From IMG/VR virus record IMGVR_UViG_3300013767_000039, positions 1 through 46,303 of that record: a stretch of DNA of 46,303 bases; one strand, written 5' to 3'. Each line of letters starts with the position of its first letter. The stretch's first letter is position 1. This DNA comes from a virus. The translations under genes were made by a program, and so were the position numbers. This document shows, piece by piece, positions 1 through 46,303 of the stretch. The notes under the pieces were generated by a model. That model made no database searches and was not told where the DNA came from. It worked only from the letters and a program-made list of their open reading frames with translations.

Positions 1-127
1 CGTCAACTCTGGTCGTTGTCTTGCGTCAACTCTGGTCGTTGTCTTGCGTCAACTCTGGTCGTTGTCTTGCGTCAACTCTGGTCGTTGTCTTGCGTCAACT
101 CTGGTCGTTGTCTTGCGTCAACTCTGG
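1..127. repeat. Left terminal tandem array: 5 full copies plus a 12-nt partial copy of the 23-mer CGTCAACTCTGGTCGTTGTCTTG
   Basis: Read directly. Units lie at 1-23, 24-46, 47-69, 70-92 and 93-115, with a partial unit at 116-127. The same array recurs at 46177-46303, and the first 105 nt equal the last 105 nt of the window. Confidence 0.97.
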
Positions 128-372
128 ACCGCGTTAGCATCCTCAGGTGTGCTAGGTGTTACCTCAGCTTTGACGAGCACGACATGATATTCATAGCCGT
201 CTGAGGTTATCGGGTTGGCTCTGTATCGCTCAGCCATTGCATAGGCTGCAGGAGGGCTCATCCATACAGAGTCTGTCTTGGTCTTAAGTAGGACTACAGC
301 ACCTGTGGCGACGTTGTGTGCCTCTACTTTTGCCAATAGCTTTACTTTGCTCGGTGTGCTTGGGTGGCTCAT
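118..372 (-). CDS. Hypothetical protein (84 aa), transcribed toward the left terminus
   Basis: ATG at 372 is preceded by GGAGAAAG at about 8 nt. The stop codon TGA (118-120) lies inside the first repeat unit. No recognisable motifs. Confidence 0.6.
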   Translation of the reverse strand: MSHPSTPSKVKLLAKVEAHNVATGAVVLLKTKTDSVWMSPPAAYAMAERYRANPITSDGYEYHVVLVKAEVTPSTPEDANAVQS

Positions 373-729
373 GTTCTTCTTTCTCCGTGTCTCTGGCTGG
401 GTTAGGTGTACCAGAGGATAGCCTAAAGAGTCTAAAGAGGTCTAGTGAACCTTTAGTGTAGCTCTCTTCGTGTTTCTTCTTAAAAGAAATGTGACGTGTT
501 GTCCCTAGATTCCAAATTGCATACAAAGCGAACAACAGTACACACACCAGACCAGCACAACAGCACACCGAATGCACACCAGCGAATGAGCCCCAACACA
601 CAGGCCTAATGTCTAGGAAACGTGACCCTGATTCTATCTATTAGATATGACATCTGATGGAAACGTATATGAATCAAGCACTTAGCCCATGGTTCGCCTC
701 GCTTCTGGTCTTTCGCCCCCGTTCTAGCG

Positions 730-744
730 CCATAGTACCCCCTA
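730..744 (+). promoter_or_regulatory. Copy 1 of the 15-bp direct repeat CCATAGTACCCCCTA (candidate late promoter or operator element)
   Basis: An exact 15-mer is repeated at 941-955, and the CCATAGTA core recurs at 41196-41203. All copies are plus-oriented in leaders upstream of plus-strand genes. Confidence 0.3.
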
Positions 745-940
745 CTGCGTCCCCTGCTGCCATGCTCCAAAAAAGGCGCTAAAGCCTCTGCCGTGGTTGT
801 TGTTGTTCAGACTTCTTGATGGGTGTCACCCCACAGAAATCCTAAGAATAAAAGGGACTCCCACGTCACACACAAGTACCCCCAGCTACCCCCCGGCTAC
901 CCCCACATCCCCACGGTACTTATAGGTTCTCCCTAACCCT

Positions 941-955
941 CCATAGTACCCCCTA
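941..955 (+). promoter_or_regulatory. Copy 2 of the 15-bp direct repeat CCATAGTACCCCCTA, 20 nt upstream of the first virion gene
   Basis: Exact repeat of 730-744. It sits in a strongly C-rich leader (TACCCCC occurs 3 more times in 875-906). CATAG resembles the CTATAG initiation box of T7-type promoters. Confidence 0.3.
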
Positions 956-974
956 GGCCCCCACTCCCCCGCGC

Positions 975-1691
975 ATGTCCCTAGAAACCGCACAGTATAT
1001 TAATCAGCTTAACCCAGCTATGCCCCTAGGGTCTGATGCCCTGGCATTCGCTGATGACCACATGAGGCTGATTAAGACAGTCCTCCAGAACACCTTTCCC
1101 AATCTCACAGGCCCTGTTACGGCTACCCAAGGCGTCATTAACAATGCCATGCCGGTGGGTGGGATTATCCTGTGGAGTGGGGCCACGGTGCCCTCTGGCT
1201 GGGCATTATGTAATGGTCAGACTGTTCCTAAGTCCGATGGTACAGGTAATACGACTGTCCCTGACCTCCGGGATAAATTCATTGTAGCCTCAGGGGGTGC
1301 CTATGCCATCGGGAATACCGGGGGTAATGCCAGCAATACCCTGACGGTTGCTCAGCTCCCTTCGCATACTCATAGCGGCTCCACAGATACCCAAGGCTCC
1401 CATGCCCACGGGGGCGGTACTTCTGCCATAGGTGACCACCAGCACAGCCTACCGAACCTTGGTGGTGCTCAGGCTGGTTCAGATAACGGTGGCGTGGGTA
1501 TCGGTGTGAGTAATGGTTATTGGGGCAACACCCAAGGCCCTACCTCTGCTGCCGGTGGTCACAGCCACACGATCTCTACGGACACCCAAGGTGCCCACGC
1601 TCACAACATCACAGTAGGCAATACCGGCTCTGGTGCTGCCATTGAGAACCGGCCTCCGTACTACGCCTTGGCTCTCATTATCAAGGTCTAA
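975..1691 (+). CDS. Tail fibre protein with phage tail-collar domain and a Gly/His-rich repeat region (238 aa)
   Basis: VPSGWALCNGQ...VPDLRDKF matches the tail-collar signature. There are five HxH motifs (HTH, HAH, HQH, HSH, HAH). The C-terminus PPYYALALIIKV is typical of this family. Confidence 0.8.
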   Translation: MSLETAQYINQLNPAMPLGSDALAFADDHMRLIKTVLQNTFPNLTGPVTATQGVINNAMPVGGIILWSGATVPSGWALCNGQTVPKSDGTGNTTVPDLRDKFIVASGGAYAIGNTGGNASNTLTVAQLPSHTHSGSTDTQGSHAHGGGTSAIGDHQHSLPNLGGAQAGSDNGGVGIGVSNGYWGNTQGPTSAAGGHSHTISTDTQGAHAHNITVGNTGSGAAIENRPPYYALALIIKV

Positions 1692-1699
1692 GTAAATAA

Positions 1700-2293
1700 A
1701 TGTCCCTAGAGTCAGCACAGTACATCTCCCAGCTCAACCCACAGAATCCCCTCAGTACCGATAGCGTTAGCCAGATTGATGACCACATGCGTATGGTGAA
1801 AACCTGCCTGGTCAATAGCTTTCCTAACGTGGACTCCCCGGTCACCCTGACCACCCAGCAGCTCAACCATCCGATTCCCTCAGGCCTCGTTGCGATGTGG
1901 TCGGGAGCCTTGGCAATGGTGCCCTCTGGCTGGGCCTTGTGTGACGGTACGCAGGGGACTCCAGACCTCCGTGACAGATTCGTTGTGGGGGCCGGCAACA
2001 GCTATGCCGTGGGTGCCTCAGGTGGTGCCACGCTTACCACCCCAGCAGGCTCCCACACCCACACCATCAATAACGCTGGTAGTCACAACCACAGTGGTCA
2101 GACAGGTGATACCAACCTCAACACCACTGTAGGCGTCACAGGTGGTGGTGCATCCAATGCTGTCCTTAGCGGCACCCACCACCACTCTCTGTCTACCGAT
2201 GGTGACCATAACCACACGGTCAACCTCATCGGAGACCACCAGCATACGGCCCTGCCTCCCTACCTGGCATTGGCCTACATCATGAAGCTCTAA
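1700..2293 (+). CDS. Second tail-collar domain fibre protein, a tandem paralog of 975..1691 (197 aa)
   Basis: The N-terminus MSLESAQYISQLNP aligns with MSLETAQYINQLNP of its neighbour. It carries VPSGWALCDG...PDLRDRF, five HxH/HHH motifs and the C-terminus PPYLALAYIMKL. Confidence 0.8.
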   Translation: MSLESAQYISQLNPQNPLSTDSVSQIDDHMRMVKTCLVNSFPNVDSPVTLTTQQLNHPIPSGLVAMWSGALAMVPSGWALCDGTQGTPDLRDRFVVGAGNSYAVGASGGATLTTPAGSHTHTINNAGSHNHSGQTGDTNLNTTVGVTGGGASNAVLSGTHHHSLSTDGDHNHTVNLIGDHQHTALPPYLALAYIMKL

Positions 2294-2296
2294 AGC

Positions 2297-4012
2297 ATGG
2301 CAAACCTCCCGCTTAGGCAACTCGGAGGCGTGGGGGTGGTGACGGATGTCAACCCGTATGACCTCCCGCCTAACGCTTTCTCTGCGGCCAAGAACGTAGT
2401 CTTCCAGAACAACCGTATCTCCCGCGGACCCGTGTTCAAGATGTTGTTTAGTCCCATGCGGACTGCTCAACCATACGACACGGCACCAGGCAACTACGAT
2501 AGCTCCACAGGCACCTACGATGCTGCCTCAGGTGGTCCTAGCACTGCAGCTCGCTTTGTAGGTTCCTACGCTGACCCCATCAACGGGGAGACTGTTTTCA
2601 TCTGTGACAACGATGGAACGGTGCGTACCTACCCCAACACCAACCTAGCCTTTGCTACGCCTGGTAGTGGTCAGGTCACCAACGATAACCCGTGGTCTCA
2701 CGCCATGGTGGCAGGCCACAGCATCCTAGCTCGCCAAGGGATGCAGCCGTACATCCGTAATCTGTCCACAGACGCCAACTACAGTCTCATTGGTGGTGAT
2801 TGGGTAGCCACGGATACCGCATCGGTCGTTCGCCCCTTCCTTGACTTCATCCTCATGTTGAACGTCAACAAGGCCAGTGGTAACTACCCGACCATGGTCA
2901 AGTGGTGTAACCCTGTCCAGTATGGCGCGGCTACCAGCACGATCACATGGGACCCAGCCAACACGAACTACGTCAGCGGTGAGAACGTCCTAGGCGAACT
3001 CAAGTCCCCCATTCGTGATGGTCTGGTGCTGGGGAATGCTTTCATCATCTATGCGCAGTCTCAGGTCTTCCTGATGGAATACACAGGCTCTCAAGCCGTG
3101 TTCAACTTCAGGCGTCTGTTCCCTGACGGTGGCATTCTCAACACCAATTGCGTAGTGGAAGCTGATGGCCGTCACTTCGTCTTTGGCGAGAACGATGTCT
3201 ATGTCCACGATGGCATCCAGAAGCAATCCATTGCTGACGGCAGAGTCCGTAGGCGTATCTACAGCGTCCTAGACCGCTCCAAGCAGACCTCCTGCTTTAC
3301 GGTTCACGATAGCGTCAACAGCCTCATCCACTTCTGCTATCCCAGCCTAGAAGACGAAGCCAGCTTTAAGCACACTCAGTTCTGCAACGCCAGTGCCACC
3401 TATAACTATAAGAGTGACACTTGGACGTTCCTAGACCTCCCGAACATCGTTGGAGGCGCTGAGGCAAACGTGTCCCTGCTCCAGAGCACCTTTGATATGG
3501 TCACTGGTAGCTACGCGGCGTATAACACGGCTTACGTTTCCTTCACCAACACTACCCCCCGCTTCAGCATCATGCTTGGGATTGCAGACCCTAACAACGG
3601 TCTCACTGACTCCCGCATCTATGCTGTAGACCTCCCCTCCACGGGCCTGGTAGACCTCCCAGCACACCCTGAGACACTGAAGACAGCCTATGTCGAACGT
3701 GTGGGGATTGACCTTGATGAGCAGACTGTTGGCGCATTGCCACTACGCTCCTACAAGACAATCACTTGCATCATTCCTCAGTGCGACTTTGACGACTCCA
3801 ACGGTTACTTCACGGTAGCTGTGGGTGCCGCGGACCTCCCTAGTGCTGGTATCAACTACACCTCTGTTCAGGATTACAACCCTTCCACGGGCTACAAGCT
3901 GGACATGAAGGTCAGTGGTCGATACCTAGGCTTCAAGGTCAGCACCAACTCAATCTCCAACTTCAAGTTCAGTGGTTTCGATGCTGAAGTGAAGTCCCTG
4001 AGCAGACGTTGA
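2297..4012 (+). CDS. Tail structural protein (571 aa), possibly the tail tubular B/nozzle type
   Basis: Long ORF in the virion arm. The N-terminus (LRQLGGVGVVTDVNPYDLPPNAF...NNRISRGPVF) has the same pattern as the T7 gp12 N-terminus (LKGGISQQPDIL...GLQKRPP). The function is inferred only. Confidence 0.5.
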   Translation: MANLPLRQLGGVGVVTDVNPYDLPPNAFSAAKNVVFQNNRISRGPVFKMLFSPMRTAQPYDTAPGNYDSSTGTYDAASGGPSTAARFVGSYADPINGETVFICDNDGTVRTYPNTNLAFATPGSGQVTNDNPWSHAMVAGHSILARQGMQPYIRNLSTDANYSLIGGDWVATDTASVVRPFLDFILMLNVNKASGNYPTMVKWCNPVQYGAATSTITWDPANTNYVSGENVLGELKSPIRDGLVLGNAFIIYAQSQVFLMEYTGSQAVFNFRRLFPDGGILNTNCVVEADGRHFVFGENDVYVHDGIQKQSIADGRVRRRIYSVLDRSKQTSCFTVHDSVNSLIHFCYPSLEDEASFKHTQFCNASATYNYKSDTWTFLDLPNIVGGAEANVSLLQSTFDMVTGSYAAYNTAYVSFTNTTPRFSIMLGIADPNNGLTDSRIYAVDLPSTGLVDLPAHPETLKTAYVERVGIDLDEQTVGALPLRSYKTITCIIPQCDFDDSNGYFTVAVGAADLPSAGINYTSVQDYNPSTGYKLDMKVSGRYLGFKVSTNSISNFKFSGFDAEVKSLSRR

Positions 4013-4182
4013 TGTCCTTCAAACCTCCCGTAGAAAACTACACCCGCACGGCTTTCCCTGGTCAACCCAGCTCGCTTCCTTCGTATGTCACGGAAGAGCT
4101 GAAGAAGCTGGAGAAAGTCCTTGCGACTGTCACTGAAGCCCTAGCAGCGGTCGATAAACGACTGACAGCCGGGCACCTGTAA
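4012..4182 (+). CDS. Small hypothetical protein (56 aa; MSFKPPVENY...RLTAGHL), below the ORF-track cutoff
   Basis: Hand-translated. The ATG overlaps the upstream stop (TGATG) and its TAA overlaps the next ATG (TAATG). This fits translational coupling at both ends. Confidence 0.5.
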   Translation: MSFKPPVENYTRTAFPGQPSSLPSYVTEELKKLEKVLATVTEALAAVDKRLTAGHL

Positions 4183-4796
4183 TGTCCTCAGAAAACTTCA
4201 GACGAATCACCACCGATTTCAACGTACAGCCCCTCAGTCAACGCCTCACGGAACACCCTGAGCTGTTCGGACTATACGACTTCAGAGCCTCAGCCTACGC
4301 CTCCCCCCATACCGCCATGCGCGATATATGGGTGCGCTACAAGGATGTCAGGCCTCATCTGGAATCGGGGGATTTCTCTGGCTTTGCTGATGCGCATGAC
4401 CCCATCTGGTATCCGGTGGCTGAGCACATGCCTGAGGTATTCCCTCTGGTGTTCAAGCTCATGTCCCTGGTCAAGGGGGAACGCCTAGGGGGAGTCCTGA
4501 TTACCAGGCTCCCTCCGGGTGGCCGTATAGAGCCCCACGTAGACCGTGGCTGGCACGCGGAGCACTACGACAAATACTATGTCCCAATCCAGAACGGAGC
4601 TGGGGCAACCTTCAACTTCCCCGATGGGGTCATAAGCCCCACCCTTGGGGAAGTCTATTGGTTTAGAAATGACCGCCCCCATTGGGTCATCAATGGCTCT
4701 GACTCAGACCGTATCGCAATGATCGTCTGTATCAAGCCGTGGGACCGCTACGGTGAGCATTCACAAACGATTCAAAGAACTCAGGGGCACCTTTGA
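4182..4796 (+). CDS. Aspartyl/asparaginyl beta-hydroxylase-like Fe(II)/2OG dioxygenase (cupin fold), 204 aa
   Basis: GGRIEPHVDRGW ... GEVYWFRNDRPHWVINGSDSDRIAMIV fits the family pattern (I-x-P-H-x-D ... W-x-x-G ... H-x-v-x-N-x-s-x-x-x-R). The call rests on motif recall only. Confidence 0.55.
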   Translation: MSSENFRRITTDFNVQPLSQRLTEHPELFGLYDFRASAYASPHTAMRDIWVRYKDVRPHLESGDFSGFADAHDPIWYPVAEHMPEVFPLVFKLMSLVKGERLGGVLITRLPPGGRIEPHVDRGWHAEHYDKYYVPIQNGAGATFNFPDGVISPTLGEVYWFRNDRPHWVINGSDSDRIAMIVCIKPWDRYGEHSQTIQRTQGHL

Positions 4797-5103
4797 GTGT
4801 GACCTACTGACGAAGCACTATTTCTCTTCGGGCACGTATGCAAAGCAAATGACGCTGCCCAAGGGCTATGAGGCCCTGTCCCATGCCCACAAATATGACC
4901 ACCTTTCCATCCTTGGCAAAGGTCGCGTCATCGTCAAGACAGACGACACATCCAACGAATACGTAGCGCCAGCCTGCATAGAAATCAAGGCTGGCACCCA
5001 TCACAGCATTACGGCCCTTGAGGACGCAGTGTGGTTCTGCATCCACGCAACCACTGAAACGGACCCGGATGCAATCGACAAAGTTTTGATTCAGGAGGGC
5101 TGA
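4753..5103 (+). CDS. Small cupin-like protein (116 aa; GTG start, overlaps the upstream gene by 44 nt; start uncertain)
   Basis: LSHAHKYDHLSILGKGRV ... GTHHSITA resembles the two cupin His-containing motifs. No in-frame ATG occurs before residue 32. Confidence 0.45.
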   Translation: MSIHKRFKELRGTFECDLLTKHYFSSGTYAKQMTLPKGYEALSHAHKYDHLSILGKGRVIVKTDDTSNEYVAPACIEIKAGTHHSITALEDAVWFCIHATTETDPDAIDKVLIQEG

Positions 5104-5104
5104 T

Positions 5105-6235
5105 ATGCCGTGGGGTGTAGCTGCCGCAGCCGTTGGTGCTGCAGGCTCTATTATTGGTGGTCAAGAACAACAAAGTGCGGCTCAGACTGCAGCCAACAGC
5201 GCCAACTCGCCTTGGTCTGCAGCTCAGCCTTACATCCAGCAGGAATTCCAACCTGCTCAAGACGCCCTCAACACATCCCTAGGACGTGGGGCATACACAG
5301 GTCAGCGTACAGCGTCTCTTAACCCGTACCAGACCCAAGGTGCAAACCAGACTGCTGGGTACGTCAACCAGTTTGGCAACCAGATTCCTGGTCAGCTCTA
5401 CGGCGCTGGTATGGGTGCCCTGAGTAACGGTGCCAACTTCGCTAGCAACGCTCAGGGCCTGTACCAAGGTGCTCAGGCAGACCCTACGCAGCAGTTCCTA
5501 GGCACAGCTTCGCAATACGCTAACAACCCGTATGCGAACCAGATGATTGACTCGGCGAACCTTGACGTAAGCCGTGACCTCAACGAAACGCAACTGCCTA
5601 GCCTGGCACTGAACGCTGCAGGCGCTGGTAACACGAACAGTACTCGTACAGGTGTTGAATCGGCCGTCCTCCAGCGCAACGCTGCACAACAGATGGCGAA
5701 CACTGCGGCCAACATCCGGGGCACCTTGTTTAACAACGGGCTCTCCATGGCGCAGGGTCAATACAACCAGAACTTCAGCAACGCGCTGAATGCAAACCAA
5801 CAATTGAGTGGTCAGACGGCCCTAGGCCTCAACGCCATGAATGGTTCGCAGACGGCTGCTGGTAATAACTTTGACCAGATGAATGCTGCTGGTGGTCTGT
5901 ACCAGACGCAAAACCAGAATGAACTCAACGCTGCTCAACAGCAGTGGGCAGACCAGAACAACGTACCTATGGACCTCATTGGCAAGTACATGAGCGTCAT
6001 CAATGGTAGCTGGGGTGGTCAGCCGGTTGGCGTACCGAATAACACTGTCAGCAACGGCATCCAAGGTGCTCTTGGTGGTGCGGCGCTGGGCACTGGCCTG
6101 TCACAGAAGCTGGGTGGCTCTTTCGGCTGGGGCTCTAACCCGACTCAGGCACAGACTGCAGCCGCCTATGGCACTAACGAGGGCTCTCAGCAGACAGCGA
6201 TGCTCAACGCACAAGACGCTGGAATGTGGGGCTAA
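5105..6235 (+). CDS. Gln/Asn/Ala/Gly-rich virion protein (376 aa), a candidate internal/ejection protein
   Basis: AGGAGGG SD lies before the ATG. The composition is low-complexity Q/N/A/G. The gene sits upstream of the transglycosylase-bearing internal protein. Confidence 0.55.
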   Translation: MPWGVAAAAVGAAGSIIGGQEQQSAAQTAANSANSPWSAAQPYIQQEFQPAQDALNTSLGRGAYTGQRTASLNPYQTQGANQTAGYVNQFGNQIPGQLYGAGMGALSNGANFASNAQGLYQGAQADPTQQFLGTASQYANNPYANQMIDSANLDVSRDLNETQLPSLALNAAGAGNTNSTRTGVESAVLQRNAAQQMANTAANIRGTLFNNGLSMAQGQYNQNFSNALNANQQLSGQTALGLNAMNGSQTAAGNNFDQMNAAGGLYQTQNQNELNAAQQQWADQNNVPMDLIGKYMSVINGSWGGQPVGVPNNTVSNGIQGALGGAALGTGLSQKLGGSFGWGSNPTQAQTAAAYGTNEGSQQTAMLNAQDAGMWG

Positions 6236-6240
6236 TTCAA

Positions 6241-7524
6241 ATGGCAGGCATTCTTAACTTCGGTGACGTTGCTCCCACCAATCAGGCTTTCACTCCTGTA
6301 GAGAGCAACACTCCCCTTCCGCTACAGGCTGCGTATGTGGCCCCTCACGGGTTCCGTCGCGCTGTGGTCAACAGGAACAACCTGAGTGCTGCTATGGCGG
6401 CGGCTCAGGCTGGTCAGGTTCAAGGCGTACCTGCAGGCTACGGCTATGCCCCTGCCCCTCCCCAGCTCGCTCCATACAACGCCCAGCCTATCCCATACGG
6501 CCCTTCGGCGCTTCCGCAGGACAGTAGTCCTCAGATGCTCCCAAGCAGCCTGAGCGGGAATGCTGTGCATCCGAACATGGGTGTGGGTCAGGGTGCGCCT
6601 GGTGGGACATCCCAAGGCTTTCCTGCGCAGAACGCACAAGCCACCCCACAGCAGCAACCACAAGCTCCTGCAGCTCCACAGCAGCCCCAAGGCTTTCAAC
6701 CGAACCTCAACAATGCGATGAGTGACGGTCTGATTAACGCGGGTGCTGCGATGCTGCAGGGCAAGGGCTTTATGAATGGCATGGGTGCTGCTGGTGCTGC
6801 ATTCAACAATGCTTACGAAGGCCGGATTGACAAGGACAGAGCTGAGGGCACACCTAAGGTAGTCCCGATGGCTGGCGGCGCATTCACGATGTTGGTACAT
6901 CCGAACGGTACGCAACAGATTGTCAGTAATGACCAAGTTCAGAAGTACACGGAGGACGCAACGAACCGCGCCAATGAATTCATGCTGAAAAAGCTAGGTA
7001 TCAACTTGGCTGGGCAGGCAGGCCTTATCGACAAGCGGGCTGGTGCCAAGGTCATGGAGACCAACACCGACGCTGGCGCAAACAGGGCCAACATTGATGA
7101 GCTGCGGAGCCTCGCTACACAGCTTCCGCAAACCGGGGCCTCTGGTCCCCTGATTGGTCTGGCCCCCAAGGCCGTCCGTGATGTGGTCAACCCTCAGGGT
7201 TCCGACATTGAAGACAGGGTACGGCGAATCGTCCAAGCGGGTGCCAAGAATGCCCTTGGTTCGCAGTACACCGAACGTGAAGGTGAATTGCTGTTCAACA
7301 CAGGCTACAACCCGCGTCTGTCCCCGGAGCAAAACGCTCAGCGTCTGAATGACCTAGCCAACCGGCTGGAGTCCATGCAGAACAACAAGGACGCACTCAT
7401 TAACCACCTCCGCAACGGTGGAACCTCAGCCAACTTCGTAGCCCCTGCTGCGGGCTCTGGTGGTGGTGGGGGTGTCCTCAGTCCACAGACCTCCAACGGC
7501 CCAGCATGGGCCAAATACCAGTAA
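6241..7524 (+). CDS. Pro/Gln/Ala-rich virion protein (about 427 aa), a candidate internal/ejection protein
   Basis: ORF track 6226..7524 starts at a GTG inside the previous gene. The first ATG is at 6241 (MAGILNFG). The product has a P/Q-rich N-terminal half and a helical C-terminal half. Confidence 0.55.
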   Translation: MAGILNFGDVAPTNQAFTPVESNTPLPLQAAYVAPHGFRRAVVNRNNLSAAMAAAQAGQVQGVPAGYGYAPAPPQLAPYNAQPIPYGPSALPQDSSPQMLPSSLSGNAVHPNMGVGQGAPGGTSQGFPAQNAQATPQQQPQAPAAPQQPQGFQPNLNNAMSDGLINAGAAMLQGKGFMNGMGAAGAAFNNAYEGRIDKDRAEGTPKVVPMAGGAFTMLVHPNGTQQIVSNDQVQKYTEDATNRANEFMLKKLGINLAGQAGLIDKRAGAKVMETNTDAGANRANIDELRSLATQLPQTGASGPLIGLAPKAVRDVVNPQGSDIEDRVRRIVQAGAKNALGSQYTEREGELLFNTGYNPRLSPEQNAQRLNDLANRLESMQNNKDALINHLRNGGTSANFVAPAAGSGGGGGVLSPQTSNGPAWAKYQ

Positions 7525-7542
7525 CACTTTAAGGGTCACACT

Positions 7543-10431
7543 TTGAACGCTGATGAACTTAGACCTTACCTTAACGATGCAAACGTGCGGTCTTACCTTG
7601 GTGCGATTGCTCAGGGTGAGGGAACAGCCAAAGCTGCTGACCCGTATCGTGTTGCATTCGGTGGTAAGCAAATTGACTCCCTAGACGCTCACCCTGGTAT
7701 TCATCAGACCTTCCGACAGACGGACGGCAAGATGAATACCACCAGTGCTGCGGGTGCCTATCAATTCCAAAAGGGCACATGGGATGATGTATCGAAAGAG
7801 CTGGGCCTGACGGACTTTGGGCCTCAGTCGCAAGACCTTGGGGCTCTCCTGCTCATGGCTCGCAATGGCTCCCTCAAGGATGTTGTCAATGGAGACTTCC
7901 ACTCTGCCGTAGCAAAAGACGGTAAGACTTGGGCCTCCATGCCTACCTCAACCGCAGCTCAACCCAAGAAGTCTGAGGGGGAGTGGATGGCTGGACTAGG
8001 GCAACGGAGTCCTCAGCAAAGCCCACTTGCCCCTGGTAGCAATCCGTTTTCCCCTTCCCCCACTGGAGCAGCCGGGGCTGGAACCGCTAGCACCATCGGC
8101 ACTGTTCCTACTGCTAATCTGCTGGACATGCTGGGTCGGGCTCAAGCGGCTAACGATGACCAGGCTACCCATGAGATTTCTACGGAGCTGCAGCCGCGTC
8201 TGGAGTCAGGCTTGGCAAAGGCTCAAGCAGCCAACGATAACGAAGCTGTTACGCAATACAAGGGCTTCCTAGGCCGTCTTGGTGCGAAACAGGCGGTTGC
8301 CCAAGCTGCACCAGGCAGTCAGCAGCAACAGGGCACGTTCATTGGTAACGTAGGCAGGCAGATTGATAACGCTGTCCGTGGTGCTGCAGACACCCTGAGC
8401 TTTGGCTATGCCGATGAGCTGGCTGCAAAGATGGGTGAGCTGACAGGTCTTGGCCGTGGTGCTACTGGTGGTGACTACGAAAGCAACCTTGCCTCCCAAC
8501 GTCAGATTGACAAGGAAGGTGGTCTAGCTCGCACTGCGGGTCAGGTGGCGGGAGCCTTGGTGCCCCTACCGTTCGCTTCGGCTGCTGGAGCTACCAGAGC
8601 TGCTGAGGGTGCCTCCATACTCTCCCGCGTTGGTCGTGGAGCTGTGGGTGGTGCAATCCAAGGTGGTCTGTATGGCACAGGCTCTGCTGAGGGTGACATC
8701 GAGGACCGTCTGAAGGAAGGTGCTTGGGGTGCCCTAGGTGGTGCAGCCCTTGGTGGTGCTCTTCCGGCTGTCATGCCGCTCACCATGGCGCAAAAGGAAG
8801 CTCGATACATCAAGAAAGCCGGGGGTGAGGAAGCTGCGAGGCGCGATGCTGAAATCACACTTGACCTCAAAGGCCTGGCAGAGCGTGAGACCCAAGGTGG
8901 CGTACCGCTTGGCGCAAAGGCCGCAAATGCTGCAGGGAATGTCTACCTAAAGGACGCAGCAGGTAACCTGAATGCCATCGGCAGGGGTGAAACTGCTGAC
9001 CTTCGGCAGGCCATTGGCTCTGCTGGTGGTCTCAATGACGAACGTCTAGCGGCTCTGGCCCAAAGCAGCCCCCACGGGGAAGCTGTGGTTCAGGCCATCA
9101 AGAAGCAGCAACGCATGGAAGCCATGACGGCTGCTAAGGCCTCCATCGGTGGGCCTGTGGGCTTCCTGAGGCGCGCTGCCCTTGACTTCGTGCCGATGCC
9201 CTACCCGCTTCGCCTGGCACTGCAGCCTCTGCTGGGTGGTCGTCAGACCCGTGAAATGCAGATTCAGAGGCTCCTGAAGCAGTCGGGGGTAGCTCAGGCG
9301 GTCCTGGACCGTCTAGGGGCTTCCAAGGCCTCCACGACAGCCGCAGACCTCGCTGCTGCAGCTCAGGCTGCTCAGGGTGCTCGCGCTGCCTCTGCGGCGG
9401 TTGGAAAGGCTGCTAGGCGCGGTCCTAAGGATGTCATGCAGACACCCCTAGGCAAGACCATTACCAAAGCTCAAAACGAGTATGAGGCAGGTCAGAACGT
9501 AGCCCATGAGGCCAACCTGACACCTGGCATTGACCCCAGCAACATCGTTGCGGCTGCTACTCAGGCTCCTGTGGGCAAGGAATCTGCCCTCTCCAAGCTG
9601 GTCACCAAGGCAAACACACAGTTTGACAAGGATGCTGGTGATGTTTCGGCACTGAGGATGGCTCCAGATGTCGGTAGTCTGGCTGACCAGGCACACACGA
9701 GCGTTCCCATGAAGTCAGAGGGTGGTCTGATGGGCCTCATTGGCAAGGCTCAGGACACGGCAAACGGTCTGGAGGCCTCCGGGATGGATGGCGCAACGGC
9801 CCTACGCAATGAAATCAGCAACATCAAGGCTGAAGGTAAGGCTGGCAAGGTCACTCAAGCTACCGAAGCCAAGGCAGAGCGTGCTGCACAGACCCAAGCG
9901 AGTGTGGACAGAGTGGCGAACGGTGATTTCACTGGTCTTTCACTCAAAAATGGCCCCATTTCCGGCTGGCTGGAGCACACCAACGCTGCCCCTGAGGCTG
10001 TCCACCAGACCCTCTCAGGCCTAGCAGCCGCGGACCCTGACGGAATCGGCAAAACCATCGTCAAGGCACTCACGCCTGGTGGAAAGCTGACCAGAAACGA
10101 GTACTACACAGTCCAAAACGCTCTCCATGCCGTCCATGGTCAGCGTGACGTTGAGGGAGCCCTTGCGGCTGCTACGGCTGAGGCTGATGGTGCTAAGAAA
10201 ATCTGGAATCCGGTTGCCTACAAGGCTCAGGTAGACCGCAGGGTAGCCATGGCTGACCACGCTGCTGCCAATGCCCCCTCCACTGCCATCGCTCAGGGCA
10301 TCCATGACATCGCCCACACCAAGGAACAGTCCGGTAAGGCTGACTTGCTCGCAAAGCTCCTAGCTAAACACCCCAAGCACGGGGATTGGCTGGCTGAGCA
10401 CGCCGCCCCACTAGCTGCATTCGGTGAATGA
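7543..10431 (+). CDS. Internal virion protein with an N-terminal lambda-R-like (GH104) lytic transglycosylase domain (962 aa)
   Basis: AIAQGEGT ... SAAGAYQFQKGTWDDVSKELGLTDFGPQSQDLGALLL ... TWASMP parallels lambda R (WSEGT ... GAGRYQLLSRWWDAYRKQLGLKDFSPKSQDAVALQ ... IWASLP). TTG start, with AAGGG 7 nt upstream. Confidence 0.8.
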   Translation: MNADELRPYLNDANVRSYLGAIAQGEGTAKAADPYRVAFGGKQIDSLDAHPGIHQTFRQTDGKMNTTSAAGAYQFQKGTWDDVSKELGLTDFGPQSQDLGALLLMARNGSLKDVVNGDFHSAVAKDGKTWASMPTSTAAQPKKSEGEWMAGLGQRSPQQSPLAPGSNPFSPSPTGAAGAGTASTIGTVPTANLLDMLGRAQAANDDQATHEISTELQPRLESGLAKAQAANDNEAVTQYKGFLGRLGAKQAVAQAAPGSQQQQGTFIGNVGRQIDNAVRGAADTLSFGYADELAAKMGELTGLGRGATGGDYESNLASQRQIDKEGGLARTAGQVAGALVPLPFASAAGATRAAEGASILSRVGRGAVGGAIQGGLYGTGSAEGDIEDRLKEGAWGALGGAALGGALPAVMPLTMAQKEARYIKKAGGEEAARRDAEITLDLKGLAERETQGGVPLGAKAANAAGNVYLKDAAGNLNAIGRGETADLRQAIGSAGGLNDERLAALAQSSPHGEAVVQAIKKQQRMEAMTAAKASIGGPVGFLRRAALDFVPMPYPLRLALQPLLGGRQTREMQIQRLLKQSGVAQAVLDRLGASKASTTAADLAAAAQAAQGARAASAAVGKAARRGPKDVMQTPLGKTITKAQNEYEAGQNVAHEANLTPGIDPSNIVAAATQAPVGKESALSKLVTKANTQFDKDAGDVSALRMAPDVGSLADQAHTSVPMKSEGGLMGLIGKAQDTANGLEASGMDGATALRNEISNIKAEGKAGKVTQATEAKAERAAQTQASVDRVANGDFTGLSLKNGPISGWLEHTNAAPEAVHQTLSGLAAADPDGIGKTIVKALTPGGKLTRNEYYTVQNALHAVHGQRDVEGALAAATAEADGAKKIWNPVAYKAQVDRRVAMADHAAANAPSTAIAQGIHDIAHTKEQSGKADLLAKLLAKHPKHGDWLAEHAAPLAAFGE

Positions 10432-10760
10432 AACCTATTGAAATTCTAAACATGCTGCGGGTGTTCCGTGAGGTTATTGCGGACTCCGTTTTTGACAATC
10501 AAACGAAGTACAGGCTTGGCACGGAGATTCTTGAGAGTCTTCCACCCCGAAACCTGTATGTAACCGCCGCTCACACCTTAGAGGCTGTGGAATCAGCCAT
10601 GAAAGCTGAGCTGGCAACGCTGGAGAAAGAGATTGGCTGTAACGCCTCCCGACAAAGTGGGCTCTCGGGCTCACTGGAACCTGCCGAAGCCACGGGTAAA
10701 GAGAAAGGGGACCACAGACCCCGAAAAAAACCTCTTCGTAAGGATGCAGCTCACCCCTGA
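10428..10760 (+). CDS. Hypothetical protein (110 aa); its 3' third overlaps the small-terminase ORF in another frame
   Basis: ATGA overlap with the upstream stop. The helical N-terminal 70 aa look coding. The C-terminal part crosses an A7 tract (10724-10730). Confidence 0.5.
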   Translation: MKPIEILNMLRVFREVIADSVFDNQTKYRLGTEILESLPPRNLYVTAAHTLEAVESAMKAELATLEKEIGCNASRQSGLSGSLEPAEATGKEKGDHRPRKKPLRKDAAHP

Positions 10761-11136
10761 GGGTAGAGCCCTTTGGAAGCTGTGGACTGACAAGAGGTTT
10801 GCTTCAAAGATGGGGCGTCCCGTTGGTTCAACCACCGGCTACTCCAAATCCAAGCGAGACAAGATCATCCACAAGGCGAAAGCTGAGTCCAAGGAAATCG
10901 TAAAGTTTATGGCAGAACAGAAAGGCTACGAGATTCCCAAGGCAGAGTTTGCTAAGGAATCCATTGAATGCGCTGTAGAAATCATGCGGCGTGATGACAT
11001 CAACGTCAAAGACAAACTGGCTGCAGCCAAGACGGTGCTTGAGTGGACCATGGCAAAGCCTGCAACGGAATCCACAGTCAACGTGAAGCGTGCTGAGGAC
11101 TTCCTTAGCGAGATTGCAGAGGAAATGAAGGGTTGA
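10633..11136 (+). CDS. Terminase small subunit (start uncertain: TTG 10633 or ATG 10744)
   Basis: Lies immediately upstream of and overlapping terL. INVKDKLAAAKTVLEWTMAKP resembles the conserved D-x-R-x-R-L-x-A-A-x-x-L-L-x-x-x-x-G-K-P block of small terminases. Confidence 0.55.
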   Translation: MAVTPPDKVGSRAHWNLPKPRVKRKGTTDPEKNLFVRMQLTPEGRALWKLWTDKRFASKMGRPVGSTTGYSKSKRDKIIHKAKAESKEIVKFMAEQKGYEIPKAEFAKESIECAVEIMRRDDINVKDKLAAAKTVLEWTMAKPATESTVNVKRAEDFLSEIAEEMKG

Positions 11137-12701
11137 GTGACGCCAAAGCTGTTAGGCGTAGGCTCTTTGAGGACTTTGAGTTTTACGCCAGACATGCTTT
11201 GAAGATACGGACGAAGGAAGGGACTGTTGTCCCCCTTGTCCTCAACGAAGCTCAAAAGCGTTTCTGTGAGGTTGTCATCAGACAGCTTCAGACCACCGGA
11301 AGAGTCCGTGTGGTGGTCCTCAAAGGACGACAGCAGGGATTGTCTACGGTCATTGAGGCCATTATCTATTGGTGGACATCCCAGCACAAAGCAGTAAAGG
11401 CAATCGTGATGACGCACCAGGGGGAGTCAACCAAGGCTCTCTTTGACATGGCAAAGCGGTATCACGAAAACTGCCCTGAAATCCTGCGCCCCAAAACCAA
11501 ATATTCAAGCCGTAAAGAGCTGGCCTTTGACATCCTAGACAGCAGCTACATGGTGGCTACTGCTGGTGGTGAAGGTGTTGGCCGTGGTGAAACGATTCAG
11601 CTAGCCCACATGTCTGAGGCTGCGTTTTACCCTCCTGCTTCGGCACGCGACAACATCAACGGTCTGCTACAGGCCATTCCCAATGCCAAGGGCTCCATGG
11701 TCTTCGTGGAGTCTACCGCCAACGGTATCGGCAACCCATTCCATGAGATATGGAGCAATGCGGTCAATGGAACCAACGAGTTTGAACCTGTATTCATCCC
11801 GTGGTTCATTCAGTCTGAATACCGCTTTGAAGTCCCTGAGAATTTCGAGCGTACCCCTGAAGAGGACAAGCTAGTTGAGGCCTACGGGCTGGACAACCAA
11901 CAGCTCATGTTCCGGCGTAAAAAGATTGCTGTGAACGGGCTGGAAATGTTCAACCAGGAATATCCAAACATCGCTGACGAAGCCTTTCTGACCTCAGGTA
12001 GGCCAGTGTTCAACCCACAGCAACTCCACGGACTGCTAGAGGAAGCACCAGACATCGTTGGACGCCTAGAGCTGATACAGGACGAATGGGAAGAGGCTAC
12101 CCGTGGTGACCTCATCCTGTACAAGCACATTGACCCTGGTGAGTCCTACTACATCGGTGCTGACGTTGCCATGGGTGTCCGTGGTGGCGACTGGTCAGTA
12201 GCTCAGGTGCTAGATAGTCATAAGAGACAGGTAGCAATCTACCGATCACAAGTACATCCAGACTATTTCGCAACGGTTCTGAACCACCTAGGGCACTTCT
12301 TTAACACTGCCCGTATTGCCGTAGAAAACAACAATCACGGCATCCTCACAAGCACCCGCCTAGGCAAAGACCTTGCCTATCCCAACCTCTACTTTGAGAC
12401 CTCCGTAGACAAGCAGACCGAAAACGAAACGGTCACCTACGGCTTCCGCACTACCGTCAAAACAAAGCCCTTGATTATCGACAAGCTGCGACAGGCTTTC
12501 CGAGAGAGGGACATTCAGGTCAACGATAAGACCACTCTACGTGAGTGCATGACTTACGTGGTGAAAGACGATGGGAAGCTGGAGGCCGAAGCGGGCTGCT
12601 TTGATGACTGCGTTATGTCACTGGCAATCGCCAATTTTATTCACGATGGTCGTTTCACCCCTGTTGAGGTGACAGATGACTTTTACATAGAGATGATTTG
12701 A
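11133..12701 (+). CDS. terL: Terminase large subunit (522 aa)
   Basis: Walker-A-like VLKGRQQGLST is present, and the C-terminal nuclease region has CFDDCVMSLAIA. Size and position before the portal gene fit. TTG start overlaps the terS stop. Confidence 0.9.
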   Translation: MSDAKAVRRRLFEDFEFYARHALKIRTKEGTVVPLVLNEAQKRFCEVVIRQLQTTGRVRVVVLKGRQQGLSTVIEAIIYWWTSQHKAVKAIVMTHQGESTKALFDMAKRYHENCPEILRPKTKYSSRKELAFDILDSSYMVATAGGEGVGRGETIQLAHMSEAAFYPPASARDNINGLLQAIPNAKGSMVFVESTANGIGNPFHEIWSNAVNGTNEFEPVFIPWFIQSEYRFEVPENFERTPEEDKLVEAYGLDNQQLMFRRKKIAVNGLEMFNQEYPNIADEAFLTSGRPVFNPQQLHGLLEEAPDIVGRLELIQDEWEEATRGDLILYKHIDPGESYYIGADVAMGVRGGDWSVAQVLDSHKRQVAIYRSQVHPDYFATVLNHLGHFFNTARIAVENNNHGILTSTRLGKDLAYPNLYFETSVDKQTENETVTYGFRTTVKTKPLIIDKLRQAFRERDIQVNDKTTLRECMTYVVKDDGKLEAEAGCFDDCVMSLAIANFIHDGRFTPVEVTDDFYIEMI

Positions 12702-14755
12702 TGGCAAAGGCCGAAGATTTTTTGCCTGTATCAGAGGATGAACTTCTGCCACTCCTACAGCGGGAGCTGCGTACTAGCGTTGGCTACTATGACTCCAAGC
12801 TGTCCAAGGAACGTCAGGAAGTCCTTGAGTATTACTCCGGTCTAAAGCCTAAGCCCTCCCACGCTGGCAACAGTAAGTACATCAGTATGGATGTCTTTGA
12901 CTCCGTGGAGAGCATGAAGGCTGTCCTGCTGGAGACCTTTGCGGCTGGGAACAAGATTGTCTCTTTTGACCCTCAGACTTCCAACGATGTTGAGGACATG
13001 CGTATTGCCACAGAGTATGCGGACTACGTTGTCCACCGGCAAAACGACAGTTACAACATCTTCAGCACGGTCATCCAAGATGGTCTCCTGGCACGCTGCG
13101 GTGTAGCCAAGGTCTATTGGGATGAGCAGATTGAAGAGCAACAGGAAGAGTTTGAGAACCTGACTCAGGACGAAGTGGACATGCTCCTAGCGTTGCCTGA
13201 TGTCAAGGATGCCAAGCTGGAACCCGATGAGGACACAGGCCTCTTTGAGGGTGAGCTGACCAGGATGATTGACCGTAGCCAAGTACGGATTGACCCGGTA
13301 GCACCTGAGGAATTCCTGATTAGCACCCAAGCCGTAAGCATTGACAAGGCTGCTTTTGTTGCCCACCGCACCCGTAAGAGTCTCGCTGACCTTATCGCTG
13401 AGGGCTATGACAAGAAGAAAGTCAACCAGCTCGGGGGTGAGGATGACGCTGATGCCCTGAACACTGACCCGGAAGTGCTGGCACGCTTTGAGAGTATTGG
13501 TGCAGACCGTCTGAACCTGACAGGTGACGAAGTGCAGCCTATCAATCGCATGGTCATTGTCTATGAGTGCTACCTACGTCTGGACATGAAGGGCGATGGC
13601 GTCACGAAGCTCTACAAGGTGACCCTGAGCGGCAACACGATTCTTGACCATGAAGAGGTCAGCCGGAAGCCATTCATTCACTTCTGCCCTATCCCGATGA
13701 CGCACGCCTTTTACGGCACGAACTACGCGGCACGGGTGATTCCCACGCAGAACGCACGAACGGTCTTGGTACGCGGCATTCTGGACCACACGGTCATCAC
13801 CAATAACCCCCGCATGATGGTGGTCAAGGGTGCGCTGACGAATCCCAAGGAACTCATTGAGAACCGTGTGGGTGGTCTCGTCAACGTCACCAGACCAGAC
13901 GGCATCATGCCACTGCCTCAGGCAGGCCTCAACCCGTTTGTCTTCCAAACCATTCAGCTCTTGGATGAGGATAAGGAAGAGTCAACAGGCATTTCCAAGC
14001 TGTCTCAGGGCCTCAACAAGGATGCTGTAAGCAAGCAGAACTCCGGGGCCATGGTTGAGCAGCTTGTGGGGCTGTCTCAGCAACGCGAAAAGATCATTGC
14101 TCGCAATTTCGCTACTCAGTTTATCAAGCCTCTCTACCTAGAGGTCTACCGGCTGATTCTTGAGAACGAAAAGCAGGAAAAGATTGTACGTGTTGCAGGT
14201 GACTTCCACCCTGTAGACCCTCAAACGTGGGCTGAGCAAGTCCAATGCACGATTGAGCTAAAGCTGGGCTACGGTGAGCAGGAACGCGAGGCTCAGAAGT
14301 ACATGCAGATGTCTCAGGCATTCACGCAGAACCCGAAGTATGCGCGCATGTTTGGTGAGCAACAGGCTTACAACGTTGGCACCAAGATTTGCGAGCTGAT
14401 GGGCATCAAGGACGTCTCAAGCTATCTGTCCGACCCCGCACAGCTACCGGCTCCGCAGCCTGACCCGATGATGGTCAAGCAGATGCAACTGGAAGAGCGG
14501 AAAGTGGGCACGCAAGAAACCATTGCGAACGCTCAAGCGCAAAAGGTCACCATCCATGCGCAGCTCGAAATCATGCAGCTCAACATGGAACGCCTACACA
14601 ACCAGTTTGAACAACTGGCTAAGCAGCGTGACCTTGACCGTAAGGAATTTGAAGCCACTTCCAAGGCGGCTATTGCGGCTGAAGAGCTGGAGCTGGCTAA
14701 GAAGGAAGCTGAACAAAATCCTGCGCAAACCAGAGCAATCATTTCCCCTAACTGA
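12698..14755 (+). CDS. Portal (head-tail connector) protein (685 aa)
   Basis: ATGA-coupled to terL. Size and the terL-portal-scaffold-capsid order fit. The C-terminus is charged and coiled-coil. Confidence 0.85.
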   Translation: MMAKAEDFLPVSEDELLPLLQRELRTSVGYYDSKLSKERQEVLEYYSGLKPKPSHAGNSKYISMDVFDSVESMKAVLLETFAAGNKIVSFDPQTSNDVEDMRIATEYADYVVHRQNDSYNIFSTVIQDGLLARCGVAKVYWDEQIEEQQEEFENLTQDEVDMLLALPDVKDAKLEPDEDTGLFEGELTRMIDRSQVRIDPVAPEEFLISTQAVSIDKAAFVAHRTRKSLADLIAEGYDKKKVNQLGGEDDADALNTDPEVLARFESIGADRLNLTGDEVQPINRMVIVYECYLRLDMKGDGVTKLYKVTLSGNTILDHEEVSRKPFIHFCPIPMTHAFYGTNYAARVIPTQNARTVLVRGILDHTVITNNPRMMVVKGALTNPKELIENRVGGLVNVTRPDGIMPLPQAGLNPFVFQTIQLLDEDKEESTGISKLSQGLNKDAVSKQNSGAMVEQLVGLSQQREKIIARNFATQFIKPLYLEVYRLILENEKQEKIVRVAGDFHPVDPQTWAEQVQCTIELKLGYGEQEREAQKYMQMSQAFTQNPKYARMFGEQQAYNVGTKICELMGIKDVSSYLSDPAQLPAPQPDPMMVKQMQLEERKVGTQETIANAQAQKVTIHAQLEIMQLNMERLHNQFEQLAKQRDLDRKEFEATSKAAIAAEELELAKKEAEQNPAQTRAIISPN

Positions 14756-15000
14756 TGGATAACACGCTGATTATCAGCCGTGGAACTGCTGCAGCGGAGC
14801 TTCTGAAGACAGAGGCTTTCGCTGTGGTGGTCAATGAGCTTTACAACCAATACCTAGGTGACATCACAAGCAGCCCCATGGAGGCTAAGGAATTGCGGGA
14901 GACCCGCTTTTACCAGCTCCGGGCACTGCAGGACATCACCACAGAACTGAATAGCTGGGTTCAAGCGAAAGACCAGCTCTTTGAAGAGAGTAACGATTAA
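14755..15000 (+). CDS. Hypothetical head-module protein (81 aa)
   Basis: The start overlaps the portal stop (TGATG). It lies between portal and scaffold. Confidence 0.6.
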   Translation: MDNTLIISRGTAAAELLKTEAFAVVVNELYNQYLGDITSSPMEAKELRETRFYQLRALQDITTELNSWVQAKDQLFEESND

Positions 15001-15002
15001 GT

Positions 15003-16016
15003 ATGACTACCACTACCAATACTGGCGTGGACTTTGATGATTCGGCCTCCCATGATTTTGATGCTGCCGAAGGATTTATGTCTAAGTGGAATGTGGACCC
15101 GGAAACGGCATCCGAACCCCCTAAGGACGATGATGAGGTAACCCCTGAGCATGAAGAGGAACAGGAGGATACCGAAGCTGTAGAAGAGACTGAAGAAACG
15201 GATGAGTCTGAGGACGACCCTCAGGAGGATTCTGAAGAGGAAGCAGAGACAGATGACGAAGGTGGAAAGCCCAGCAAAACGCTGGACGATGACGCCACGG
15301 TCAAGGTCAAAGTAGACGAAGAGGAATTCGAGGTATCGGTTAAAGACCTCAAACGGCTCTACGGTCAGGAAGCAGCTCTAACGCGGAAATCGCAAGCCCT
15401 TGCAACTCAACGTAAGGACATCGAGGCGAACGGTGTAAAGCTCGCTGCTCAGCTTGAACGCATCCACCAAAAGGCCCTGGCACGCTGGGAGCCCTACTCC
15501 AAGGTGGACATGCTCTTGGCTAGCAAACAGCTTGACGCTGAGCAATTCGCTGCCCTGCGACAGGAAGCCCAAGCGGCCTACGACGATTACCGCTTCATTA
15601 CCCAAGAGGTTGATGGCTTCGTGCAGGAGCAGAACACCAACCGGCAAAAGGTCATGCAACAGCAGGCCAAGGAAGCCGTGAAGGTGCTGCAGGACGCTAT
15701 CCCGAACTGGTCACAGAAACTGTATGACGAGATTCGTGAGTATGCGATTGGCAAGGGCCTAGACGCATCTGTGGTCAATAACATGGTTGACCCCACCGCA
15801 CTCCTGATGCTCCACAAGGCACGTCTTTTTGACAATGCCAAGTCGGTTGTGACCACCAAAAAGGTTACCCAAGCAAAGAAGGTCCTGAAGACCACGCAAG
15901 CCGTGAAGGCTCCCCAGCCTGGTCAGGACAAGCTCGCCAAACAGAAGGCACGCCTGGCTAAGTCCGGTTCTACCGATGATGCCGCGGACCTCTTCTTGGC
16001 TCGCTGGGATGCCTAA
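15003..16016 (+). CDS. Scaffolding protein (337 aa)
   Basis: Extremely acidic N-terminal region (DDDEVTPEHEEEQEDTEAVEETEETDESEDD), a long helical Q/A/K-rich remainder, and a position directly before the capsid gene. Confidence 0.75.
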   Translation: MTTTTNTGVDFDDSASHDFDAAEGFMSKWNVDPETASEPPKDDDEVTPEHEEEQEDTEAVEETEETDESEDDPQEDSEEEAETDDEGGKPSKTLDDDATVKVKVDEEEFEVSVKDLKRLYGQEAALTRKSQALATQRKDIEANGVKLAAQLERIHQKALARWEPYSKVDMLLASKQLDAEQFAALRQEAQAAYDDYRFITQEVDGFVQEQNTNRQKVMQQQAKEAVKVLQDAIPNWSQKLYDEIREYAIGKGLDASVVNNMVDPTALLMLHKARLFDNAKSVVTTKKVTQAKKVLKTTQAVKAPQPGQDKLAKQKARLAKSGSTDDAADLFLARWDA

Positions 16017-16049
16017 CCAATCCACATTTAGATTTAAAGGAAGCCACAC

Positions 16050-16982
16050 ATGGCAACTCAATTCGATACCTACACTCAGGTAGGTAAGAAGGAAGACGTT
16101 TCGGACGTCATCACCAACATCAGCCCGACGCTGACCCCGTTCCAGACCCTCATCAAGGGTGAAAAGGTACACAACACGGTCTACCAGTGGCAGGAAGACA
16201 GCCTGAACACGGTGGCACAGAACGCTGTGGTTGAAGGTGTGGATGCTGTTGATAGCACCATGAACCCGACTGTGATGCGGTCGAACTACACCCAAATCAT
16301 GCAGAAGACTGTCCGTGTTACGGGCACTGCAGATACGGTGGCAACGTATGGTCGCGCCAAGGAACTGGCCTACCAGCTCTCCAAGAAGTCTGCTGAAGTT
16401 AAGCGTGAAATGGAGTACATGCTGGTTGGTATGTCGCAGGACGCGGCTATCGGCTCCAGCTCGGTTGCTCGCACCTTCGGTAACGTGTGGGGCCATGACG
16501 CCACCGCTACGCTGATTCAGGACGCTTCGGTTATCGTGGACAACACGGCTACCCCCAAGGCACTGAATGAAGCTGACGTGCTGACGGCCAATCAGAACCT
16601 CTATAACGCGGGTGCTGAGGCTAACTACATCATGGTTAAGCCGTCTGACAGCGTGCTCTTTGCGAGCTTCGCACAGGCTGCTGGTCGTATGCGTAACTTC
16701 GGTGCGGATAAGAGCATCGTGAACGTGGTTAATCTGTATGTAAGTCCGTTCGGTGAGCAGAAAGTCCTGATTAATCGCTTCCTGAAGGCGGACCGTTGCA
16801 TGATTTTCGATCCGCAGTACTTCAAGCTGATGACGCTGCGCCCGTGGACGCGCGAACAGCTCGCTAAGACTGGTGATGCCGAACGCCACCAGCTCCTGGG
16901 CGAGTTTGGTTTCAAGAAGACCAACTACAAGGCCACCACGGCCATCCTCGGCTGCACGGGCACCAACCCGAACGCGCCGTAA
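16050..16982 (+). CDS. Major capsid protein (310 aa)
   Basis: AAGGAAG SD. The N-terminal GKKEDVSDVITNISPTLTPF motif is typical of a widespread podovirus major capsid family. A strong hairpin terminator follows. Confidence 0.85.
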   Translation: MATQFDTYTQVGKKEDVSDVITNISPTLTPFQTLIKGEKVHNTVYQWQEDSLNTVAQNAVVEGVDAVDSTMNPTVMRSNYTQIMQKTVRVTGTADTVATYGRAKELAYQLSKKSAEVKREMEYMLVGMSQDAAIGSSSVARTFGNVWGHDATATLIQDASVIVDNTATPKALNEADVLTANQNLYNAGAEANYIMVKPSDSVLFASFAQAAGRMRNFGADKSIVNVVNLYVSPFGEQKVLINRFLKADRCMIFDPQYFKLMTLRPWTREQLAKTGDAERHQLLGEFGFKKTNYKATTAILGCTGTNPNAP

Positions 16983-17002
16983 TTCTCTACGGCTTCGCTT
17001 TA

Positions 17003-17045
17003 GGCCCCTTGGGTGGACACTCTCCCGCCCTTGGGGCTTTTTCAT
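17003..17045 (+). terminator. Rho-independent-type terminator after the capsid gene
   Basis: Imperfect hairpin GGCCCCttGGGTGG-acactctc-CCgCCCttGGGGCT, followed by TTTTCATTT. The position is analogous to T-phi after T7 gene 10. Confidence 0.55.
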
Positions 17046-17057
17046 TTGTGCTCCTAC

Positions 17058-17351
17058 ATGACAAAAATCCATGACATCCAGCTCGACTTTGACGAGACCA
17101 CGGATGGCCTAGTTGTACACAAGTCTCAATACATCGACCCTGCATTTCTTGACTCGCTCAAGGAACAGCGGCACGAATCCAAGCACGCACGCTCAGGTGA
17201 ATACCACCAAGCAGCGTCCATCCCCGTAGTGATTGTAGAAAAGTGGATGCAAGAGGGCTATGACGTTTATACGGAACCTGTCCGCAAGACGTTGGCAAAG
17301 CTCAAGGCTGAAGGTTTGGACTACTTCATTACCACTGACAAGAATATTTAA
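17058..17351 (+). CDS. Hypothetical protein (97 aa; MTKIHD...)
   Basis: The track ORF starts at 17013, inside the terminator hairpin. The first ATG after the hairpin is at 17058. Confidence 0.6.
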   Translation: MTKIHDIQLDFDETTDGLVVHKSQYIDPAFLDSLKEQRHESKHARSGEYHQAASIPVVIVEKWMQEGYDVYTEPVRKTLAKLKAEGLDYFITTDKNI

Positions 17352-17959
17352 TGAATCTGTCTGCCCTACGCACTCAATTCTTGGGCCTCCTGAATCGGAA
17401 TGACTGCAGTAACGACTTGGCAGACACATTCATTGGACAGGCTCAAACACGTATCCAGCGAACCCTTCGTGTTCCGGGTATGGAAAAGACTCAGATTTAC
17501 ACGGCTCCAGATGTGGGTGCAGACACCCTAATCATTCCCCCGGACTTCCTGAGCATCAAATACCTGTACTGCGGGAACGTCCTGCTCAAGTACAAAGACC
17601 TCGGGCACTTCCTGCGCTATCCCCAGCAGGTTGGCATCCCTGAGATTTACACACGCATCCAAGCATCCATCCTGGTCAAGCCTGAGCCTCCTGTCGGTAC
17701 TACCACGCTGATGGTCTATTACGCAGCTCAGGCTGACCTAGAGAGTGACACCGATGAGAACTTCTTTTCGGTGGTCATGGCTGATTTGCTCATCTATGCA
17801 GCTCTGAGCTACGCCGCAGATTACTTCGTTGATGACCGTGCTCCCGCTTTCGAGTCCCGATACACCCAAATCTACGGTGACATTGAAGAGCAAAACCGCC
17901 TCGTGGAGATGGACCAATCTGCCATGAACGTGGCCCCTGCCTATGACATGGAGTATTGA
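17351..17959 (+). CDS. Virion protein (202 aa), possibly a head-tail adaptor or tail tubular A-like protein
   Basis: TAATG coupling upstream. Position lies between the capsid block and the fibre. The function is guessed from position and size only. Confidence 0.45.
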   Translation: MNLSALRTQFLGLLNRNDCSNDLADTFIGQAQTRIQRTLRVPGMEKTQIYTAPDVGADTLIIPPDFLSIKYLYCGNVLLKYKDLGHFLRYPQQVGIPEIYTRIQASILVKPEPPVGTTTLMVYYAAQADLESDTDENFFSVVMADLLIYAALSYAADYFVDDRAPAFESRYTQIYGDIEEQNRLVEMDQSAMNVAPAYDMEY

Positions 17960-20337
17960 TGGGAACCAGTTTCTTTTCCACGGCAGATGATGTCGATGAG
18001 CAAAGCTCTCCCGTAGGATTCTTTGGTCAGGTTGTGGGGCCAGAATTCAACACCACTGATGCCCTGCTGGAGACCTTAGATGCAAAGATTGTCACGGTGC
18101 AGGCCAGCTCGGATGCTGCTGTAGCTGCTGCGGCGGCTGCGGCGCTCTCGGAGGCTAACTCTGCAATCGCTGAGAGCAACATCTCCCAGCTCTCTCAGTC
18201 AGCATCCAACACCCTCAGCCTGGCTAACTCTGCAATCGCCACGGCAAACGCCACGGTAGCCAGCACCAACGCTGCAGCCACTTCAGCCACCAACAGTCAG
18301 ACTGCAGCAGCAGCCTCAGCAGGCCAAGCAGCCTCTAGTGCGACTGCAGCAGCCAACAGTGCTACCGCAGCCTCCAGCAGTCAGACTGCAGCAGCCGGGA
18401 GTGCCACTGCGGCATCCAGTAGCCAAACTGCAGCAGCAGGAAGTGCTACCGCAGCAGCCAACAGCGCCTCCAATGCTGCCTCTAGCGCGTCCTCTGCATC
18501 CACTCAGGCAACCAACAGTGCCTCTAGTGCAACTGCAGCAGCCAACAGCGCAACACAAGCGGCCTCTAGTGTCACTTCGGCGGCCACGCAGGCCAGCACT
18601 GCAACCAGTCAGGCAAACACTGCCACAACTCAGGCATCCAATGCTGCCTCTAGTGCGGCTGCAGCCCTGGCAAGTCAGAACGCAGCAGCCACCAGTGCAA
18701 CCAATAGCGCCAACTCGGCTACCGCATCGGCCAACAGTGCATCTCAAGCGTCTACCACTGCGGCGAACCTTAACGCCCTGCTGACGCTTCCCATCACCTC
18801 TACGGCGATGACCCTGACCGGCACTCAGTTCCTTAACGGGATCATTGAGTGTACTGGTGCCCTTACCGGCAACACCATCATCACGGTACCAGCTACGTCG
18901 CACCCGTTCATGTTGATCAACAACACCACGGGTAACTACACGCTGACCGTTCAGATGACCGGTGGAGGTCAGAGTGCCACGGTGGTCCAAGGGTACGCAG
19001 GGAATCTCTGCTGCGATGGTATCAACGGTGTCTATGCGGCCTCGTCGGCTGGTGGCAATGCCAATGCACAGTTGGTCCCTGTTACCCCTGTAGCAGGCGC
19101 TACGTTCATCTCCTTCGCTCACGTCCCTGGCTTTGCTTGGTTGATGCTGCGGGGGGTGTTCCTCGTTCCTGGAACCGACTATACGGACTCTGCTTCGGGC
19201 TTCACGCTCCAAGGGTTCTCTGCGGATGGTACCGAAGGCTTTGCGATCTTCTCGCTGAATACGGTCTCGATTGCCAATGCGCTGACTGCTGCGAGTCCTA
19301 CGATTTCCTCGGGAGCGCTTACGTTCCCTGATGGTTCCCAACAGAGCACTGCTCCTATGGGAAGGAATCGGATCATCAACGGTGACTTCCGAGTGGCGCA
19401 ATACCCCAATGCGTCACAGGCGTACGCCGCTGGGCAGCAAGGCTACTGTGGTCCTGACCGGTTCTACATTGGTAATGGTGCGGGCACTGGTGGCACGATG
19501 GCCCAATCGACTGCCACGATGACCATTGGTGGCCTTGTCGAGAACGCTGTGCAGCAATACGTAGGAACGCCGTTCACCAGCATTGCTGGCACTTCTGCCG
19601 CCTCGGGGGTAACTCAGGTCATTGAGGGATTCAATGCGTACGATCTGGTTGGTCAACAAGTAACCATCTCGTTCTGGTTCCAAGCCACTGTGGCCGGAAC
19701 GTACGGAGTCGCCCTTAGGGATGGTGCCACTAACTATGGGTACGCGACAACGTTCGCTTACAACACAGCAGGCACCCCGCAGCGAGTAGTTGTGACGGTC
19801 CCTGTGTTGCCCTCTGGAATGAGCGTCCCGCGTAGCAATACAGCCGGACTAACCCTCAACATCGGTGCCCTGAACACCGGCACGTATCAGAACCCAACAA
19901 CGGGAGCATGGTCCTCGGGTGGGAATTACTTCACCGCCCCTGGGGTAACCAACTGGTCCACGGTAACCAACAACTACATCGCCGTCGCAAGGCTCCAACT
20001 GGAAGCGGGAAACACCCTTAACCCGGTGTTTGAACGTGTGGATTACAGCGAGCAATTGAGGCGCTGCCTGCGGTACTTCAACAGCGGTTCGGCATGGGTT
20101 CAGCTAACAACCTACGCAGCAGCCTTGGCCTCAGCTAATCACGTCAGCTTCCCTGTAACGATGCGCTCCACCCCTGCGATGTCCATTACGCCTGCAGCGT
20201 TCGGTGGGGTTGGCTACATCTCGCCCAATACACATGACATCGATTCTTGGGGGTTTTCATATAACTTCAACACAGGTCAAGGTGTCAACACTACAGGCCG
20301 TGGTCAGTTGGTGTGGACAGCTAGCAGCGAATTCTAA
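17956..20337 (+). CDS. Tail fibre protein (793 aa) with a long Ala/Ser/Thr/Asn/Gln repeat shaft and a C-terminal receptor-binding-type domain
   Basis: About 230 aa of SATAASSSQTAAAG-type repeats (nt about 18090-18780). The C-terminal domain starts GRNRIINGDFRVAQ and carries EQLRRCLRYF, a pattern shared with the next gene. Confidence 0.8.
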   Translation: MMGTSFFSTADDVDEQSSPVGFFGQVVGPEFNTTDALLETLDAKIVTVQASSDAAVAAAAAAALSEANSAIAESNISQLSQSASNTLSLANSAIATANATVASTNAAATSATNSQTAAAASAGQAASSATAAANSATAASSSQTAAAGSATAASSSQTAAAGSATAAANSASNAASSASSASTQATNSASSATAAANSATQAASSVTSAATQASTATSQANTATTQASNAASSAAAALASQNAAATSATNSANSATASANSASQASTTAANLNALLTLPITSTAMTLTGTQFLNGIIECTGALTGNTIITVPATSHPFMLINNTTGNYTLTVQMTGGGQSATVVQGYAGNLCCDGINGVYAASSAGGNANAQLVPVTPVAGATFISFAHVPGFAWLMLRGVFLVPGTDYTDSASGFTLQGFSADGTEGFAIFSLNTVSIANALTAASPTISSGALTFPDGSQQSTAPMGRNRIINGDFRVAQYPNASQAYAAGQQGYCGPDRFYIGNGAGTGGTMAQSTATMTIGGLVENAVQQYVGTPFTSIAGTSAASGVTQVIEGFNAYDLVGQQVTISFWFQATVAGTYGVALRDGATNYGYATTFAYNTAGTPQRVVVTVPVLPSGMSVPRSNTAGLTLNIGALNTGTYQNPTTGAWSSGGNYFTAPGVTNWSTVTNNYIAVARLQLEAGNTLNPVFERVDYSEQLRRCLRYFNSGSAWVQLTTYAAALASANHVSFPVTMRSTPAMSITPAAFGGVGYISPNTHDIDSWGFSYNFNTGQGVNTTGRGQLVWTASSEF

Positions 20338-20349
20338 TCAAGGAGACCT

Positions 20350-21387
20350 ATGTCTTTGAATCAAACATTGGCACGGCTCTCCGACATTGGAGGTAACCAA
20401 GCTGTGCCCCTTGCGAACCGTAACTGGTTCGTTGACGGTGCCTTCGACTTCTGGACGGCATCCTCGTCTGCGCTGCCTTCTAGTGGTTCCTACGGGGCCG
20501 CAACGATGTGGCAATGCTGGCCGGGTACCGGTGGTGCTGGCTCGATCATCCGAGCGAATGCGCAGTCAAACAACATCCTTGGTGAGAGCAACATGCTCAA
20601 CTACGCGGTGTTCGCTCAGACCACGGCATCCACAGGAACCGTAGCAGCCGGTACGGTCCCTTACTTCCTTCAGCGTGTCGAAGGGGTAAACCGCTTTGCT
20701 GGTAAGTCTGTGACCCTGAGTTTCAAGATCTGGATTAACTCAGGTTCCATCACGATCCCTCAGGTCATTAGTCGTCAGTTCTTTGGAACCGGTGGTAGCC
20801 CCTCGGCTCAGAACAACGCAGACAAGGCGGTCAACTGGGTAATCACCACGACCCCTAAGCGTTTCTCTGTGCGTCTGGATGTCCCTAGCATCTCTGGGAA
20901 AACCTTGGGAACCAATGGGGATGACAACGTCTTCTTTGGGTTCTATCTCCCTCCGGGTGTCACGTTCCAGATTGGTATCGCTGAAGCTCAGGTAGAGCAG
21001 TGTAGTCCCAACTCCAGTGGTGACATCAACGGCAACGGTGGTGCCCCTACGGTGTTTGAGTATCGTGGTATGGCGGCAGAGCTTGATCGGATGCTGCGGT
21101 ATTACGAGAACGCCTACATCTTCCCAACGTACATCAACCTTGTGCCTACTGCTTCCCTTGCTGCCTACATGCAAGCGATTACGTATCAGGTGCCTAAGCG
21201 TGCCACCGGTGCGGTCTCATTCGCTGGGGTCGGGTACTACAGCGGCGGAACGCCTACCACGATGCCAGTCGGAAACATCAGTGCGGTCGCTGCATCCAAT
21301 AACGGTGTCACGTTGTATCTCAATGGCGGCATGACTAACTGCTTCGGATGCTCTGGCGGTCAGTACACCTGTGACGCTCGCCTCTAA
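20350..21387 (+). CDS. Second fibre/receptor-binding protein (345 aa), homologous to the C-terminal domain of the 793-aa fibre
   Basis: AAGGAG SD. ANRNWFVDGAFDFW and AELDRMLRYYEN parallel GRNRIINGDFRVAQ and EQLRRCLRYFN of the upstream gene. Confidence 0.6.
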   Translation: MSLNQTLARLSDIGGNQAVPLANRNWFVDGAFDFWTASSSALPSSGSYGAATMWQCWPGTGGAGSIIRANAQSNNILGESNMLNYAVFAQTTASTGTVAAGTVPYFLQRVEGVNRFAGKSVTLSFKIWINSGSITIPQVISRQFFGTGGSPSAQNNADKAVNWVITTTPKRFSVRLDVPSISGKTLGTNGDDNVFFGFYLPPGVTFQIGIAEAQVEQCSPNSSGDINGNGGAPTVFEYRGMAAELDRMLRYYENAYIFPTYINLVPTASLAAYMQAITYQVPKRATGAVSFAGVGYYSGGTPTTMPVGNISAVAASNNGVTLYLNGGMTNCFGCSGGQYTCDARL

Positions 21388-21410
21388 CCTCAATTCTCAC
21401 AAGGACAACA

Positions 21411-21839
21411 ATGTCAATTCAATTCAAGCAAGTCCGTGGGATTGACGGACAGGTGAGTGCTGCCGTAGTGCAGTACACCGATGAATCCGGTGCCGTTTGG
21501 ACGGTGCCTCTGGGCTGCGGTAATCGCCTTGAGACCCTCATGAACGACTGGGTTTCCCAAGGGAACACCACAGTCCCCGCGGACCCCATCCCTGTGGTCA
21601 TCCCTCAGTCTGTCTCCCGGTTCCAAGCCAAAGCAGCTCTAGCGAACGCTGGCCTACTCAGTCAGGTGGAGACCATCATGGCTGACCCTAGCACTCCTGC
21701 GATGTACAAGCTGGCATGGAGCGATGCTCAGGAATTCCTTAGAACCTCCCCTACCATCGCGGCTCTCAGCGGTCTCCTGAGTCTGACCTCAGCCCAGCTT
21801 GACCAACTCTTTATCGCTGCTGCAACGATCACAGCATGA
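21411..21839 (+). CDS. Hypothetical protein (142 aa) downstream of the fibres
   Basis: AAGGA SD. A role as fibre accessory or chaperone is suggested by position only. Confidence 0.55.
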   Translation: MSIQFKQVRGIDGQVSAAVVQYTDESGAVWTVPLGCGNRLETLMNDWVSQGNTTVPADPIPVVIPQSVSRFQAKAALANAGLLSQVETIMADPSTPAMYKLAWSDAQEFLRTSPTIAALSGLLSLTSAQLDQLFIAAATITA

Positions 21840-22267
21840 GGATTGCTTTCTACAAAGGTACAGACCCTGGTGTCCTAGGCCTCGCTGACAGATTCGTTCG
21901 CTGGTTCATGCGTGGCAAGTACAGCCATGTGGAGCTGGTGTTTAGCGATGGTGTCTCAGCGTCCAGCTCTGGAGCGGATGGTGGCGTTAGATTTAAGACT
22001 ATTGACCTTACCCCTGACGATTGGGATGTCTTCACCCTTCATGGGCCTGACGAATCCACAACAAGACAATGGTTCACTGACCACCACGGGCAACCCTACG
22101 ATTGGTTGGGTGACTTTGGATTCGTCTGGAGACCTACGCCGACTGAAAAGGGGAAGTGGTTTTGTAGTGAAGCTGTTGCTGCCGCTCTAGGCTTTCCTGA
22201 GCCCTGGCGCTTTGACCCCAATGCACTCGCCAGTGCCATAGAGCCTTTCCTTAATGACAACCATTGA
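21836..22267 (+). CDS. Putative permuted papain-fold (NlpC/P60 or YiiX-like) cysteine peptidase (143 aa)
   Basis: YSHVELVF (His) precedes GKWFCSEAVAAALGF (Cys), as in permuted NlpC/P60-type enzymes. ATGA coupling upstream. Motif-level call only. Confidence 0.4.
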   Translation: MRIAFYKGTDPGVLGLADRFVRWFMRGKYSHVELVFSDGVSASSSGADGGVRFKTIDLTPDDWDVFTLHGPDESTTRQWFTDHHGQPYDWLGDFGFVWRPTPTEKGKWFCSEAVAAALGFPEPWRFDPNALASAIEPFLNDNH

Positions 22268-22478
22268 CCAGCGGGTAGCTCACCTTGAGTTTCGGGTGGA
22301 TACCCACGGGGCAGAGATTGCCTCACTTCGCAATGACCAGACCGCTCTCAACAAGTCCCTGAGGGCTATTGAGACCTACCTACTTCAAATCAAGTGGGCT
22401 CTGTATGGTGGTGGCTTCATGTTTGTTGCACATTCCCTTGGACTTCCCCAAGTCCTTACCAAAATCTTCCATCTGTAA
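22254..22478 (+). CDS. Small membrane protein (74 aa), holin/antiholin-like
   Basis: N-terminal helical region plus one C-terminal TMD (IKWALYGGGFMFVAHSLGL). It sits in the lysis cluster. Confidence 0.45.
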   Translation: MTTIDQRVAHLEFRVDTHGAEIASLRNDQTALNKSLRAIETYLLQIKWALYGGGFMFVAHSLGLPQVLTKIFHL

Positions 22479-22480
22479 AT

Positions 22481-22696
22481 ATGACCGTACAAGCTATCGT
22501 AAATAAACTCGCTCAGCCGTCTTCGTGGGCTGGTATCGCAATCCTGGCCAATGTCGCCGGTCAAATCTGGGGCCTGCCTCCGGGTGTCGGTGATGGTGTG
22601 GTACAGGCGGCCACGGCTATCTGTGGTCTCGCTGCAGTGTTCCTGAATGAAAAGAGTGGAGCTGCAGCCCCTGCCCCAGCTCCCGCTAAAGCCTAA
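22481..22696 (+). CDS. Holin candidate (71 aa, two TMDs)
   Basis: ATG at 22481 lies within track ORF 22394..22696. The TMDs are WAGIAILANVAGQIWGL and VVQAATAICGLAAVFL. The gene is immediately upstream of the endolysin. Confidence 0.55.
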   Translation: MTVQAIVNKLAQPSSWAGIAILANVAGQIWGLPPGVGDGVVQAATAICGLAAVFLNEKSGAAAPAPAPAKA

Positions 22697-22702
22697 CCAC
22701 GC

Positions 22703-23071
22703 ATGACGTTCATCTTGTCTCAGCAAAGCCTGAGCAAGCTCAGCGGAGTCAACCAGGATTTGGTGAAGGTGGTCAAAAGGGCCATTGAGCTGACCACGGT
22801 TGACTTCCTGGTACTGGAGGGTCTACGCAGCCTAGCGCGTCAAGCACAACTGGTTGCGGAGGGCCATAGTCAAACCATCCACTCCAAGCACTGCATTGGT
22901 CGGGCTGTGGACTTGGCTGCTCTGAAGGACGGCAAAATCTCTTGGGATTGGCCCCTGTACGAAGAGATTGCCAAAGCCATGAAGGCTGCTGCTGCAGAGC
23001 TGAAGGTTCCCCTGACGTGGGGTGGAGAATGGAAAACGCTCAAGGACGGCCCACACTTTGAGCTACCTTGA
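22703..23071 (+). CDS. Endolysin, peptidase M15 (VanY/L-alanyl-D-glutamate peptidase type), 122 aa
   Basis: Zn-ligand motifs SKHCIGRAVDL (H-x6-D) and DGPHFE are present. It is the last gene of the plus arm. Confidence 0.85.
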   Translation: MTFILSQQSLSKLSGVNQDLVKVVKRAIELTTVDFLVLEGLRSLARQAQLVAEGHSQTIHSKHCIGRAVDLAALKDGKISWDWPLYEEIAKAMKAAAAELKVPLTWGGEWKTLKDGPHFELP

Positions 23072-23198
23072 GCGTTGAGAGAATGGGTGGGGTTCCCCTA
23101 GGACAACATTGCCCGCAACTGAGAAAAGAAAACCTAGGAGTCCCCCGTTTTCAGAGCATAACGTCCCCAGCCAGAGGAAGCACACCCCAAAACTATAG

Positions 23199-23221
23199 TC
23201 CCCTTACGTGGGGATTTTTTT
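23199..23221 (+). terminator. Rho-independent terminator at the convergence of the two arms
   Basis: TCCCC-ttacgt-GGGGA hairpin followed by T7. It abuts the stop codon of the minus-strand gene at 23221. Confidence 0.6.
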
Positions 23222-23994
23222 CAATGTGGAGCCCTGAGCCTAGTCAGAGTCTCACGTAACTTCGTCATGCCTCCACCACAGCGGATGTAGTTCTCGCTGG
23301 CCTTGTAGAGGTTCCCATCGGTGCTGTGGTCTAGGAAGTCAGTCATGCCGATGATGTAGTCAGCCTCTGTCTTCCCATGGACGGCTGCAGCACTCCTGCC
23401 GCTATCCACGAACCTCATGTCTAGGTCTGGATACTCTTGGTTGATGATGCCTGCCTGCTGTGGCTTCAGGCCCACCACCAGCACCTTGAGCTGTCTTGTT
23501 TTGACTGGAGCTTTGAGGTTCAGCCCAGCGGTGTGCTTTACAACCCCTGAGAACTCCTGAGCTATCAGGCTCTCTAGGGACATCTTCACATGTGCTACGA
23601 ACTTCTCAGCGAACGCCGTAGCCAACTGCTCAACCAGAGAATCCAGAGAGCCCCCTAGGACAGGCTTGGGCTTGGGTGCCTCTGGTACTGATACGGGTTC
23701 CAAGGCCTCAACTTCAGGCTCAGTCTCTTCAACCTCTTCGACCACCTTGGGTGCTGCAGATAGTCCGGGCTTGTTCCCTCGCCTCTTCCACTCAGCGTCC
23801 AACTCTTCTATGAGCTTCTGTATATGGGCACGGGTGCCAATTGTCTTCCTGCGTTCCGGCTGGAACAGTGCAGCCTGCCCCATACGCGCCAGCTCTAGGA
23901 ATTCAGTACTGCTGCTTCGGATGTCTTTGGCTATGAGCCAGTCCACCATCTTAGCGGTCTCGTCTGTTTTCCAAAACACTCGCTTCTGTTTCAT
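23221..23994 (-). CDS. Hypothetical protein (257 aa) with a Pro/Glu-rich linker; the C-terminal domain resembles the DUF2325 pattern
   Basis: AGGAGG SD. The C-terminal KVLVVGLKPQQAG...ADYIIGMTDFLDHSTDG...IRCGGGMTKL resembles, from memory, the vl-vGG ... aD-vi-tD-vsH pattern. The function is unknown. Confidence 0.6.
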   Translation of the reverse strand: MKQKRVFWKTDETAKMVDWLIAKDIRSSSTEFLELARMGQAALFQPERRKTIGTRAHIQKLIEELDAEWKRRGNKPGLSAAPKVVEEVEETEPEVEALEPVSVPEAPKPKPVLGGSLDSLVEQLATAFAEKFVAHVKMSLESLIAQEFSGVVKHTAGLNLKAPVKTRQLKVLVVGLKPQQAGIINQEYPDLDMRFVDSGRSAAAVHGKTEADYIIGMTDFLDHSTDGNLYKASENYIRCGGGMTKLRETLTRLRAPH

Positions 23995-24167
23995 CTTATT
24001 GCCTCCTAACGCGGCGCAACTTTAAGCCTAAGCCTAAACGGGCGATTGACAGATTGGGACAATTTTTTTGCGGATCGTGACAATGTTACAAGAATATGTC
24101 AGGTGTGCTAGAGGGGTCTCCTAGGGTGCATCACATGGTGGTGGTGGGTGGTGTGAAGGTGCGATTG

Positions 24168-24358
24168 GTGAACGCTGGGGGTGGCGTTTGCGTTCACCTG
24201 GAAGAACGTAAAGACGTTCACGGGGACGGGTGTGGATAAGCTGTGGAAAGCCTGTGGATAGCCTGTGGATAGAGCCTCCACTGAAAAACCGTTGTGTTCA
24301 CCCCCGTGAACGTAAGAGGGTGTTTGCGTTCACCCCCGTGAACAGAACTATATATATA
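24168..24358. promoter_or_regulatory. Candidate replication origin: GTTCAC/GTGAAC palindromes, 11-bp-phased iterons and a (TA)5 tract
   Basis: GTGAAC at 24168 and GTTCAC at 24192 and 24216. Perfect 16-bp palindromes GTTCACCCCCGTGAAC at 24296-24311 and 24328-24343. TATATATATA at 24349-24358. The region is noncoding and lies directly 3' of the wHTH gene. Confidence 0.5.
24231..24271 (+). repeat. Four direct iterons TGTGGA(T/A)A spaced exactly 11 bp apart
   Basis: TGTGGA starts at 24231, 24242, 24253 and 24264 (tgtggataag ctgtggaaagc ctgtggatagc ctgtggatag). Confidence 0.85.
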
Positions 24359-24361
24359 CTT

Positions 24362-24931
24362 CTAAGACAGTAAACCATTGGAGCCTGGCGGAAGCTGTGG
24401 AAAACCATCGTCAGGGCTCCTAGGGATGTCTGAGGCAGGGATGGAAGCCCTCAGGAGGCCTGAAGAAGCGTCCCACACAAAACCGTCACCCGGAATGACC
24501 TCACAGGCAGCAAAGACCTCTGGTGAGGCCACATCCCCCTTAACCGCCTCCGATATGTCCGCTAGGGTCTTCCTGAGGGTTGCAGGCACGTAGTCCAGAA
24601 CGATCGTGCAAAGAACCCTCTCCCCTAGGCGAACATCCATACGCTCACGGGCTACGTAGGTACTCCCCCTCCCCCGGTTACCCTTGGTCACCACCCTAAG
24701 CAACCGGGCCTGCAAAAGGGTGTCCACGGACTTATGAACGGCTCCAACGGACAACCCTGTCATATCCCCAAGGCGGCGCATGGACGGCCAAGCCTCACCA
24801 CTCTCAAAATCGGCATGAGCCTTGACTGCCTGCCACACACCAAAGGCATTCATGCCAATCTGAGCGGCAAGACCAGAGGCGAACATATCGCGCTGCATGG
24901 TCTGGAAAGACGTGTCAATGCTGCTTTGCAT
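24362..24931 (-). CDS. Winged-helix DNA-binding protein (189 aa), a candidate replication initiator or regulator
   Basis: AWPSMRRLGDMTGLSVGAVHKSVDTLLQARLL is a typical wHTH segment of Rep/O-type initiators. The gene overlaps the upstream gene by 17 nt and is followed by the iteron region. Confidence 0.5.
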   Translation of the reverse strand: MQSSIDTSFQTMQRDMFASGLAAQIGMNAFGVWQAVKAHADFESGEAWPSMRRLGDMTGLSVGAVHKSVDTLLQARLLRVVTKGNRGRGSTYVARERMDVRLGERVLCTIVLDYVPATLRKTLADISEAVKGDVASPEVFAACEVIPGDGFVWDASSGLLRASIPASDIPRSPDDGFPQLPPGSNGLLS

Positions 24932-25454
24932 GTCCTCCCTCCCGCTCAGTGATGAAGCGGTCTACCTCAGCGTCCACCAGGCGCTCAACCATCTTCTGAA
25001 AACTGATGCCCCCCGGCACTTGCTCCATGTACCACTGCATTTTCCGGTACAGGGCCTCACGCATACGGAAGGTGACCCCCGTGGTCTTCAGGCTCTCAAG
25101 GACATCCGGGTCTTGCCACGGGAATTTGGCAGTCTTCTTGGCCTCAGCCCTAGCCTGCTCCCGGAGCTTCGCAAGCTGGGCCTCAGCTTCCTCAAGCGTG
25201 GTGGGCTGTTGAGAGGCCTGATTAGCTTGCAAAGGGGTGATCTGCTTGGGCCTGTGGTGGGAACGCTTCACAGCGGCCTTAGAAGCCCCCACAGGCGCTT
25301 TTTCAGAGGCAGGGGCCACAGGGGTAGCCACATGGGCCTCCGTGGGCTCTACGGGGCTCTGAGGGGCCTCCACGGGGCTCTGTGAGGTTTCCCCTTGAAT
25401 GAAGGCGGCCAGTGCCTCTGGCTTGGGGGTAGTCCCCATCTTGAACTTAGACAT
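24915..25454 (-). CDS. Candidate centromere-binding partner of ParA (179 aa), with a ribbon-helix-helix-like C-terminus
   Basis: Overlaps the parA stop by 8 nt. GVTFRMREALYRKMQWYMEQ has a strand-helix pattern like ParG/RHH proteins. The N-terminus is disordered and contains QSPVE repeats. Confidence 0.4.
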   Translation of the reverse strand: MSKFKMGTTPKPEALAAFIQGETSQSPVEAPQSPVEPTEAHVATPVAPASEKAPVGASKAAVKRSHHRPKQITPLQANQASQQPTTLEEAEAQLAKLREQARAEAKKTAKFPWQDPDVLESLKTTGVTFRMREALYRKMQWYMEQVPGGISFQKMVERLVDAEVDRFITEREGGHAKQH

Positions 25455-26118
25455 TCAGAAGCTCCTTGAGGAAAGCGGCCATGTCTTCCTTGGCTGCTTG
25501 GGTGCTCTTGGAATACTCCAGCACACCCATCCCGAAGAAAGAGGCCTCACGGAAGCTGTCACGGCCTTTGATTTCAGTCTCCATGACCTTGTAGTTCGCA
25601 TAAGACTGCAGAGCTTCACGGGCGTCTGAGGCTTTCATAGAACCTGCATTAGTGCTGCAGACATTCAGGACGGCCAAGCTAATCAACTCAGGGTTCTGGA
25701 GCAGCACGTCATAAATGAGGTTGTTATTGTCCTCGAATGTATTGAGGTCAATTGGACTCGGTTGACACGGGCTGATGAGAAAGTCTGAAACAGCCGTTGC
25801 TGCTCTGAACTCTCTCATGTTCTTACCGGGTGGGCAATCAACTACCACATCATCATAGTCTTCGGCCATCTTGCGTATGCTAGTAGCTACATACAAAGGA
25901 GCTTGTGGGTTATGACGTAATTTAACACACATGAACTGGCTGAGATGCGGTTGGGTGGAACGTGCTTGAACTAGCTTGTACACACCATCTTGGTCATCCG
26001 TATCAAGGACTAGCACCTTACGTCCAAGGTTAGCCAAGTATGTTGCAACATTGAGTGTGAGAGTAGTTTTACCCACACCACCTTTAACGCAACCAAACGT
26101 ATAAATAGACATGCTCAT
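25447..26118 (-). CDS. parA: ParA/Soj-type partition ATPase (223 aa; the real start is probably ATG 26112)
   Basis: Deviant Walker A GCVKGGVGKTTLT is present, and the size is typical of type Ib ParA. AGGAG lies 7 nt before the ATG at 26112. Confidence 0.9.
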   Translation of the reverse strand: MSMSIYTFGCVKGGVGKTTLTLNVATYLANLGRKVLVLDTDDQDGVYKLVQARSTQPHLSQFMCVKLRHNPQAPLYVATSIRKMAEDYDDVVVDCPPGKNMREFRAATAVSDFLISPCQPSPIDLNTFEDNNNLIYDVLLQNPELISLAVLNVCSTNAGSMKASDAREALQSYANYKVMETEIKGRDSFREASFFGMGVLEYSKSTQAAKEDMAAFLKELLNV

Positions 26119-26144
26119 GCTCCTATGGCTGGGGAAGGGACTTC

Positions 26145-26173
26145 ATGTTAGTGCATGGAATGCACACCGTCAA
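26145..26173 (-). promoter_or_regulatory. Sigma70-like promoter for the parA operon, with an operator-like palindrome in the spacer
   Basis: The minus strand reads TTGACG-17 nt-TAACAT. The spacer contains the perfect inverted repeat GTGCAT-tcc-ATGCAC (26151-26165). Confidence 0.45.
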
Positions 26174-26185
26174 GTATCTATTACT

Positions 26186-26210
26186 TTGCTATAGTATGCT
26201 ATTATAGCAA
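26186..26210. promoter_or_regulatory. TGCTAT/ATAGCA half-site cluster upstream of the par promoter (candidate parS or operator)
   Basis: TTGCTATA-gtatgctat-TATAGCAA: an 8-bp inverted repeat with a third TGCTAT in the spacer. The same hexamers cluster at 28572-28611. Confidence 0.4.
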
Positions 26211-26239
26211 GTACATTAAAAGGGCAGGGTGCCCTAGGG

Positions 26240-26605
26240 TTACATACGACTCAGCAGCGCATCAGACTCAGCAATGGCCTTTTGAATGGAAAGCACCACA
26301 CGATGTAAGACCGTAGCATGGCCTTCCTCAGCCTGCTTCCACGTTCTATAGCGTTCGCAATGACCGTCCATAGGACCACCGAACACCATGGTCTCGTATA
26401 GGACAGGAGAGGGATTGGTAGGATCGAAGTTATGGTCAAGGCCTAGGAAAACCGTTGATACACTACAGTCTTCTGCGGGGTGGTCTTCAGCTACCCTACG
26501 GTCTGCGGTCTCAAACCATTTGGCCCAAGAGAGCATGTCACTGCAGGGCAGCGCACGCCTCCCGTGGAGCTTGTAGTAGCGCGGTTTAGCGAACATCATT
26601 TTCAA
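26240..26605 (-). CDS. Hypothetical protein (about 119-121 aa; ATG at 26599 likely)
   Basis: Clean ORF. The VSTVFLGLDHNF...YETMVFGG...RYRTWKQAEEGH pattern looks like a conserved phage protein of unknown function. Confidence 0.65.
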   Translation of the reverse strand: MKMMFAKPRYYKLHGRRALPCSDMLSWAKWFETADRRVAEDHPAEDCSVSTVFLGLDHNFDPTNPSPVLYETMVFGGPMDGHCERYRTWKQAEEGHATVLHRVVLSIQKAIAESDALLSRM

Positions 26606-26783
26606 TCTGGTCTGCGAGGTTCCTCAGGAGCTGGGGGAGGTTCATTTGGATTTCCATGGGCGCCTGAACACTGAAGCCCGACCCGTGAATCCCCTTAAAG
26701 ACCATGAGGACGATTCCTTGGGCTCCTGTTGACTGTCGGGCTGCTGTGCAGGCGTTATCATATTTGCCTGGGCCGATTGGCAT
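26586..26783 (-). CDS. Hypothetical protein (65 aa)
   Basis: GGAGA lies 7 nt before ATG 26783. It overlaps the 3' part of ORF 26642..26989 in another frame and overlaps the next gene start. Confidence 0.45.
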   Translation of the reverse strand: MPIGPGKYDNACTAARQSTGAQGIVLMVFKGIHGSGFSVQAPMEIQMNLPQLLRNLADQIENDVR

Positions 26784-26989
26784 TCTCTGTTCTCCGGATG
26801 GGTGACGATGACTTGCCCAGCCTCAAAGGCGTTGCGGCACTGCTGGCCTAGCACCTTGCGGTCTGTGGGGTCATCATGGTTCATGACGTAGCTACGCAGG
26901 GGCTCCATGTCGTTCCTGAAGTCCCACAGGGAGGCGTAGACCATCACACGGACTCTGAGCGGATTTGACATAAGCTTTATTATGCGCAT
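26642..26989 (-). CDS. Hypothetical protein (start uncertain: GTG 27001, ATG 26989 or ATG 26971)
   Basis: The N-terminal about 70 aa look coding. The C-terminal about 45 aa are low-quality and overlap the 65-aa ORF. Confidence 0.45.
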   Translation of the reverse strand: MRIIKLMSNPLRVRVMVYASLWDFRNDMEPLRSYVMNHDDPTDRKVLGQQCRNAFEAGQVIVTHPENRECQSAQANMITPAQQPDSQQEPKESSSWSLRGFTGRASVFRRPWKSK

Positions 26990-26997
26990 CTGACAGA

Positions 26998-27228
26998 TCA
27001 CTCACGGGGAGGGCGCTCTTTGGTGATGTCCTCAAAGAACTGGCGGTCAGCTTCAGCCATTCGCCTTTCGTGTCTCACGTGCGCCCACAGCATCCCTAGG
27101 GCTGAGAGACCACTCACTACGGAAAGGCCAGTGTTGCCCCAATACAGGTTGAGGAAGCACATCAGCACGTTGAAGATGCCCACCAGATCGAACGTCAGTT
27201 TCGGGAGCAACGGGAGTTTCATGGTCAT
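26998..27228 (-). CDS. Small membrane protein (76 aa, two TMDs)
   Basis: The TMDs are LVGIFNVLMCFLNLYW and LSVVSGLSALGMLWA, followed by a charged C-terminus. Confidence 0.6.
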   Translation of the reverse strand: MTMKLPLLPKLTFDLVGIFNVLMCFLNLYWGNTGLSVVSGLSALGMLWAHVRHERRMAEADRQFFEDITKERPPRE

Positions 27229-27234
27229 TGTTCG

Positions 27235-27504
27235 TCATCTTTGAACCACCGATTTAATCGGACGCTTGACCCACCCCAAGGCGCTGTAGTTGTCTGCGCA
27301 CTCATTGATTTCCGCTTGCGCGATAATGGGGAAGAGCCCTGGCGTGATGTTCGTGCAAAGGTGTGTTTGGCCTGTCTGTGGATTCTGCATCATGGCGGGA
27401 GTGGTACAGCCAGCCAGCAGGGTTACTGCAGCAATCAACACGGCACGCATAAGGCTCCTTGGTCGGTAAAGGGGACGCACATCGTTGCTGAAATCATCAG
27501 TCAT
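27235..27504 (-). CDS. Lipoprotein (89 aa)
   Basis: Signal peptide with lipobox LLAG-C (AAVTLLAGCTT). The start is ATGA-coupled to the upstream small ORF. Confidence 0.7.
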   Translation of the reverse strand: MTDDFSNDVRPLYRPRSLMRAVLIAAVTLLAGCTTPAMMQNPQTGQTHLCTNITPGLFPIIAQAEINECADNYSALGWVKRPIKSVVQR

Positions 27505-27656
27505 CGGGTGTTCTCCCTCAGCTCACGGGCAACCCATTTGCCCCATCCAAGGAATGCTACACCCACCAAAGCCCCACGCAGAATCTGGTACACCGGCCAC
27601 AGCGCCATGCGCGCCAGTACCTTGTGGGGCGCGTTCATGTTCTTTTTCATCATCAT
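27501..27656 (-). CDS. Small membrane protein (51 aa; MMMKKNMNAPHKVLARMALWPVYQILRGALVGVAFLGWGKWVARELRENTR), below the track cutoff
   Basis: Hand-translated. The ATG overlaps the integrase stop (ATGA) and AGGAGAG lies upstream. Its stop overlaps the lipoprotein ATG (ATGA). Confidence 0.5.
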   Translation of the reverse strand: MMMKKNMNAPHKVLARMALWPVYQILRGALVGVAFLGWGKWVARELRENTR

Positions 27657-28474
27657 CTGGTCTCTCTCCTAACGATCCTCTTGAGGTCTGCCGTGGACAG
27701 GTGGGCGTACCTCTTGGTGGTCTCAATGTTTTCATGACCCAAGAATTCCTTGACGGCCATGATGTTCCCTGAGTCTGCCAGCAGTCGGGTTGCAGCCGTG
27801 TGACGGAGGATATGCAGGACAAAATCAGCATCGTCCTCCATCCCCATGGCCGTCCTCAGGCGTTTCCAGAGCTGGTCAATCTTATTCTTGTTCAAGGTGA
27901 ACGGCAGGGCACCCTTCAGGGCTTCTATAGCCGTGTCAGTCAGGGGCACCACGCGGCTCTTGCCTGTCTTAGTGTCGGGAGCCCACAGGTGTACCTCATC
28001 CCCACGGACATCCTTGGGCTTGAGATTCACCAGCTCCCCACGGCGCATCCCGGTCTCAATCAGGACGGTAACGAAGCGGGCAAACTCAAACTCGCCCCAT
28101 GCCTCCAGCAGGGCCATCATCTGCCGCTCTTCCTCAGGCTCAATCCAGCGGATGCGCCCCTCAGGTTCATCGTAGAACTTGATTTTGGGCATTCGCTCAA
28201 TCCAGTCCCGATCATGTGCGAACTTGAGCACCTGAAAGATATTCACCAGCTTGCGATTAACCGTGCTGTCCTTAATGGTGCCGCGGACCTCACGCAACCA
28301 AGCGTCAATGGACAGGGTGGTGACCTCAGCCAGCTTGAGGTTCCCTACCACGTCAATGAAGCCCTCCACGTTGCGGTAAGCCGTCTTTTCGTAGGCCTTA
28401 CCCATCCACAGGTCTTTGGCGCAATACCGCAGAAGTTCCTTCAGATTCGCTGGCGCTTTCATGGTGACGGCCAT
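27653..28474 (-). CDS. int: Tyrosine recombinase/phage integrase (273 aa)
   Basis: ETGMRRGELVNL (Arg I), HILRHTAATRLL (H-x-x-R) and LGHENIETTKRYAHL (catalytic Tyr) are present. GGGAGGG SD. Confidence 0.9.
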   Translation of the reverse strand: MAVTMKAPANLKELLRYCAKDLWMGKAYEKTAYRNVEGFIDVVGNLKLAEVTTLSIDAWLREVRGTIKDSTVNRKLVNIFQVLKFAHDRDWIERMPKIKFYDEPEGRIRWIEPEEERQMMALLEAWGEFEFARFVTVLIETGMRRGELVNLKPKDVRGDEVHLWAPDTKTGKSRVVPLTDTAIEALKGALPFTLNKNKIDQLWKRLRTAMGMEDDADFVLHILRHTAATRLLADSGNIMAVKEFLGHENIETTKRYAHLSTADLKRIVRRETR

Positions 28475-28506
28475 TGTAACCCTCCCGTTACGTTTAAGTC
28501 TAGCTT

Positions 28507-28543
28507 AAAAAAATGAGACACCTAAGTTACTCAGGTATCTCAT
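28507..28543 (-). terminator. Rho-independent-type terminator just upstream of int
   Basis: The minus strand reads ATGAGAtACCT-gagtaactt-AGGTgTCTCAT followed by T7, only about 30 nt before the int start. Confidence 0.5.
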
Positions 28544-28571
28544 CGTAGTACATCACTGCTACTGGTGTCAA

Positions 28572-28611
28572 GCTATGCGCTATCGGTTGCTATGATAGCA
28601 GACTATAGCAA
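28572..28611. promoter_or_regulatory. Second cluster of GCTAT/ATAGC half-sites
   Basis: aGCTATgcGCTATcggtTGCTATgATAGCAgacTATAGCAA: five half-sites, including the palindrome TGCTAT-g-ATAGCA. It shares TATAGCAA/TTGCTAT with 26186-26210. Confidence 0.35.
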
Positions 28612-28629
28612 ATGTGTTGAATGTATGGC

Positions 28630-28698
28630 TCAGCCAATACGAGTCAAGCACATATAGACCACGCCTATAAGAATAAGCGCAATGATAGACAGCATCAT
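28630..28698 (-). CDS. Possible 22-aa hydrophobic peptide (MMLSIIALILIGVVYMCLTRIG)
   Basis: Hand-translated. The ATG overlaps the mazG stop (ATGA). It is a single hydrophobic helix and very short, so the call is weak. Confidence 0.25.
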   Translation of the reverse strand: MMLSIIALILIGVVYMCLTRIG

Positions 28699-29003
28699 CG
28701 GTTGTCTCCCGAACCTTGGATAACCCCCCGCTCCTGACGACTCTTGAGCTTGGTGAGGTTGGTGTTGGCAATGTCGTCAAGGTTTAGCCCATGGTCGTCA
28801 GCCAGTGCGGCAACGAACCACAGAACATCCCCCAGCTCTTTGGCTACGTATTGGGTGTCAAGGTGCTTGTGGTCACGCTGGGCTTTGGCATACGCGCCAT
28901 ACAGCTCACCCACCTCACCAATCAGGCCGTCTTTGGCGTACTGGTGGTTAGCCGATGGCAGGCGATAGCCCATGGCCTCAGCCTGGTAGTGATACAGGTG
29001 CAT
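28695..29003 (-). CDS. mazG: MazG-like nucleoside triphosphate pyrophosphohydrolase (102 aa)
   Basis: LIGEVGELYGAY and ELGDVLWFVAALA (E-x-x-E ... E-x-x-D metal-binding helices) are present. The C-terminal NLTKLKSRQERG is typical. Confidence 0.85.
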   Translation of the reverse strand: MHLYHYQAEAMGYRLPSANHQYAKDGLIGEVGELYGAYAKAQRDHKHLDTQYVAKELGDVLWFVAALADDHGLNLDDIANTNLTKLKSRQERGVIQGSGDNR

Positions 29004-29236
29004 TACTTCGCCTGTGGTCCAGAGGCAGGCTGACTGACGACATGCGCAGACGGCACAAAGACAGTCTTAGGCTTGGCTACGGCAACCTCTGTAGGGTGAG
29101 CTGCAGTCACGGAGGGGTGGGCCACAGTCACCACAGGGTGAGCTGCAACAGCTACCGGGTGTGCGGCAACCACAGTGATTGCATGGGAGGCCTGTGCTGC
29201 GAACAGCAGAGAGAGGGTCAGTAGGAGCTTTTTCAT
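29003..29236 (-). CDS. Secreted small protein (77 aa) with four AHP repeats
   Basis: Signal peptide MKKLLLTLSLLFAAQASHA. The mature part is ITVVAAHPVAVAAHPVVTVAHPSVTAAHPTEVAV... Confidence 0.6.
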   Translation of the reverse strand: MKKLLLTLSLLFAAQASHAITVVAAHPVAVAAHPVVTVAHPSVTAAHPTEVAVAKPKTVFVPSAHVVSQPASGPQAK

Positions 29237-29418
29237 ACTGGTACGTAGACAGTGTTCAGGGTTTCAATGCGGCCAGTCTCTTCGTCATACGAAAGGACAC
29301 GGGAGGTGTTGACCCAATCCCCGTTGAGGTGACCCCGTGGATGGTCTACCGGAATGAGTGAGCCACGATGGCCCACCACAGCCGCATAGAGCTTTTCATA
29401 GCGGACTGTTGGCTTCAC
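29233..29418 (-). CDS. Hypothetical protein (61 aa)
   Basis: ORF with 4-nt overlaps to both neighbours. Confidence 0.55.
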   Translation of the reverse strand: MKPTVRYEKLYAAVVGHRGSLIPVDHPRGHLNGDWVNTSRVLSYDEETGRIETLNTVYVPV

Positions 29419-29789
29419 AGGCTGTCTACCAGGCGGTCCAGATAGAACTTGGCTTTCTTCAGGTCTTCCTCACCGTTCTTGTCCATGAAGCGGGTAAGGT
29501 ATTCCCAAGCACGGCTCCAGCAGTCAACCTGATGCATGTCAAGGTAGACCTCCATGGAGCTGTCAATCTTGTCCAAGAGCACCTTGCGAACATCAATGAC
29601 CTCCATGCCGTTACCAAGGTCATAGTGCTTCGGTTTGTACACAGCGTCATGCACTACACTGTGCGCTTGCACAGCGCGGTAGGCGTTCCACAGGTCTTCG
29701 TTGGTTTTGCTGCGGACTTCACCCACCATGCCATAGTCATGCACCGGGTTGACCAGCATTCGATCCCGATTGTTGTTTACGGTTTCCAT
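29415..29789 (-). CDS. Phage protein resembling the DUF3310 family (124 aa)
   Basis: KPKHYDLGNGMEVIDV ... AWEYLTRFMDK ... DLKKAKFYLDRL fits the remembered pattern (HY ... iE-id ... KY-Ra ... dl-KA-Yl). Confidence 0.55.
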   Translation of the reverse strand: METVNNNRDRMLVNPVHDYGMVGEVRSKTNEDLWNAYRAVQAHSVVHDAVYKPKHYDLGNGMEVIDVRKVLLDKIDSSMEVYLDMHQVDCWSRAWEYLTRFMDKNGEEDLKKAKFYLDRLVDSL

Positions 29790-30505
29790 AGCTTCACTTC
29801 ATTCGTTTCAAAATCCCAATCCTCAGCTCGGAGAATTCGGGCCATACGTGCATTCATCAGGGCGTCCTCAGCCGTGAGACCAGCCTTGATATAGGCATCC
29901 TCTACGGTCTTCCACACAGCCCCGTGTTTCTTCAGGATTGCCTCAGCTCCCTTGGGTCCAGTGCCGGGGATACCTGAGTACCCATCGGTGTGGTCACCAG
30001 TGATGGTCTGAGTGAGGAAACGGTAGTTCGCCTCAGCTTCCGTGGACTCCACCCACTTGCCTGACGTATCGGGTGACAGGTGCCACATCCGACCAGGGAT
30101 AGTCAGTAGGTCTTTGTCCATGGAGCAGATGACAGCCTTACCCTTGAACTTGGTCATGAGAATGCCTAGGCAGTCATCAGCCTCAAGCACATCCTTTTCC
30201 ATGTGGGGGTAGGTTTCCTTTGCCCAGCTCTTGAGGGCCATGTAGCCCACAGGTTTGCGCCCCTTGCGATTGGCTTTGTAGCTGGGGTTCAGGGTCTTGC
30301 GGAAGTTCTGCAGGCCAGAGAAACACAGCTTGAATTCCTTCAGGCCTGTGTCCTCCTGGTACTTCTGAAGCAAAGAGGTAAAACGTTCCTTGGCCTTGTT
30401 GAGGTCCATGTGGACAGTCCAAGTGTCAACGTCCCACTCAATCTCTTCCTCAGCTCCTGTAGCGGCACTGAAGCACGGTATATCGGCGTCAATCAATAAC
30501 AGCAT
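29777..30505 (-). CDS. T7 gp6-like 5'-3' exonuclease/FEN (242 aa)
   Basis: NPSYKANRKGRKPVGY, ICSMDKDLLTIP, QTITGDHTDGYSGIPG and MARILRAEDWDF...KLWKP parallel T7 gp6 (NYKANRK..KKPVGY, SCDKDFKTIP, QTIKGDITDGYSGIAG, MARILRFNEYNF...YLWRP). Confidence 0.9.
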   Translation of the reverse strand: MLLLIDADIPCFSAATGAEEEIEWDVDTWTVHMDLNKAKERFTSLLQKYQEDTGLKEFKLCFSGLQNFRKTLNPSYKANRKGRKPVGYMALKSWAKETYPHMEKDVLEADDCLGILMTKFKGKAVICSMDKDLLTIPGRMWHLSPDTSGKWVESTEAEANYRFLTQTITGDHTDGYSGIPGTGPKGAEAILKKHGAVWKTVEDAYIKAGLTAEDALMNARMARILRAEDWDFETNEVKLWKP

Positions 30506-30747
30506 CAGTCGTATAGGGCTGCGACGAGTTTTCCTGCGGCATCCTCAAGGGCGTTCAACAGCACGCAGGCTTCGTCCTCATCCTCTTCCTCTTCTAAGCA
30601 GACGCAACTTAGGAAGTGGTCAATCAGCGTGCTCAGGTCAACCTCACACTCACCAACCTCAGTCCCGTTGATGTGAACCGGAATCATGAGCTTGTGGCCG
30701 TACAGGTACGGGTAGGTGTCTACAGTTTTGATTTCAGTGATAGTCAT
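30505..30747 (-). CDS. Hypothetical acidic, Cys-containing protein (80 aa)
   Basis: ORF with 1-nt and 14-nt overlaps to its neighbours; contains CLEEEEDEDEAC. Confidence 0.6.
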   Translation of the reverse strand: MTITEIKTVDTYPYLYGHKLMIPVHINGTEVGECEVDLSTLIDHFLSCVCLEEEEDEDEACVLLNALEDAAGKLVAALYD

Positions 30748-31747
30748 ATGCAGCTTCTATGAATGTTTGTGCTTGTGGTGCGACGATGGCGTTTCCGTAG
30801 GCGCGCAAGCGTCCCACTCTGGAGGGAGTCCCATGAGCCAACGGGCGTGTTCCGGGTTCAACTGGCCGCCACTTTCCATCGCGGCATCGGAGCCAGTCAG
30901 CAGCTCGCCAGTGGCCGTTAGTCGGGCCGGTCCCGGTTCCCCATAGTCCTTCACTGCCTCCGACAGATAGCCCGTTTGGCGTCCTGTGGCGGCTCTGCTG
31001 GGTCTCATCCCCTGCCGTTCTATGTGGTCCGTGGCGTTCGGTGTAGGCCATCCCGCAAAGGACACTTGCGTTCTCAGGTCCGAGACTTGTCCACCCCCGT
31101 GTGTACCCTTGCAGTGCGCTGCTGCTGGAGTGTTCCATCCCGCTAGGTTCGCCTGGCGTGGCAATTGGTCGAACCGGGGGCGCTGACCCTCCCGTGGGCG
31201 AATGTCGCAACCGGAGTCCTTCCAATCCCTGGTCGTCGGTGTCACCCAGCCTGCCAATCCAGTAGGTTCTATCTCGGATGTGCGGAGCACCGATGCCCGC
31301 AGCCGGGAAAGCAACCGCCCCCGTGGCATAACCCAAGGCTTCCAAGTCATCTTGTACAAGCTGGAGCCAAGGCTCTGCGTCATTGCTCGCAACCTGTTCT
31401 CCAAAGATGACTGGAGGTTTGCACTGCGTGATGAGGTAGTGCATGTGGGGCCAAAGATGCCGCTCGTCAGACATCCCAGCGCCTCTGCCTGCCTTGGAGA
31501 ATGGTTGGCAAGGGCAGGAACCTGTCCATACCTCACGGTCATCTGGAAATCCAGCGTTGCGCAGGGCAAGACTCCAGACCCCGATTCCAGCGAAGAAATG
31601 CACTTGCTTGAACCCACGCAGCTCTGCTGGTGTGATGTCACGTATGTCCCTTTCATCCACTACGCCTGGCGCAATGTGTCCTCCCTCGATGAGGTTACGG
31701 AGCCACTGTGCGGCGTAGGGTTCAATCTCGTTGTAAAAAGCTGTCAT
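30734..31747 (-). CDS. DNA (cytosine-5)-methyltransferase (337 aa, frame A)
   Basis: Motif I HFFAGIGVWS, IV GSCPCQPFSKAG, VI IFGEQV, VIII GAPHIRDRTYW and X YGNAIVAPQA are present. The region between VIII and X is low-complexity. Confidence 0.9.
   Translation of the reverse strand: MTAFYNEIEPYAAQWLRNLIEGGHIAPGVVDERDIRDITPAELRGFKQVHFFAGIGVWSLALRNAGFPDDREVWTGSCPCQPFSKAGRGAGMSDERHLWPHMHYLITQCKPPVIFGEQVASNDAEPWLQLVQDDLEALGYATGAVAFPAAGIGAPHIRDRTYWIGRLGDTDDQGLEGLRLRHSPTGGSAPPVRPIATPGEPSGMEHSSSSALQGYTRGWTSLGPENASVLCGMAYTERHGPHRTAGDETQQSRHRTPNGLSVGGSEGLWGTGTGPTNGHWRAADWLRCRDGKWRPVEPGTRPLAHGTPSRVGRLRAYGNAIVAPQAQTFIEAAYDYH
30757..31656 (-). other. Nested +1-frame ORF (frame B, 299 codons) inside the methyltransferase gene, with protein-like repeats and an MTase-like C-terminal motif
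   Basis: Frame B contains LAGWVTPTTRDWKDSG, LAGWNTPAAAHCKGTHGG, FAGWPTPNATDHIERQG and LYKMTWKPWVMPRGRLLSRLRASVLRTS. It ends with GQLNPEHARWLMGLPPEWD. See the findings. Confidence 0.35.
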
Positions 31748-33543
31748 CAGTGTGTGTCATACCAATTCAGTCCTGTCTTGTACTCAGCATCAATGGGGCA
31801 CTTGAATTCAAAGAACTCCCCTGCCCGCCTGGCGCACTCTGTAACCATCTGTCCAAAGGAATCGGCCAGCTCTTCCCGGACGGCAAACTGAAGCTCATCG
31901 TGGATGTACCCCAGCAATACAAAGTCACCATTCCAGCCATAGCGGTATCCGCGTTGCATCACTTCAATCCAGACCTCTACAAGCCACCGTTTGCTGATGA
32001 GTGCCCCTGCCCCCTGTAGGAGGAAGTTGAGAGCACTGTGGGGGCTTCTGATGTGAACATGCCTGCCGTCAAGGCCGATGAGATAGCCACGTTCTTTGAC
32101 TACCTTTTCAACCTTTTCCTTGAGCTTGTTGAGTGCCGGAAGTCCTGCTAGGAATTTGGCTTTGATCTTCTTTCCAGCAGCACGGCCACCACCAACGATG
32201 TCACCGATAAGCTCATCACCAGCGCCATACAAAAAAGCGTAGATAAATCGCTTCGCGTCATCGCGGGTAGGCAGGCCTGCCGCTAGCTGGTTGGTCGTGT
32301 GTACGTCACCAGTTAGAAGCGTCCTAACATATTCGCCGGCGTCCCAGCGAGCCATGAAAGATGCAAGGCATCGCAGCTCAAGGCCTGACAGATCGCAACC
32401 GACCATGCGGAACCCCTTGCGCACGCCAAAGAGCTGTCTGCACTCTTTGCCCCACAAAGCCCGCACACTTGGCACTTGGGCAATGTTGGGACTGGCATGG
32501 GTGCATCGTCCGGTTGCTGCTCCGTTTGTGTTGACGCTTCCGTGGATGTGTCCAGCACGTTCACTTTTAAGCCACGCCGTATCTCCCTCTGCCAACTGCC
32601 CAATCCGTTTCTCCAGTAAGAAATACTCAGCCAGTACCTTGGCCTCCGGGAAGTCCAGAGACCCAAGCACATCCTCATCAATCTTTGGCCTGCCACCGTC
32701 CGTGAAGAGCTTAGGTTTCCAGCCATACTTAGCTGTGAGGCGCTTCGCTATCTGGTCACGGCTACCGGGGTTGAATTCCTCCACACCGTCCTTGAGCCTC
32801 TTGCCAGTTTTCTCTGACCAACGCTCTGTGACGATGGGTGGGAATATCTCCAGCATGTCCTGCCGGATGGTGTCCCTACGTTGTGCCAGCGTGGCATAGA
32901 GACCAGCCGCGGACCGAACATCAAAGGGCCAGCCAGAGCGTTCCATGCGGGCACAAATCCACGCTACTTCGTGCTCAAGCTGGGTAGCCTTGGGGGAATA
33001 TGTGGAGCTGGTCAGGTGCCTGTAGAAAGCCTCTGAGACCTCCACGTCCTGCACGCAGTAGTCCAGCATGTCCTGGCTGAACTCAAGCCATTCCATACCA
33101 GGCACATAGGCGTCCCCCAAGCGTTCCTTGAATGCAGCGGAGTACTCACCTTTCATCAGGCCAAGGCGATAGCCCCATGCCTCTAGGCTGTGGGAACCAC
33201 TGAGCTTCGGGGGGAGCTTGCCAGCCTCTACGTGTCCACCGTCACGGTCACGCAGGTTGCTGAAGATGAGGCGAGAGAGAACTAAGGTGTCTACTACGTT
33301 GGCCTCAGGAACCTGAAACCACGGGTATATCTTCTGGATTACCGGGAGGTCAAACCTGATGACGTTGTGCCCGACAATGAGACCGTCTTTGGCATTTGCC
33401 ATCAACAGGCGGATACCGAAGTCTAGGGATTCCCCGTGGAACCTGAAGACCGTTGCAGTCTCAGTGTCCTTGAGAACCAGACAGTGGATGGTGGTGACTT
33501 CAAACAGCAGGCCGTTGGTTTCAATGTCGAATACCGTTGCCAT
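31747..33543 (-). CDS. Family A DNA polymerase with 3'-5' exonuclease domain (T7 gp5-like, 598 aa)
   Basis: Exo I FDIETNGL, Exo II HNVIRFDL and Exo III YCVQDVE are present. Pol motif A DLSGLELRCLA, motif B RDDAKRFIYAFLYGAG and motif C YIHDELQF are also present. Confidence 0.95.
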   Translation of the reverse strand: MATVFDIETNGLLFEVTTIHCLVLKDTETATVFRFHGESLDFGIRLLMANAKDGLIVGHNVIRFDLPVIQKIYPWFQVPEANVVDTLVLSRLIFSNLRDRDGGHVEAGKLPPKLSGSHSLEAWGYRLGLMKGEYSAAFKERLGDAYVPGMEWLEFSQDMLDYCVQDVEVSEAFYRHLTSSTYSPKATQLEHEVAWICARMERSGWPFDVRSAAGLYATLAQRRDTIRQDMLEIFPPIVTERWSEKTGKRLKDGVEEFNPGSRDQIAKRLTAKYGWKPKLFTDGGRPKIDEDVLGSLDFPEAKVLAEYFLLEKRIGQLAEGDTAWLKSERAGHIHGSVNTNGAATGRCTHASPNIAQVPSVRALWGKECRQLFGVRKGFRMVGCDLSGLELRCLASFMARWDAGEYVRTLLTGDVHTTNQLAAGLPTRDDAKRFIYAFLYGAGDELIGDIVGGGRAAGKKIKAKFLAGLPALNKLKEKVEKVVKERGYLIGLDGRHVHIRSPHSALNFLLQGAGALISKRWLVEVWIEVMQRGYRYGWNGDFVLLGYIHDELQFAVREELADSFGQMVTECARRAGEFFEFKCPIDAEYKTGLNWYDTH

Positions 33544-33685
33544 TACCGCTTATTGAGCTTCCCCCAAAACGAGAAATCAAGCTGGAAACACAACAGGTCA
33601 ATCTCAAGGACATCCGGGAGCATACCCATGCCCTCATACCAACGGACACCAACCTTGAGGCCTGTGAAGGCGGAGATATTGACGT

Positions 33686-34069
33686 TCACTTCACGAGCAC
33701 CGTGTCCTTGTCAGAGCAGCCAACCAGCTCTTTACGATAGCCACAGTACATAGTCCGCTCAACCAACCGACCACTATTAATGTCCCCCACATAGCCAGTG
33801 CAGGTAACGAGACCATTAGCATTGCTGTCAGTAGGACGGCAAGAAATAAAAGTCCCCGGAACAGTGTTACCCGCATTCGTCGGCCAGCCGTGTTCAAAGT
33901 ATTCCTTAGCATTCGCTTTCGCTAGGTTGCGCTCTTCGTCTACCAGGGCGTGCTGGGAGCTGAGCTGCTGTTGAACTCGCTGCTCTGTGGTCTGTGGTGC
34001 TTTGCTGCAGGCTGCGAGGGTTGCCAGAATGGCGATACAAACGATGGTCTTGAGTTTCATGGTGGTCAA
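33686..34069 (-). CDS. Lipoprotein (127 aa) between the primase-helicase and DNA polymerase genes
   Basis: Signal peptide with lipobox LAA-C (IAILATLAACSK). ATGA coupling to the primase-helicase stop. The mature part has five further Cys residues. Confidence 0.7.
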   Translation of the reverse strand: MTTMKLKTIVCIAILATLAACSKAPQTTEQRVQQQLSSQHALVDEERNLAKANAKEYFEHGWPTNAGNTVPGTFISCRPTDSNANGLVTCTGYVGDINSGRLVERTMYCGYRKELVGCSDKDTVLVK

Positions 34070-35667
34070 AATGCGTAGGCTTCCTCTAGCTCTTCCTCAG
34101 CCGGGAATGCCCCTTTGTCAAACAAACGTCCTGCCTCACGGTCATAGCCAAGGAAAATCAGCTCTCCTGTAGCCTGGCCTGTGTAACGATCCTTGAGGAC
34201 TCTAAAGATGGTGGTGGAGCGTTTCTCAACGTCCTTGTGCTGCTGGTCACGCTCTAGGCCAAACATGAAGTAAGACCAGAACCCGATGGCGCGAGCACCT
34301 TTGAAGTGCCGGATGGCTACCTGACCACCTTCCTCATGGCTCTTTCCCTCAGGAGTGCTCAGGTGTGACACGAAGTGAATGATGATGCGAAGCTCATTGG
34401 CTAGGCCTGCCATTTCCTTCATGATTTGCTCAAGGCTCCCACGTTCATCTGCGGTATCCGCCATGGCTGTGAGGTGGTCCAGATAGAAAATCCGTATGCC
34501 CTCCGCGTGGGCCATGTAGCGAACCTTGGCCTTGACCACATCCCATGCAGTCTCACCAAAGCTGTTGTACAGGGAGACCTTACCGTCCAGCTCTTCTACT
34601 GCTGCTGTACGCTCTTCACGGGTCCAGGACCCATCGGGGATGTGGAAACGCTTGCCCTTCAGCTTCCCTGCAATACGTGCAACAGTCTCGCTGGGGGCCT
34701 GCTCAAGAAAGATGAGGCCAACCTTGAGGCCTAGGGTCTCGATGTCATAGGCAATCTGCTGGGTCAGGAAATCTGTCTTACCAATCCCTGTACCAGCACC
34801 AAAGGCGTACAGCTCACCAAAGCGGCGTCCATAGGTCAGCTCAGTAAGCCTGTCCAAGAACCACGGCAGGCCCTTTTCAATCTCCCGGTCAAGCTCACCC
34901 AACAGGTCAGCAATCCCGACAATCCCATCAGGCCGGTACGCCTTGGCATTCCAAATCGCATTGACAATATCCTGACCCTTACCAGCCACCAGACACTCAT
35001 TGGCGTCCTTCAGTGGTAGTGAGGCAATCTTGGCTTTCCCCGGCCCTAAGACCTCCGCGCATTCCCTTGCAGCTTTGATGCCTGGCTCATCCATGTCAAA
35101 CATGATGACCACCTCATCAAAGCCCTTGAAAAACTCAAGGTTCTGCGCAAAGGACTTGCGGGCACCTTGGGCACCGTTGGGCACACTGACCACCGGCCAC
35201 TTACAGGATTGCACCTGGGCGACTGAGAGAGCATCAATCTCACCCTCAGTGACCACCAGTTTCTTACCAGTGTTCCAGAGGTTCTGTCCAAACAGCGGGG
35301 GGTTCTTTGCGTCGCCAATGAAGTTGAACTGCTTTTCTGCGCCGCGGACCTTGCAGGCGATAACCTGTTGGTCTTTGTAGTAGGGGTAGAAGTGGGCTGT
35401 GTCACCCTTGAACTTCCCTACCCTCACCCCAAAGAATCTGCAGGTTTCCTCTGAGATTTTTCGGGCTGACAGGGGTTTTACTGCTGCACTGCTGTACTCA
35501 TCTAGGTTTGCTGCCACCGTCCTCCTGTTGTTACTGCTTGTCCCATCCCCACGCTCTCGATAGCCACACCCAAAACACCAGCCATGACCATCTGTGTATC
35601 GCGCAAGGTTGTCTTGAGAGCCACACGAAGGGCACGACTCTTTCCCTATGTATGCGTTCTCATCCAT
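34066..35667 (-). CDS. Bifunctional primase-helicase (T7 gp4-like, 533 aa)
   Basis: Zn ribbon CPSCGS...CFGCGY, TOPRIM VVTEGEIDALSV, and a DnaB-type helicase with Walker A GAGTGIGKTDF and Walker B IFYLDHL. Confidence 0.95.
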   Translation of the reverse strand: MDENAYIGKESCPSCGSQDNLARYTDGHGWCFGCGYRERGDGTSSNNRRTVAANLDEYSSAAVKPLSARKISEETCRFFGVRVGKFKGDTAHFYPYYKDQQVIACKVRGAEKQFNFIGDAKNPPLFGQNLWNTGKKLVVTEGEIDALSVAQVQSCKWPVVSVPNGAQGARKSFAQNLEFFKGFDEVVIMFDMDEPGIKAARECAEVLGPGKAKIASLPLKDANECLVAGKGQDIVNAIWNAKAYRPDGIVGIADLLGELDREIEKGLPWFLDRLTELTYGRRFGELYAFGAGTGIGKTDFLTQQIAYDIETLGLKVGLIFLEQAPSETVARIAGKLKGKRFHIPDGSWTREERTAAVEELDGKVSLYNSFGETAWDVVKAKVRYMAHAEGIRIFYLDHLTAMADTADERGSLEQIMKEMAGLANELRIIIHFVSHLSTPEGKSHEEGGQVAIRHFKGARAIGFWSYFMFGLERDQQHKDVEKRSTTIFRVLKDRYTGQATGELIFLGYDREAGRLFDKGAFPAEEELEEAYAF

Positions 35668-36325
35668 TCGTCATCAGGGCTTCCCAGCTCACCGGGAACA
35701 GGTCTGACAGCGTTTGGGCAATACGCTCAGCTACGCCACGGGTTTCCTTTTGGGTGTGGGAATCCAGACGGACCTTGCACATGCGAGCCCATGCGTACAG
35801 GGAGCCTGTCCAGTACCACTCAGTCGTCATCGACTGCGGGAGCACCATACGGGCCTGTTCAGGGCAGACACCTTCCTCAAGAAGCTCCTGGTAGAGCTGT
35901 AGGGCGGTCTCCTGGTTGTGTCGGACGCCCTCTAGCAGGTAATCCCGCATGAAGCCCTCAAAGACAACGTTGGAGCTGCCCTGCTTGACGTTGGGAGCCT
36001 TGAATCTCAGCTCATCCGGAAGGTAGAACTCAGGGGGGCTGTCCACATAGCGGCGGCTGACCTCATTCCATGCGAAGCCAACCGTGTGCTTCTGGAGCTG
36101 GCGTGCTACGAAAATGGGAGCCTTGACGTGGAATTGCGCCTGGCAATGGCTGAAGGGTGACCAGTGGTTGTGCTTGGCTAGGTAACCGATTAGCTTTTGG
36201 TCTGCCTCGTGCAGCGTGCCATCATAAAGGTCCGCATACCCACTCTGCTTGTCGAAAGAGACCCGTGCGGAGTTGACCACTGTGAGGTCATCCCCCATGT
36301 GGTCCATCAAATCTACGTTAATCAT
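35660..36325 (-). CDS. thyX: Flavin-dependent thymidylate synthase ThyX (221 aa)
   Basis: HWSPFSHCQAQFHVKAPIFVARQLQKH and WNEVSRRY correspond to the ThyX signature region (RHR...S-x-R-Y variant). Confidence 0.8.
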   Translation of the reverse strand: MINVDLMDHMGDDLTVVNSARVSFDKQSGYADLYDGTLHEADQKLIGYLAKHNHWSPFSHCQAQFHVKAPIFVARQLQKHTVGFAWNEVSRRYVDSPPEFYLPDELRFKAPNVKQGSSNVVFEGFMRDYLLEGVRHNQETALQLYQELLEEGVCPEQARMVLPQSMTTEWYWTGSLYAWARMCKVRLDSHTQKETRGVAERIAQTLSDLFPVSWEALMTNG

Positions 36326-36588
36326 GCTGCCCTCAGTACATCTTCAATGCGAGCAGCACGAACGCTCATGTAGTCCACGAGACCTTTTTTAACATCGTAG
36401 TCCTCCACGAACACACGTTCCTTGAGGTCATAGCCATAGACAGCGCCAAGGAACTCAAGGAACTCAGCGAGAATCATCATCCAAGAGGCTGCAGGGGTGA
36501 CCACAATGTCCTTGGACAGGGTTGCTGACAGCGGATTGGTGCTGTCCTCTTCGTCAAAATTGTGGGAACGGAAGGAATACGTTTGCAT
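36322..36588 (-). CDS. Hypothetical protein (88 aa)
   Basis: ORF that is ATGA-coupled to thyX. Confidence 0.6.
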   Translation of the reverse strand: MQTYSFRSHNFDEEDSTNPLSATLSKDIVVTPAASWMMILAEFLEFLGAVYGYDLKERVFVEDYDVKKGLVDYMSVRAARIEDVLRAA

Positions 36589-36593
36589 AAGGT

Positions 36594-36791
36594 TTAGTGA
36601 AGGGTGTAACGCATGTACCGGAGGCCTGTTGAAGGGTTGGACTGGAACTCACCATTGATTTCCCAGCCCCTCAGACGCAGCTCATGGATGCGAGCAGCGA
36701 GGCGTGAAACACCGTGGTCCATCAGAGCCTCACGCGGGGAAATACTCCCCACCGTTTTCAGATGGTTCAGAACCACCTCAGTCTGTGTCAT
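36594..36791 (-). CDS. Small winged-helix DNA-binding protein (65 aa)
   Basis: SISPREALMDHGVSRLAARIHELRLRGWEI is the typical pattern of small phage wHTH proteins (gi-rLaaRI-eLr-G-I). Confidence 0.65.
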   Translation of the reverse strand: MTQTEVVLNHLKTVGSISPREALMDHGVSRLAARIHELRLRGWEINGEFQSNPSTGLRYMRYTLH

Positions 36792-36988
36792 TACGAAGCA
36801 ACCACCGGAGGCGGCAAGGTCTCGGACGGCACCAGGCTGTTCAGAAACGCCACAAGGTCAGCGATACCTTGGGTGCTCAGCGGCTGGTTGATGAGGGTCA
36901 GTGTGATGCAGGTAGTGCCATAGGTGGACTCATCAACGTCCGCAATGCCATGGGCGAGACCATCAGTACTTACAAACGAAAATGCCAT
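36791..36988 (-). CDS. Hypothetical protein (65 aa), a short paralog of the N-terminal part of 37003..37308
   Basis: ITLTLINQPLSTQGIADLVAFLNSLVPSE aligns with LNLSITGQSFPVADLAEFSQFLQHVGALLMPAE of the neighbour. TAATG coupling downstream. Confidence 0.55.
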   Translation of the reverse strand: MAFSFVSTDGLAHGIADVDESTYGTTCITLTLINQPLSTQGIADLVAFLNSLVPSETLPPPVVAS

Positions 36989-37002
36989 GTGATTTCTCTT
37001 GT

Positions 37003-37308
37003 TTAGATTTGGGGAGCGTCCAGCGGCGATACAGCAGCCGGGGTCGGGACAGCTTGGGTGGTCTCCGGGACAGCCACAGCAGCCACAGGTGCCACAGCAG
37101 CCACAGGTGCCACAGCAGCCACAGGTGCCACTTCAGCAGGCATCAGCAGTGCGCCAACGTGCTGCAGGAACTGACTGAACTCAGCGAGGTCAGCCACCGG
37201 GAACGATTGGCCTGTGATGCTCAGATTGAGTGCCGGGGCACCATCCACAACGTTGATTTGTGCGGTTACCTTGGCACCCTTGGTGGTGGTTACGAATTCA
37301 ATAGCCAT
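37003..37308 (-). CDS. Hypothetical protein (101 aa) with an (APVAAV)3 repeat
   Basis: The ORF contains three exact 18-bp tandem units encoding VAPVAA repeats and has a Pro/Ala-rich tail. Confidence 0.6.
   Translation of the reverse strand: MAIEFVTTTKGAKVTAQINVVDGAPALNLSITGQSFPVADLAEFSQFLQHVGALLMPAEVAPVAAVAPVAAVAPVAAVAVPETTQAVPTPAAVSPLDAPQI
37075..37128. repeat. Three exact tandem copies of an 18-mer (CACAGCAGCCACAGGTGC on the plus strand)
   Basis: Read directly: 37075-37092, 37093-37110 and 37111-37128. Confidence 0.9.
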
Positions 37309-37745
37309 GATTTTGGAATGTGTTTATCTGCGTAGGGGAAGCCGTACTTGTCGCACCATTGACCATAGGTGGTCTTGCTACCCTTGCGCAGCTTGTTGGA
37401 ACTGTTGGAAAAGATGAAACGGATGTCTAATTCAGGGTGATGGAGCTTTACCGCCAACATTTTCGTTCTGTCAGCACTGGTAAAATAACCCTTACCCTCA
37501 ATGTAAATTCCATTGGGGAGGATAAAGTCAGGGATGTACTTATGCTCAACAATATACGGAAGCCTAACAGCCTCGTATTTAAAAGAAATCCCTGCGTTAT
37601 TCAACTGCGTGGCAATGGACTTTTCTAGTCCGCTTCTAAAAGAATTAGAAGTCAAGGTCGCCAGTGTCTTCCTCAGTGGTCTCAGGAGCAGCCTTAGGCT
37701 TCTCTGCCACGTAGTCACCCTCATCATCGGCGTCAAAGCCCCCAC
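37290..37745 (-). CDS. T7 endonuclease I-like Holliday junction resolvase (start uncertain: ATG 37727/37724 or TTG 37655)
   Basis: FRSGLEKSIATQL, PYIVEHKYIPDFILPNGIYIEGKGYF and HPELDIRFIFS parallel T7 gp3 (FRSGLEDKVSKQL, PDFLLPNGIFVETKG, HPELDIRIVFS). The 5' end of the track ORF overlaps the SSB C-terminus. Confidence 0.85.
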   Translation of the reverse strand: MGALTPMMRVTTWQRSLRLLLRPLRKTLATLTSNSFRSGLEKSIATQLNNAGISFKYEAVRLPYIVEHKYIPDFILPNGIYIEGKGYFTSADRTKMLAVKLHHPELDIRFIFSNSSNKLRKGSKTTYGQWCDKYGFPYADKHIPKSWLLNS

Positions 37746-38172
37746 CGTTGTACTCGGTCAGGTTGATGATTTGGACGGAATTGACGTAGGCAGAGACACC
37801 CAGCGCGCCACCAGCACTGTATGCCTTGGCAGTCCCGCGGACCCGCAGGACGGAGCCACCACCGATGTTCAGGTCTTCAACATCAAGGATGGGTTGGCCC
37901 TTGGAGTCAAAGAACTTCGGTTGATTCTTGGACTTGAAGCCAAGGGTGACCGTGCCGTCTTCCTGTTCTTGATACGGGAAATTGGCCTTGGACATCTTGG
38001 CTTTGCCATGCGCTTCAATAAAGATGTCTTTATACATTTCCAGAAGCTCACCAGCAGCTTCCTTAGACATATTCAGGCCAGTCTTATAGACACCATCGGC
38101 ATTAAATTTGGTGTCCGGGCGAATCAGCTTAGGATAAACAGCCGTGCCCTTTGGGGTAATAAACTTACTCAT
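37645..38172 (-). CDS. T7 gp2.5-like single-stranded DNA-binding protein (175 aa)
   Basis: Real start is MSKFITPKGTAVYPKL at 38172. GGGSVLRVRG resembles GGGSKLKVKY of gp2.5. The acidic C-terminal tail ends in Phe (EEDTGDLDF, versus EDGDF in T7). Confidence 0.85.
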   Translation of the reverse strand: MSKFITPKGTAVYPKLIRPDTKFNADGVYKTGLNMSKEAAGELLEMYKDIFIEAHGKAKMSKANFPYQEQEDGTVTLGFKSKNQPKFFDSKGQPILDVEDLNIGGGSVLRVRGTAKAYSAGGALGVSAYVNSVQIINLTEYNGGGFDADDEGDYVAEKPKAAPETTEEDTGDLDF

Positions 38173-38341
38173 CAGGTGGTTCAGGTTCCTCAAAAATTGA
38201 GATGATGGAATAACCGTCAATGCGGTCAGAGATAGCCTCAATGTCAACACCGTCTGACATCAATGCAACTGCATCGTCAAGGGGGATGCTGAAGCTCCGC
38301 CCAAGACGCTCACGGACGCGCCGCTCAGTTTGGTAGTTCAT
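38165..38341 (-). CDS. Small acidic protein (58 aa; MNYQTERRVRERLGRSFSIPLDDAVALMSDGVDIEAISDRIDGYSIISIFEEPEPPDE), below the track cutoff
   Basis: Hand-translated. The ATG overlaps the RNAP stop (ATGA), and the 3' end overlaps the SSB start by 8 nt. Confidence 0.5.
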   Translation of the reverse strand: MNYQTERRVRERLGRSFSIPLDDAVALMSDGVDIEAISDRIDGYSIISIFEEPEPPDE

Positions 38342-40770
38342 GCGAATGCGTAAAGACTATTCAGGACATCACCAAGGTTCAGAGTGCCCTTGGCAGGGGG
38401 AGGCTTCAGTTTCTTCCGGCCCTTTTCGGAGAGCTGGAGATACGTAGCCTCATACAGAGACATCAGCGGGTCATGGTGCTCATACAGCTCCACAAAGGCC
38501 TCACGGACAATCTCAGAGAACCGTTGCATACGGCTGGGCAGACACCCGAAGCTGTCATGCACCATCAGGAAATCATGGATGCCCTCAGCCTTGGCTTTGA
38601 CCACCACCGACATCAGGTGGGCACTGTCTAAGGCATGGACGAAGTTGGGGCTGATGCTGGACCGTTGCTTGCGCTTCAGCAGCTCATCGGTGGCACCAAG
38701 GTTGACGCGGGGGCGAAAGCGGACAGGCACAGCTAACGTCTTGTCCCACAGGAAAACCTCAACCTGTTGCACGTTGGGCTTGTAGTAGGCATTCAACACC
38801 GGGAGACCCATGGGGGTGGTCCAGACCACAGGGAGACCTTCAGCAGCCAGCAGCGCAGCCACTTTCTGCAGCCAGTCCATCCCCTCCGCAGCGGCCTTTA
38901 CAACCTCCTGCACTGCAGCCCACACCAGCTTGCCCATGTACTGCGCCGCGGACCGCCCATAGTCATCCCCAAAGGGGTGCTGGGCCAGCTTCTTTTCCTG
39001 CACCAGGCGCTTGAAGGGCACCATGAAATCATCGTACAGGTGCTCAGCAAAGCCATACTGCTTGGACCCATAGACGTAAGTCATGACACAGCGTTTCGCT
39101 ACGTTGCGGTTAATCCCGAAGCTGAGCCACTGTCTGGCTTCGTCGCAGTCGTCCTGCTGTGCCTGGCGCAACACAACCTCTGCAACTGCCGCATATACAT
39201 CCTGCGGTTTATCGTTGGGAACCAAGTTGACATGGCTTCCGCCAACGGGGTCTCGGAGCATTGCGCTGAAGTGCTGGAGGCCGGAGCAAGAGCCATCCAC
39301 GGCAACGGGCAGGTGACATACATAACCGATTGGGTCAGCCTGATACTGCGCCCATGCGTGAGCAGCGGCCAAGAAACAAAACGGACTGTCCGCCTCAAGC
39401 CACCAGAGGTCTGAATACGGGTTGGCAACAGTCGAAATAATGCGATGTTCATTGTCCTTAGTCCACTGGTAACGCTGTTCAAACGGGGCCTTGTCGATCT
39501 TGTTGAAGCCACCAGTGGTAGCCAGATGAATTGCCAACCAAACAGCACCCCCAGCGTCCAGCCGCTCACCATTGGCGAACAGGAACAGACCTTTGCAGTA
39601 GTCCTCACGCTGATGATTCAGGTGGGACTTGGCATAGACCCGACCACGCCAGTCAAGCTGTGCAGGCAGGTAGAAGTGCTCATGTCCTGCATACTCTTTG
39701 GCTTCCTCAAGGTCACGCCGGAAGTTCATTCCATAGGCCTTGATTTCAGTGTTGAGCTGCCTGAGCTGCGCCTTGGCACCACTGCTGAGGTCATCGGCAA
39801 TCGTCACCAGGGGCTGCGGGAACTGGTCACACTGGATGCCACGGGCTGCAGCACCCTCAATAACCTCCAAGACCCACGTATTGATGCGCAGGGGGACAGC
39901 TTGAATGGCATTGACAGCCTGCACGAACGGCGCATTGCTCTTCACTGCAGCGTCTACCAGCTTCAGGGCATCCCTGTTGCCAGTCTTGATGAGCGGCACC
40001 GTGGAGGCCAGCTTGGCATCGTGGTAGCAGCCAGTGCGTACAGATTCCCACGGACGCGGGGGTGTCACCATGGCCCTGTACACAGGTTTCATCCAGACCT
40101 CAGCACCCTCAATGCGGTCAAGCTGGGCTGCGGCCTCATCGGTAAAGGCAACCTCCAGCGTCTGACCATCGGTGCCCTCCAGATTCAGGTAGGTGTGGAA
40201 AAGCTCCGTATGGGCCAGCACAAAGTTGAACAGGCCAGAGCCAATCAACTGCCTGTCTGCCTGGTCGAGGGGAGCCCACATGCCCTCACCACAGGCAATC
40301 TCAGTGAACTCTGCAATGCGGGCATTCGGAGACTTCAGGCGCTTCACCCGCTCCACCATGCGCTTGTACAGGCCTTTGTCCTGCGCCTGCACGATACGAC
40401 TCACCAGCTCAATCTCAATCTGCTTCCCGACAGAGACACACATGTCGGTGTAGCTACGGCGCTGGGTGGCTGCATCAAAGGCCAGCCTGAGCACGATCAC
40501 GGCGCACTGCAGGGCACCGATGGCCTCTGCGGGCATGAACCACACCGGCTTACGGCCACGCTTGGCGGCTGACTCCTGCAACGCGAGGCTGATAGCGGCC
40601 TCCACCTTACCCACTGCGGACTTGAACAGGCGGCTTTGGGCGCTGGTCAGCTCTTGGCGCTCCGTGGCCTTGGCCTGTTGCTTCCTGTAACGCTCTGCCC
40701 CCAGCTCAAGCATGGAGGTTTCAAGGGACTGCTGTACTGCGACATCTGGCGCTGCGGCAACTGCGGTCAT
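38338..40770 (-). CDS. T7-like single-subunit DNA-dependent RNA polymerase (810 aa)
   Basis: VAVDGSCSGLQHFSAMLRD (T7: FDGSCSGIQHFSAMLRD), RNVAKRCVMTYVYGSKQYGF (T7: RSVTKRSVMTLAYGSKEFGF), MVHDSFGC, and the C-terminal YAFA (T7: FAFA). Confidence 0.97.
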   Translation of the reverse strand: MTAVAAAPDVAVQQSLETSMLELGAERYRKQQAKATERQELTSAQSRLFKSAVGKVEAAISLALQESAAKRGRKPVWFMPAEAIGALQCAVIVLRLAFDAATQRRSYTDMCVSVGKQIEIELVSRIVQAQDKGLYKRMVERVKRLKSPNARIAEFTEIACGEGMWAPLDQADRQLIGSGLFNFVLAHTELFHTYLNLEGTDGQTLEVAFTDEAAAQLDRIEGAEVWMKPVYRAMVTPPRPWESVRTGCYHDAKLASTVPLIKTGNRDALKLVDAAVKSNAPFVQAVNAIQAVPLRINTWVLEVIEGAAARGIQCDQFPQPLVTIADDLSSGAKAQLRQLNTEIKAYGMNFRRDLEEAKEYAGHEHFYLPAQLDWRGRVYAKSHLNHQREDYCKGLFLFANGERLDAGGAVWLAIHLATTGGFNKIDKAPFEQRYQWTKDNEHRIISTVANPYSDLWWLEADSPFCFLAAAHAWAQYQADPIGYVCHLPVAVDGSCSGLQHFSAMLRDPVGGSHVNLVPNDKPQDVYAAVAEVVLRQAQQDDCDEARQWLSFGINRNVAKRCVMTYVYGSKQYGFAEHLYDDFMVPFKRLVQEKKLAQHPFGDDYGRSAAQYMGKLVWAAVQEVVKAAAEGMDWLQKVAALLAAEGLPVVWTTPMGLPVLNAYYKPNVQQVEVFLWDKTLAVPVRFRPRVNLGATDELLKRKQRSSISPNFVHALDSAHLMSVVVKAKAEGIHDFLMVHDSFGCLPSRMQRFSEIVREAFVELYEHHDPLMSLYEATYLQLSEKGRKKLKPPPAKGTLNLGDVLNSLYAFA

Positions 40771-40807
40771 GTTCTTGTGTTGGAGGGTTGGGGGGCGATG
40801 GTTTATG

Positions 40808-40824
40808 CAATATGAGGGGGTATT
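40808..40824 (-). promoter_or_regulatory. Promoter-like element AATACCCCCTCATATTG facing the RNAP gene (one arm of a 17-bp inverted pair)
   Basis: The minus strand reads cTTGCCAATACCCCCTCATATTGCATAAAC, 37 nt before the RNAP ATG. It is identical over 17 nt to 41081-41097. It resembles T7 TAATAC..CTCA.TAT.G and also fits TTGCCA-16-CATAAA. Confidence 0.35.
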
Positions 40825-40945
40825 GGCAAGTCCTTGATTCAGTAGGTAAAGCGTTAGAGTAAATCTAGCGCCTATACCTGAAAGAATGTGGAATTTAAGT
40901 CTCTTGACCTTAAACGTCTTTATGGGTGGTGGTGGTTACGTTTTT

Positions 40946-40980
40946 AAAGTGCAACCTTCAATCATACATGGTTGCACCTT
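40946..40980. promoter_or_regulatory. Inverted repeat or hairpin in the divergent control region
   Basis: AAaGTGCAACC-13 nt-GGTTGCACcTT: an 8-bp perfect core (40949-40956 / 40970-40977), extendable to 11 bp with one mismatch. Confidence 0.4.
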
Positions 40981-41080
40981 GTTATCTATCAGTCACAAAA
41001 GCTAGAGTAAAGTGCAGACTAATCCACTCCGATACAACCTGGACAGGCCCCTGTAAGTCCTTGATTTTAAAGGAAAAATT

Positions 41081-41097
41081 AATACCCCCTCATATTG
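41081..41097 (+). promoter_or_regulatory. Promoter-like element AATACCCCCTCATATTG facing the RNR gene
   Basis: The plus strand reads TTAATACCCCCTCATATTGTATGAAC. The first 6 nt, TAATAC, are identical to T7 promoter positions -17 to -12. It is the inverted partner of 40808-40824. Confidence 0.35.
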
Positions 41098-41187
41098 TAT
41101 GAACGGAGGTATGCACCCGCCCTGGCTGACTGTGACCAAAAGTAAAGGGATGTAAGGATACCTAAAGAACAACTACAGACCCCCCTA

Positions 41188-41203
41188 GGGTATACCCATA
41201 GTA
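41188..41203 (+). promoter_or_regulatory. 10-bp perfect palindrome GGGTATACCC overlapping a third CCATAGTA box, 57 nt upstream of the RNR start
   Basis: GGGTATACCC lies at 41188-41197 and CCATAGTA at 41196-41203 (the same 8-mer as at 730 and 941). Confidence 0.3.
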
Positions 41204-41259
41204 TTAAACTATAGTCATTGTCACAAAGATTAAACCCTAGGTTAAAACCATAGAGAGCA

Positions 41260-43242
41260 ATGGAGAACCCAAGTATTAACCCTAGCCTTAGAGCACAGCT
41301 AATCACTCGCCGTACCTACAACCGACCCAAGGACGACCAAGGGAAAACCTTTGAGACTTGGGAAGAGACTGTTGACCGTGTGATTGGTCATCAAGCCTGG
41401 TTGTGGGAGAGAGCCAAAGGCTATCACCTGAGTTTTGGTGACTGTGTTGAGCTGCATGAGCTGCGCCAACTGATGCTGGACCGTAAGGTGCTGATGTCAG
41501 GCCGAACCCTGTGGCTGGGTGGTACTGAGGTTGCCAAGAGGCGTGAAGCAAGCCAGTTCAATTGCTCCTTCACTCAGGTAGAGACCGTGCAGGATGCCGT
41601 GGATGTTCTATGGCTCCTGATGCAGGGCTGTGGCGTTGGCTTCCGTCCTGTGGTGGGTCAGCTCACAGGCTTTCGTAAGCCCATTGAAGAGCTGGAGATT
41701 ATCCGTAGCACCCGTACATCCAAGGGTGGTCAGGAACACAACACTGAGACCTTTGAGGATGGAGTCTGGACAATCAAAATTGGTGACAGTGCTGAGGCCT
41801 GGTCAAAGTCTGTTGGAAAACTGCTGGCCCATCCGTATGCCGCCCATAAACTTGTACTCGATTTCTCAGAGATACGTCCGACAGGAGAACGCCTCAAGGG
41901 GTACGGTTGGATTAGTTCCGGAGACCAAAGCATTGCCGTAGCCTATGAAGCTCTCTTCAAAATCCTCAATCGTCGTGCTGGCTCTCTGCTGTCTCGCATT
42001 GACATCCTCGATGTCGTCAACTGGCTTGGAACGATTCTATCTAGCCGCCGCTCTGCGGAAATCGCCCTCTTTGCCTATGGTGAGGATGAGTGGCAAGAGT
42101 TTGCGGTAGCCAAGAAAGACTGGTGGGTCACCAACGTACAGCGTGCCCAATCGAACAACAGTCTGCTGTTCAACACCAAGCCTACCCGCAGTGAGCTGGA
42201 GGGCATCTTTGACTTGATGGTCCAGTCTGGTGGTAGTGAACCAGGCTTCATCAATGGTCAGGCAGCAACGAAGCGAGCCCCATGGTTCAAGGGCGTCAAC
42301 CCCTGTGCGGAAATTCTGCTGGGCCAGAAGAGTTTTTGTAACTTGACTGACATTGACGTTGCCAAGTTCAAGGGTGACAGCAATGGTCTCCGTAGGGCCA
42401 TTGAGGTTGCAGCACGGGCGAACTATCGTCAGACGTGTGTCAATCTCAAGGATGGCATCCTGCAGGAGGCCTGGCACCTCAACAATGACTTCCTGAGGCT
42501 CTGTGGTGTTGGTCTGACTGGTGTAGCCCGTAGGCCTGACCTCACGGCTTATGACTACCAGGAGCTGCAGCGCACGGCTGTCCATGGTGCCTATAGCATG
42601 GCCGATGAGCTGGGCACCCCACGCCCAAAGAACGTCACCACCATCAAACCATCGGGAACCCTGAGCAAGATCATGGATACGACTGAGGGCGTCCATCGGC
42701 CCCTTGGCAAGTACATCCTGAACAACGTCAACTTCGGTGTGCATGACCCCATCGTGCCCCTGTGTCGTGCTGCAGGCTACAAGGTAGTCCCCAACCCGGT
42801 AGACGGCTCCAGCGTCCTCATCACCATCCCCGTGGCTTGGGAGGATGTCCCGTTTAGCAAGGTCATCAAGAATGGTGTTGAGCTGGAGGTAAATCTTGAG
42901 TCTGCTGTAGAGCAGCTTGAGCGTTACCGGATGCTGATGCAGAGCTGGTGTCAGCAGAATGTGTCAGCCACCATCAGCTATGGTCCTGAGGAAGTGCCAG
43001 CAATCATTGATTGGCTGCTGGAGCATTGGGACAACTATGTCGGTGTGAGCTTCCTGTTCCGTGCTGACCCTACCAAGACCGCAGAAGACTTGGGCTACAA
43101 GTACCTGCCCCAAGAGGTCACCACCAAGGCAGTCTATGAGGCCTATACGGCCACTCTCCAGCCGATCAAACTTGACCAGGCGAACAGCTTGGATGAGCTG
43201 GAGGAAGACCCTTGTGCTACTGGTGCCTGCCCTATTCGGTAG
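41260..43242 (+). CDS. nrdJ: Class II (adenosylcobalamin-type) ribonucleotide reductase-like protein (660 aa)
   Basis: Active-site block GVNPCAEILLGQKSFCNLTDI (NPC-x-E ... CNL) is present. The N-terminal ITRRTYNR and the C-terminal Cys pair CATGAC fit. The class assignment comes from monomeric size and motifs only. Confidence 0.8.
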   Translation: MENPSINPSLRAQLITRRTYNRPKDDQGKTFETWEETVDRVIGHQAWLWERAKGYHLSFGDCVELHELRQLMLDRKVLMSGRTLWLGGTEVAKRREASQFNCSFTQVETVQDAVDVLWLLMQGCGVGFRPVVGQLTGFRKPIEELEIIRSTRTSKGGQEHNTETFEDGVWTIKIGDSAEAWSKSVGKLLAHPYAAHKLVLDFSEIRPTGERLKGYGWISSGDQSIAVAYEALFKILNRRAGSLLSRIDILDVVNWLGTILSSRRSAEIALFAYGEDEWQEFAVAKKDWWVTNVQRAQSNNSLLFNTKPTRSELEGIFDLMVQSGGSEPGFINGQAATKRAPWFKGVNPCAEILLGQKSFCNLTDIDVAKFKGDSNGLRRAIEVAARANYRQTCVNLKDGILQEAWHLNNDFLRLCGVGLTGVARRPDLTAYDYQELQRTAVHGAYSMADELGTPRPKNVTTIKPSGTLSKIMDTTEGVHRPLGKYILNNVNFGVHDPIVPLCRAAGYKVVPNPVDGSSVLITIPVAWEDVPFSKVIKNGVELEVNLESAVEQLERYRMLMQSWCQQNVSATISYGPEEVPAIIDWLLEHWDNYVGVSFLFRADPTKTAEDLGYKYLPQEVTTKAVYEAYTATLQPIKLDQANSLDELEEDPCATGACPIR

Positions 43243-43541
43243 TAAAAGCAAATCTCCTAGGATGGAACCCGGTCCTCTCCTAGGCAGTATTACTCCGGGA
43301 CAGCAACACCCCCGAATGCGAATGCATAGGGAACCTCCCCCAAATCCTAGGTGCAATGCCTAGGTCTCCTAGAGCCCTCAAAGAGAGGGCCAAGGGGAGC
43401 TGGGGTTACCAAGATGTTCCGTGGCCTCCCATGGAAATCACTTGTCACCCTTGGTAGCCTCAACTCCCCTTGTCAAATTCCCCCGCGGACCCTCTACAGG
43501 GTTCAGCTTCCCAATTTCAAAATTTCTGGCCGGTATATTTC

Positions 43542-43718
43542 ATGGGCAAAATTCCACCCACCCTCAAGAAGTCCGTTAAGCCTGCCAAGGCTGCTAAAGC
43601 TCCCGGCCTAGGTGGCAAGACCACCGTGGCATCCCTCAAGACGACCCCCACGCGAGCACCCAAGGCACCAGCAGGAGGCGTCAGGATGACCCCTGCAAAG
43701 CCCCTGAATGACCTGTAA
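43542..43718 (+). CDS. Possible small basic Lys/Ala/Pro-rich protein (58 aa; MGKIPPTLKKSVKPAKAAKAPGLGGKTT...)
   Basis: ATG at 43542 lies within track ORF 43470..43718. There is no convincing SD. It sits in the convergent intergenic zone. Confidence 0.3.
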   Translation: MGKIPPTLKKSVKPAKAAKAPGLGGKTTVASLKTTPTRAPKAPAGGVRMTPAKPLNDL

Positions 43719-43904
43719 GGCTGCGCTAGTGATGCGCTAGGGGGTGAGGTAGTACACCACACTAAAATCACTCCTAGGGGCTCTAAACACGTCCCTTGCT
43801 TTTCCTGTGTCTGCGGGTCTCCCGGATGCTGTACAGGCGGGGCTCTGACTGCTTGGCAATCCATGCCTTGCATTGGTTCAGGGTGCCTTGATAGCAGGCC
43901 GCAG

Positions 43905-43930
43905 AAACGCCAAAAGCCCCCTTAGGGGCT
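43905..43930 (-). terminator. Rho-independent-type terminator ending the right-hand minus-strand operon
   Basis: The minus strand reads AGCCCC-taag-GGGGCT followed by TTTTGGCGTTT, 36 nt after the stop at 43966. Confidence 0.45.
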
Positions 43931-43965
43931 CTCTTGTTGACCGTGTGTGTGGGGGCCATGTCTCT

Positions 43966-44274
43966 CTAGGCATCGGCACGTTGCCACACCCAGCCGTCAA
44001 AGGTGTACAAGGGGACAGGCTCAAGCCCTCCCACATCCATCAGACGCGGCTGCATTTCTTCGGGCTCGTACCCGCTTTCGGTGTCCTCATAGACCACCAC
44101 ACCATTAGTCACCCTCAACATTTCAGGGTAACGTTGGGCAATCTCCCGCATGGTGTCCAAGGTGAACGATGGAACCTCATAGCCGTTCCACAGGTAGCCC
44201 TCTTTGATGTAGCCCGGAGTGCTCCAGCTATCCTCCATCCCATCATCAAGCGTAACGTTGACTAGCTTTAGCAT
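43966..44274 (-). CDS. Hypothetical early protein (102 aa)
   Basis: Clean ORF, 3 nt after the upstream stop. No recognisable catalytic motifs. Confidence 0.65.
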   Translation of the reverse strand: MLKLVNVTLDDGMEDSWSTPGYIKEGYLWNGYEVPSFTLDTMREIAQRYPEMLRVTNGVVVYEDTESGYEPEEMQPRLMDVGGLEPVPLYTFDGWVWQRADA

Positions 44275-44277
44275 GGC

Positions 44278-44826
44278 TTAGACCCCCTCTGTCATATGGT
44301 GCTCTTTGGCATAGTTCCACGCATCGTTCCAGATGCCATGCTCTGCCTCACTGTGTGTCATTTCTGCCCCTGTGACAGCCTCAAAGGCCTCAAGCATTGC
44401 CATATTGGCATCACAGAAATCATGTGAGGCACACACCAAGGGAGTGTCATACTCCGGCTTAGCGTTACGCTCCCTCATTTCCTCCCACTGCTTGACCGTG
44501 AGCCATCCCTTGAGGATGTCCACAAATGACAGGGCAATCAGGCGAACCTGAATCATGCGCTGCATGTCCTCCCAAGCATCGGAAGACACCCAACGCCCCA
44601 GCTCATCCCCATCAATCGACAGCTCACACAGGGTGAATCTACGGCTGCTGGGGGTGTCCCTCTGGCTAGGCTCCTGCCAATCAATGTAGAGCTTCAGACG
44701 ACCAAAAGAACCTTCCCAGCTTGGGCAGGCGTCATTGTGCCAAGAGGTCTCAACAAAGCCCTTAGGGAGCTTGGGTAGCGTGGTAGGGTCATACTTAGGG
44801 AATTCATGGCGCAGTAGCTTAAACAT
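44278..44826 (-). CDS. Hypothetical early protein (182 aa)
   Basis: Clean ORF that overlaps the upstream gene by 8 nt; contains SWHNDACPSW. Confidence 0.65.
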   Translation of the reverse strand: MFKLLRHEFPKYDPTTLPKLPKGFVETSWHNDACPSWEGSFGRLKLYIDWQEPSQRDTPSSRRFTLCELSIDGDELGRWVSSDAWEDMQRMIQVRLIALSFVDILKGWLTVKQWEEMRERNAKPEYDTPLVCASHDFCDANMAMLEAFEAVTGAEMTHSEAEHGIWNDAWNYAKEHHMTEGV

Positions 44827-45259
44827 GGCTCATGTCCCCCTCAAAGGCCAGATAGGCAAAGAGGAACGCCTTACGCTGGGCATCGCTAGCATTGAGCCAA
44901 TAGGACTCAGCATCCATCCCCCCAAAGTCACCACCACAGAACAACCCTGCTACGTCCCCCGTATTAATCAGGGAAGAGTCTTGGACAATACGCACAGCAT
45001 CGTCTAGCCCATCGTGTGGCATGGCATCAGTGATGCAATTGTCGGGATAGTTCAGGCACTCCAAGAGAGCAGCATCAGCAGGCGTCATCAAGTCACGCGC
45101 AAGGGCCTCACGCTGGTCAATGAAGTCTCCCCCATCAATAAAGCCGATACGTGGCTCAGTGAAGGGAACACCTGCGAGAGTGCATGTGTGCATCTGCATA
45201 TGCAGGTTAGGATACAGCCTAGCGAATCGCACAAGGTGCGCCAGCTTGTCTATGGTCAT
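44819..45259 (-). CDS. Hypothetical early protein (146 aa; MTIDKLAHLV...)
   Basis: The track ORF extends to 45331. ATG 45259 has AAGAGGA upstream. Confidence 0.6.
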   Translation of the reverse strand: MTIDKLAHLVRFARLYPNLHMQMHTCTLAGVPFTEPRIGFIDGGDFIDQREALARDLMTPADAALLECLNYPDNCITDAMPHDGLDDAVRIVQDSSLINTGDVAGLFCGGDFGGMDAESYWLNASDAQRKAFLFAYLAFEGDMSHV

Positions 45260-45342
45260 GGTGTGGGGTGTCCTCTTAATTAGGTATCCTGAGAGACCCC
45301 TAAGGGGCCTTTCGCTGTCTTTACAGCTCATCAGTCAGGCTC

Positions 45343-45675
45343 TTACTCGTCATCCCGCTCAATGTCTACCTCAGACACCATGTGTTCAGCAATCTCTCGC
45401 CAATCAACTTGACCCAACATGGCATTGAGTAGGTCAGCGTAGACACCCGTAACGGTTGGGGTGTTCTCTTCGTGCTCAGATTCCAGCTCTTTAGCCAGTT
45501 CTGAGGTCGCCTCGCTCCGAATCATTTCATCGGACGTATCTGCATCCGTGGCGTTCTCTACAGCAGACTCAGCCCGTTCTATCCAGTACTCCTGTGTGCC
45601 TTGCTCGTTGTTAATCCACAGCATGACATTCCACGTTGCATAGTTTGCCCAGCCATTGTATTTGGTATCGCTCAT
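45343..45675 (-). CDS. Hypothetical acidic early protein (110 aa)
   Basis: The N-terminal YNGWANYATWNVMLWINNEQ is a recurrent phage motif of unknown function. The rest of the protein is strongly acidic. Confidence 0.7.
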   Translation of the reverse strand: MSDTKYNGWANYATWNVMLWINNEQGTQEYWIERAESAVENATDADTSDEMIRSEATSELAKELESEHEENTPTVTGVYADLLNAMLGQVDWREIAEHMVSEVDIERDDE

Positions 45676-45728
45676 GATGATTTCCTCTTGATTGGTTGTG
45701 GTATCTCTCCGTGGACTAGCACGGCTTT

Positions 45729-46025
45729 TTAGATCGTTCCACCGATGATGTGATGCCCTTCCTCACGCTTGAGCTGAGGACGCACAGCAATGCAACGGTT
45801 ACCCTCATAAATCTGTATATCGCCATCGGGAAACCCTAGCGGATACTGAGCTAGCCAATCCATGGCTTCACTCTCGCTCTTGCAGTGGTGAACCTTTAGC
45901 TTGCCACTGAGTTTCAGCACCACACGGTAGGCAGGCTTATCGTTACGCTTGAACTCCAGAGCAACCAGCACAGCACCCCCAAGGGCACCAAGGACACCAC
46001 AGAGAACGGCTGCATCAGTCCACAT
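45729..46025 (-). CDS. Membrane-anchored hypothetical protein (98 aa; MWTDAAVLCGVLGALGGAVLVAL...)
   Basis: The track ORF extends to 46103. ATG 46025 has GGAG 9 nt upstream. It has an N-terminal TMD. Confidence 0.6.
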   Translation of the reverse strand: MWTDAAVLCGVLGALGGAVLVALEFKRNDKPAYRVVLKLSGKLKVHHCKSESEAMDWLAQYPLGFPDGDIQIYEGNRCIAVRPQLKREEGHHIIGGTI

Positions 46026-46059
46026 ATCTATTACTCCATTACGTTGTGTGTGTAAGGAG

Positions 46060-46088
46060 ATATTAGAGGGACCAAAGAAAAGAGGCAA
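46060..46088 (-). promoter_or_regulatory. Sigma70-like promoter for the right-end early operon
   Basis: The minus strand reads TTGCCT-17 nt-TAATAT, about 35 nt upstream of the ATG at 46025. Confidence 0.35.
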
Positions 46089-46147
46089 GGACTTTTTAAG
46101 CACAACTTAAAACATGTGTTGTGCATCTAAGCCCTCGCCTCACAACC

Positions 46148-46174
46148 CCCGGTTCAAATCTGGAACCCTTCACC
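46148..46174 (+). other. tRNA 3'-end-like fragment (T-arm plus acceptor strand), a candidate attP core
   Basis: CCCGG-TTCAAAT-CTGGA (the canonical GGTTCAAATC T-loop context; 4 of 5 stem pairs), then ACCCTTC-A-CC. No matching 5' half exists, so it is not a tRNA gene. Confidence 0.3.
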
Positions 46175-46176
46175 TG

Positions 46177-46303
46177 GTCAACTCTGGTCGTTGTCTTGCG
46201 TCAACTCTGGTCGTTGTCTTGCGTCAACTCTGGTCGTTGTCTTGCGTCAACTCTGGTCGTTGTCTTGCGTCAACTCTGGTCGTTGTCTTGCGTCAACTCT
46301 GGT
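46177..46303. repeat. Right terminal tandem array of the same 23-mer (a 22-nt unit, 4 full units and a 13-nt partial unit)
   Basis: Read directly: 46177-46198, 46199-46221, 46222-46244, 46245-46267, 46268-46290 and a partial unit at 46291-46303. Confidence 0.97.

Follow-up and report, generated by a model that had tools for sequence, protein, structure and literature searches.

A putative plasmid-prophage maintenance module in a podovirus genome with a T7-type RNA polymerase

The window analysed here, the whole stretch of 46,303 nucleotides, is a complete phage genome of 46 kb, recovered as a contig that overlaps itself at its ends and has no host flanks; virion DNA could equally be the source of such a circular metagenomic contig. 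Its RNA polymerase (RNAP) aligns over 99% of its length with Ralstonia and Bordetella Autographiviridae RNAPs at 37% identity, its replication genes are T7-like (gp4/gp5-like), and its structural genes, of the SU10/phiEco32 type, lie on the strand opposite to int. Downstream of the replication genes and co-oriented with them, the block at 23,221–28,543 (minus strand) contains all the genes that the sequence-only reading had placed there: those for an intact tyrosine recombinase, for small membrane proteins and a lipoprotein, for ParA with its 179-aa partner, for a wHTH protein of 189 aa and for a protein of 257 aa (Table 1). In GC content the block does not differ from the remainder of the genome, indicating that the module has long been resident.

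Table 1. Features of the maintenance block and of the RNAP locus; membrane and lipoprotein calls were made by reading the sequences.
Feature	Position	Strand	Basis or description
Terminator-like hairpin, bidirectional	23197..23216	.	between convergent lysis block (+) and maintenance block (-)
257-aa protein	23221..23994	-	N-terminal three-helix domain, linker, long helix, C-terminal DUF2325-like alpha/beta domain
oriV-like region	24180..24363	-	AT-rich stretch, iterons, DnaA boxes, half-sites; just downstream of rep
Rep, wHTH (HTH_36-type) putative replication initiator, 189 aa	24362..24931	-	weak HTH_36 and O-like initiator N-terminus matches
ParA partner, 179 aa	24915..25454	-	N-terminal peptide resembles plasmid ParG-like partner tails
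ParA, small deviant-Walker-A partition ATPase, type Ib-like	25447..26118	-	phrog_164 E=6e-40, NF041546 E=1.6e-37
parA control region	26145..26210	-	sigma-70-like promoter 26173-26145; 25-bp palindrome TTGCTAT-N11-ATAGCAA upstream, 26186-26210
Terminator-like hairpin, end of int operon	26221..26235	-	
Small int-operon genes	26240..27656	-	ORF calls; no matches in family searches
121-aa protein	26240-26605	-	homologue in L023 at another position
65-aa protein	26586-26783	-	homologue in L023 at another position
76-aa membrane protein	26998-27228	-	hydrophobic helices; homologue in L023 at another position
89-aa lipoprotein	27235-27504	-	lipobox LLAGC
51-aa membrane protein	27501-27656	-	hydrophobic helices
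Xer-like tyrosine recombinase/integrase (Int), 273 aa	27653..28474	-	PF00589 E=7e-28, phrog_1 E=1e-48
int control region	28512..28611	-	palindrome copy 2 (28587-28611), promoter TTGACA-N18-TACGAT (28571-28542), hairpin and T-run
T7-type single-subunit RNAP	38338..40770	-	homology to Autographiviridae RNAPs
Inverted repeat, unique	40949..40977	-	over predicted -10 upstream of RNAP gene

The parA gene is intact and its product carries the deviant Walker A motif KGGVGKT; among the ParA matches listed for isolated phages (25 of 130 phage records), all are known plasmid-prophages, including D6, KS14, phiSG1 and parABS mycobacteriophages, and none is T7-like. The partner gene overlaps the stop codon of parA and the start codon of rep, so that the three genes may be translationally coupled. 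Its product has the N-terminal motif KPEALAAFIQGE, compared with KPNLDPMAFIEGS in the plasmid protein and KPNLLDQAAAEFL in the related genome L023, and its C-terminal domain shows homology to the ~97-aa protein encoded after the small integrase in every clade relative. An RHH fold was suspected by eye but could not be confirmed.

The two strongest GCTAT/ATAGC clusters of the genome lie upstream of int and of parA, the int-side palindrome being 23/25 identical to the parA copy and inverted, and a 15-pair hairpin with a T-run (28,544–28,512) sits ahead of the int start. We propose that ParA and its partner segregate plasmid copies, and that the partner probably binds both palindrome arrays and would thereby combine centromere binding with joint regulation of the parA and int operons. 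It is highly improbable that the palindromes are instead sites for the small recombinase, making the 2.4-kb int segment (26,210–28,587) invertible or providing one dif/lox-like site for multimer resolution, even though they occur only twice in the genome, flank int, match better inverted than direct (about 18/25, by reading), and have 9-bp arms around a 7-bp spacer, as core sites of tyrosine recombinases typically do, and Int itself scores best against Xer-type recombinases. Each palindrome immediately precedes a −35 box, and one array is lengthened by additional ATAGC pentamers, giving it the look of an operator or centromere; furthermore, L023, the only other genome with the present partner arrangement, carries another palindrome, GTTGTACAAC, at the corresponding two promoters, for which a shared regulator is the easier explanation, and no relative was found with the segment inverted.

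Iterons had been reported beside the 189-aa wHTH gene, and they are real: two perfect copies of the 16-bp palindromic GTTCACGGGGGTGAAC lie at 24,296–24,311 and 24,328–24,343, with no further perfect copy elsewhere in the window and one match with 3 mismatches at 42,285–42,300 (3 matches at 0–3 mismatches versus 0.54 expected). The same region comprises extra GTGAACG half-sites (24,180–24,225), four DnaA-box-like repeats with 11-bp phasing (24,231–24,272), one of which is a perfect TTATCCACA, and an AT-rich stretch (24,344–24,363). An AT-rich stretch, iterons and one or two perfect copies of TTATCCACA were found within 450 nt after rep at 22 of the 26 loci compared (about 0.003 perfect TTATCCACA expected by chance per locus), with iteron sequences that vary with the Rep sublineage; a RepB variant, whose Rep is 30% identical, has the same origin layout after the gene.

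Most homologues of Rep have a precomputed PF13730 assignment, and homologues at ~64% identity are found in real mobilisable plasmids with the gene order parA-85 aa-rep. These plasmid contigs (~35 kb) carry a T4 coupling protein, NikA/MobC relaxase genes and ParE toxins, and the rep homologue is the sole initiator candidate in the 20 kb of them that was seen; at all loci examined, rep is linked to parA. Tblastn with Rep found no match in either INPHARED or PLSDB. Nor does Rep match any initiator of characterised structure: Foldseek returned only generic winged-helix regulators (E about 1e-2), and the Rep model shows one wHTH, not the two WH domains of the RepA/RepE/pi type. These generic matches, together with sources that label homologues a GntR-type regulator or biotin operon repressor and the precedent of T7-like cyanophages that integrate without true lysogeny (PMC8776855), would suit a transcriptional repressor or copy regulator with the repeats as operators, ParA and its partner acting in positioning or exclusion, and an integrative or effectively lytic phage with no plasmid state. 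We consider this quite unlikely: across 22 of 26 loci, perfect DnaA boxes keep a fixed distance and the AT-rich stretch persists while the iterons diverge, which indicates an origin rather than an operator, and both the plasmid contigs and the constant linkage to parA speak against it. The 189-aa protein, once put forward as a lysis-lysogeny switch, thus reads as a replication initiator.

The genome has no recognisable CI/Cro-type repressor pair, as noted from the sequence, and family and profile searches found no lysogeny repressor in it. The other two proteins suggested as the switch fare no better, as the 65-aa ORF gave no evidence of an HTH in family searches and the 257-aa protein belongs to a DUF2325-type family without a repressor signature (535 representatives; PF10087 matched by 13 of 28 aligned members). 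The AF2 model of the latter (pLDDT 86) had no significant fold match in the PDB, and L023 has a 36% identical homologue placed after rep. The repeat GTGCAACC-N13-GGTTGCAC upstream of the RNAP gene is a candidate operator.

We surveyed the slot after the small recombinase in 34 viral contigs whose Int is at least 50% identical, mostly from a narrow set of JGI samples, so that the counts are not independent. ParA, Rep and the origin occupied the slot in 19 of the 34, a second, large DUF6538-type integrase in 9 and both in none; the remaining 6 were assigned to neither type. Only the large-integrase type was seen in chromosomes, those of Burkholderia sp. DN3021, B. vietnamiensis and Paraburkholderia phymatum, on contigs of 102–154 kb with host flanks (L052, L054, L174 and L178), whereas the ParA-Rep type was confined to contigs of 48 kb or less. 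The integrated prophages belong to the same phage clade as the window (Int 57–59% and major capsid protein 63% identical) and share with it the order replication genes-Int-65 aa-~98-aa protein and convergent SU10-type structural genes, but they lack ParA and Rep and have a 426-aa second integrase in place of ParA-partner-Rep-oriV. This large integrase, with arm-type repeats, adjoins the integration junction and has its own attP. Since the module occupies the slot of the large integrase and attP, we propose that within the clade it substitutes for integration. The suggestion that a plasmid module had been captured therefore holds for the presence of the module and fails for a one-off capture: the block is conserved content of a clade-wide variable lysogeny slot and did not arrive there by recent accident.

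A plasmid module does lie beside an integrase, as the sequence-only reading had it; the further step to a dual integrated and plasmid prophage does not follow, with integrated relatives lacking ParA-Rep and carrying a second, large integrase with its own attP. Alternation between an attB-inserted state, made by the small integrase, and non-integrated or excised copies kept by par-rep-ori appears doubtful, though it deserves serious weight. The Int active site is complete (R144, K169, H221, R224, H247 and Y256 invariant in an alignment with 12 homologues) and the protein conserved at 50–60% identity across the clade; its family supplies the only integrase of classical int-bearing T7-like phages, some of which are reported to integrate (bioRxiv 10.1101/410191; PMC8776855); in several relatives (L208, L209, L212-214) it abuts the lysis genes with no other lysogeny gene; and the literature allows for recombinases that alternate the two states (PMC7969092). 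A Methylophilaceae MAG also has a Rep homologue on an island inserted at tRNA-Cys, so Rep and iterons are not exclusive to plasmids. Against alternation, neither an attP nor a tRNA-like segment was found in the window, the core and arm motifs of the relatives' attP are all absent from it, and none of the genomes of the ParA-Rep type was seen to lie within a larger contig. Moreover, because the integrated relatives carry the second, large integrase, the small Int, an older and clade-wide gene, is not necessarily the integrating enzyme of the clade; in the present genome it would most likely serve multimer resolution or an optional route of integration.

Taken together, the best reading is that a plasmid module takes the place of an integration module, and we conclude with moderate confidence that the block is a plasmid-prophage maintenance module and the T7-RNAP podovirus thus a phage-plasmid. 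The combination of T7-style genes with a plasmid-style origin, initiator, partition ATPase and small recombinase implies that the phage is probably maintained in its host as a low-copy plasmid. The HTH_36-type Rep would, in lysogeny, bind the iterons just downstream of its own gene and, with host DnaA on the four phased boxes, would open the adjacent AT-rich stretch for theta-type replication; lytic growth would use the separate T7-like RNAP, primase-helicase and DNA polymerase. One point against is that phage-plasmids typically lack integrases (PMC12977533) and this phage retains an intact one. In line with the sequence-only reading, no isolated phage (INPHARED) or sequenced plasmid (PLSDB) was found to unite plasmid module, integrase and T7-type RNAP, and we found no literature report of plasmid-type persistence in T7-type phages.

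Like the phage-plasmids P1, N15, SSU5 and D6 (PMC7969092, PMC12977533), the window joins a full tailed-phage genome to an initiator, an origin and ParA-type partition, with conserved phage genes and a variable, exchanged plasmid module, and P1 likewise keeps a tyrosine recombinase, Cre, for multimer resolution. However, the catalogues list no T7-like type and few podoviruses, whereas here the lytic functions are T7-type, the Rep family is absent from PLSDB and INPHARED, and the recombinase is a small integrase of the kind that temperate T7-like phages typically carry. The latter phages, namely LUZ100 (PMC10134795), HTVC019P-type pelagiphages (10.1101/410191), T7-like cyanophages (PMC8776855) and Ralstonia/Rhizobium podoviruses, share the T7-type RNAP and replication genes and a homologous small integrase (33–37% identity), but in them int immediately precedes the RNAP gene, the genes all share one direction and there is no ParA, Rep or iteron origin; in the window, int ends the replication block and is followed by the plasmid module, with SU10/phiEco32-type structural genes on the opposite strand. 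In Rep_3 iteron plasmids (pPS10 RepA, F RepE, R6K pi), the initiator gene similarly adjoins iterons in direct and inverted repeats, DnaA boxes, an AT-rich stretch and a par operon, although the 189-aa Rep differs from their initiators in consisting of one HTH_36-type winged helix plus a small C-terminal domain, and it matched neither Rep_3 nor, in structure, RepE or RepA. Cluster A and other mycobacteriophages are siphoviruses of Actinobacteria with ParA/ParB-parS partition, and the window departs from them in keeping a small integrase beside the plasmid module and in its iteron and DnaA-box origin; as here, however, within one phage lineage a given slot is filled in some members by an integration cassette and in others by a partition (plus RepA-like) system, and that choice gives integrating or extrachromosomal prophages (PMC7157519).

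The gene content that the sequence-only reading had given the block at 23221–28543 (minus strand), an integrase, ParA with a partner and a Rep-like winged-helix (wHTH) gene with iterons, was confirmed: the small 273-aa tyrosine recombinase (Int) matched PF00589 (7e-28) and keeps all of its catalytic R-K-H-R-H-Y residues, ParA matched partition-ATPase families, and an origin-like layout adjoins the wHTH gene (rep). Small genes, among them one lipoprotein and two membrane proteins, lie between int and parA; parA is followed by the gene for the 179-aa partner and by rep, with overlapping stop and start codons. The block has the same GC content as the rest of the genome. As the first and last 105 bases of the window are identical, the contig overlaps itself and appears to be a complete genome, with no host flanks. 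Rep, its origin and ParA support the plasmid-type persistence proposed earlier, and episomal lysogeny, that is, a phage-plasmid, is the best-supported lifestyle predicted from the sequence.

The genome carries a full set of virion, packaging, lysis and phage-replication genes (see the table). The single-subunit RNA polymerase (RNAP; 810 aa) shares 37% identity over 99% of its length with Autographiviridae polymerases of Ralstonia and Bordetella phages. Instead of the T7 gene order on one strand, the genes form two blocks that converge at about 23.2 kb, and instead of a T7-type structural module, the portal and major capsid protein are of the SU10/phiEco32/LUZ24 type, the best isolate match of the portal being only 30% identical. 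The combination of an Autographiviridae-like polymerase with such a portal makes the phage a mosaic rather than a canonical member of the T7 family. No repeated T7-type phage promoter motif was evident in a genome-wide direct-repeat search. The adjacent tail-fibre genes at the start of the structural block have the appearance of a receptor-binding pair, either duplicated or alternative. The terminal repeat array separates the early genes from the divergently oriented tail-fibre block. It may mark a genome terminus or pac region, it may serve as a second array of iterons or centromere repeats, or it may merely have led the assembler to close the circle.

Features of the phage genome (the window) and of related loci, with their coordinates
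Feature	Location	Strand	Remarks
23-bp perfect tandem repeat CGTCAACTCTGGTCGTTGTCTTG	1-127 and 46177-46303		at least 5.5 copies per end; forms the 105-bp end overlap
Structural and lysis genes	975-23071	+	tail fibres, ejection proteins, terminase (TerL), SU10-type portal, scaffold, major capsid protein, endolysin
Adjacent tail-fibre genes	975-1691, 1700-2293	+	first ~53 nt common (74% identity); same PHROG families
Degenerate 21-bp (7-aa) repeats, long run	18277-18757		within 793-aa tail-fibre gene
Replication genes	40770 down to 23221	-	T7-type RNAP, gp2.5-like SSB, endonuclease, thymidylate synthase, primase-helicase, DNA polymerase, methyltransferase, 5'-3' exonuclease, MazG; the studied block comes after
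parA	25447-26118	-	
int	27653-28474	-	
Strong hairpin with T-run	28512-28544; ~5085-5115 in closest relative (L023)		between int promoter and int start codon
Inverted repeat GTGCAACC-N13-GGTTGCAC	40949-40977		unique, 8-bp arms; over predicted -10, in 490-bp gap upstream of RNAP gene
Ribonucleotide reductase, 660 aa	41260-43242	+	against transcription flow, between early genes and RNAP gene
attP of integrase-2-type relatives	L210 9495-9740; L204 9493-9679; L054 ~11500-11530		
Island with Rep homologue (L013)	L013 8960-10603 (JAYVMU010000026.1)		Methylophilaceae MAG; Rep 47% identical, three iterons

Immediately 3' of the rep stop codon (minus strand), a TATATATATA stretch is followed by two perfect 16-bp palindromes GTTCACGGGGGTGAAC at 32 bp spacing, by four in-phase DnaA-box-like 11-mers, one of them a perfect TTATCCACA, and finally by more GTGAACG half-sites. 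At 22 of the 26 loci compared, the 450 nt 3' of rep combine iterons with an AT-rich stretch and with one or two perfect DnaA boxes (+54 to +133), of which only about 0.003 per locus would be expected by chance; the iteron sequence varies between Rep sublineages, and the same layout accompanies a Rep variant that is only 30% identical (RepB). The predicted origin region thus conserved is built like a plasmid origin of the iteron type that depends on DnaA. Together with plasmid homologues, this layout replaces the earlier suggestion that the 189-aa wHTH protein is a lysis-lysogeny switch with its reading as a plasmid-type initiator acting at its own origin, a function that we infer from these two features. 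The iterons, DnaA boxes and AT-rich region beside rep are shared with the Rep_3 initiators (RepA/RepE/pi), but these have two winged-helix domains, whereas the AF2 model of the window's Rep (pLDDT 78) shows one winged helix and a small C-terminal domain. There was no Rep_3 match, and a PDB sequence-profile search and Foldseek returned only generic winged-helix regulators. Rep is therefore kept out of the Rep_3 family, although it would work like an iteron initiator.

The Rep family is large, tight and metagenomic (320 matches, with at least 58% identity among the 120 matches listed). No relative of Rep was found in PLSDB or INPHARED by tblastn, and megablast of the block against INPHARED gave no match, so the element has no cultured reference. 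The search of plasmid databases that had been advised hence returned nothing from PLSDB for Rep; a Rep with 64% identity does occur on mobilisable plasmid contigs of ~35 kb, which carry a type IV coupling protein, NikA/MobC relaxase genes and toxin-antitoxin pairs and have the order parA-85 aa-rep. Common in metagenomes and absent from the plasmid and phage reference collections, the family represents a replicon type in freshwater Betaproteobacteria that has so far escaped sampling. Burkholderiales-type Betaproteobacteria are the hosts suggested by Rep homologues in Polaromonas, Rhodoferax and Methylophilaceae MAGs and by related prophages in Burkholderia. Besides these plasmid contigs and the window's own clade, in which rep comes after int, a third context is formed by unrelated lambdoid-type phages from the same sample series (L004–L007 and L017–L022; NinB, RusA, Sipho_Gp157) with the order parA-81 aa-rep, 69–70% identical Rep and the same origin layout; these are a candidate second phage-plasmid lineage on this replicon. 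Two genomes (L186 and L029) pair a B-type ParA, 73% identical to that of the RepB module, with an A-type Rep (58%), indicating shuffling inside the plasmid module itself.

ParA is type Ib-like, a small deviant-Walker-A protein of 223 aa with KGGVGKT at residues 12–18, no N-terminal DNA-binding domain and a full-length match to NF041546. The C-terminal 100 residues of its partner are homologous (E 1e-15 to 1e-17) to a ~97-aa protein that follows Int in every member of the clade, including prophages without ParA. Where the ~97-aa gene is separate, the relatives encode an extra partner of 81–115 aa with RHH-like motifs after parA. This extra gene is missing from the window and from its closest relative (L023); with these short partners the window's protein has only its N-terminal peptide in common (KPEALAAFIQGE in the window and KPNLLDQAAAEFL in L023, resembling KPNLDPMAFIEGS in a plasmid partner). 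We read the 179-aa protein as a probable chimeric partner. A ribbon-helix-helix fold for it is a guess, sequence-profile searches and Foldseek having given no Pfam or PDB support for its C-terminal fold or family.

The genome has exactly two copies of the 25-bp palindrome TTGCTAT-N11-ATAGCAA, situated just 5' of the predicted sigma-70-like promoters of int and parA; nowhere else in the genome do GCTAT/ATAGC motifs cluster as strongly. The palindrome and a pentamer array upstream of parA, and a second upstream of int, form a candidate repeat-type centromere. A different palindrome, GTTGTACAAC, occupies the same two positions in L023, and relatives with a separate ParG-like gene have the palindrome at int only. 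An exact-pattern scan of IMG/VR for TTGCTAT-N11-ATAGCAA gave only unrelated chance matches. Most simply, a single protein, probably the 179-aa partner, would control both the int and parA operons, and the same regulator may use the palindrome arrays as a centromere. Since the two copies are 23/25 identical in inverted orientation only and their 9+7+9 geometry is compatible with a recombinase core site, we keep the possibility that they are core sites of the recombinase as a minor rival to this regulatory role. The hairpin preceding the int start codon lies after the promoter in the window and L023 only, with a terminator before the int promoter in other relatives, which points to regulation of int by attenuation or antitermination in this sublineage.

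Homologues of Int fall into two architectures, split by identity. At 27–45% identity, int lies directly upstream of the RNAP gene, as in pelagiphages, LUZ100 and similar phages; in the 34 viral contigs at 50% or above, the genes run DNA polymerase-exonuclease-(MazG)-Int-65 aa-~97-aa protein, then a variable slot, then convergent lysis genes. Slot content was assigned in 28 of the 34 contigs: ParA with the window-like, RepA-type Rep (12), ParA with RepB (7) and a second, DUF6538-type integrase of 420–460 aa, here integrase 2 (9). The plasmid module and integrase 2 were found together in none of the 34. Being alternatives at the same position, the plasmid module replaces an integration cassette, and the captured plasmid module suspected earlier is, by synteny, the occupant of a clade-wide slot (19 of 34 contigs) that integrase 2 fills elsewhere.

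The integrase-2 type is the one seen integrated, on contigs of 102–154 kb (Burkholderia sp. DN3021, B. vietnamiensis and a decayed copy in P. phymatum), and genomes with ParA-Rep were found only on contigs of about 46 kb or less. Host genes lie beyond the ~98-aa gene on one side of these prophages and beyond integrase 2 on the other. In the Burkholderia prophages, Int homologues (57–59% identity) adjoin one prophage-host junction, and integrase 2 flanks the other. In free integrase-2 genomes, an attP is recognisable between the ~97-aa gene and integrase 2: inverted repeats GTCCTTGATTC/GAATCAAGG enclose a core ATCTCYTGGGCACCA, accompanied by arrays of GTTAYCACC repeats. In P. phymatum, the core string appears where prophage and host DNA meet, and a second time 160 nt beyond that point. 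For the DN3021 prophage, a comparison of its two ends for a direct repeat that could be an att core gave only matches of at most 10 nt, at chance level, and this prophage and the window have no flank in common.

The window has none of the relatives' attP motifs (core, inverted repeats, GTTAYCACC arrays), and no tRNA or tRNA fragment was found in it with ARAGORN, Rfam gathering thresholds or a permissive Rfam scan; a T-arm-like string at ~46140–46175, considered as a tRNA-derived attP, was rejected on the same three negative results. With neither an attP matching a host attB nor any integrated ParA-Rep genome, the integrated half of the proposed dual lifestyle did not gain the support that the plasmid half did. 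Alternation between both states is nevertheless a possible lifestyle, given that the small-integrase family is integration-competent elsewhere (10.1101/410191; PMC8776855) and that a Rep-bearing island in a Methylophilaceae MAG is integrated at tRNA-Cys, immediately behind the tRNA-Gly and tRNA-Cys genes that lie downstream of uvrC-pgsA. Its initial 60 nt include ATAGCAA/TTGCTAT half-sites like those of the window's palindrome.

As the sequence-only reading had noted, no CI/Cro-type repressor pair was detected, nor a MarR-type one, in family profile searches or in Pfam scans that covered small ORFs of the early region and elsewhere. The 257-aa protein, likewise named as a switch candidate, turned out to belong to a DUF2325-type family, with no informative match, as for Rep, in the PDB sequence-profile search or Foldseek. 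A repressor that silences the phage polymerase could use the inverted repeat upstream of the RNAP gene as its operator.

T7-like phages are the textbook example of a strictly lytic phage; temperate relatives with an integrase became known only of late, and their lysogeny is a matter of debate. If the episomal reading is true, a T7-RNAP phage kept as a partitioned low-copy plasmid extends phage-plasmids to a new virion and expression type, and raises the regulatory question of how a self-amplifying single-subunit polymerase stays silent in a multicopy episome. A scenario that we offer tentatively and consider unlikely is that a freshwater and soil clade of Burkholderiales podoviruses with T7-type RNAP has a 'lysogeny-mode slot' swapping integrase-attP and par-rep-ori cassettes, that in the window's lineage the DNA-binding protein of the phage's own int operon gained a ParA-stimulating tail and became the centromere-binding protein, and that the small recombinase has been retained and allows the prophage to switch between chromosomal and plasmid states.

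Phage-plasmids in catalogues typically lack integrases, are rarely podoviruses and include no listed T7-like type (PMC7969092, PMC12977533), so that the window, with its intact integrase, is atypical. The VarioGold and Burkholderia gladioli prophage papers, consulted for similar elements, contributed only a mention of integrated RNAP-encoding prophages in Variovorax. The element would represent a new variant, a phage-plasmid with T7-type expression and replication, as well as a comparative case of cassette exchange: one phage backbone with three cassettes (large integrase with attP, ParA-RepA and ParA-RepB) provides a natural experiment on switching between integrative and episomal lysogeny in phages. 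The alternation of plasmid module and integration cassette in this clade parallels the int/parABS alternative of mycobacteriophages (PMC7157519).

What the first reader, a model, noticed from the sequence alone, without database searches (positions are those of the whole stretch)
30757..31747. About 650 nt of the C5-methyltransferase gene read as sensible protein in two frames (dual coding or recoding)
Frame A (337 aa) has the full C5-MTase motif set: FFAGIG, PCQPFS, FGEQV, GAPHIRDRTYW and YGNAIVAP. The +1 frame (B) is open for 299 codons and does not look like junk.

Frame B contains:
- Three spaced copies of (L/F)AGW[VNP]TP: LAGWVTPTTRDWKDSG, LAGWNTPAAAHCKGTHGG and FAGWPTPNATDHIERQG.
- The block LYKMTWKPWVMPRGRLLSRLRASVLRTS.
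- The ending GQLNPEHARWLMGLPPEWD. This matches the L-T-P-x-E-x-x-R-L-M-G-F-P-x-x-W signature that normally sits just before motif X of C5-MTases. It matches better than the frame-A residues encoded by the same nucleotides (RPVEPGTRPLAHGTPSRV).

The protein-like part of frame B overlaps frame-A motifs VI and VIII, so both frames look constrained over the same DNA. Frame A between motifs VIII and X is low-complexity (G/R/T/S/P/E), as an overprinted frame often is.

From memory, both C-terminal consensus strings occur in prophage MTase families: ...DWLFCRDGKWRPVEPGTFPLAHG...GNAI and ...GQLNPAHSRWLMGLPPEWD. VEPGTFPLAHG shifted by +1 reads LNPAHSRWLMG only for one specific codon choice: I constructed it with gaa ccc ggc aca ttc ..., whereas ccg gtc gag ccg gives unrelated residues. 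That dependence on third positions hints at a conserved overlap rather than chance.

Possible explanations:
1. A nested gene encoding a target-recognition-like protein.
2. +1 then -1 recoding that builds a longer MTase.
3. Compensating indels or sequencing errors.
Basis: partly seen in the sequence, partly recalled or inferred. Interest (0 to 1): 0.8.

Follow-up and report, generated by a model that had tools for sequence, protein, structure and literature searches.

The report
Two proteins from one methylase gene
This phage DNA cytosine methylase gene carries a second 299-codon gene nested in its +1 reading frame, and both frames are kept intact and under purifying selection in thousands of phages and prophages, which most likely makes it a two-subunit methylase like the known oddity M.EcoHK31I.

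Summary
On the minus strand, frame A (30734-31747, 337 aa) is a C5-cytosine methyltransferase. Frame B (30757-31656, 299 aa, +1 relative to A) is fully nested in it.

- Both frames are open in about 78 of 84 phage and IMG/VR loci (the other 6 missed only a motif filter). They are also open in 66 of 71 assessable genomes retrieved by a frame-neutral 38-nt pattern.
- Frame-B products form a family of 16,814 50%-identity clusters.
- An overlapping-gene dN/dS test shows a mosaic of constraint:
  - A only before motif IV.
  - Both frames from motif IV to VIII.
  - B only in the middle, where A has omega about 1.2 and is predicted disordered yet is kept stop-free.
  - Both frames in the hairpin block.
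  - B dominant over the motif-IX-like block.
  - A dominant over motif X.
- B has its own ATG in about 70 of 74 loci, often behind an AGGAG built from a rare AGG codon.
- No conserved slippery site exists.

Best reading: two polypeptides. [quoted passage not shown] B is a nested subunit with a motif-IX-like helix and variable GW.TP modules.

This architecture has a precedent in M.EcoHK31I, so it is a new variant of a known kind. Recoding, sequencing error and chance are not supported.

The parts
30734..31747 (-). Gene A (alpha-like): C5-cytosine methyltransferase, 337 aa. It has motifs I, IV, VI and VIII, a disordered linker, a C-terminal beta-hairpin and motif X.
   Evidence: Pfam PF00145 at 57 bits against a cutoff of 22. 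PHROG 363 over the full length. hhalign to M.HhaI at 97.6% probability over motifs I-VIII. The AlphaFold model matches M.HaeIII, M.HhaI and DNMT2 in Foldseek at probability 1.0.
30757..31656 (-). Gene B (beta-like): 299-codon ORF in the +1 frame, wholly inside gene A.
   Evidence: ORF list. More than 4,869 homologues in one protein search. 16,814 50%-identity clusters at E<=1e-3 and 7,315 at E<=1e-30. PHROG 1008 and 31772. No Pfam or NCBIfam match.
31654..31656 (-). ATG start of gene B. In the window it is preceded only by a weak AGGCG (31663-31667).
   Evidence: In about 70 of 74 loci, a frame-B ATG lies at A-alignment columns 42-56, just after the last frame-B stop. A Shine-Dalgarno core lies 5-17 nt upstream in 48% of loci against a 9% background. 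At one site, 32 of 35 AGG codons create AGGAG.
31657..31747 (-). R1: A-only N-terminal segment, used as the control region.
   Evidence: omega_A 0.11 [0.07-0.16]. omega_B 1.08 [0.77-1.55]. A-synonymous distance 0.77.
31505..31656 (-). R2: leader of B, overlapping motif I of A. Frame B is open but its amino-acid sequence is barely constrained.
   Evidence: omega_A 0.12. omega_B 0.85 [0.68-1.04]. The wobble entropy of A is still 1.1-1.6.
31262..31504 (-). R3: doubly constrained block. Frame A carries motifs IV-VIII. Frame B carries the N-domain (NLS.RQAK ... STLYK.TWK ... RLRASV.RTS).
   Evidence: omega_A 0.29 [0.24-0.33]. omega_B 0.46 [0.39-0.54]. The A-synonymous rate is 0.29x that of R1. AlphaFold gives frame B a helix at 78-95 and a beta-hairpin at 101-123, with pLDDT 73-79.
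30931..31261 (-). R4: middle. Frame B carries three GW.TP modules. Frame A is a passenger linker that is only kept free of stops.
   Evidence: omega_A 1.24 [1.05-1.47]. omega_B 0.61 [0.48-0.77]. A residues 172-271 have pLDDT below 50. The number of modules varies among homologues. Frame A openness is selected: 4.2 stops expected, 0 observed in 76 loci.
30865..30930 (-). C-terminal block a. Frame A reads GPTNGHWRAADWLRCRDGKWR (beta-hairpin). Frame B reads PARLTATGELLTGSDAAMESGG.
   Evidence: omega_A 0.47 [0.35-0.63]. omega_B 0.50 [0.35-0.69].
30811..30864 (-). C-terminal block b. Frame B reads QLNPEHARWLMGLPPEWD (motif-IX-like helix). Frame A reads PVEPGTRPLAHGTPSRVG.
   Evidence: omega_B 0.15 [0.10-0.20] against omega_A 0.66 [0.47-0.98]. 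The best hhalign local match of the B profile to M.HhaI falls on its motif IX, residues 273-291, but is not significant (probability 0.1). The nucleotides are 90-99% invariant in 74 loci.
30760..30810 (-). C-terminal block c. Frame A reads RLRAYGNAIVAP... (motif X). Frame B reads the tail ACAPTETPSSHHKHKHS.
   Evidence: omega_A 0.28 [0.22-0.35] against omega_B 0.77 [0.63-0.92]. AlphaFold puts helices at A residues 308-321 and 323-336.

Best explanation
The locus holds two co-directional, fully overlapping genes that are translated separately.

Gene A makes the catalytic large domain of a C5-cytosine DNA methyltransferase. It contains motifs I, IV, VI and VIII, then about 100 residues of unconstrained, disordered linker, then a conserved beta-hairpin and the motif-X helices.

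Gene B starts at its own ATG about 30 codons into A and is read in the +1 frame. It makes a second polypeptide with four parts:
- a dispensable leader;
- a conserved helix-plus-hairpin N-domain, overprinted on motifs IV-VIII of A;
- a variable number of GW.TP.. modules;
- a strongly conserved C-terminal QLNP..SRWLMGLP..WD helix. This sits where motif IX sits in ordinary enzymes, just before motif X.

Inferred mechanism: A and B assemble into a heterodimeric methyltransferase. B supplies the motif-IX element and probably much of the target-recognition (small) domain that A lacks. M.EcoHK31I works this way: its beta chain, encoded in another frame inside the alpha gene, supplies motif IX.

What is shown:
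- both frames are maintained and under purifying selection;
- the constraint forms a mosaic along the gene;
- B has its own initiation signals.

What is inferred:
- that B binds A;
- that B is needed for, or shapes the specificity of, methylation.
For: 1. Conservation of the architecture.
- Both frames are open in the four GenBank phages examined.
- They are open in 78 of 84 phage and IMG/VR loci.
- They are open in 66 of 71 assessable GTDB genomes fetched with a frame-neutral 38-nt pattern. These genomes span many phyla.
- They are open even in a short 259-aa form.

2. Selection, from 25 disjoint sequence pairs.
- Control region: omega_B 1.08.
- Motifs IV-VIII: omega_B 0.46 and omega_A 0.29.
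- Middle: omega_B 0.61 and omega_A 1.24.
- C-terminal block: omega_B 0.47 and omega_A 0.38.
- A-synonymous substitutions fall to 0.24-0.29x of the control.
- At fine scale, the IX block has omega_B 0.15 and the X block has omega_A 0.28.
- The codon-position entropies give the same picture.

3. Openness of each frame is itself selected.

4. Independent initiation of B. An ATG follows the last B-frame stop in about 70 of 74 loci. A Shine-Dalgarno core is present in 48% of loci against a 9% background, and AGG codons are concentrated at the site that creates AGGAG.

5. A is a true C5-methyltransferase large domain whose motif VIII-to-X interval is disordered.

6. The best, though insignificant, match of B to M.HhaI is motif IX.

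7. Natural in-frame fusions join the N-terminal part of A to the C-terminal part of B. They place the GW.TP modules and the IX-like helix directly after motif VIII, which is the canonical order.

8. Precedent. [quoted passage not shown] Alpha carries motifs I-VIII, X and the TRD. Beta carries motif IX. Both chains are required (PMC2836561; PMC3404938).
Against: - No direct evidence of translation of either frame, such as proteomics or ribosome profiling, was available.
- B has no detectable sequence or fold homology to any methyltransferase small domain: no Pfam or NCBIfam match, nothing in the PDB sequence search, hhalign probability 0.1, and an AlphaFold model of B alone with pLDDT 56 and meaningless Foldseek hits. 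Its role as a methyltransferase subunit therefore rests on position, the precedent and the fusions.
- The Pfam match to an artificial A-B-A chimera does not extend past motif VIII.
- The window's own B start has only a weak Shine-Dalgarno sequence (AGGCG).
- The leader of B is essentially unconstrained (omega_B 0.85), so the true start could lie further downstream.
Confidence: 0.62

Rival explanations
1. B is a real, separately translated protein but is not a methyltransferase subunit. On this view it is an unrelated accessory protein, for example a DNA-binding or anti-defence factor. It would have been overprinted on the methylase gene and travel with it only because the two cannot be separated.
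For: B has no detectable homology to any methyltransferase domain. Its N-domain overlaps the catalytic motifs of A and looks like a de novo overprint. AlphaFold predicts little stable structure for B alone.
Against: - The most constrained part of B (omega_B 0.15) sits exactly where motif IX belongs, a few residues before motif X in frame A. Its best local alignment to M.HhaI is motif IX.
- A lacks any constrained target-recognition region of its own between motif VIII and the hairpin.
- M.EcoHK31I shows that this arrangement can be a functional two-chain enzyme (PMC2836561).
Confidence: 0.2
2. Recoding. Ribosomes, or RNA polymerase slippage, switch from frame A to B after motif VIII, or just before QLNP. 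They then switch back to A before motif X, producing one canonical methyltransferase. The long open frames would be by-products.
For: - Reading A ...CRDGKWR, then B QLNPEHARWLMGLPPEWD, then A RLRAYGNAI gives a string that resembles the canonical hairpin, motif IX and motif X of M.HhaI (NGKTRKLHPRECARVMGYPDSYKV...GNSV). This is my own reading of the sequence.
- The dominant constraint alternates A, B, A across these blocks.
- In-frame fusions of the N-terminal part of A to the C-terminal part of B exist in databases.
Against: - No XXXYYYZ heptamer occurs in the B frame of the C-terminal block in any of 78 loci. No conserved heptamer or homopolymer run occurs after motif VIII.
- The fusion junctions are scattered over more than 100 codons, as expected for random indels.
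- Only about 7% of unbiased loci are disrupted, frameshifted or fused.
- Frame B is under purifying selection and has its own ATG and Shine-Dalgarno sequence about 150-250 codons upstream of any useful shift site.
- Frame A is kept open through about 110-120 unconstrained codons, which recoding would not require.
- +1 shift sites have no strict consensus, so a minor recoded product cannot be excluded.
Confidence: 0.1
3. The near-invariant 100-150 nt block is conserved as a nucleic-acid element, such as an RNA structure or a recombination or packaging site. On this view frame B is an incidental open frame in GC-rich DNA.
For: The block is the only part of 24 kb of this phage that megablast can match to any of 50,697 phage records, at 86-90% identity across five host genera. 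GC content is locally raised.
Against: - Sites that are synonymous in both frames evolve fast inside the block: dSS is 0.43-0.95, against dNN of 0.03-0.11. The conservation therefore tracks the coding effect, not the nucleotide.
- There is no Rfam match.
- Frame B is open and constrained for about 750 nt, far beyond the block.
- Synonymous redraws predict 4-6 stops per frame.
Confidence: 0.03
4. Sequencing or assembly error, or compensating indels, in this one contig.
For: None specific. A few database relatives are frameshifted, and PGAP calls some of them pseudogenes.
Against: The same two-frame layout occurs in isolate phage genomes, complete bacterial chromosomes and thousands of metagenomic contigs.
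Confidence: 0.01

Closest known systems
M.EcoHK31I, a heterodimeric C5-methyltransferase that recognises YGGCCR (Lee, Kam & Shaw 1995, as described in PMC2836561 and PMC3404938)
   Same: [quoted passage not shown] - The first about 42 residues of beta are dispensable, and internal Met codons can serve as starts. This parallels the unconstrained leader of B found here.
   Different: - In M.EcoHK31I, alpha also holds the target-recognition domain and beta is 176 aa. Here the motif VIII-to-hairpin interval of A is an unconstrained, disordered linker.
- Here B is larger (299 aa in the window; 225 to over 450 aa elsewhere) and carries variable GW.TP modules.
- Here B also overlaps catalytic motifs IV-VIII under double purifying selection.
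- M.EcoHK31I belongs to a restriction-modification system. These genes are orphan genes of phages and prophages.
- Sequence homology between the two was not tested.
M.AquI, a two-subunit C5-methyltransferase (PMC3404938)
   Same: A natural C5-methyltransferase made of two polypeptides, split in the variable region after motif VIII.
   Different: In M.AquI the alpha subunit carries motifs I-VIII and the beta subunit carries IX and X, with the split inside the variable region (PMC3404938); from memory, its two genes are consecutive with only a short overlap. Here motif X stays with the catalytic chain and the second gene is fully nested.
Ordinary monomeric C5-methyltransferases (M.HhaI, M.HaeIII; Pfam PF00145)
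   Same: A shares the fold and motifs I, IV, VI, VIII and X.
   Different: - A has no constrained TRD or motif IX in the catalytic frame.
- Motifs II-III seem to lie before motif I. hhalign needs a 35-residue gap between motifs I and IV.
Viral overprinted genes (long same-strand overlaps, as reviewed in PMC8227390)
   Same: One frame, the N-domain of B, is laid over an older conserved frame (motifs IV-VIII of A). The passenger frame is low-complexity or disordered in the middle.
   Different: The overlap is 900 nt, unusually long for prokaryotic viruses. The roles swap along the gene, so each frame is passenger in one part and dominant in another.

Membership tests
C5-cytosine DNA methyltransferase (Pfam PF00145), frame A | Score above the Pfam gathering threshold | tested here: met
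   57 bits against a cutoff of 22. The match covers only residues 66-171. TIGR00675 scores 42 bits, below its cutoff of 100.65.
C5-cytosine DNA methyltransferase (Pfam PF00145), frame A | Motifs I (F.G.G), IV (PCQ catalytic Cys), VI (ENV-like) and VIII (Q/H.R.R) | tested here: met
   FFAGIG, PCQPFS, GEQV and PHIRDR align to the corresponding motifs of M.HhaI (hhalign 97.6%; hmmsearch against PDB at 1e-13).
C5-cytosine DNA methyltransferase (Pfam PF00145), frame A | Motif X (GN.V helix) packing on the large domain | tested here: inconclusive
   YGNAIV is invariant (G318, N319, A320). AlphaFold predicts helices at 308-321 and 323-336 with pLDDT 62-85. No profile alignment reaches this region.
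C5-cytosine DNA methyltransferase (Pfam PF00145), frame A | Structured target-recognition domain and motif IX between motifs VIII and X in the same polypeptide | tested here: not met
   A residues 172-271 have pLDDT 28-41 and omega_A 1.24. Over the IX position, omega_A is 0.66 against omega_B 0.15.
M.EcoHK31I-type heterodimeric methyltransferase with a nested beta gene | Second ORF lies entirely inside the methyltransferase gene, on the same strand and in a different frame | tested here: met
   B spans 30757-31656, inside A at 30734-31747, in the +1 frame. The layout is conserved in 66 of 71 unbiased loci.
M.EcoHK31I-type heterodimeric methyltransferase with a nested beta gene | The large chain has motifs I-VIII and X | tested here: met
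M.EcoHK31I-type heterodimeric methyltransferase with a nested beta gene | The small chain carries motif IX | tested here: inconclusive
   The best hhalign match of QLNPEHARWLMGLPPEWDA is M.HhaI motif IX (residues 273-291), but the probability is 0.1 and E is 0.53. This is the strongest constraint in B.
M.EcoHK31I-type heterodimeric methyltransferase with a nested beta gene | The large chain carries the TRD | tested here: not met
   The linker in A is unconstrained and disordered. Only the 21-residue hairpin block of A is constrained.
M.EcoHK31I-type heterodimeric methyltransferase with a nested beta gene | Both chains are required for methylation | not testable with these tools
   Needs expression and methylation assays.
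M.EcoHK31I-type heterodimeric methyltransferase with a nested beta gene | Sequence homology to M.EcoHK31I alpha and beta | not tested
   The sequence is not held in any reachable source.
Programmed ribosomal frameshifting or transcriptional slippage | A conserved slippery sequence at a fixed position | tested here: not met
   0 of 78 loci have an XXXYYYZ heptamer in the B frame of the C-terminal block. Heptamers after motif VIII are sporadic (10 of 78, all different). No conserved homopolymer runs occur.
Programmed ribosomal frameshifting or transcriptional slippage | The downstream frame lacks its own initiation signals and is unconstrained upstream of the shift site | tested here: not met
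   B has an ATG and Shine-Dalgarno sequence. It is constrained from the motif IV region onward.

The most novel reading that the evidence does not exclude
This is an unrecognised and very large family, with at least 7,000-16,000 50%-identity clusters in phages and prophages of many bacterial phyla. Its members are obligate two-chain C5-methyltransferases. The target-recognition subunit is overprinted, over about 900 nt, on the gene of the catalytic subunit. The number and sequence of its GW.TP modules set the methylated motif.

The family may have arisen independently of M.EcoHK31I from a canonical gene. A +1/-1 pair of frameshifts around TRD and motif IX would then have been 'rescued' by separate initiation.

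If so, it would be the most widespread and longest same-strand dual-coding gene pair known in prokaryotic viruses. It would also be a natural system for studying evolution under double constraint.
Probability: 0.35. Interest if true: 0.8.

Novelty: new variant of a known kind. Interest (0 to 1): 0.66.

Why it matters
- Long co-directional gene overlaps are regarded as almost absent from prokaryotes. Here there is a 900-nt nested pair with thousands of diverged copies. Selection in each frame can therefore be measured block by block, which makes it an unusually good model for evolution under double coding constraint.
- Annotation of this very common phage gene is inconsistent. Pipelines call frame A, or frame B (as 'hypothetical', 'putative metabolic enzyme' or 'DNA repair protein'), or two pseudogene halves. 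Recognising the pair would correct thousands of records.
- If B is the specificity subunit, predictions of phage and prophage methylation motifs that use frame A alone are incomplete. Swapping the modules of B may be how these orphan methylases change targets to evade restriction.
- Dual coding also explains why a block of about 100 nt is nearly invariant across phages of unrelated hosts. That block could otherwise be mistaken for a mobile element or an RNA element.

Tried and rejected
- Pfam on an artificial A(I-VIII)+B(TRD, IX)+A(X) chimera. The match did not extend beyond motif VIII, so it gives no support for a canonical recoded protein.
- B profile against PDB sequences. The only hits were a spurious GW-repeat match to dipeptidyl aminopeptidase BII at E 0.03.
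- AlphaFold of B alone gave pLDDT 56 and pTM 0.25. Foldseek on that model returned only noise, such as spliceosome and cyanase chains.
- NCBIfam found nothing for B.
- Rfam on 30500-32000 found nothing relevant.
- Literature searches (Mte8; overlapping genes plus methyltransferase plus phage; heterodimeric or nested) found no description of this phage family as dual coding. The paper on out-of-frame remodelled E. coli gene families (PMC8788219) does not mention methyltransferases.
- I tried to obtain the M.EcoHK31I primary paper and sequence. The paper is not held, and no supplements are held for PMC2836561.
- I considered that 'A-only' short forms such as P0177 (259 aa) show A works alone. 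Rejected, because frame B is still open and recognisable in its DNA.
- I considered that the in-frame fusions of A to B are the functional or ancestral form. Judged unlikely, because the junctions are scattered. Each fusion also leaves a truncated N-terminal part of B and an orphan C-terminal part of A, as a single indel would. Only 5 of 71 unbiased loci are disrupted in any way.
Full report
**1. What is in the window**

The feature lies on the minus strand.

- Frame A (30734-31747, 337 aa) has FFAGIG, PCQPFS, FGEQV, GAPHIRDRTYW and YGNAIVAP.
- Frame B (30757-31656, 299 codons) is the +1 frame of A and is wholly nested in it.
- Because B is +1, the wobble position of A is the second codon position of B, and the wobble position of B is the first codon position of A.
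- Frame A scores 57 bits on Pfam PF00145, but only over residues 66-171. Frame B has no Pfam or NCBIfam match.
- PHROGs holds separate families for the two frames: 363 for A, and 1008 and 31772 for B. All are labelled DNA methyltransferase.

The gene sits in a T7-like replication module: RNA polymerase, primase-helicase, ThyX, PolA, this gene, then a 5'-3' exonuclease. The contig also encodes an integrase.

**2. The two-frame layout is conserved, not accidental**

Megablast against 50,697 phage genomes matched only about 150 nt of the gene. This is the C-terminal overlap block. It is 86-90% identical in phages of Edwardsiella, Burkholderia, Xanthomonas, Pseudomonas and Aeromonas. It is also the only match in 24 kb of this phage.

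- In eiAU, phiXaf18, PMG1 and BcepC6B both frames are open across the gene. Annotators chose A in three of them and B in PMG1.
- Frame B retrieved more than 4,869 database proteins. An exhaustive profile search found 16,814 50%-identity clusters at E<=1e-3 and 7,315 at E<=1e-30.
- In 80 IMG/VR loci found through B, both frames were open in essentially all. The third frame was open for only about 12 codons.
- To remove the bias of searching with B, I scanned GTDB species genomes with a 38-nt degenerate pattern from the C-terminal block. More than 120 genomes from many phyla matched.
- Of 71 assessable loci from that scan, 66 have the intact nested pair and 5 are frameshifted, fused or interrupted.
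- I also redrew synonymous codons from the usage of flanking genes.
  - With the A protein fixed, frame B should carry 4.6 stops per locus (6.1 in the window; 0 of 300 redraws open).
  - With the B protein fixed in the middle, frame A should carry 4.2 stops (4.4 in the window; 0 of 300 open).
  - None is observed in 76 loci.

**3. Which frame is under selection, and where**

Codon-position entropies on a 74-sequence A-codon alignment show the following.

- Up to GSCPC, the wobble of A is normal: 1.1-1.6 bits, against 0.3-0.5 at positions 1 and 2.
- From QPFS to motif VIII, the wobble of A drops to 0.5-0.9.
- In the aligned block over the third GW.TP module of B, the only well-aligned part of the middle, the most variable position is the first position of A, which is the wobble of B.
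- In the C-terminal block, all three positions are at 0.1-0.5.
- After the stop of B, the wobble of A returns to 1.2.

An OLGenie-style estimate on 25 disjoint sequence pairs, bootstrapped over pairs, gives these values.

| Region | omega_A | omega_B |
|---|---|---|
| R1, A only | 0.11 | 1.08 |
| R2, B leader | 0.12 | 0.85 [0.68-1.04] |
| R3, motifs IV-VIII | 0.29 | 0.46 [0.39-0.54] |
| R4, middle | 1.24 [1.05-1.47] | 0.61 [0.48-0.77] |
| R5, C-terminal block | 0.38 | 0.47 |

A-synonymous divergence falls to 0.29x of the R1 control in R3 and to 0.24x in R5.

Splitting the C-terminal block gives these values.

| Block | omega_A | omega_B |
|---|---|---|
| a, hairpin | 0.47 | 0.50 |
| b, motif-IX position | 0.66 | 0.15 |
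| c, motif-X position | 0.28 | 0.77 |

Sites that are synonymous in both frames remain fast (dSS 0.4-0.9). The near-invariance of the nucleotides is therefore explained by two coding constraints, not by a nucleic-acid element. Rfam finds nothing.

**4. How frame B is expressed**

- In about 70 of 74 loci, an ATG in frame B lies within a 15-codon window of the A alignment. It follows the last frame-B stop directly.
- A Shine-Dalgarno core lies 5-17 nt upstream in 48% of loci, against 9% at random positions of the same genes.
- In the first 75 codons of A there are 35 AGG arginine codons across 78 loci. Of these, 32 sit at the single conserved (D/T)(E/T)RSI site, where AGG-AGC creates AGGAG 7-8 nt before the B ATG.
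- The window's own B start has only AGGCG.
- No XXXYYYZ heptamer exists in the B frame of the C-terminal block in any of 78 loci. No conserved heptamer or homopolymer run follows motif VIII.

These points favour independent initiation over recoding.

**5. What the two proteins look like**

*Frame A.* With a 54-sequence alignment, AlphaFold gives a confident N-terminal domain (residues 1-171, mostly pLDDT 77-95). A segment of about 100 residues follows with pLDDT 28-41 (172-271). Then come a beta-hairpin (284-296) and two helices (308-336) that include YGNAIV.

Foldseek matches M.HaeIII, M.HhaI, DNMT2 and DNMT1 at probability 1.0. hhalign and hmmsearch align motifs I, IV, VI and VIII to M.HhaI. 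So A is a complete large domain whose usual insertion, the TRD plus motif IX, is replaced by an unconstrained linker.

*Frame B.* B alone folds poorly (pLDDT 56). The better parts are a helix plus beta-hairpin in the N-domain (78-123) and strand-helix elements over ARLTATGELL...PEHARWLM...PPEWDA.

The only local alignment of the B profile to M.HhaI falls on motif IX: QLNPEHARWLMGLPPEWDA against KLHPRECARVMGYPDSYKV. It is not significant (probability 0.1). Residues 4-32 and 71-173 were confirmed, but the C-terminal part was not.

My own reading of the DNA is that A ...DGKWR, followed by B QLNP...WLMGLPPEWD, followed by A RLRAYGNAI, mimics the canonical hairpin-IX-X string. This hints that the family descends from a one-frame enzyme through a pair of frameshifts. 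That is inference only.

**6. Natural fusions**

A search with an artificial chimera returned 59 database proteins in which the N-terminal part of A (motifs I-VIII) continues in frame into the C-terminal part of B and ends at the B stop. Examples come from Pseudomonas, Serratia, Ralstonia, Klebsiella and Citrobacter.

Their DNA shows a single indel. The N-terminal part of B is truncated soon after the junction. The C-terminal part of A, with motif X, is left as an orphan open frame. Junctions are scattered from before motif VIII to late in the middle.

I read these as decay products or assembly errors. They yield long ORFs only because both frames are open. They do show that the modules of B sit where a TRD and motif IX would sit. 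A 259-aa 'short' form still carries an open, recognisable frame B.

**7. Comparison with what is known**

M.EcoHK31I is a published heterodimeric C5-methyltransferase. [quoted passage not shown] Alpha has motifs I-VIII, X and the TRD. Beta has motif IX. Both chains are needed. The first about 42 residues of beta are dispensable, and internal Met codons can initiate translation (PMC2836561; PMC3404938, citing Lee, Kam & Shaw 1995). M.AquI is a second two-chain enzyme, split after motif VIII (PMC3404938).

The present gene has the same architecture: a nested beta-like ORF, I-VIII plus X in the large chain, a IX-like element in the small chain and a dispensable leader. It differs in three ways.

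- The large chain has no constrained TRD.
- The small chain is longer, modular, and overlaps catalytic motifs IV-VIII under double selection.
- It is an orphan gene of phages and prophages and is extremely widespread.

I found no paper describing this phage family as dual coding. The library is incomplete, so prior description cannot be excluded.

**8. Verdict**

- Recoding and error are not supported.
- The most likely mechanism is a two-chain methyltransferase of the M.EcoHK31I type (confidence about 0.6). That both frames are real, separately translated genes is much more certain (about 0.9).
- I class it as a new variant of a known kind, with interest about 0.66. The principle is known from one enzyme. 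The scale, the mosaic of constraint and the apparent transfer of the recognition region to the nested frame are not.

Noticed in passing
L001 (Edwardsiella phage eiAU, NC_042029 about 13300-14721): The frame-B ORF lacks its usual stop and continues in frame into the next annotated gene, gp15, a Dam-like methyltransferase with CNPPYS. The result is a 474-codon open frame and a possible fusion of B to an adenine methylase.
   Followed up: partly
L068 (IMGVR_UViG_3300037156_000195): The frame-B ORF runs without a stop into the downstream family-A DNA polymerase gene, giving a 1103-codon open frame. L152 has a C-terminal extension of B of about 200 residues.
   Followed up: no
window 22000-46000: The only megablast similarity between 24 kb of this phage and 50,697 GenBank phage records is the roughly 150-nt dual-coded C-terminal block of the methylase gene (window about 30779-30938).
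   Followed up: yes
window 30800-31400: GC content rises to 0.61-0.65 over the dual-coded part, against 0.52-0.56 in the flanks. This fits avoidance of stops in two frames and/or horizontal spread of the gene.
   Followed up: no
window 27653-40770: The contig combines a T7-like module (single-subunit RNA polymerase 38338-40770, primase-helicase 34066-35667, ThyX 35660-36325, PolA 31747-33543, 5'-3' exonuclease 29777-30505) with a tyrosine integrase (27653-28474). This suggests a temperate T7-like phage.
   Followed up: partly
window 31745-31749 and 30734-30747: The PolA stop and the start of gene A overlap as ATGA. The next ORF (30505-30747, 80 aa, no Pfam match) starts 14 nt inside the end of gene A. 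The genes look tightly coupled in translation.
   Followed up: no
window 31630-31747 (A residues 1-40): The N-terminus of A (YNEIEPYAAQWLRNLI...) resembles motifs II-III of C5-methyltransferases but lies before motif I. hhalign to M.HhaI needs a 35-residue gap between motifs I and IV. This may be a local permutation of the fold.
   Followed up: partly
78 related loci, A codon at the conserved (D/T)(E/T)RSI site (window about 31645-31659): Of 35 AGG arginine codons in the first 75 codons of A, 32 occur at this one site. There they form an AGGAG Shine-Dalgarno sequence for the nested gene. The window itself uses a different B start position and lacks it.
   Followed up: yes
L209, L210 (E. coli chromosomes) and phage records: Annotation of this family is inconsistent. 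RefSeq calls frame A, or two pseudogene halves. PMG1 and many Burkholderia phage records call frame B ('Mte8-like', 'putative metabolic enzyme', 'DNA repair protein', 'hypothetical'). 66 of 5,426 complete E. coli genomes carry a copy in a prophage.
   Followed up: partly
L207/L208 (contigs encoding P0177, Rhizobium oryzihabitans): The shortest family members (A of 259 aa, one GW.TP module in B) have a diverged C-terminal pair (A reads RPCEPGFTPWVDESPSVLG; B reads VNPALPRGLMNLPQCWD). They sit next to a convergent 248-aa HNH-domain gene, which could be a restriction partner.
   Followed up: no
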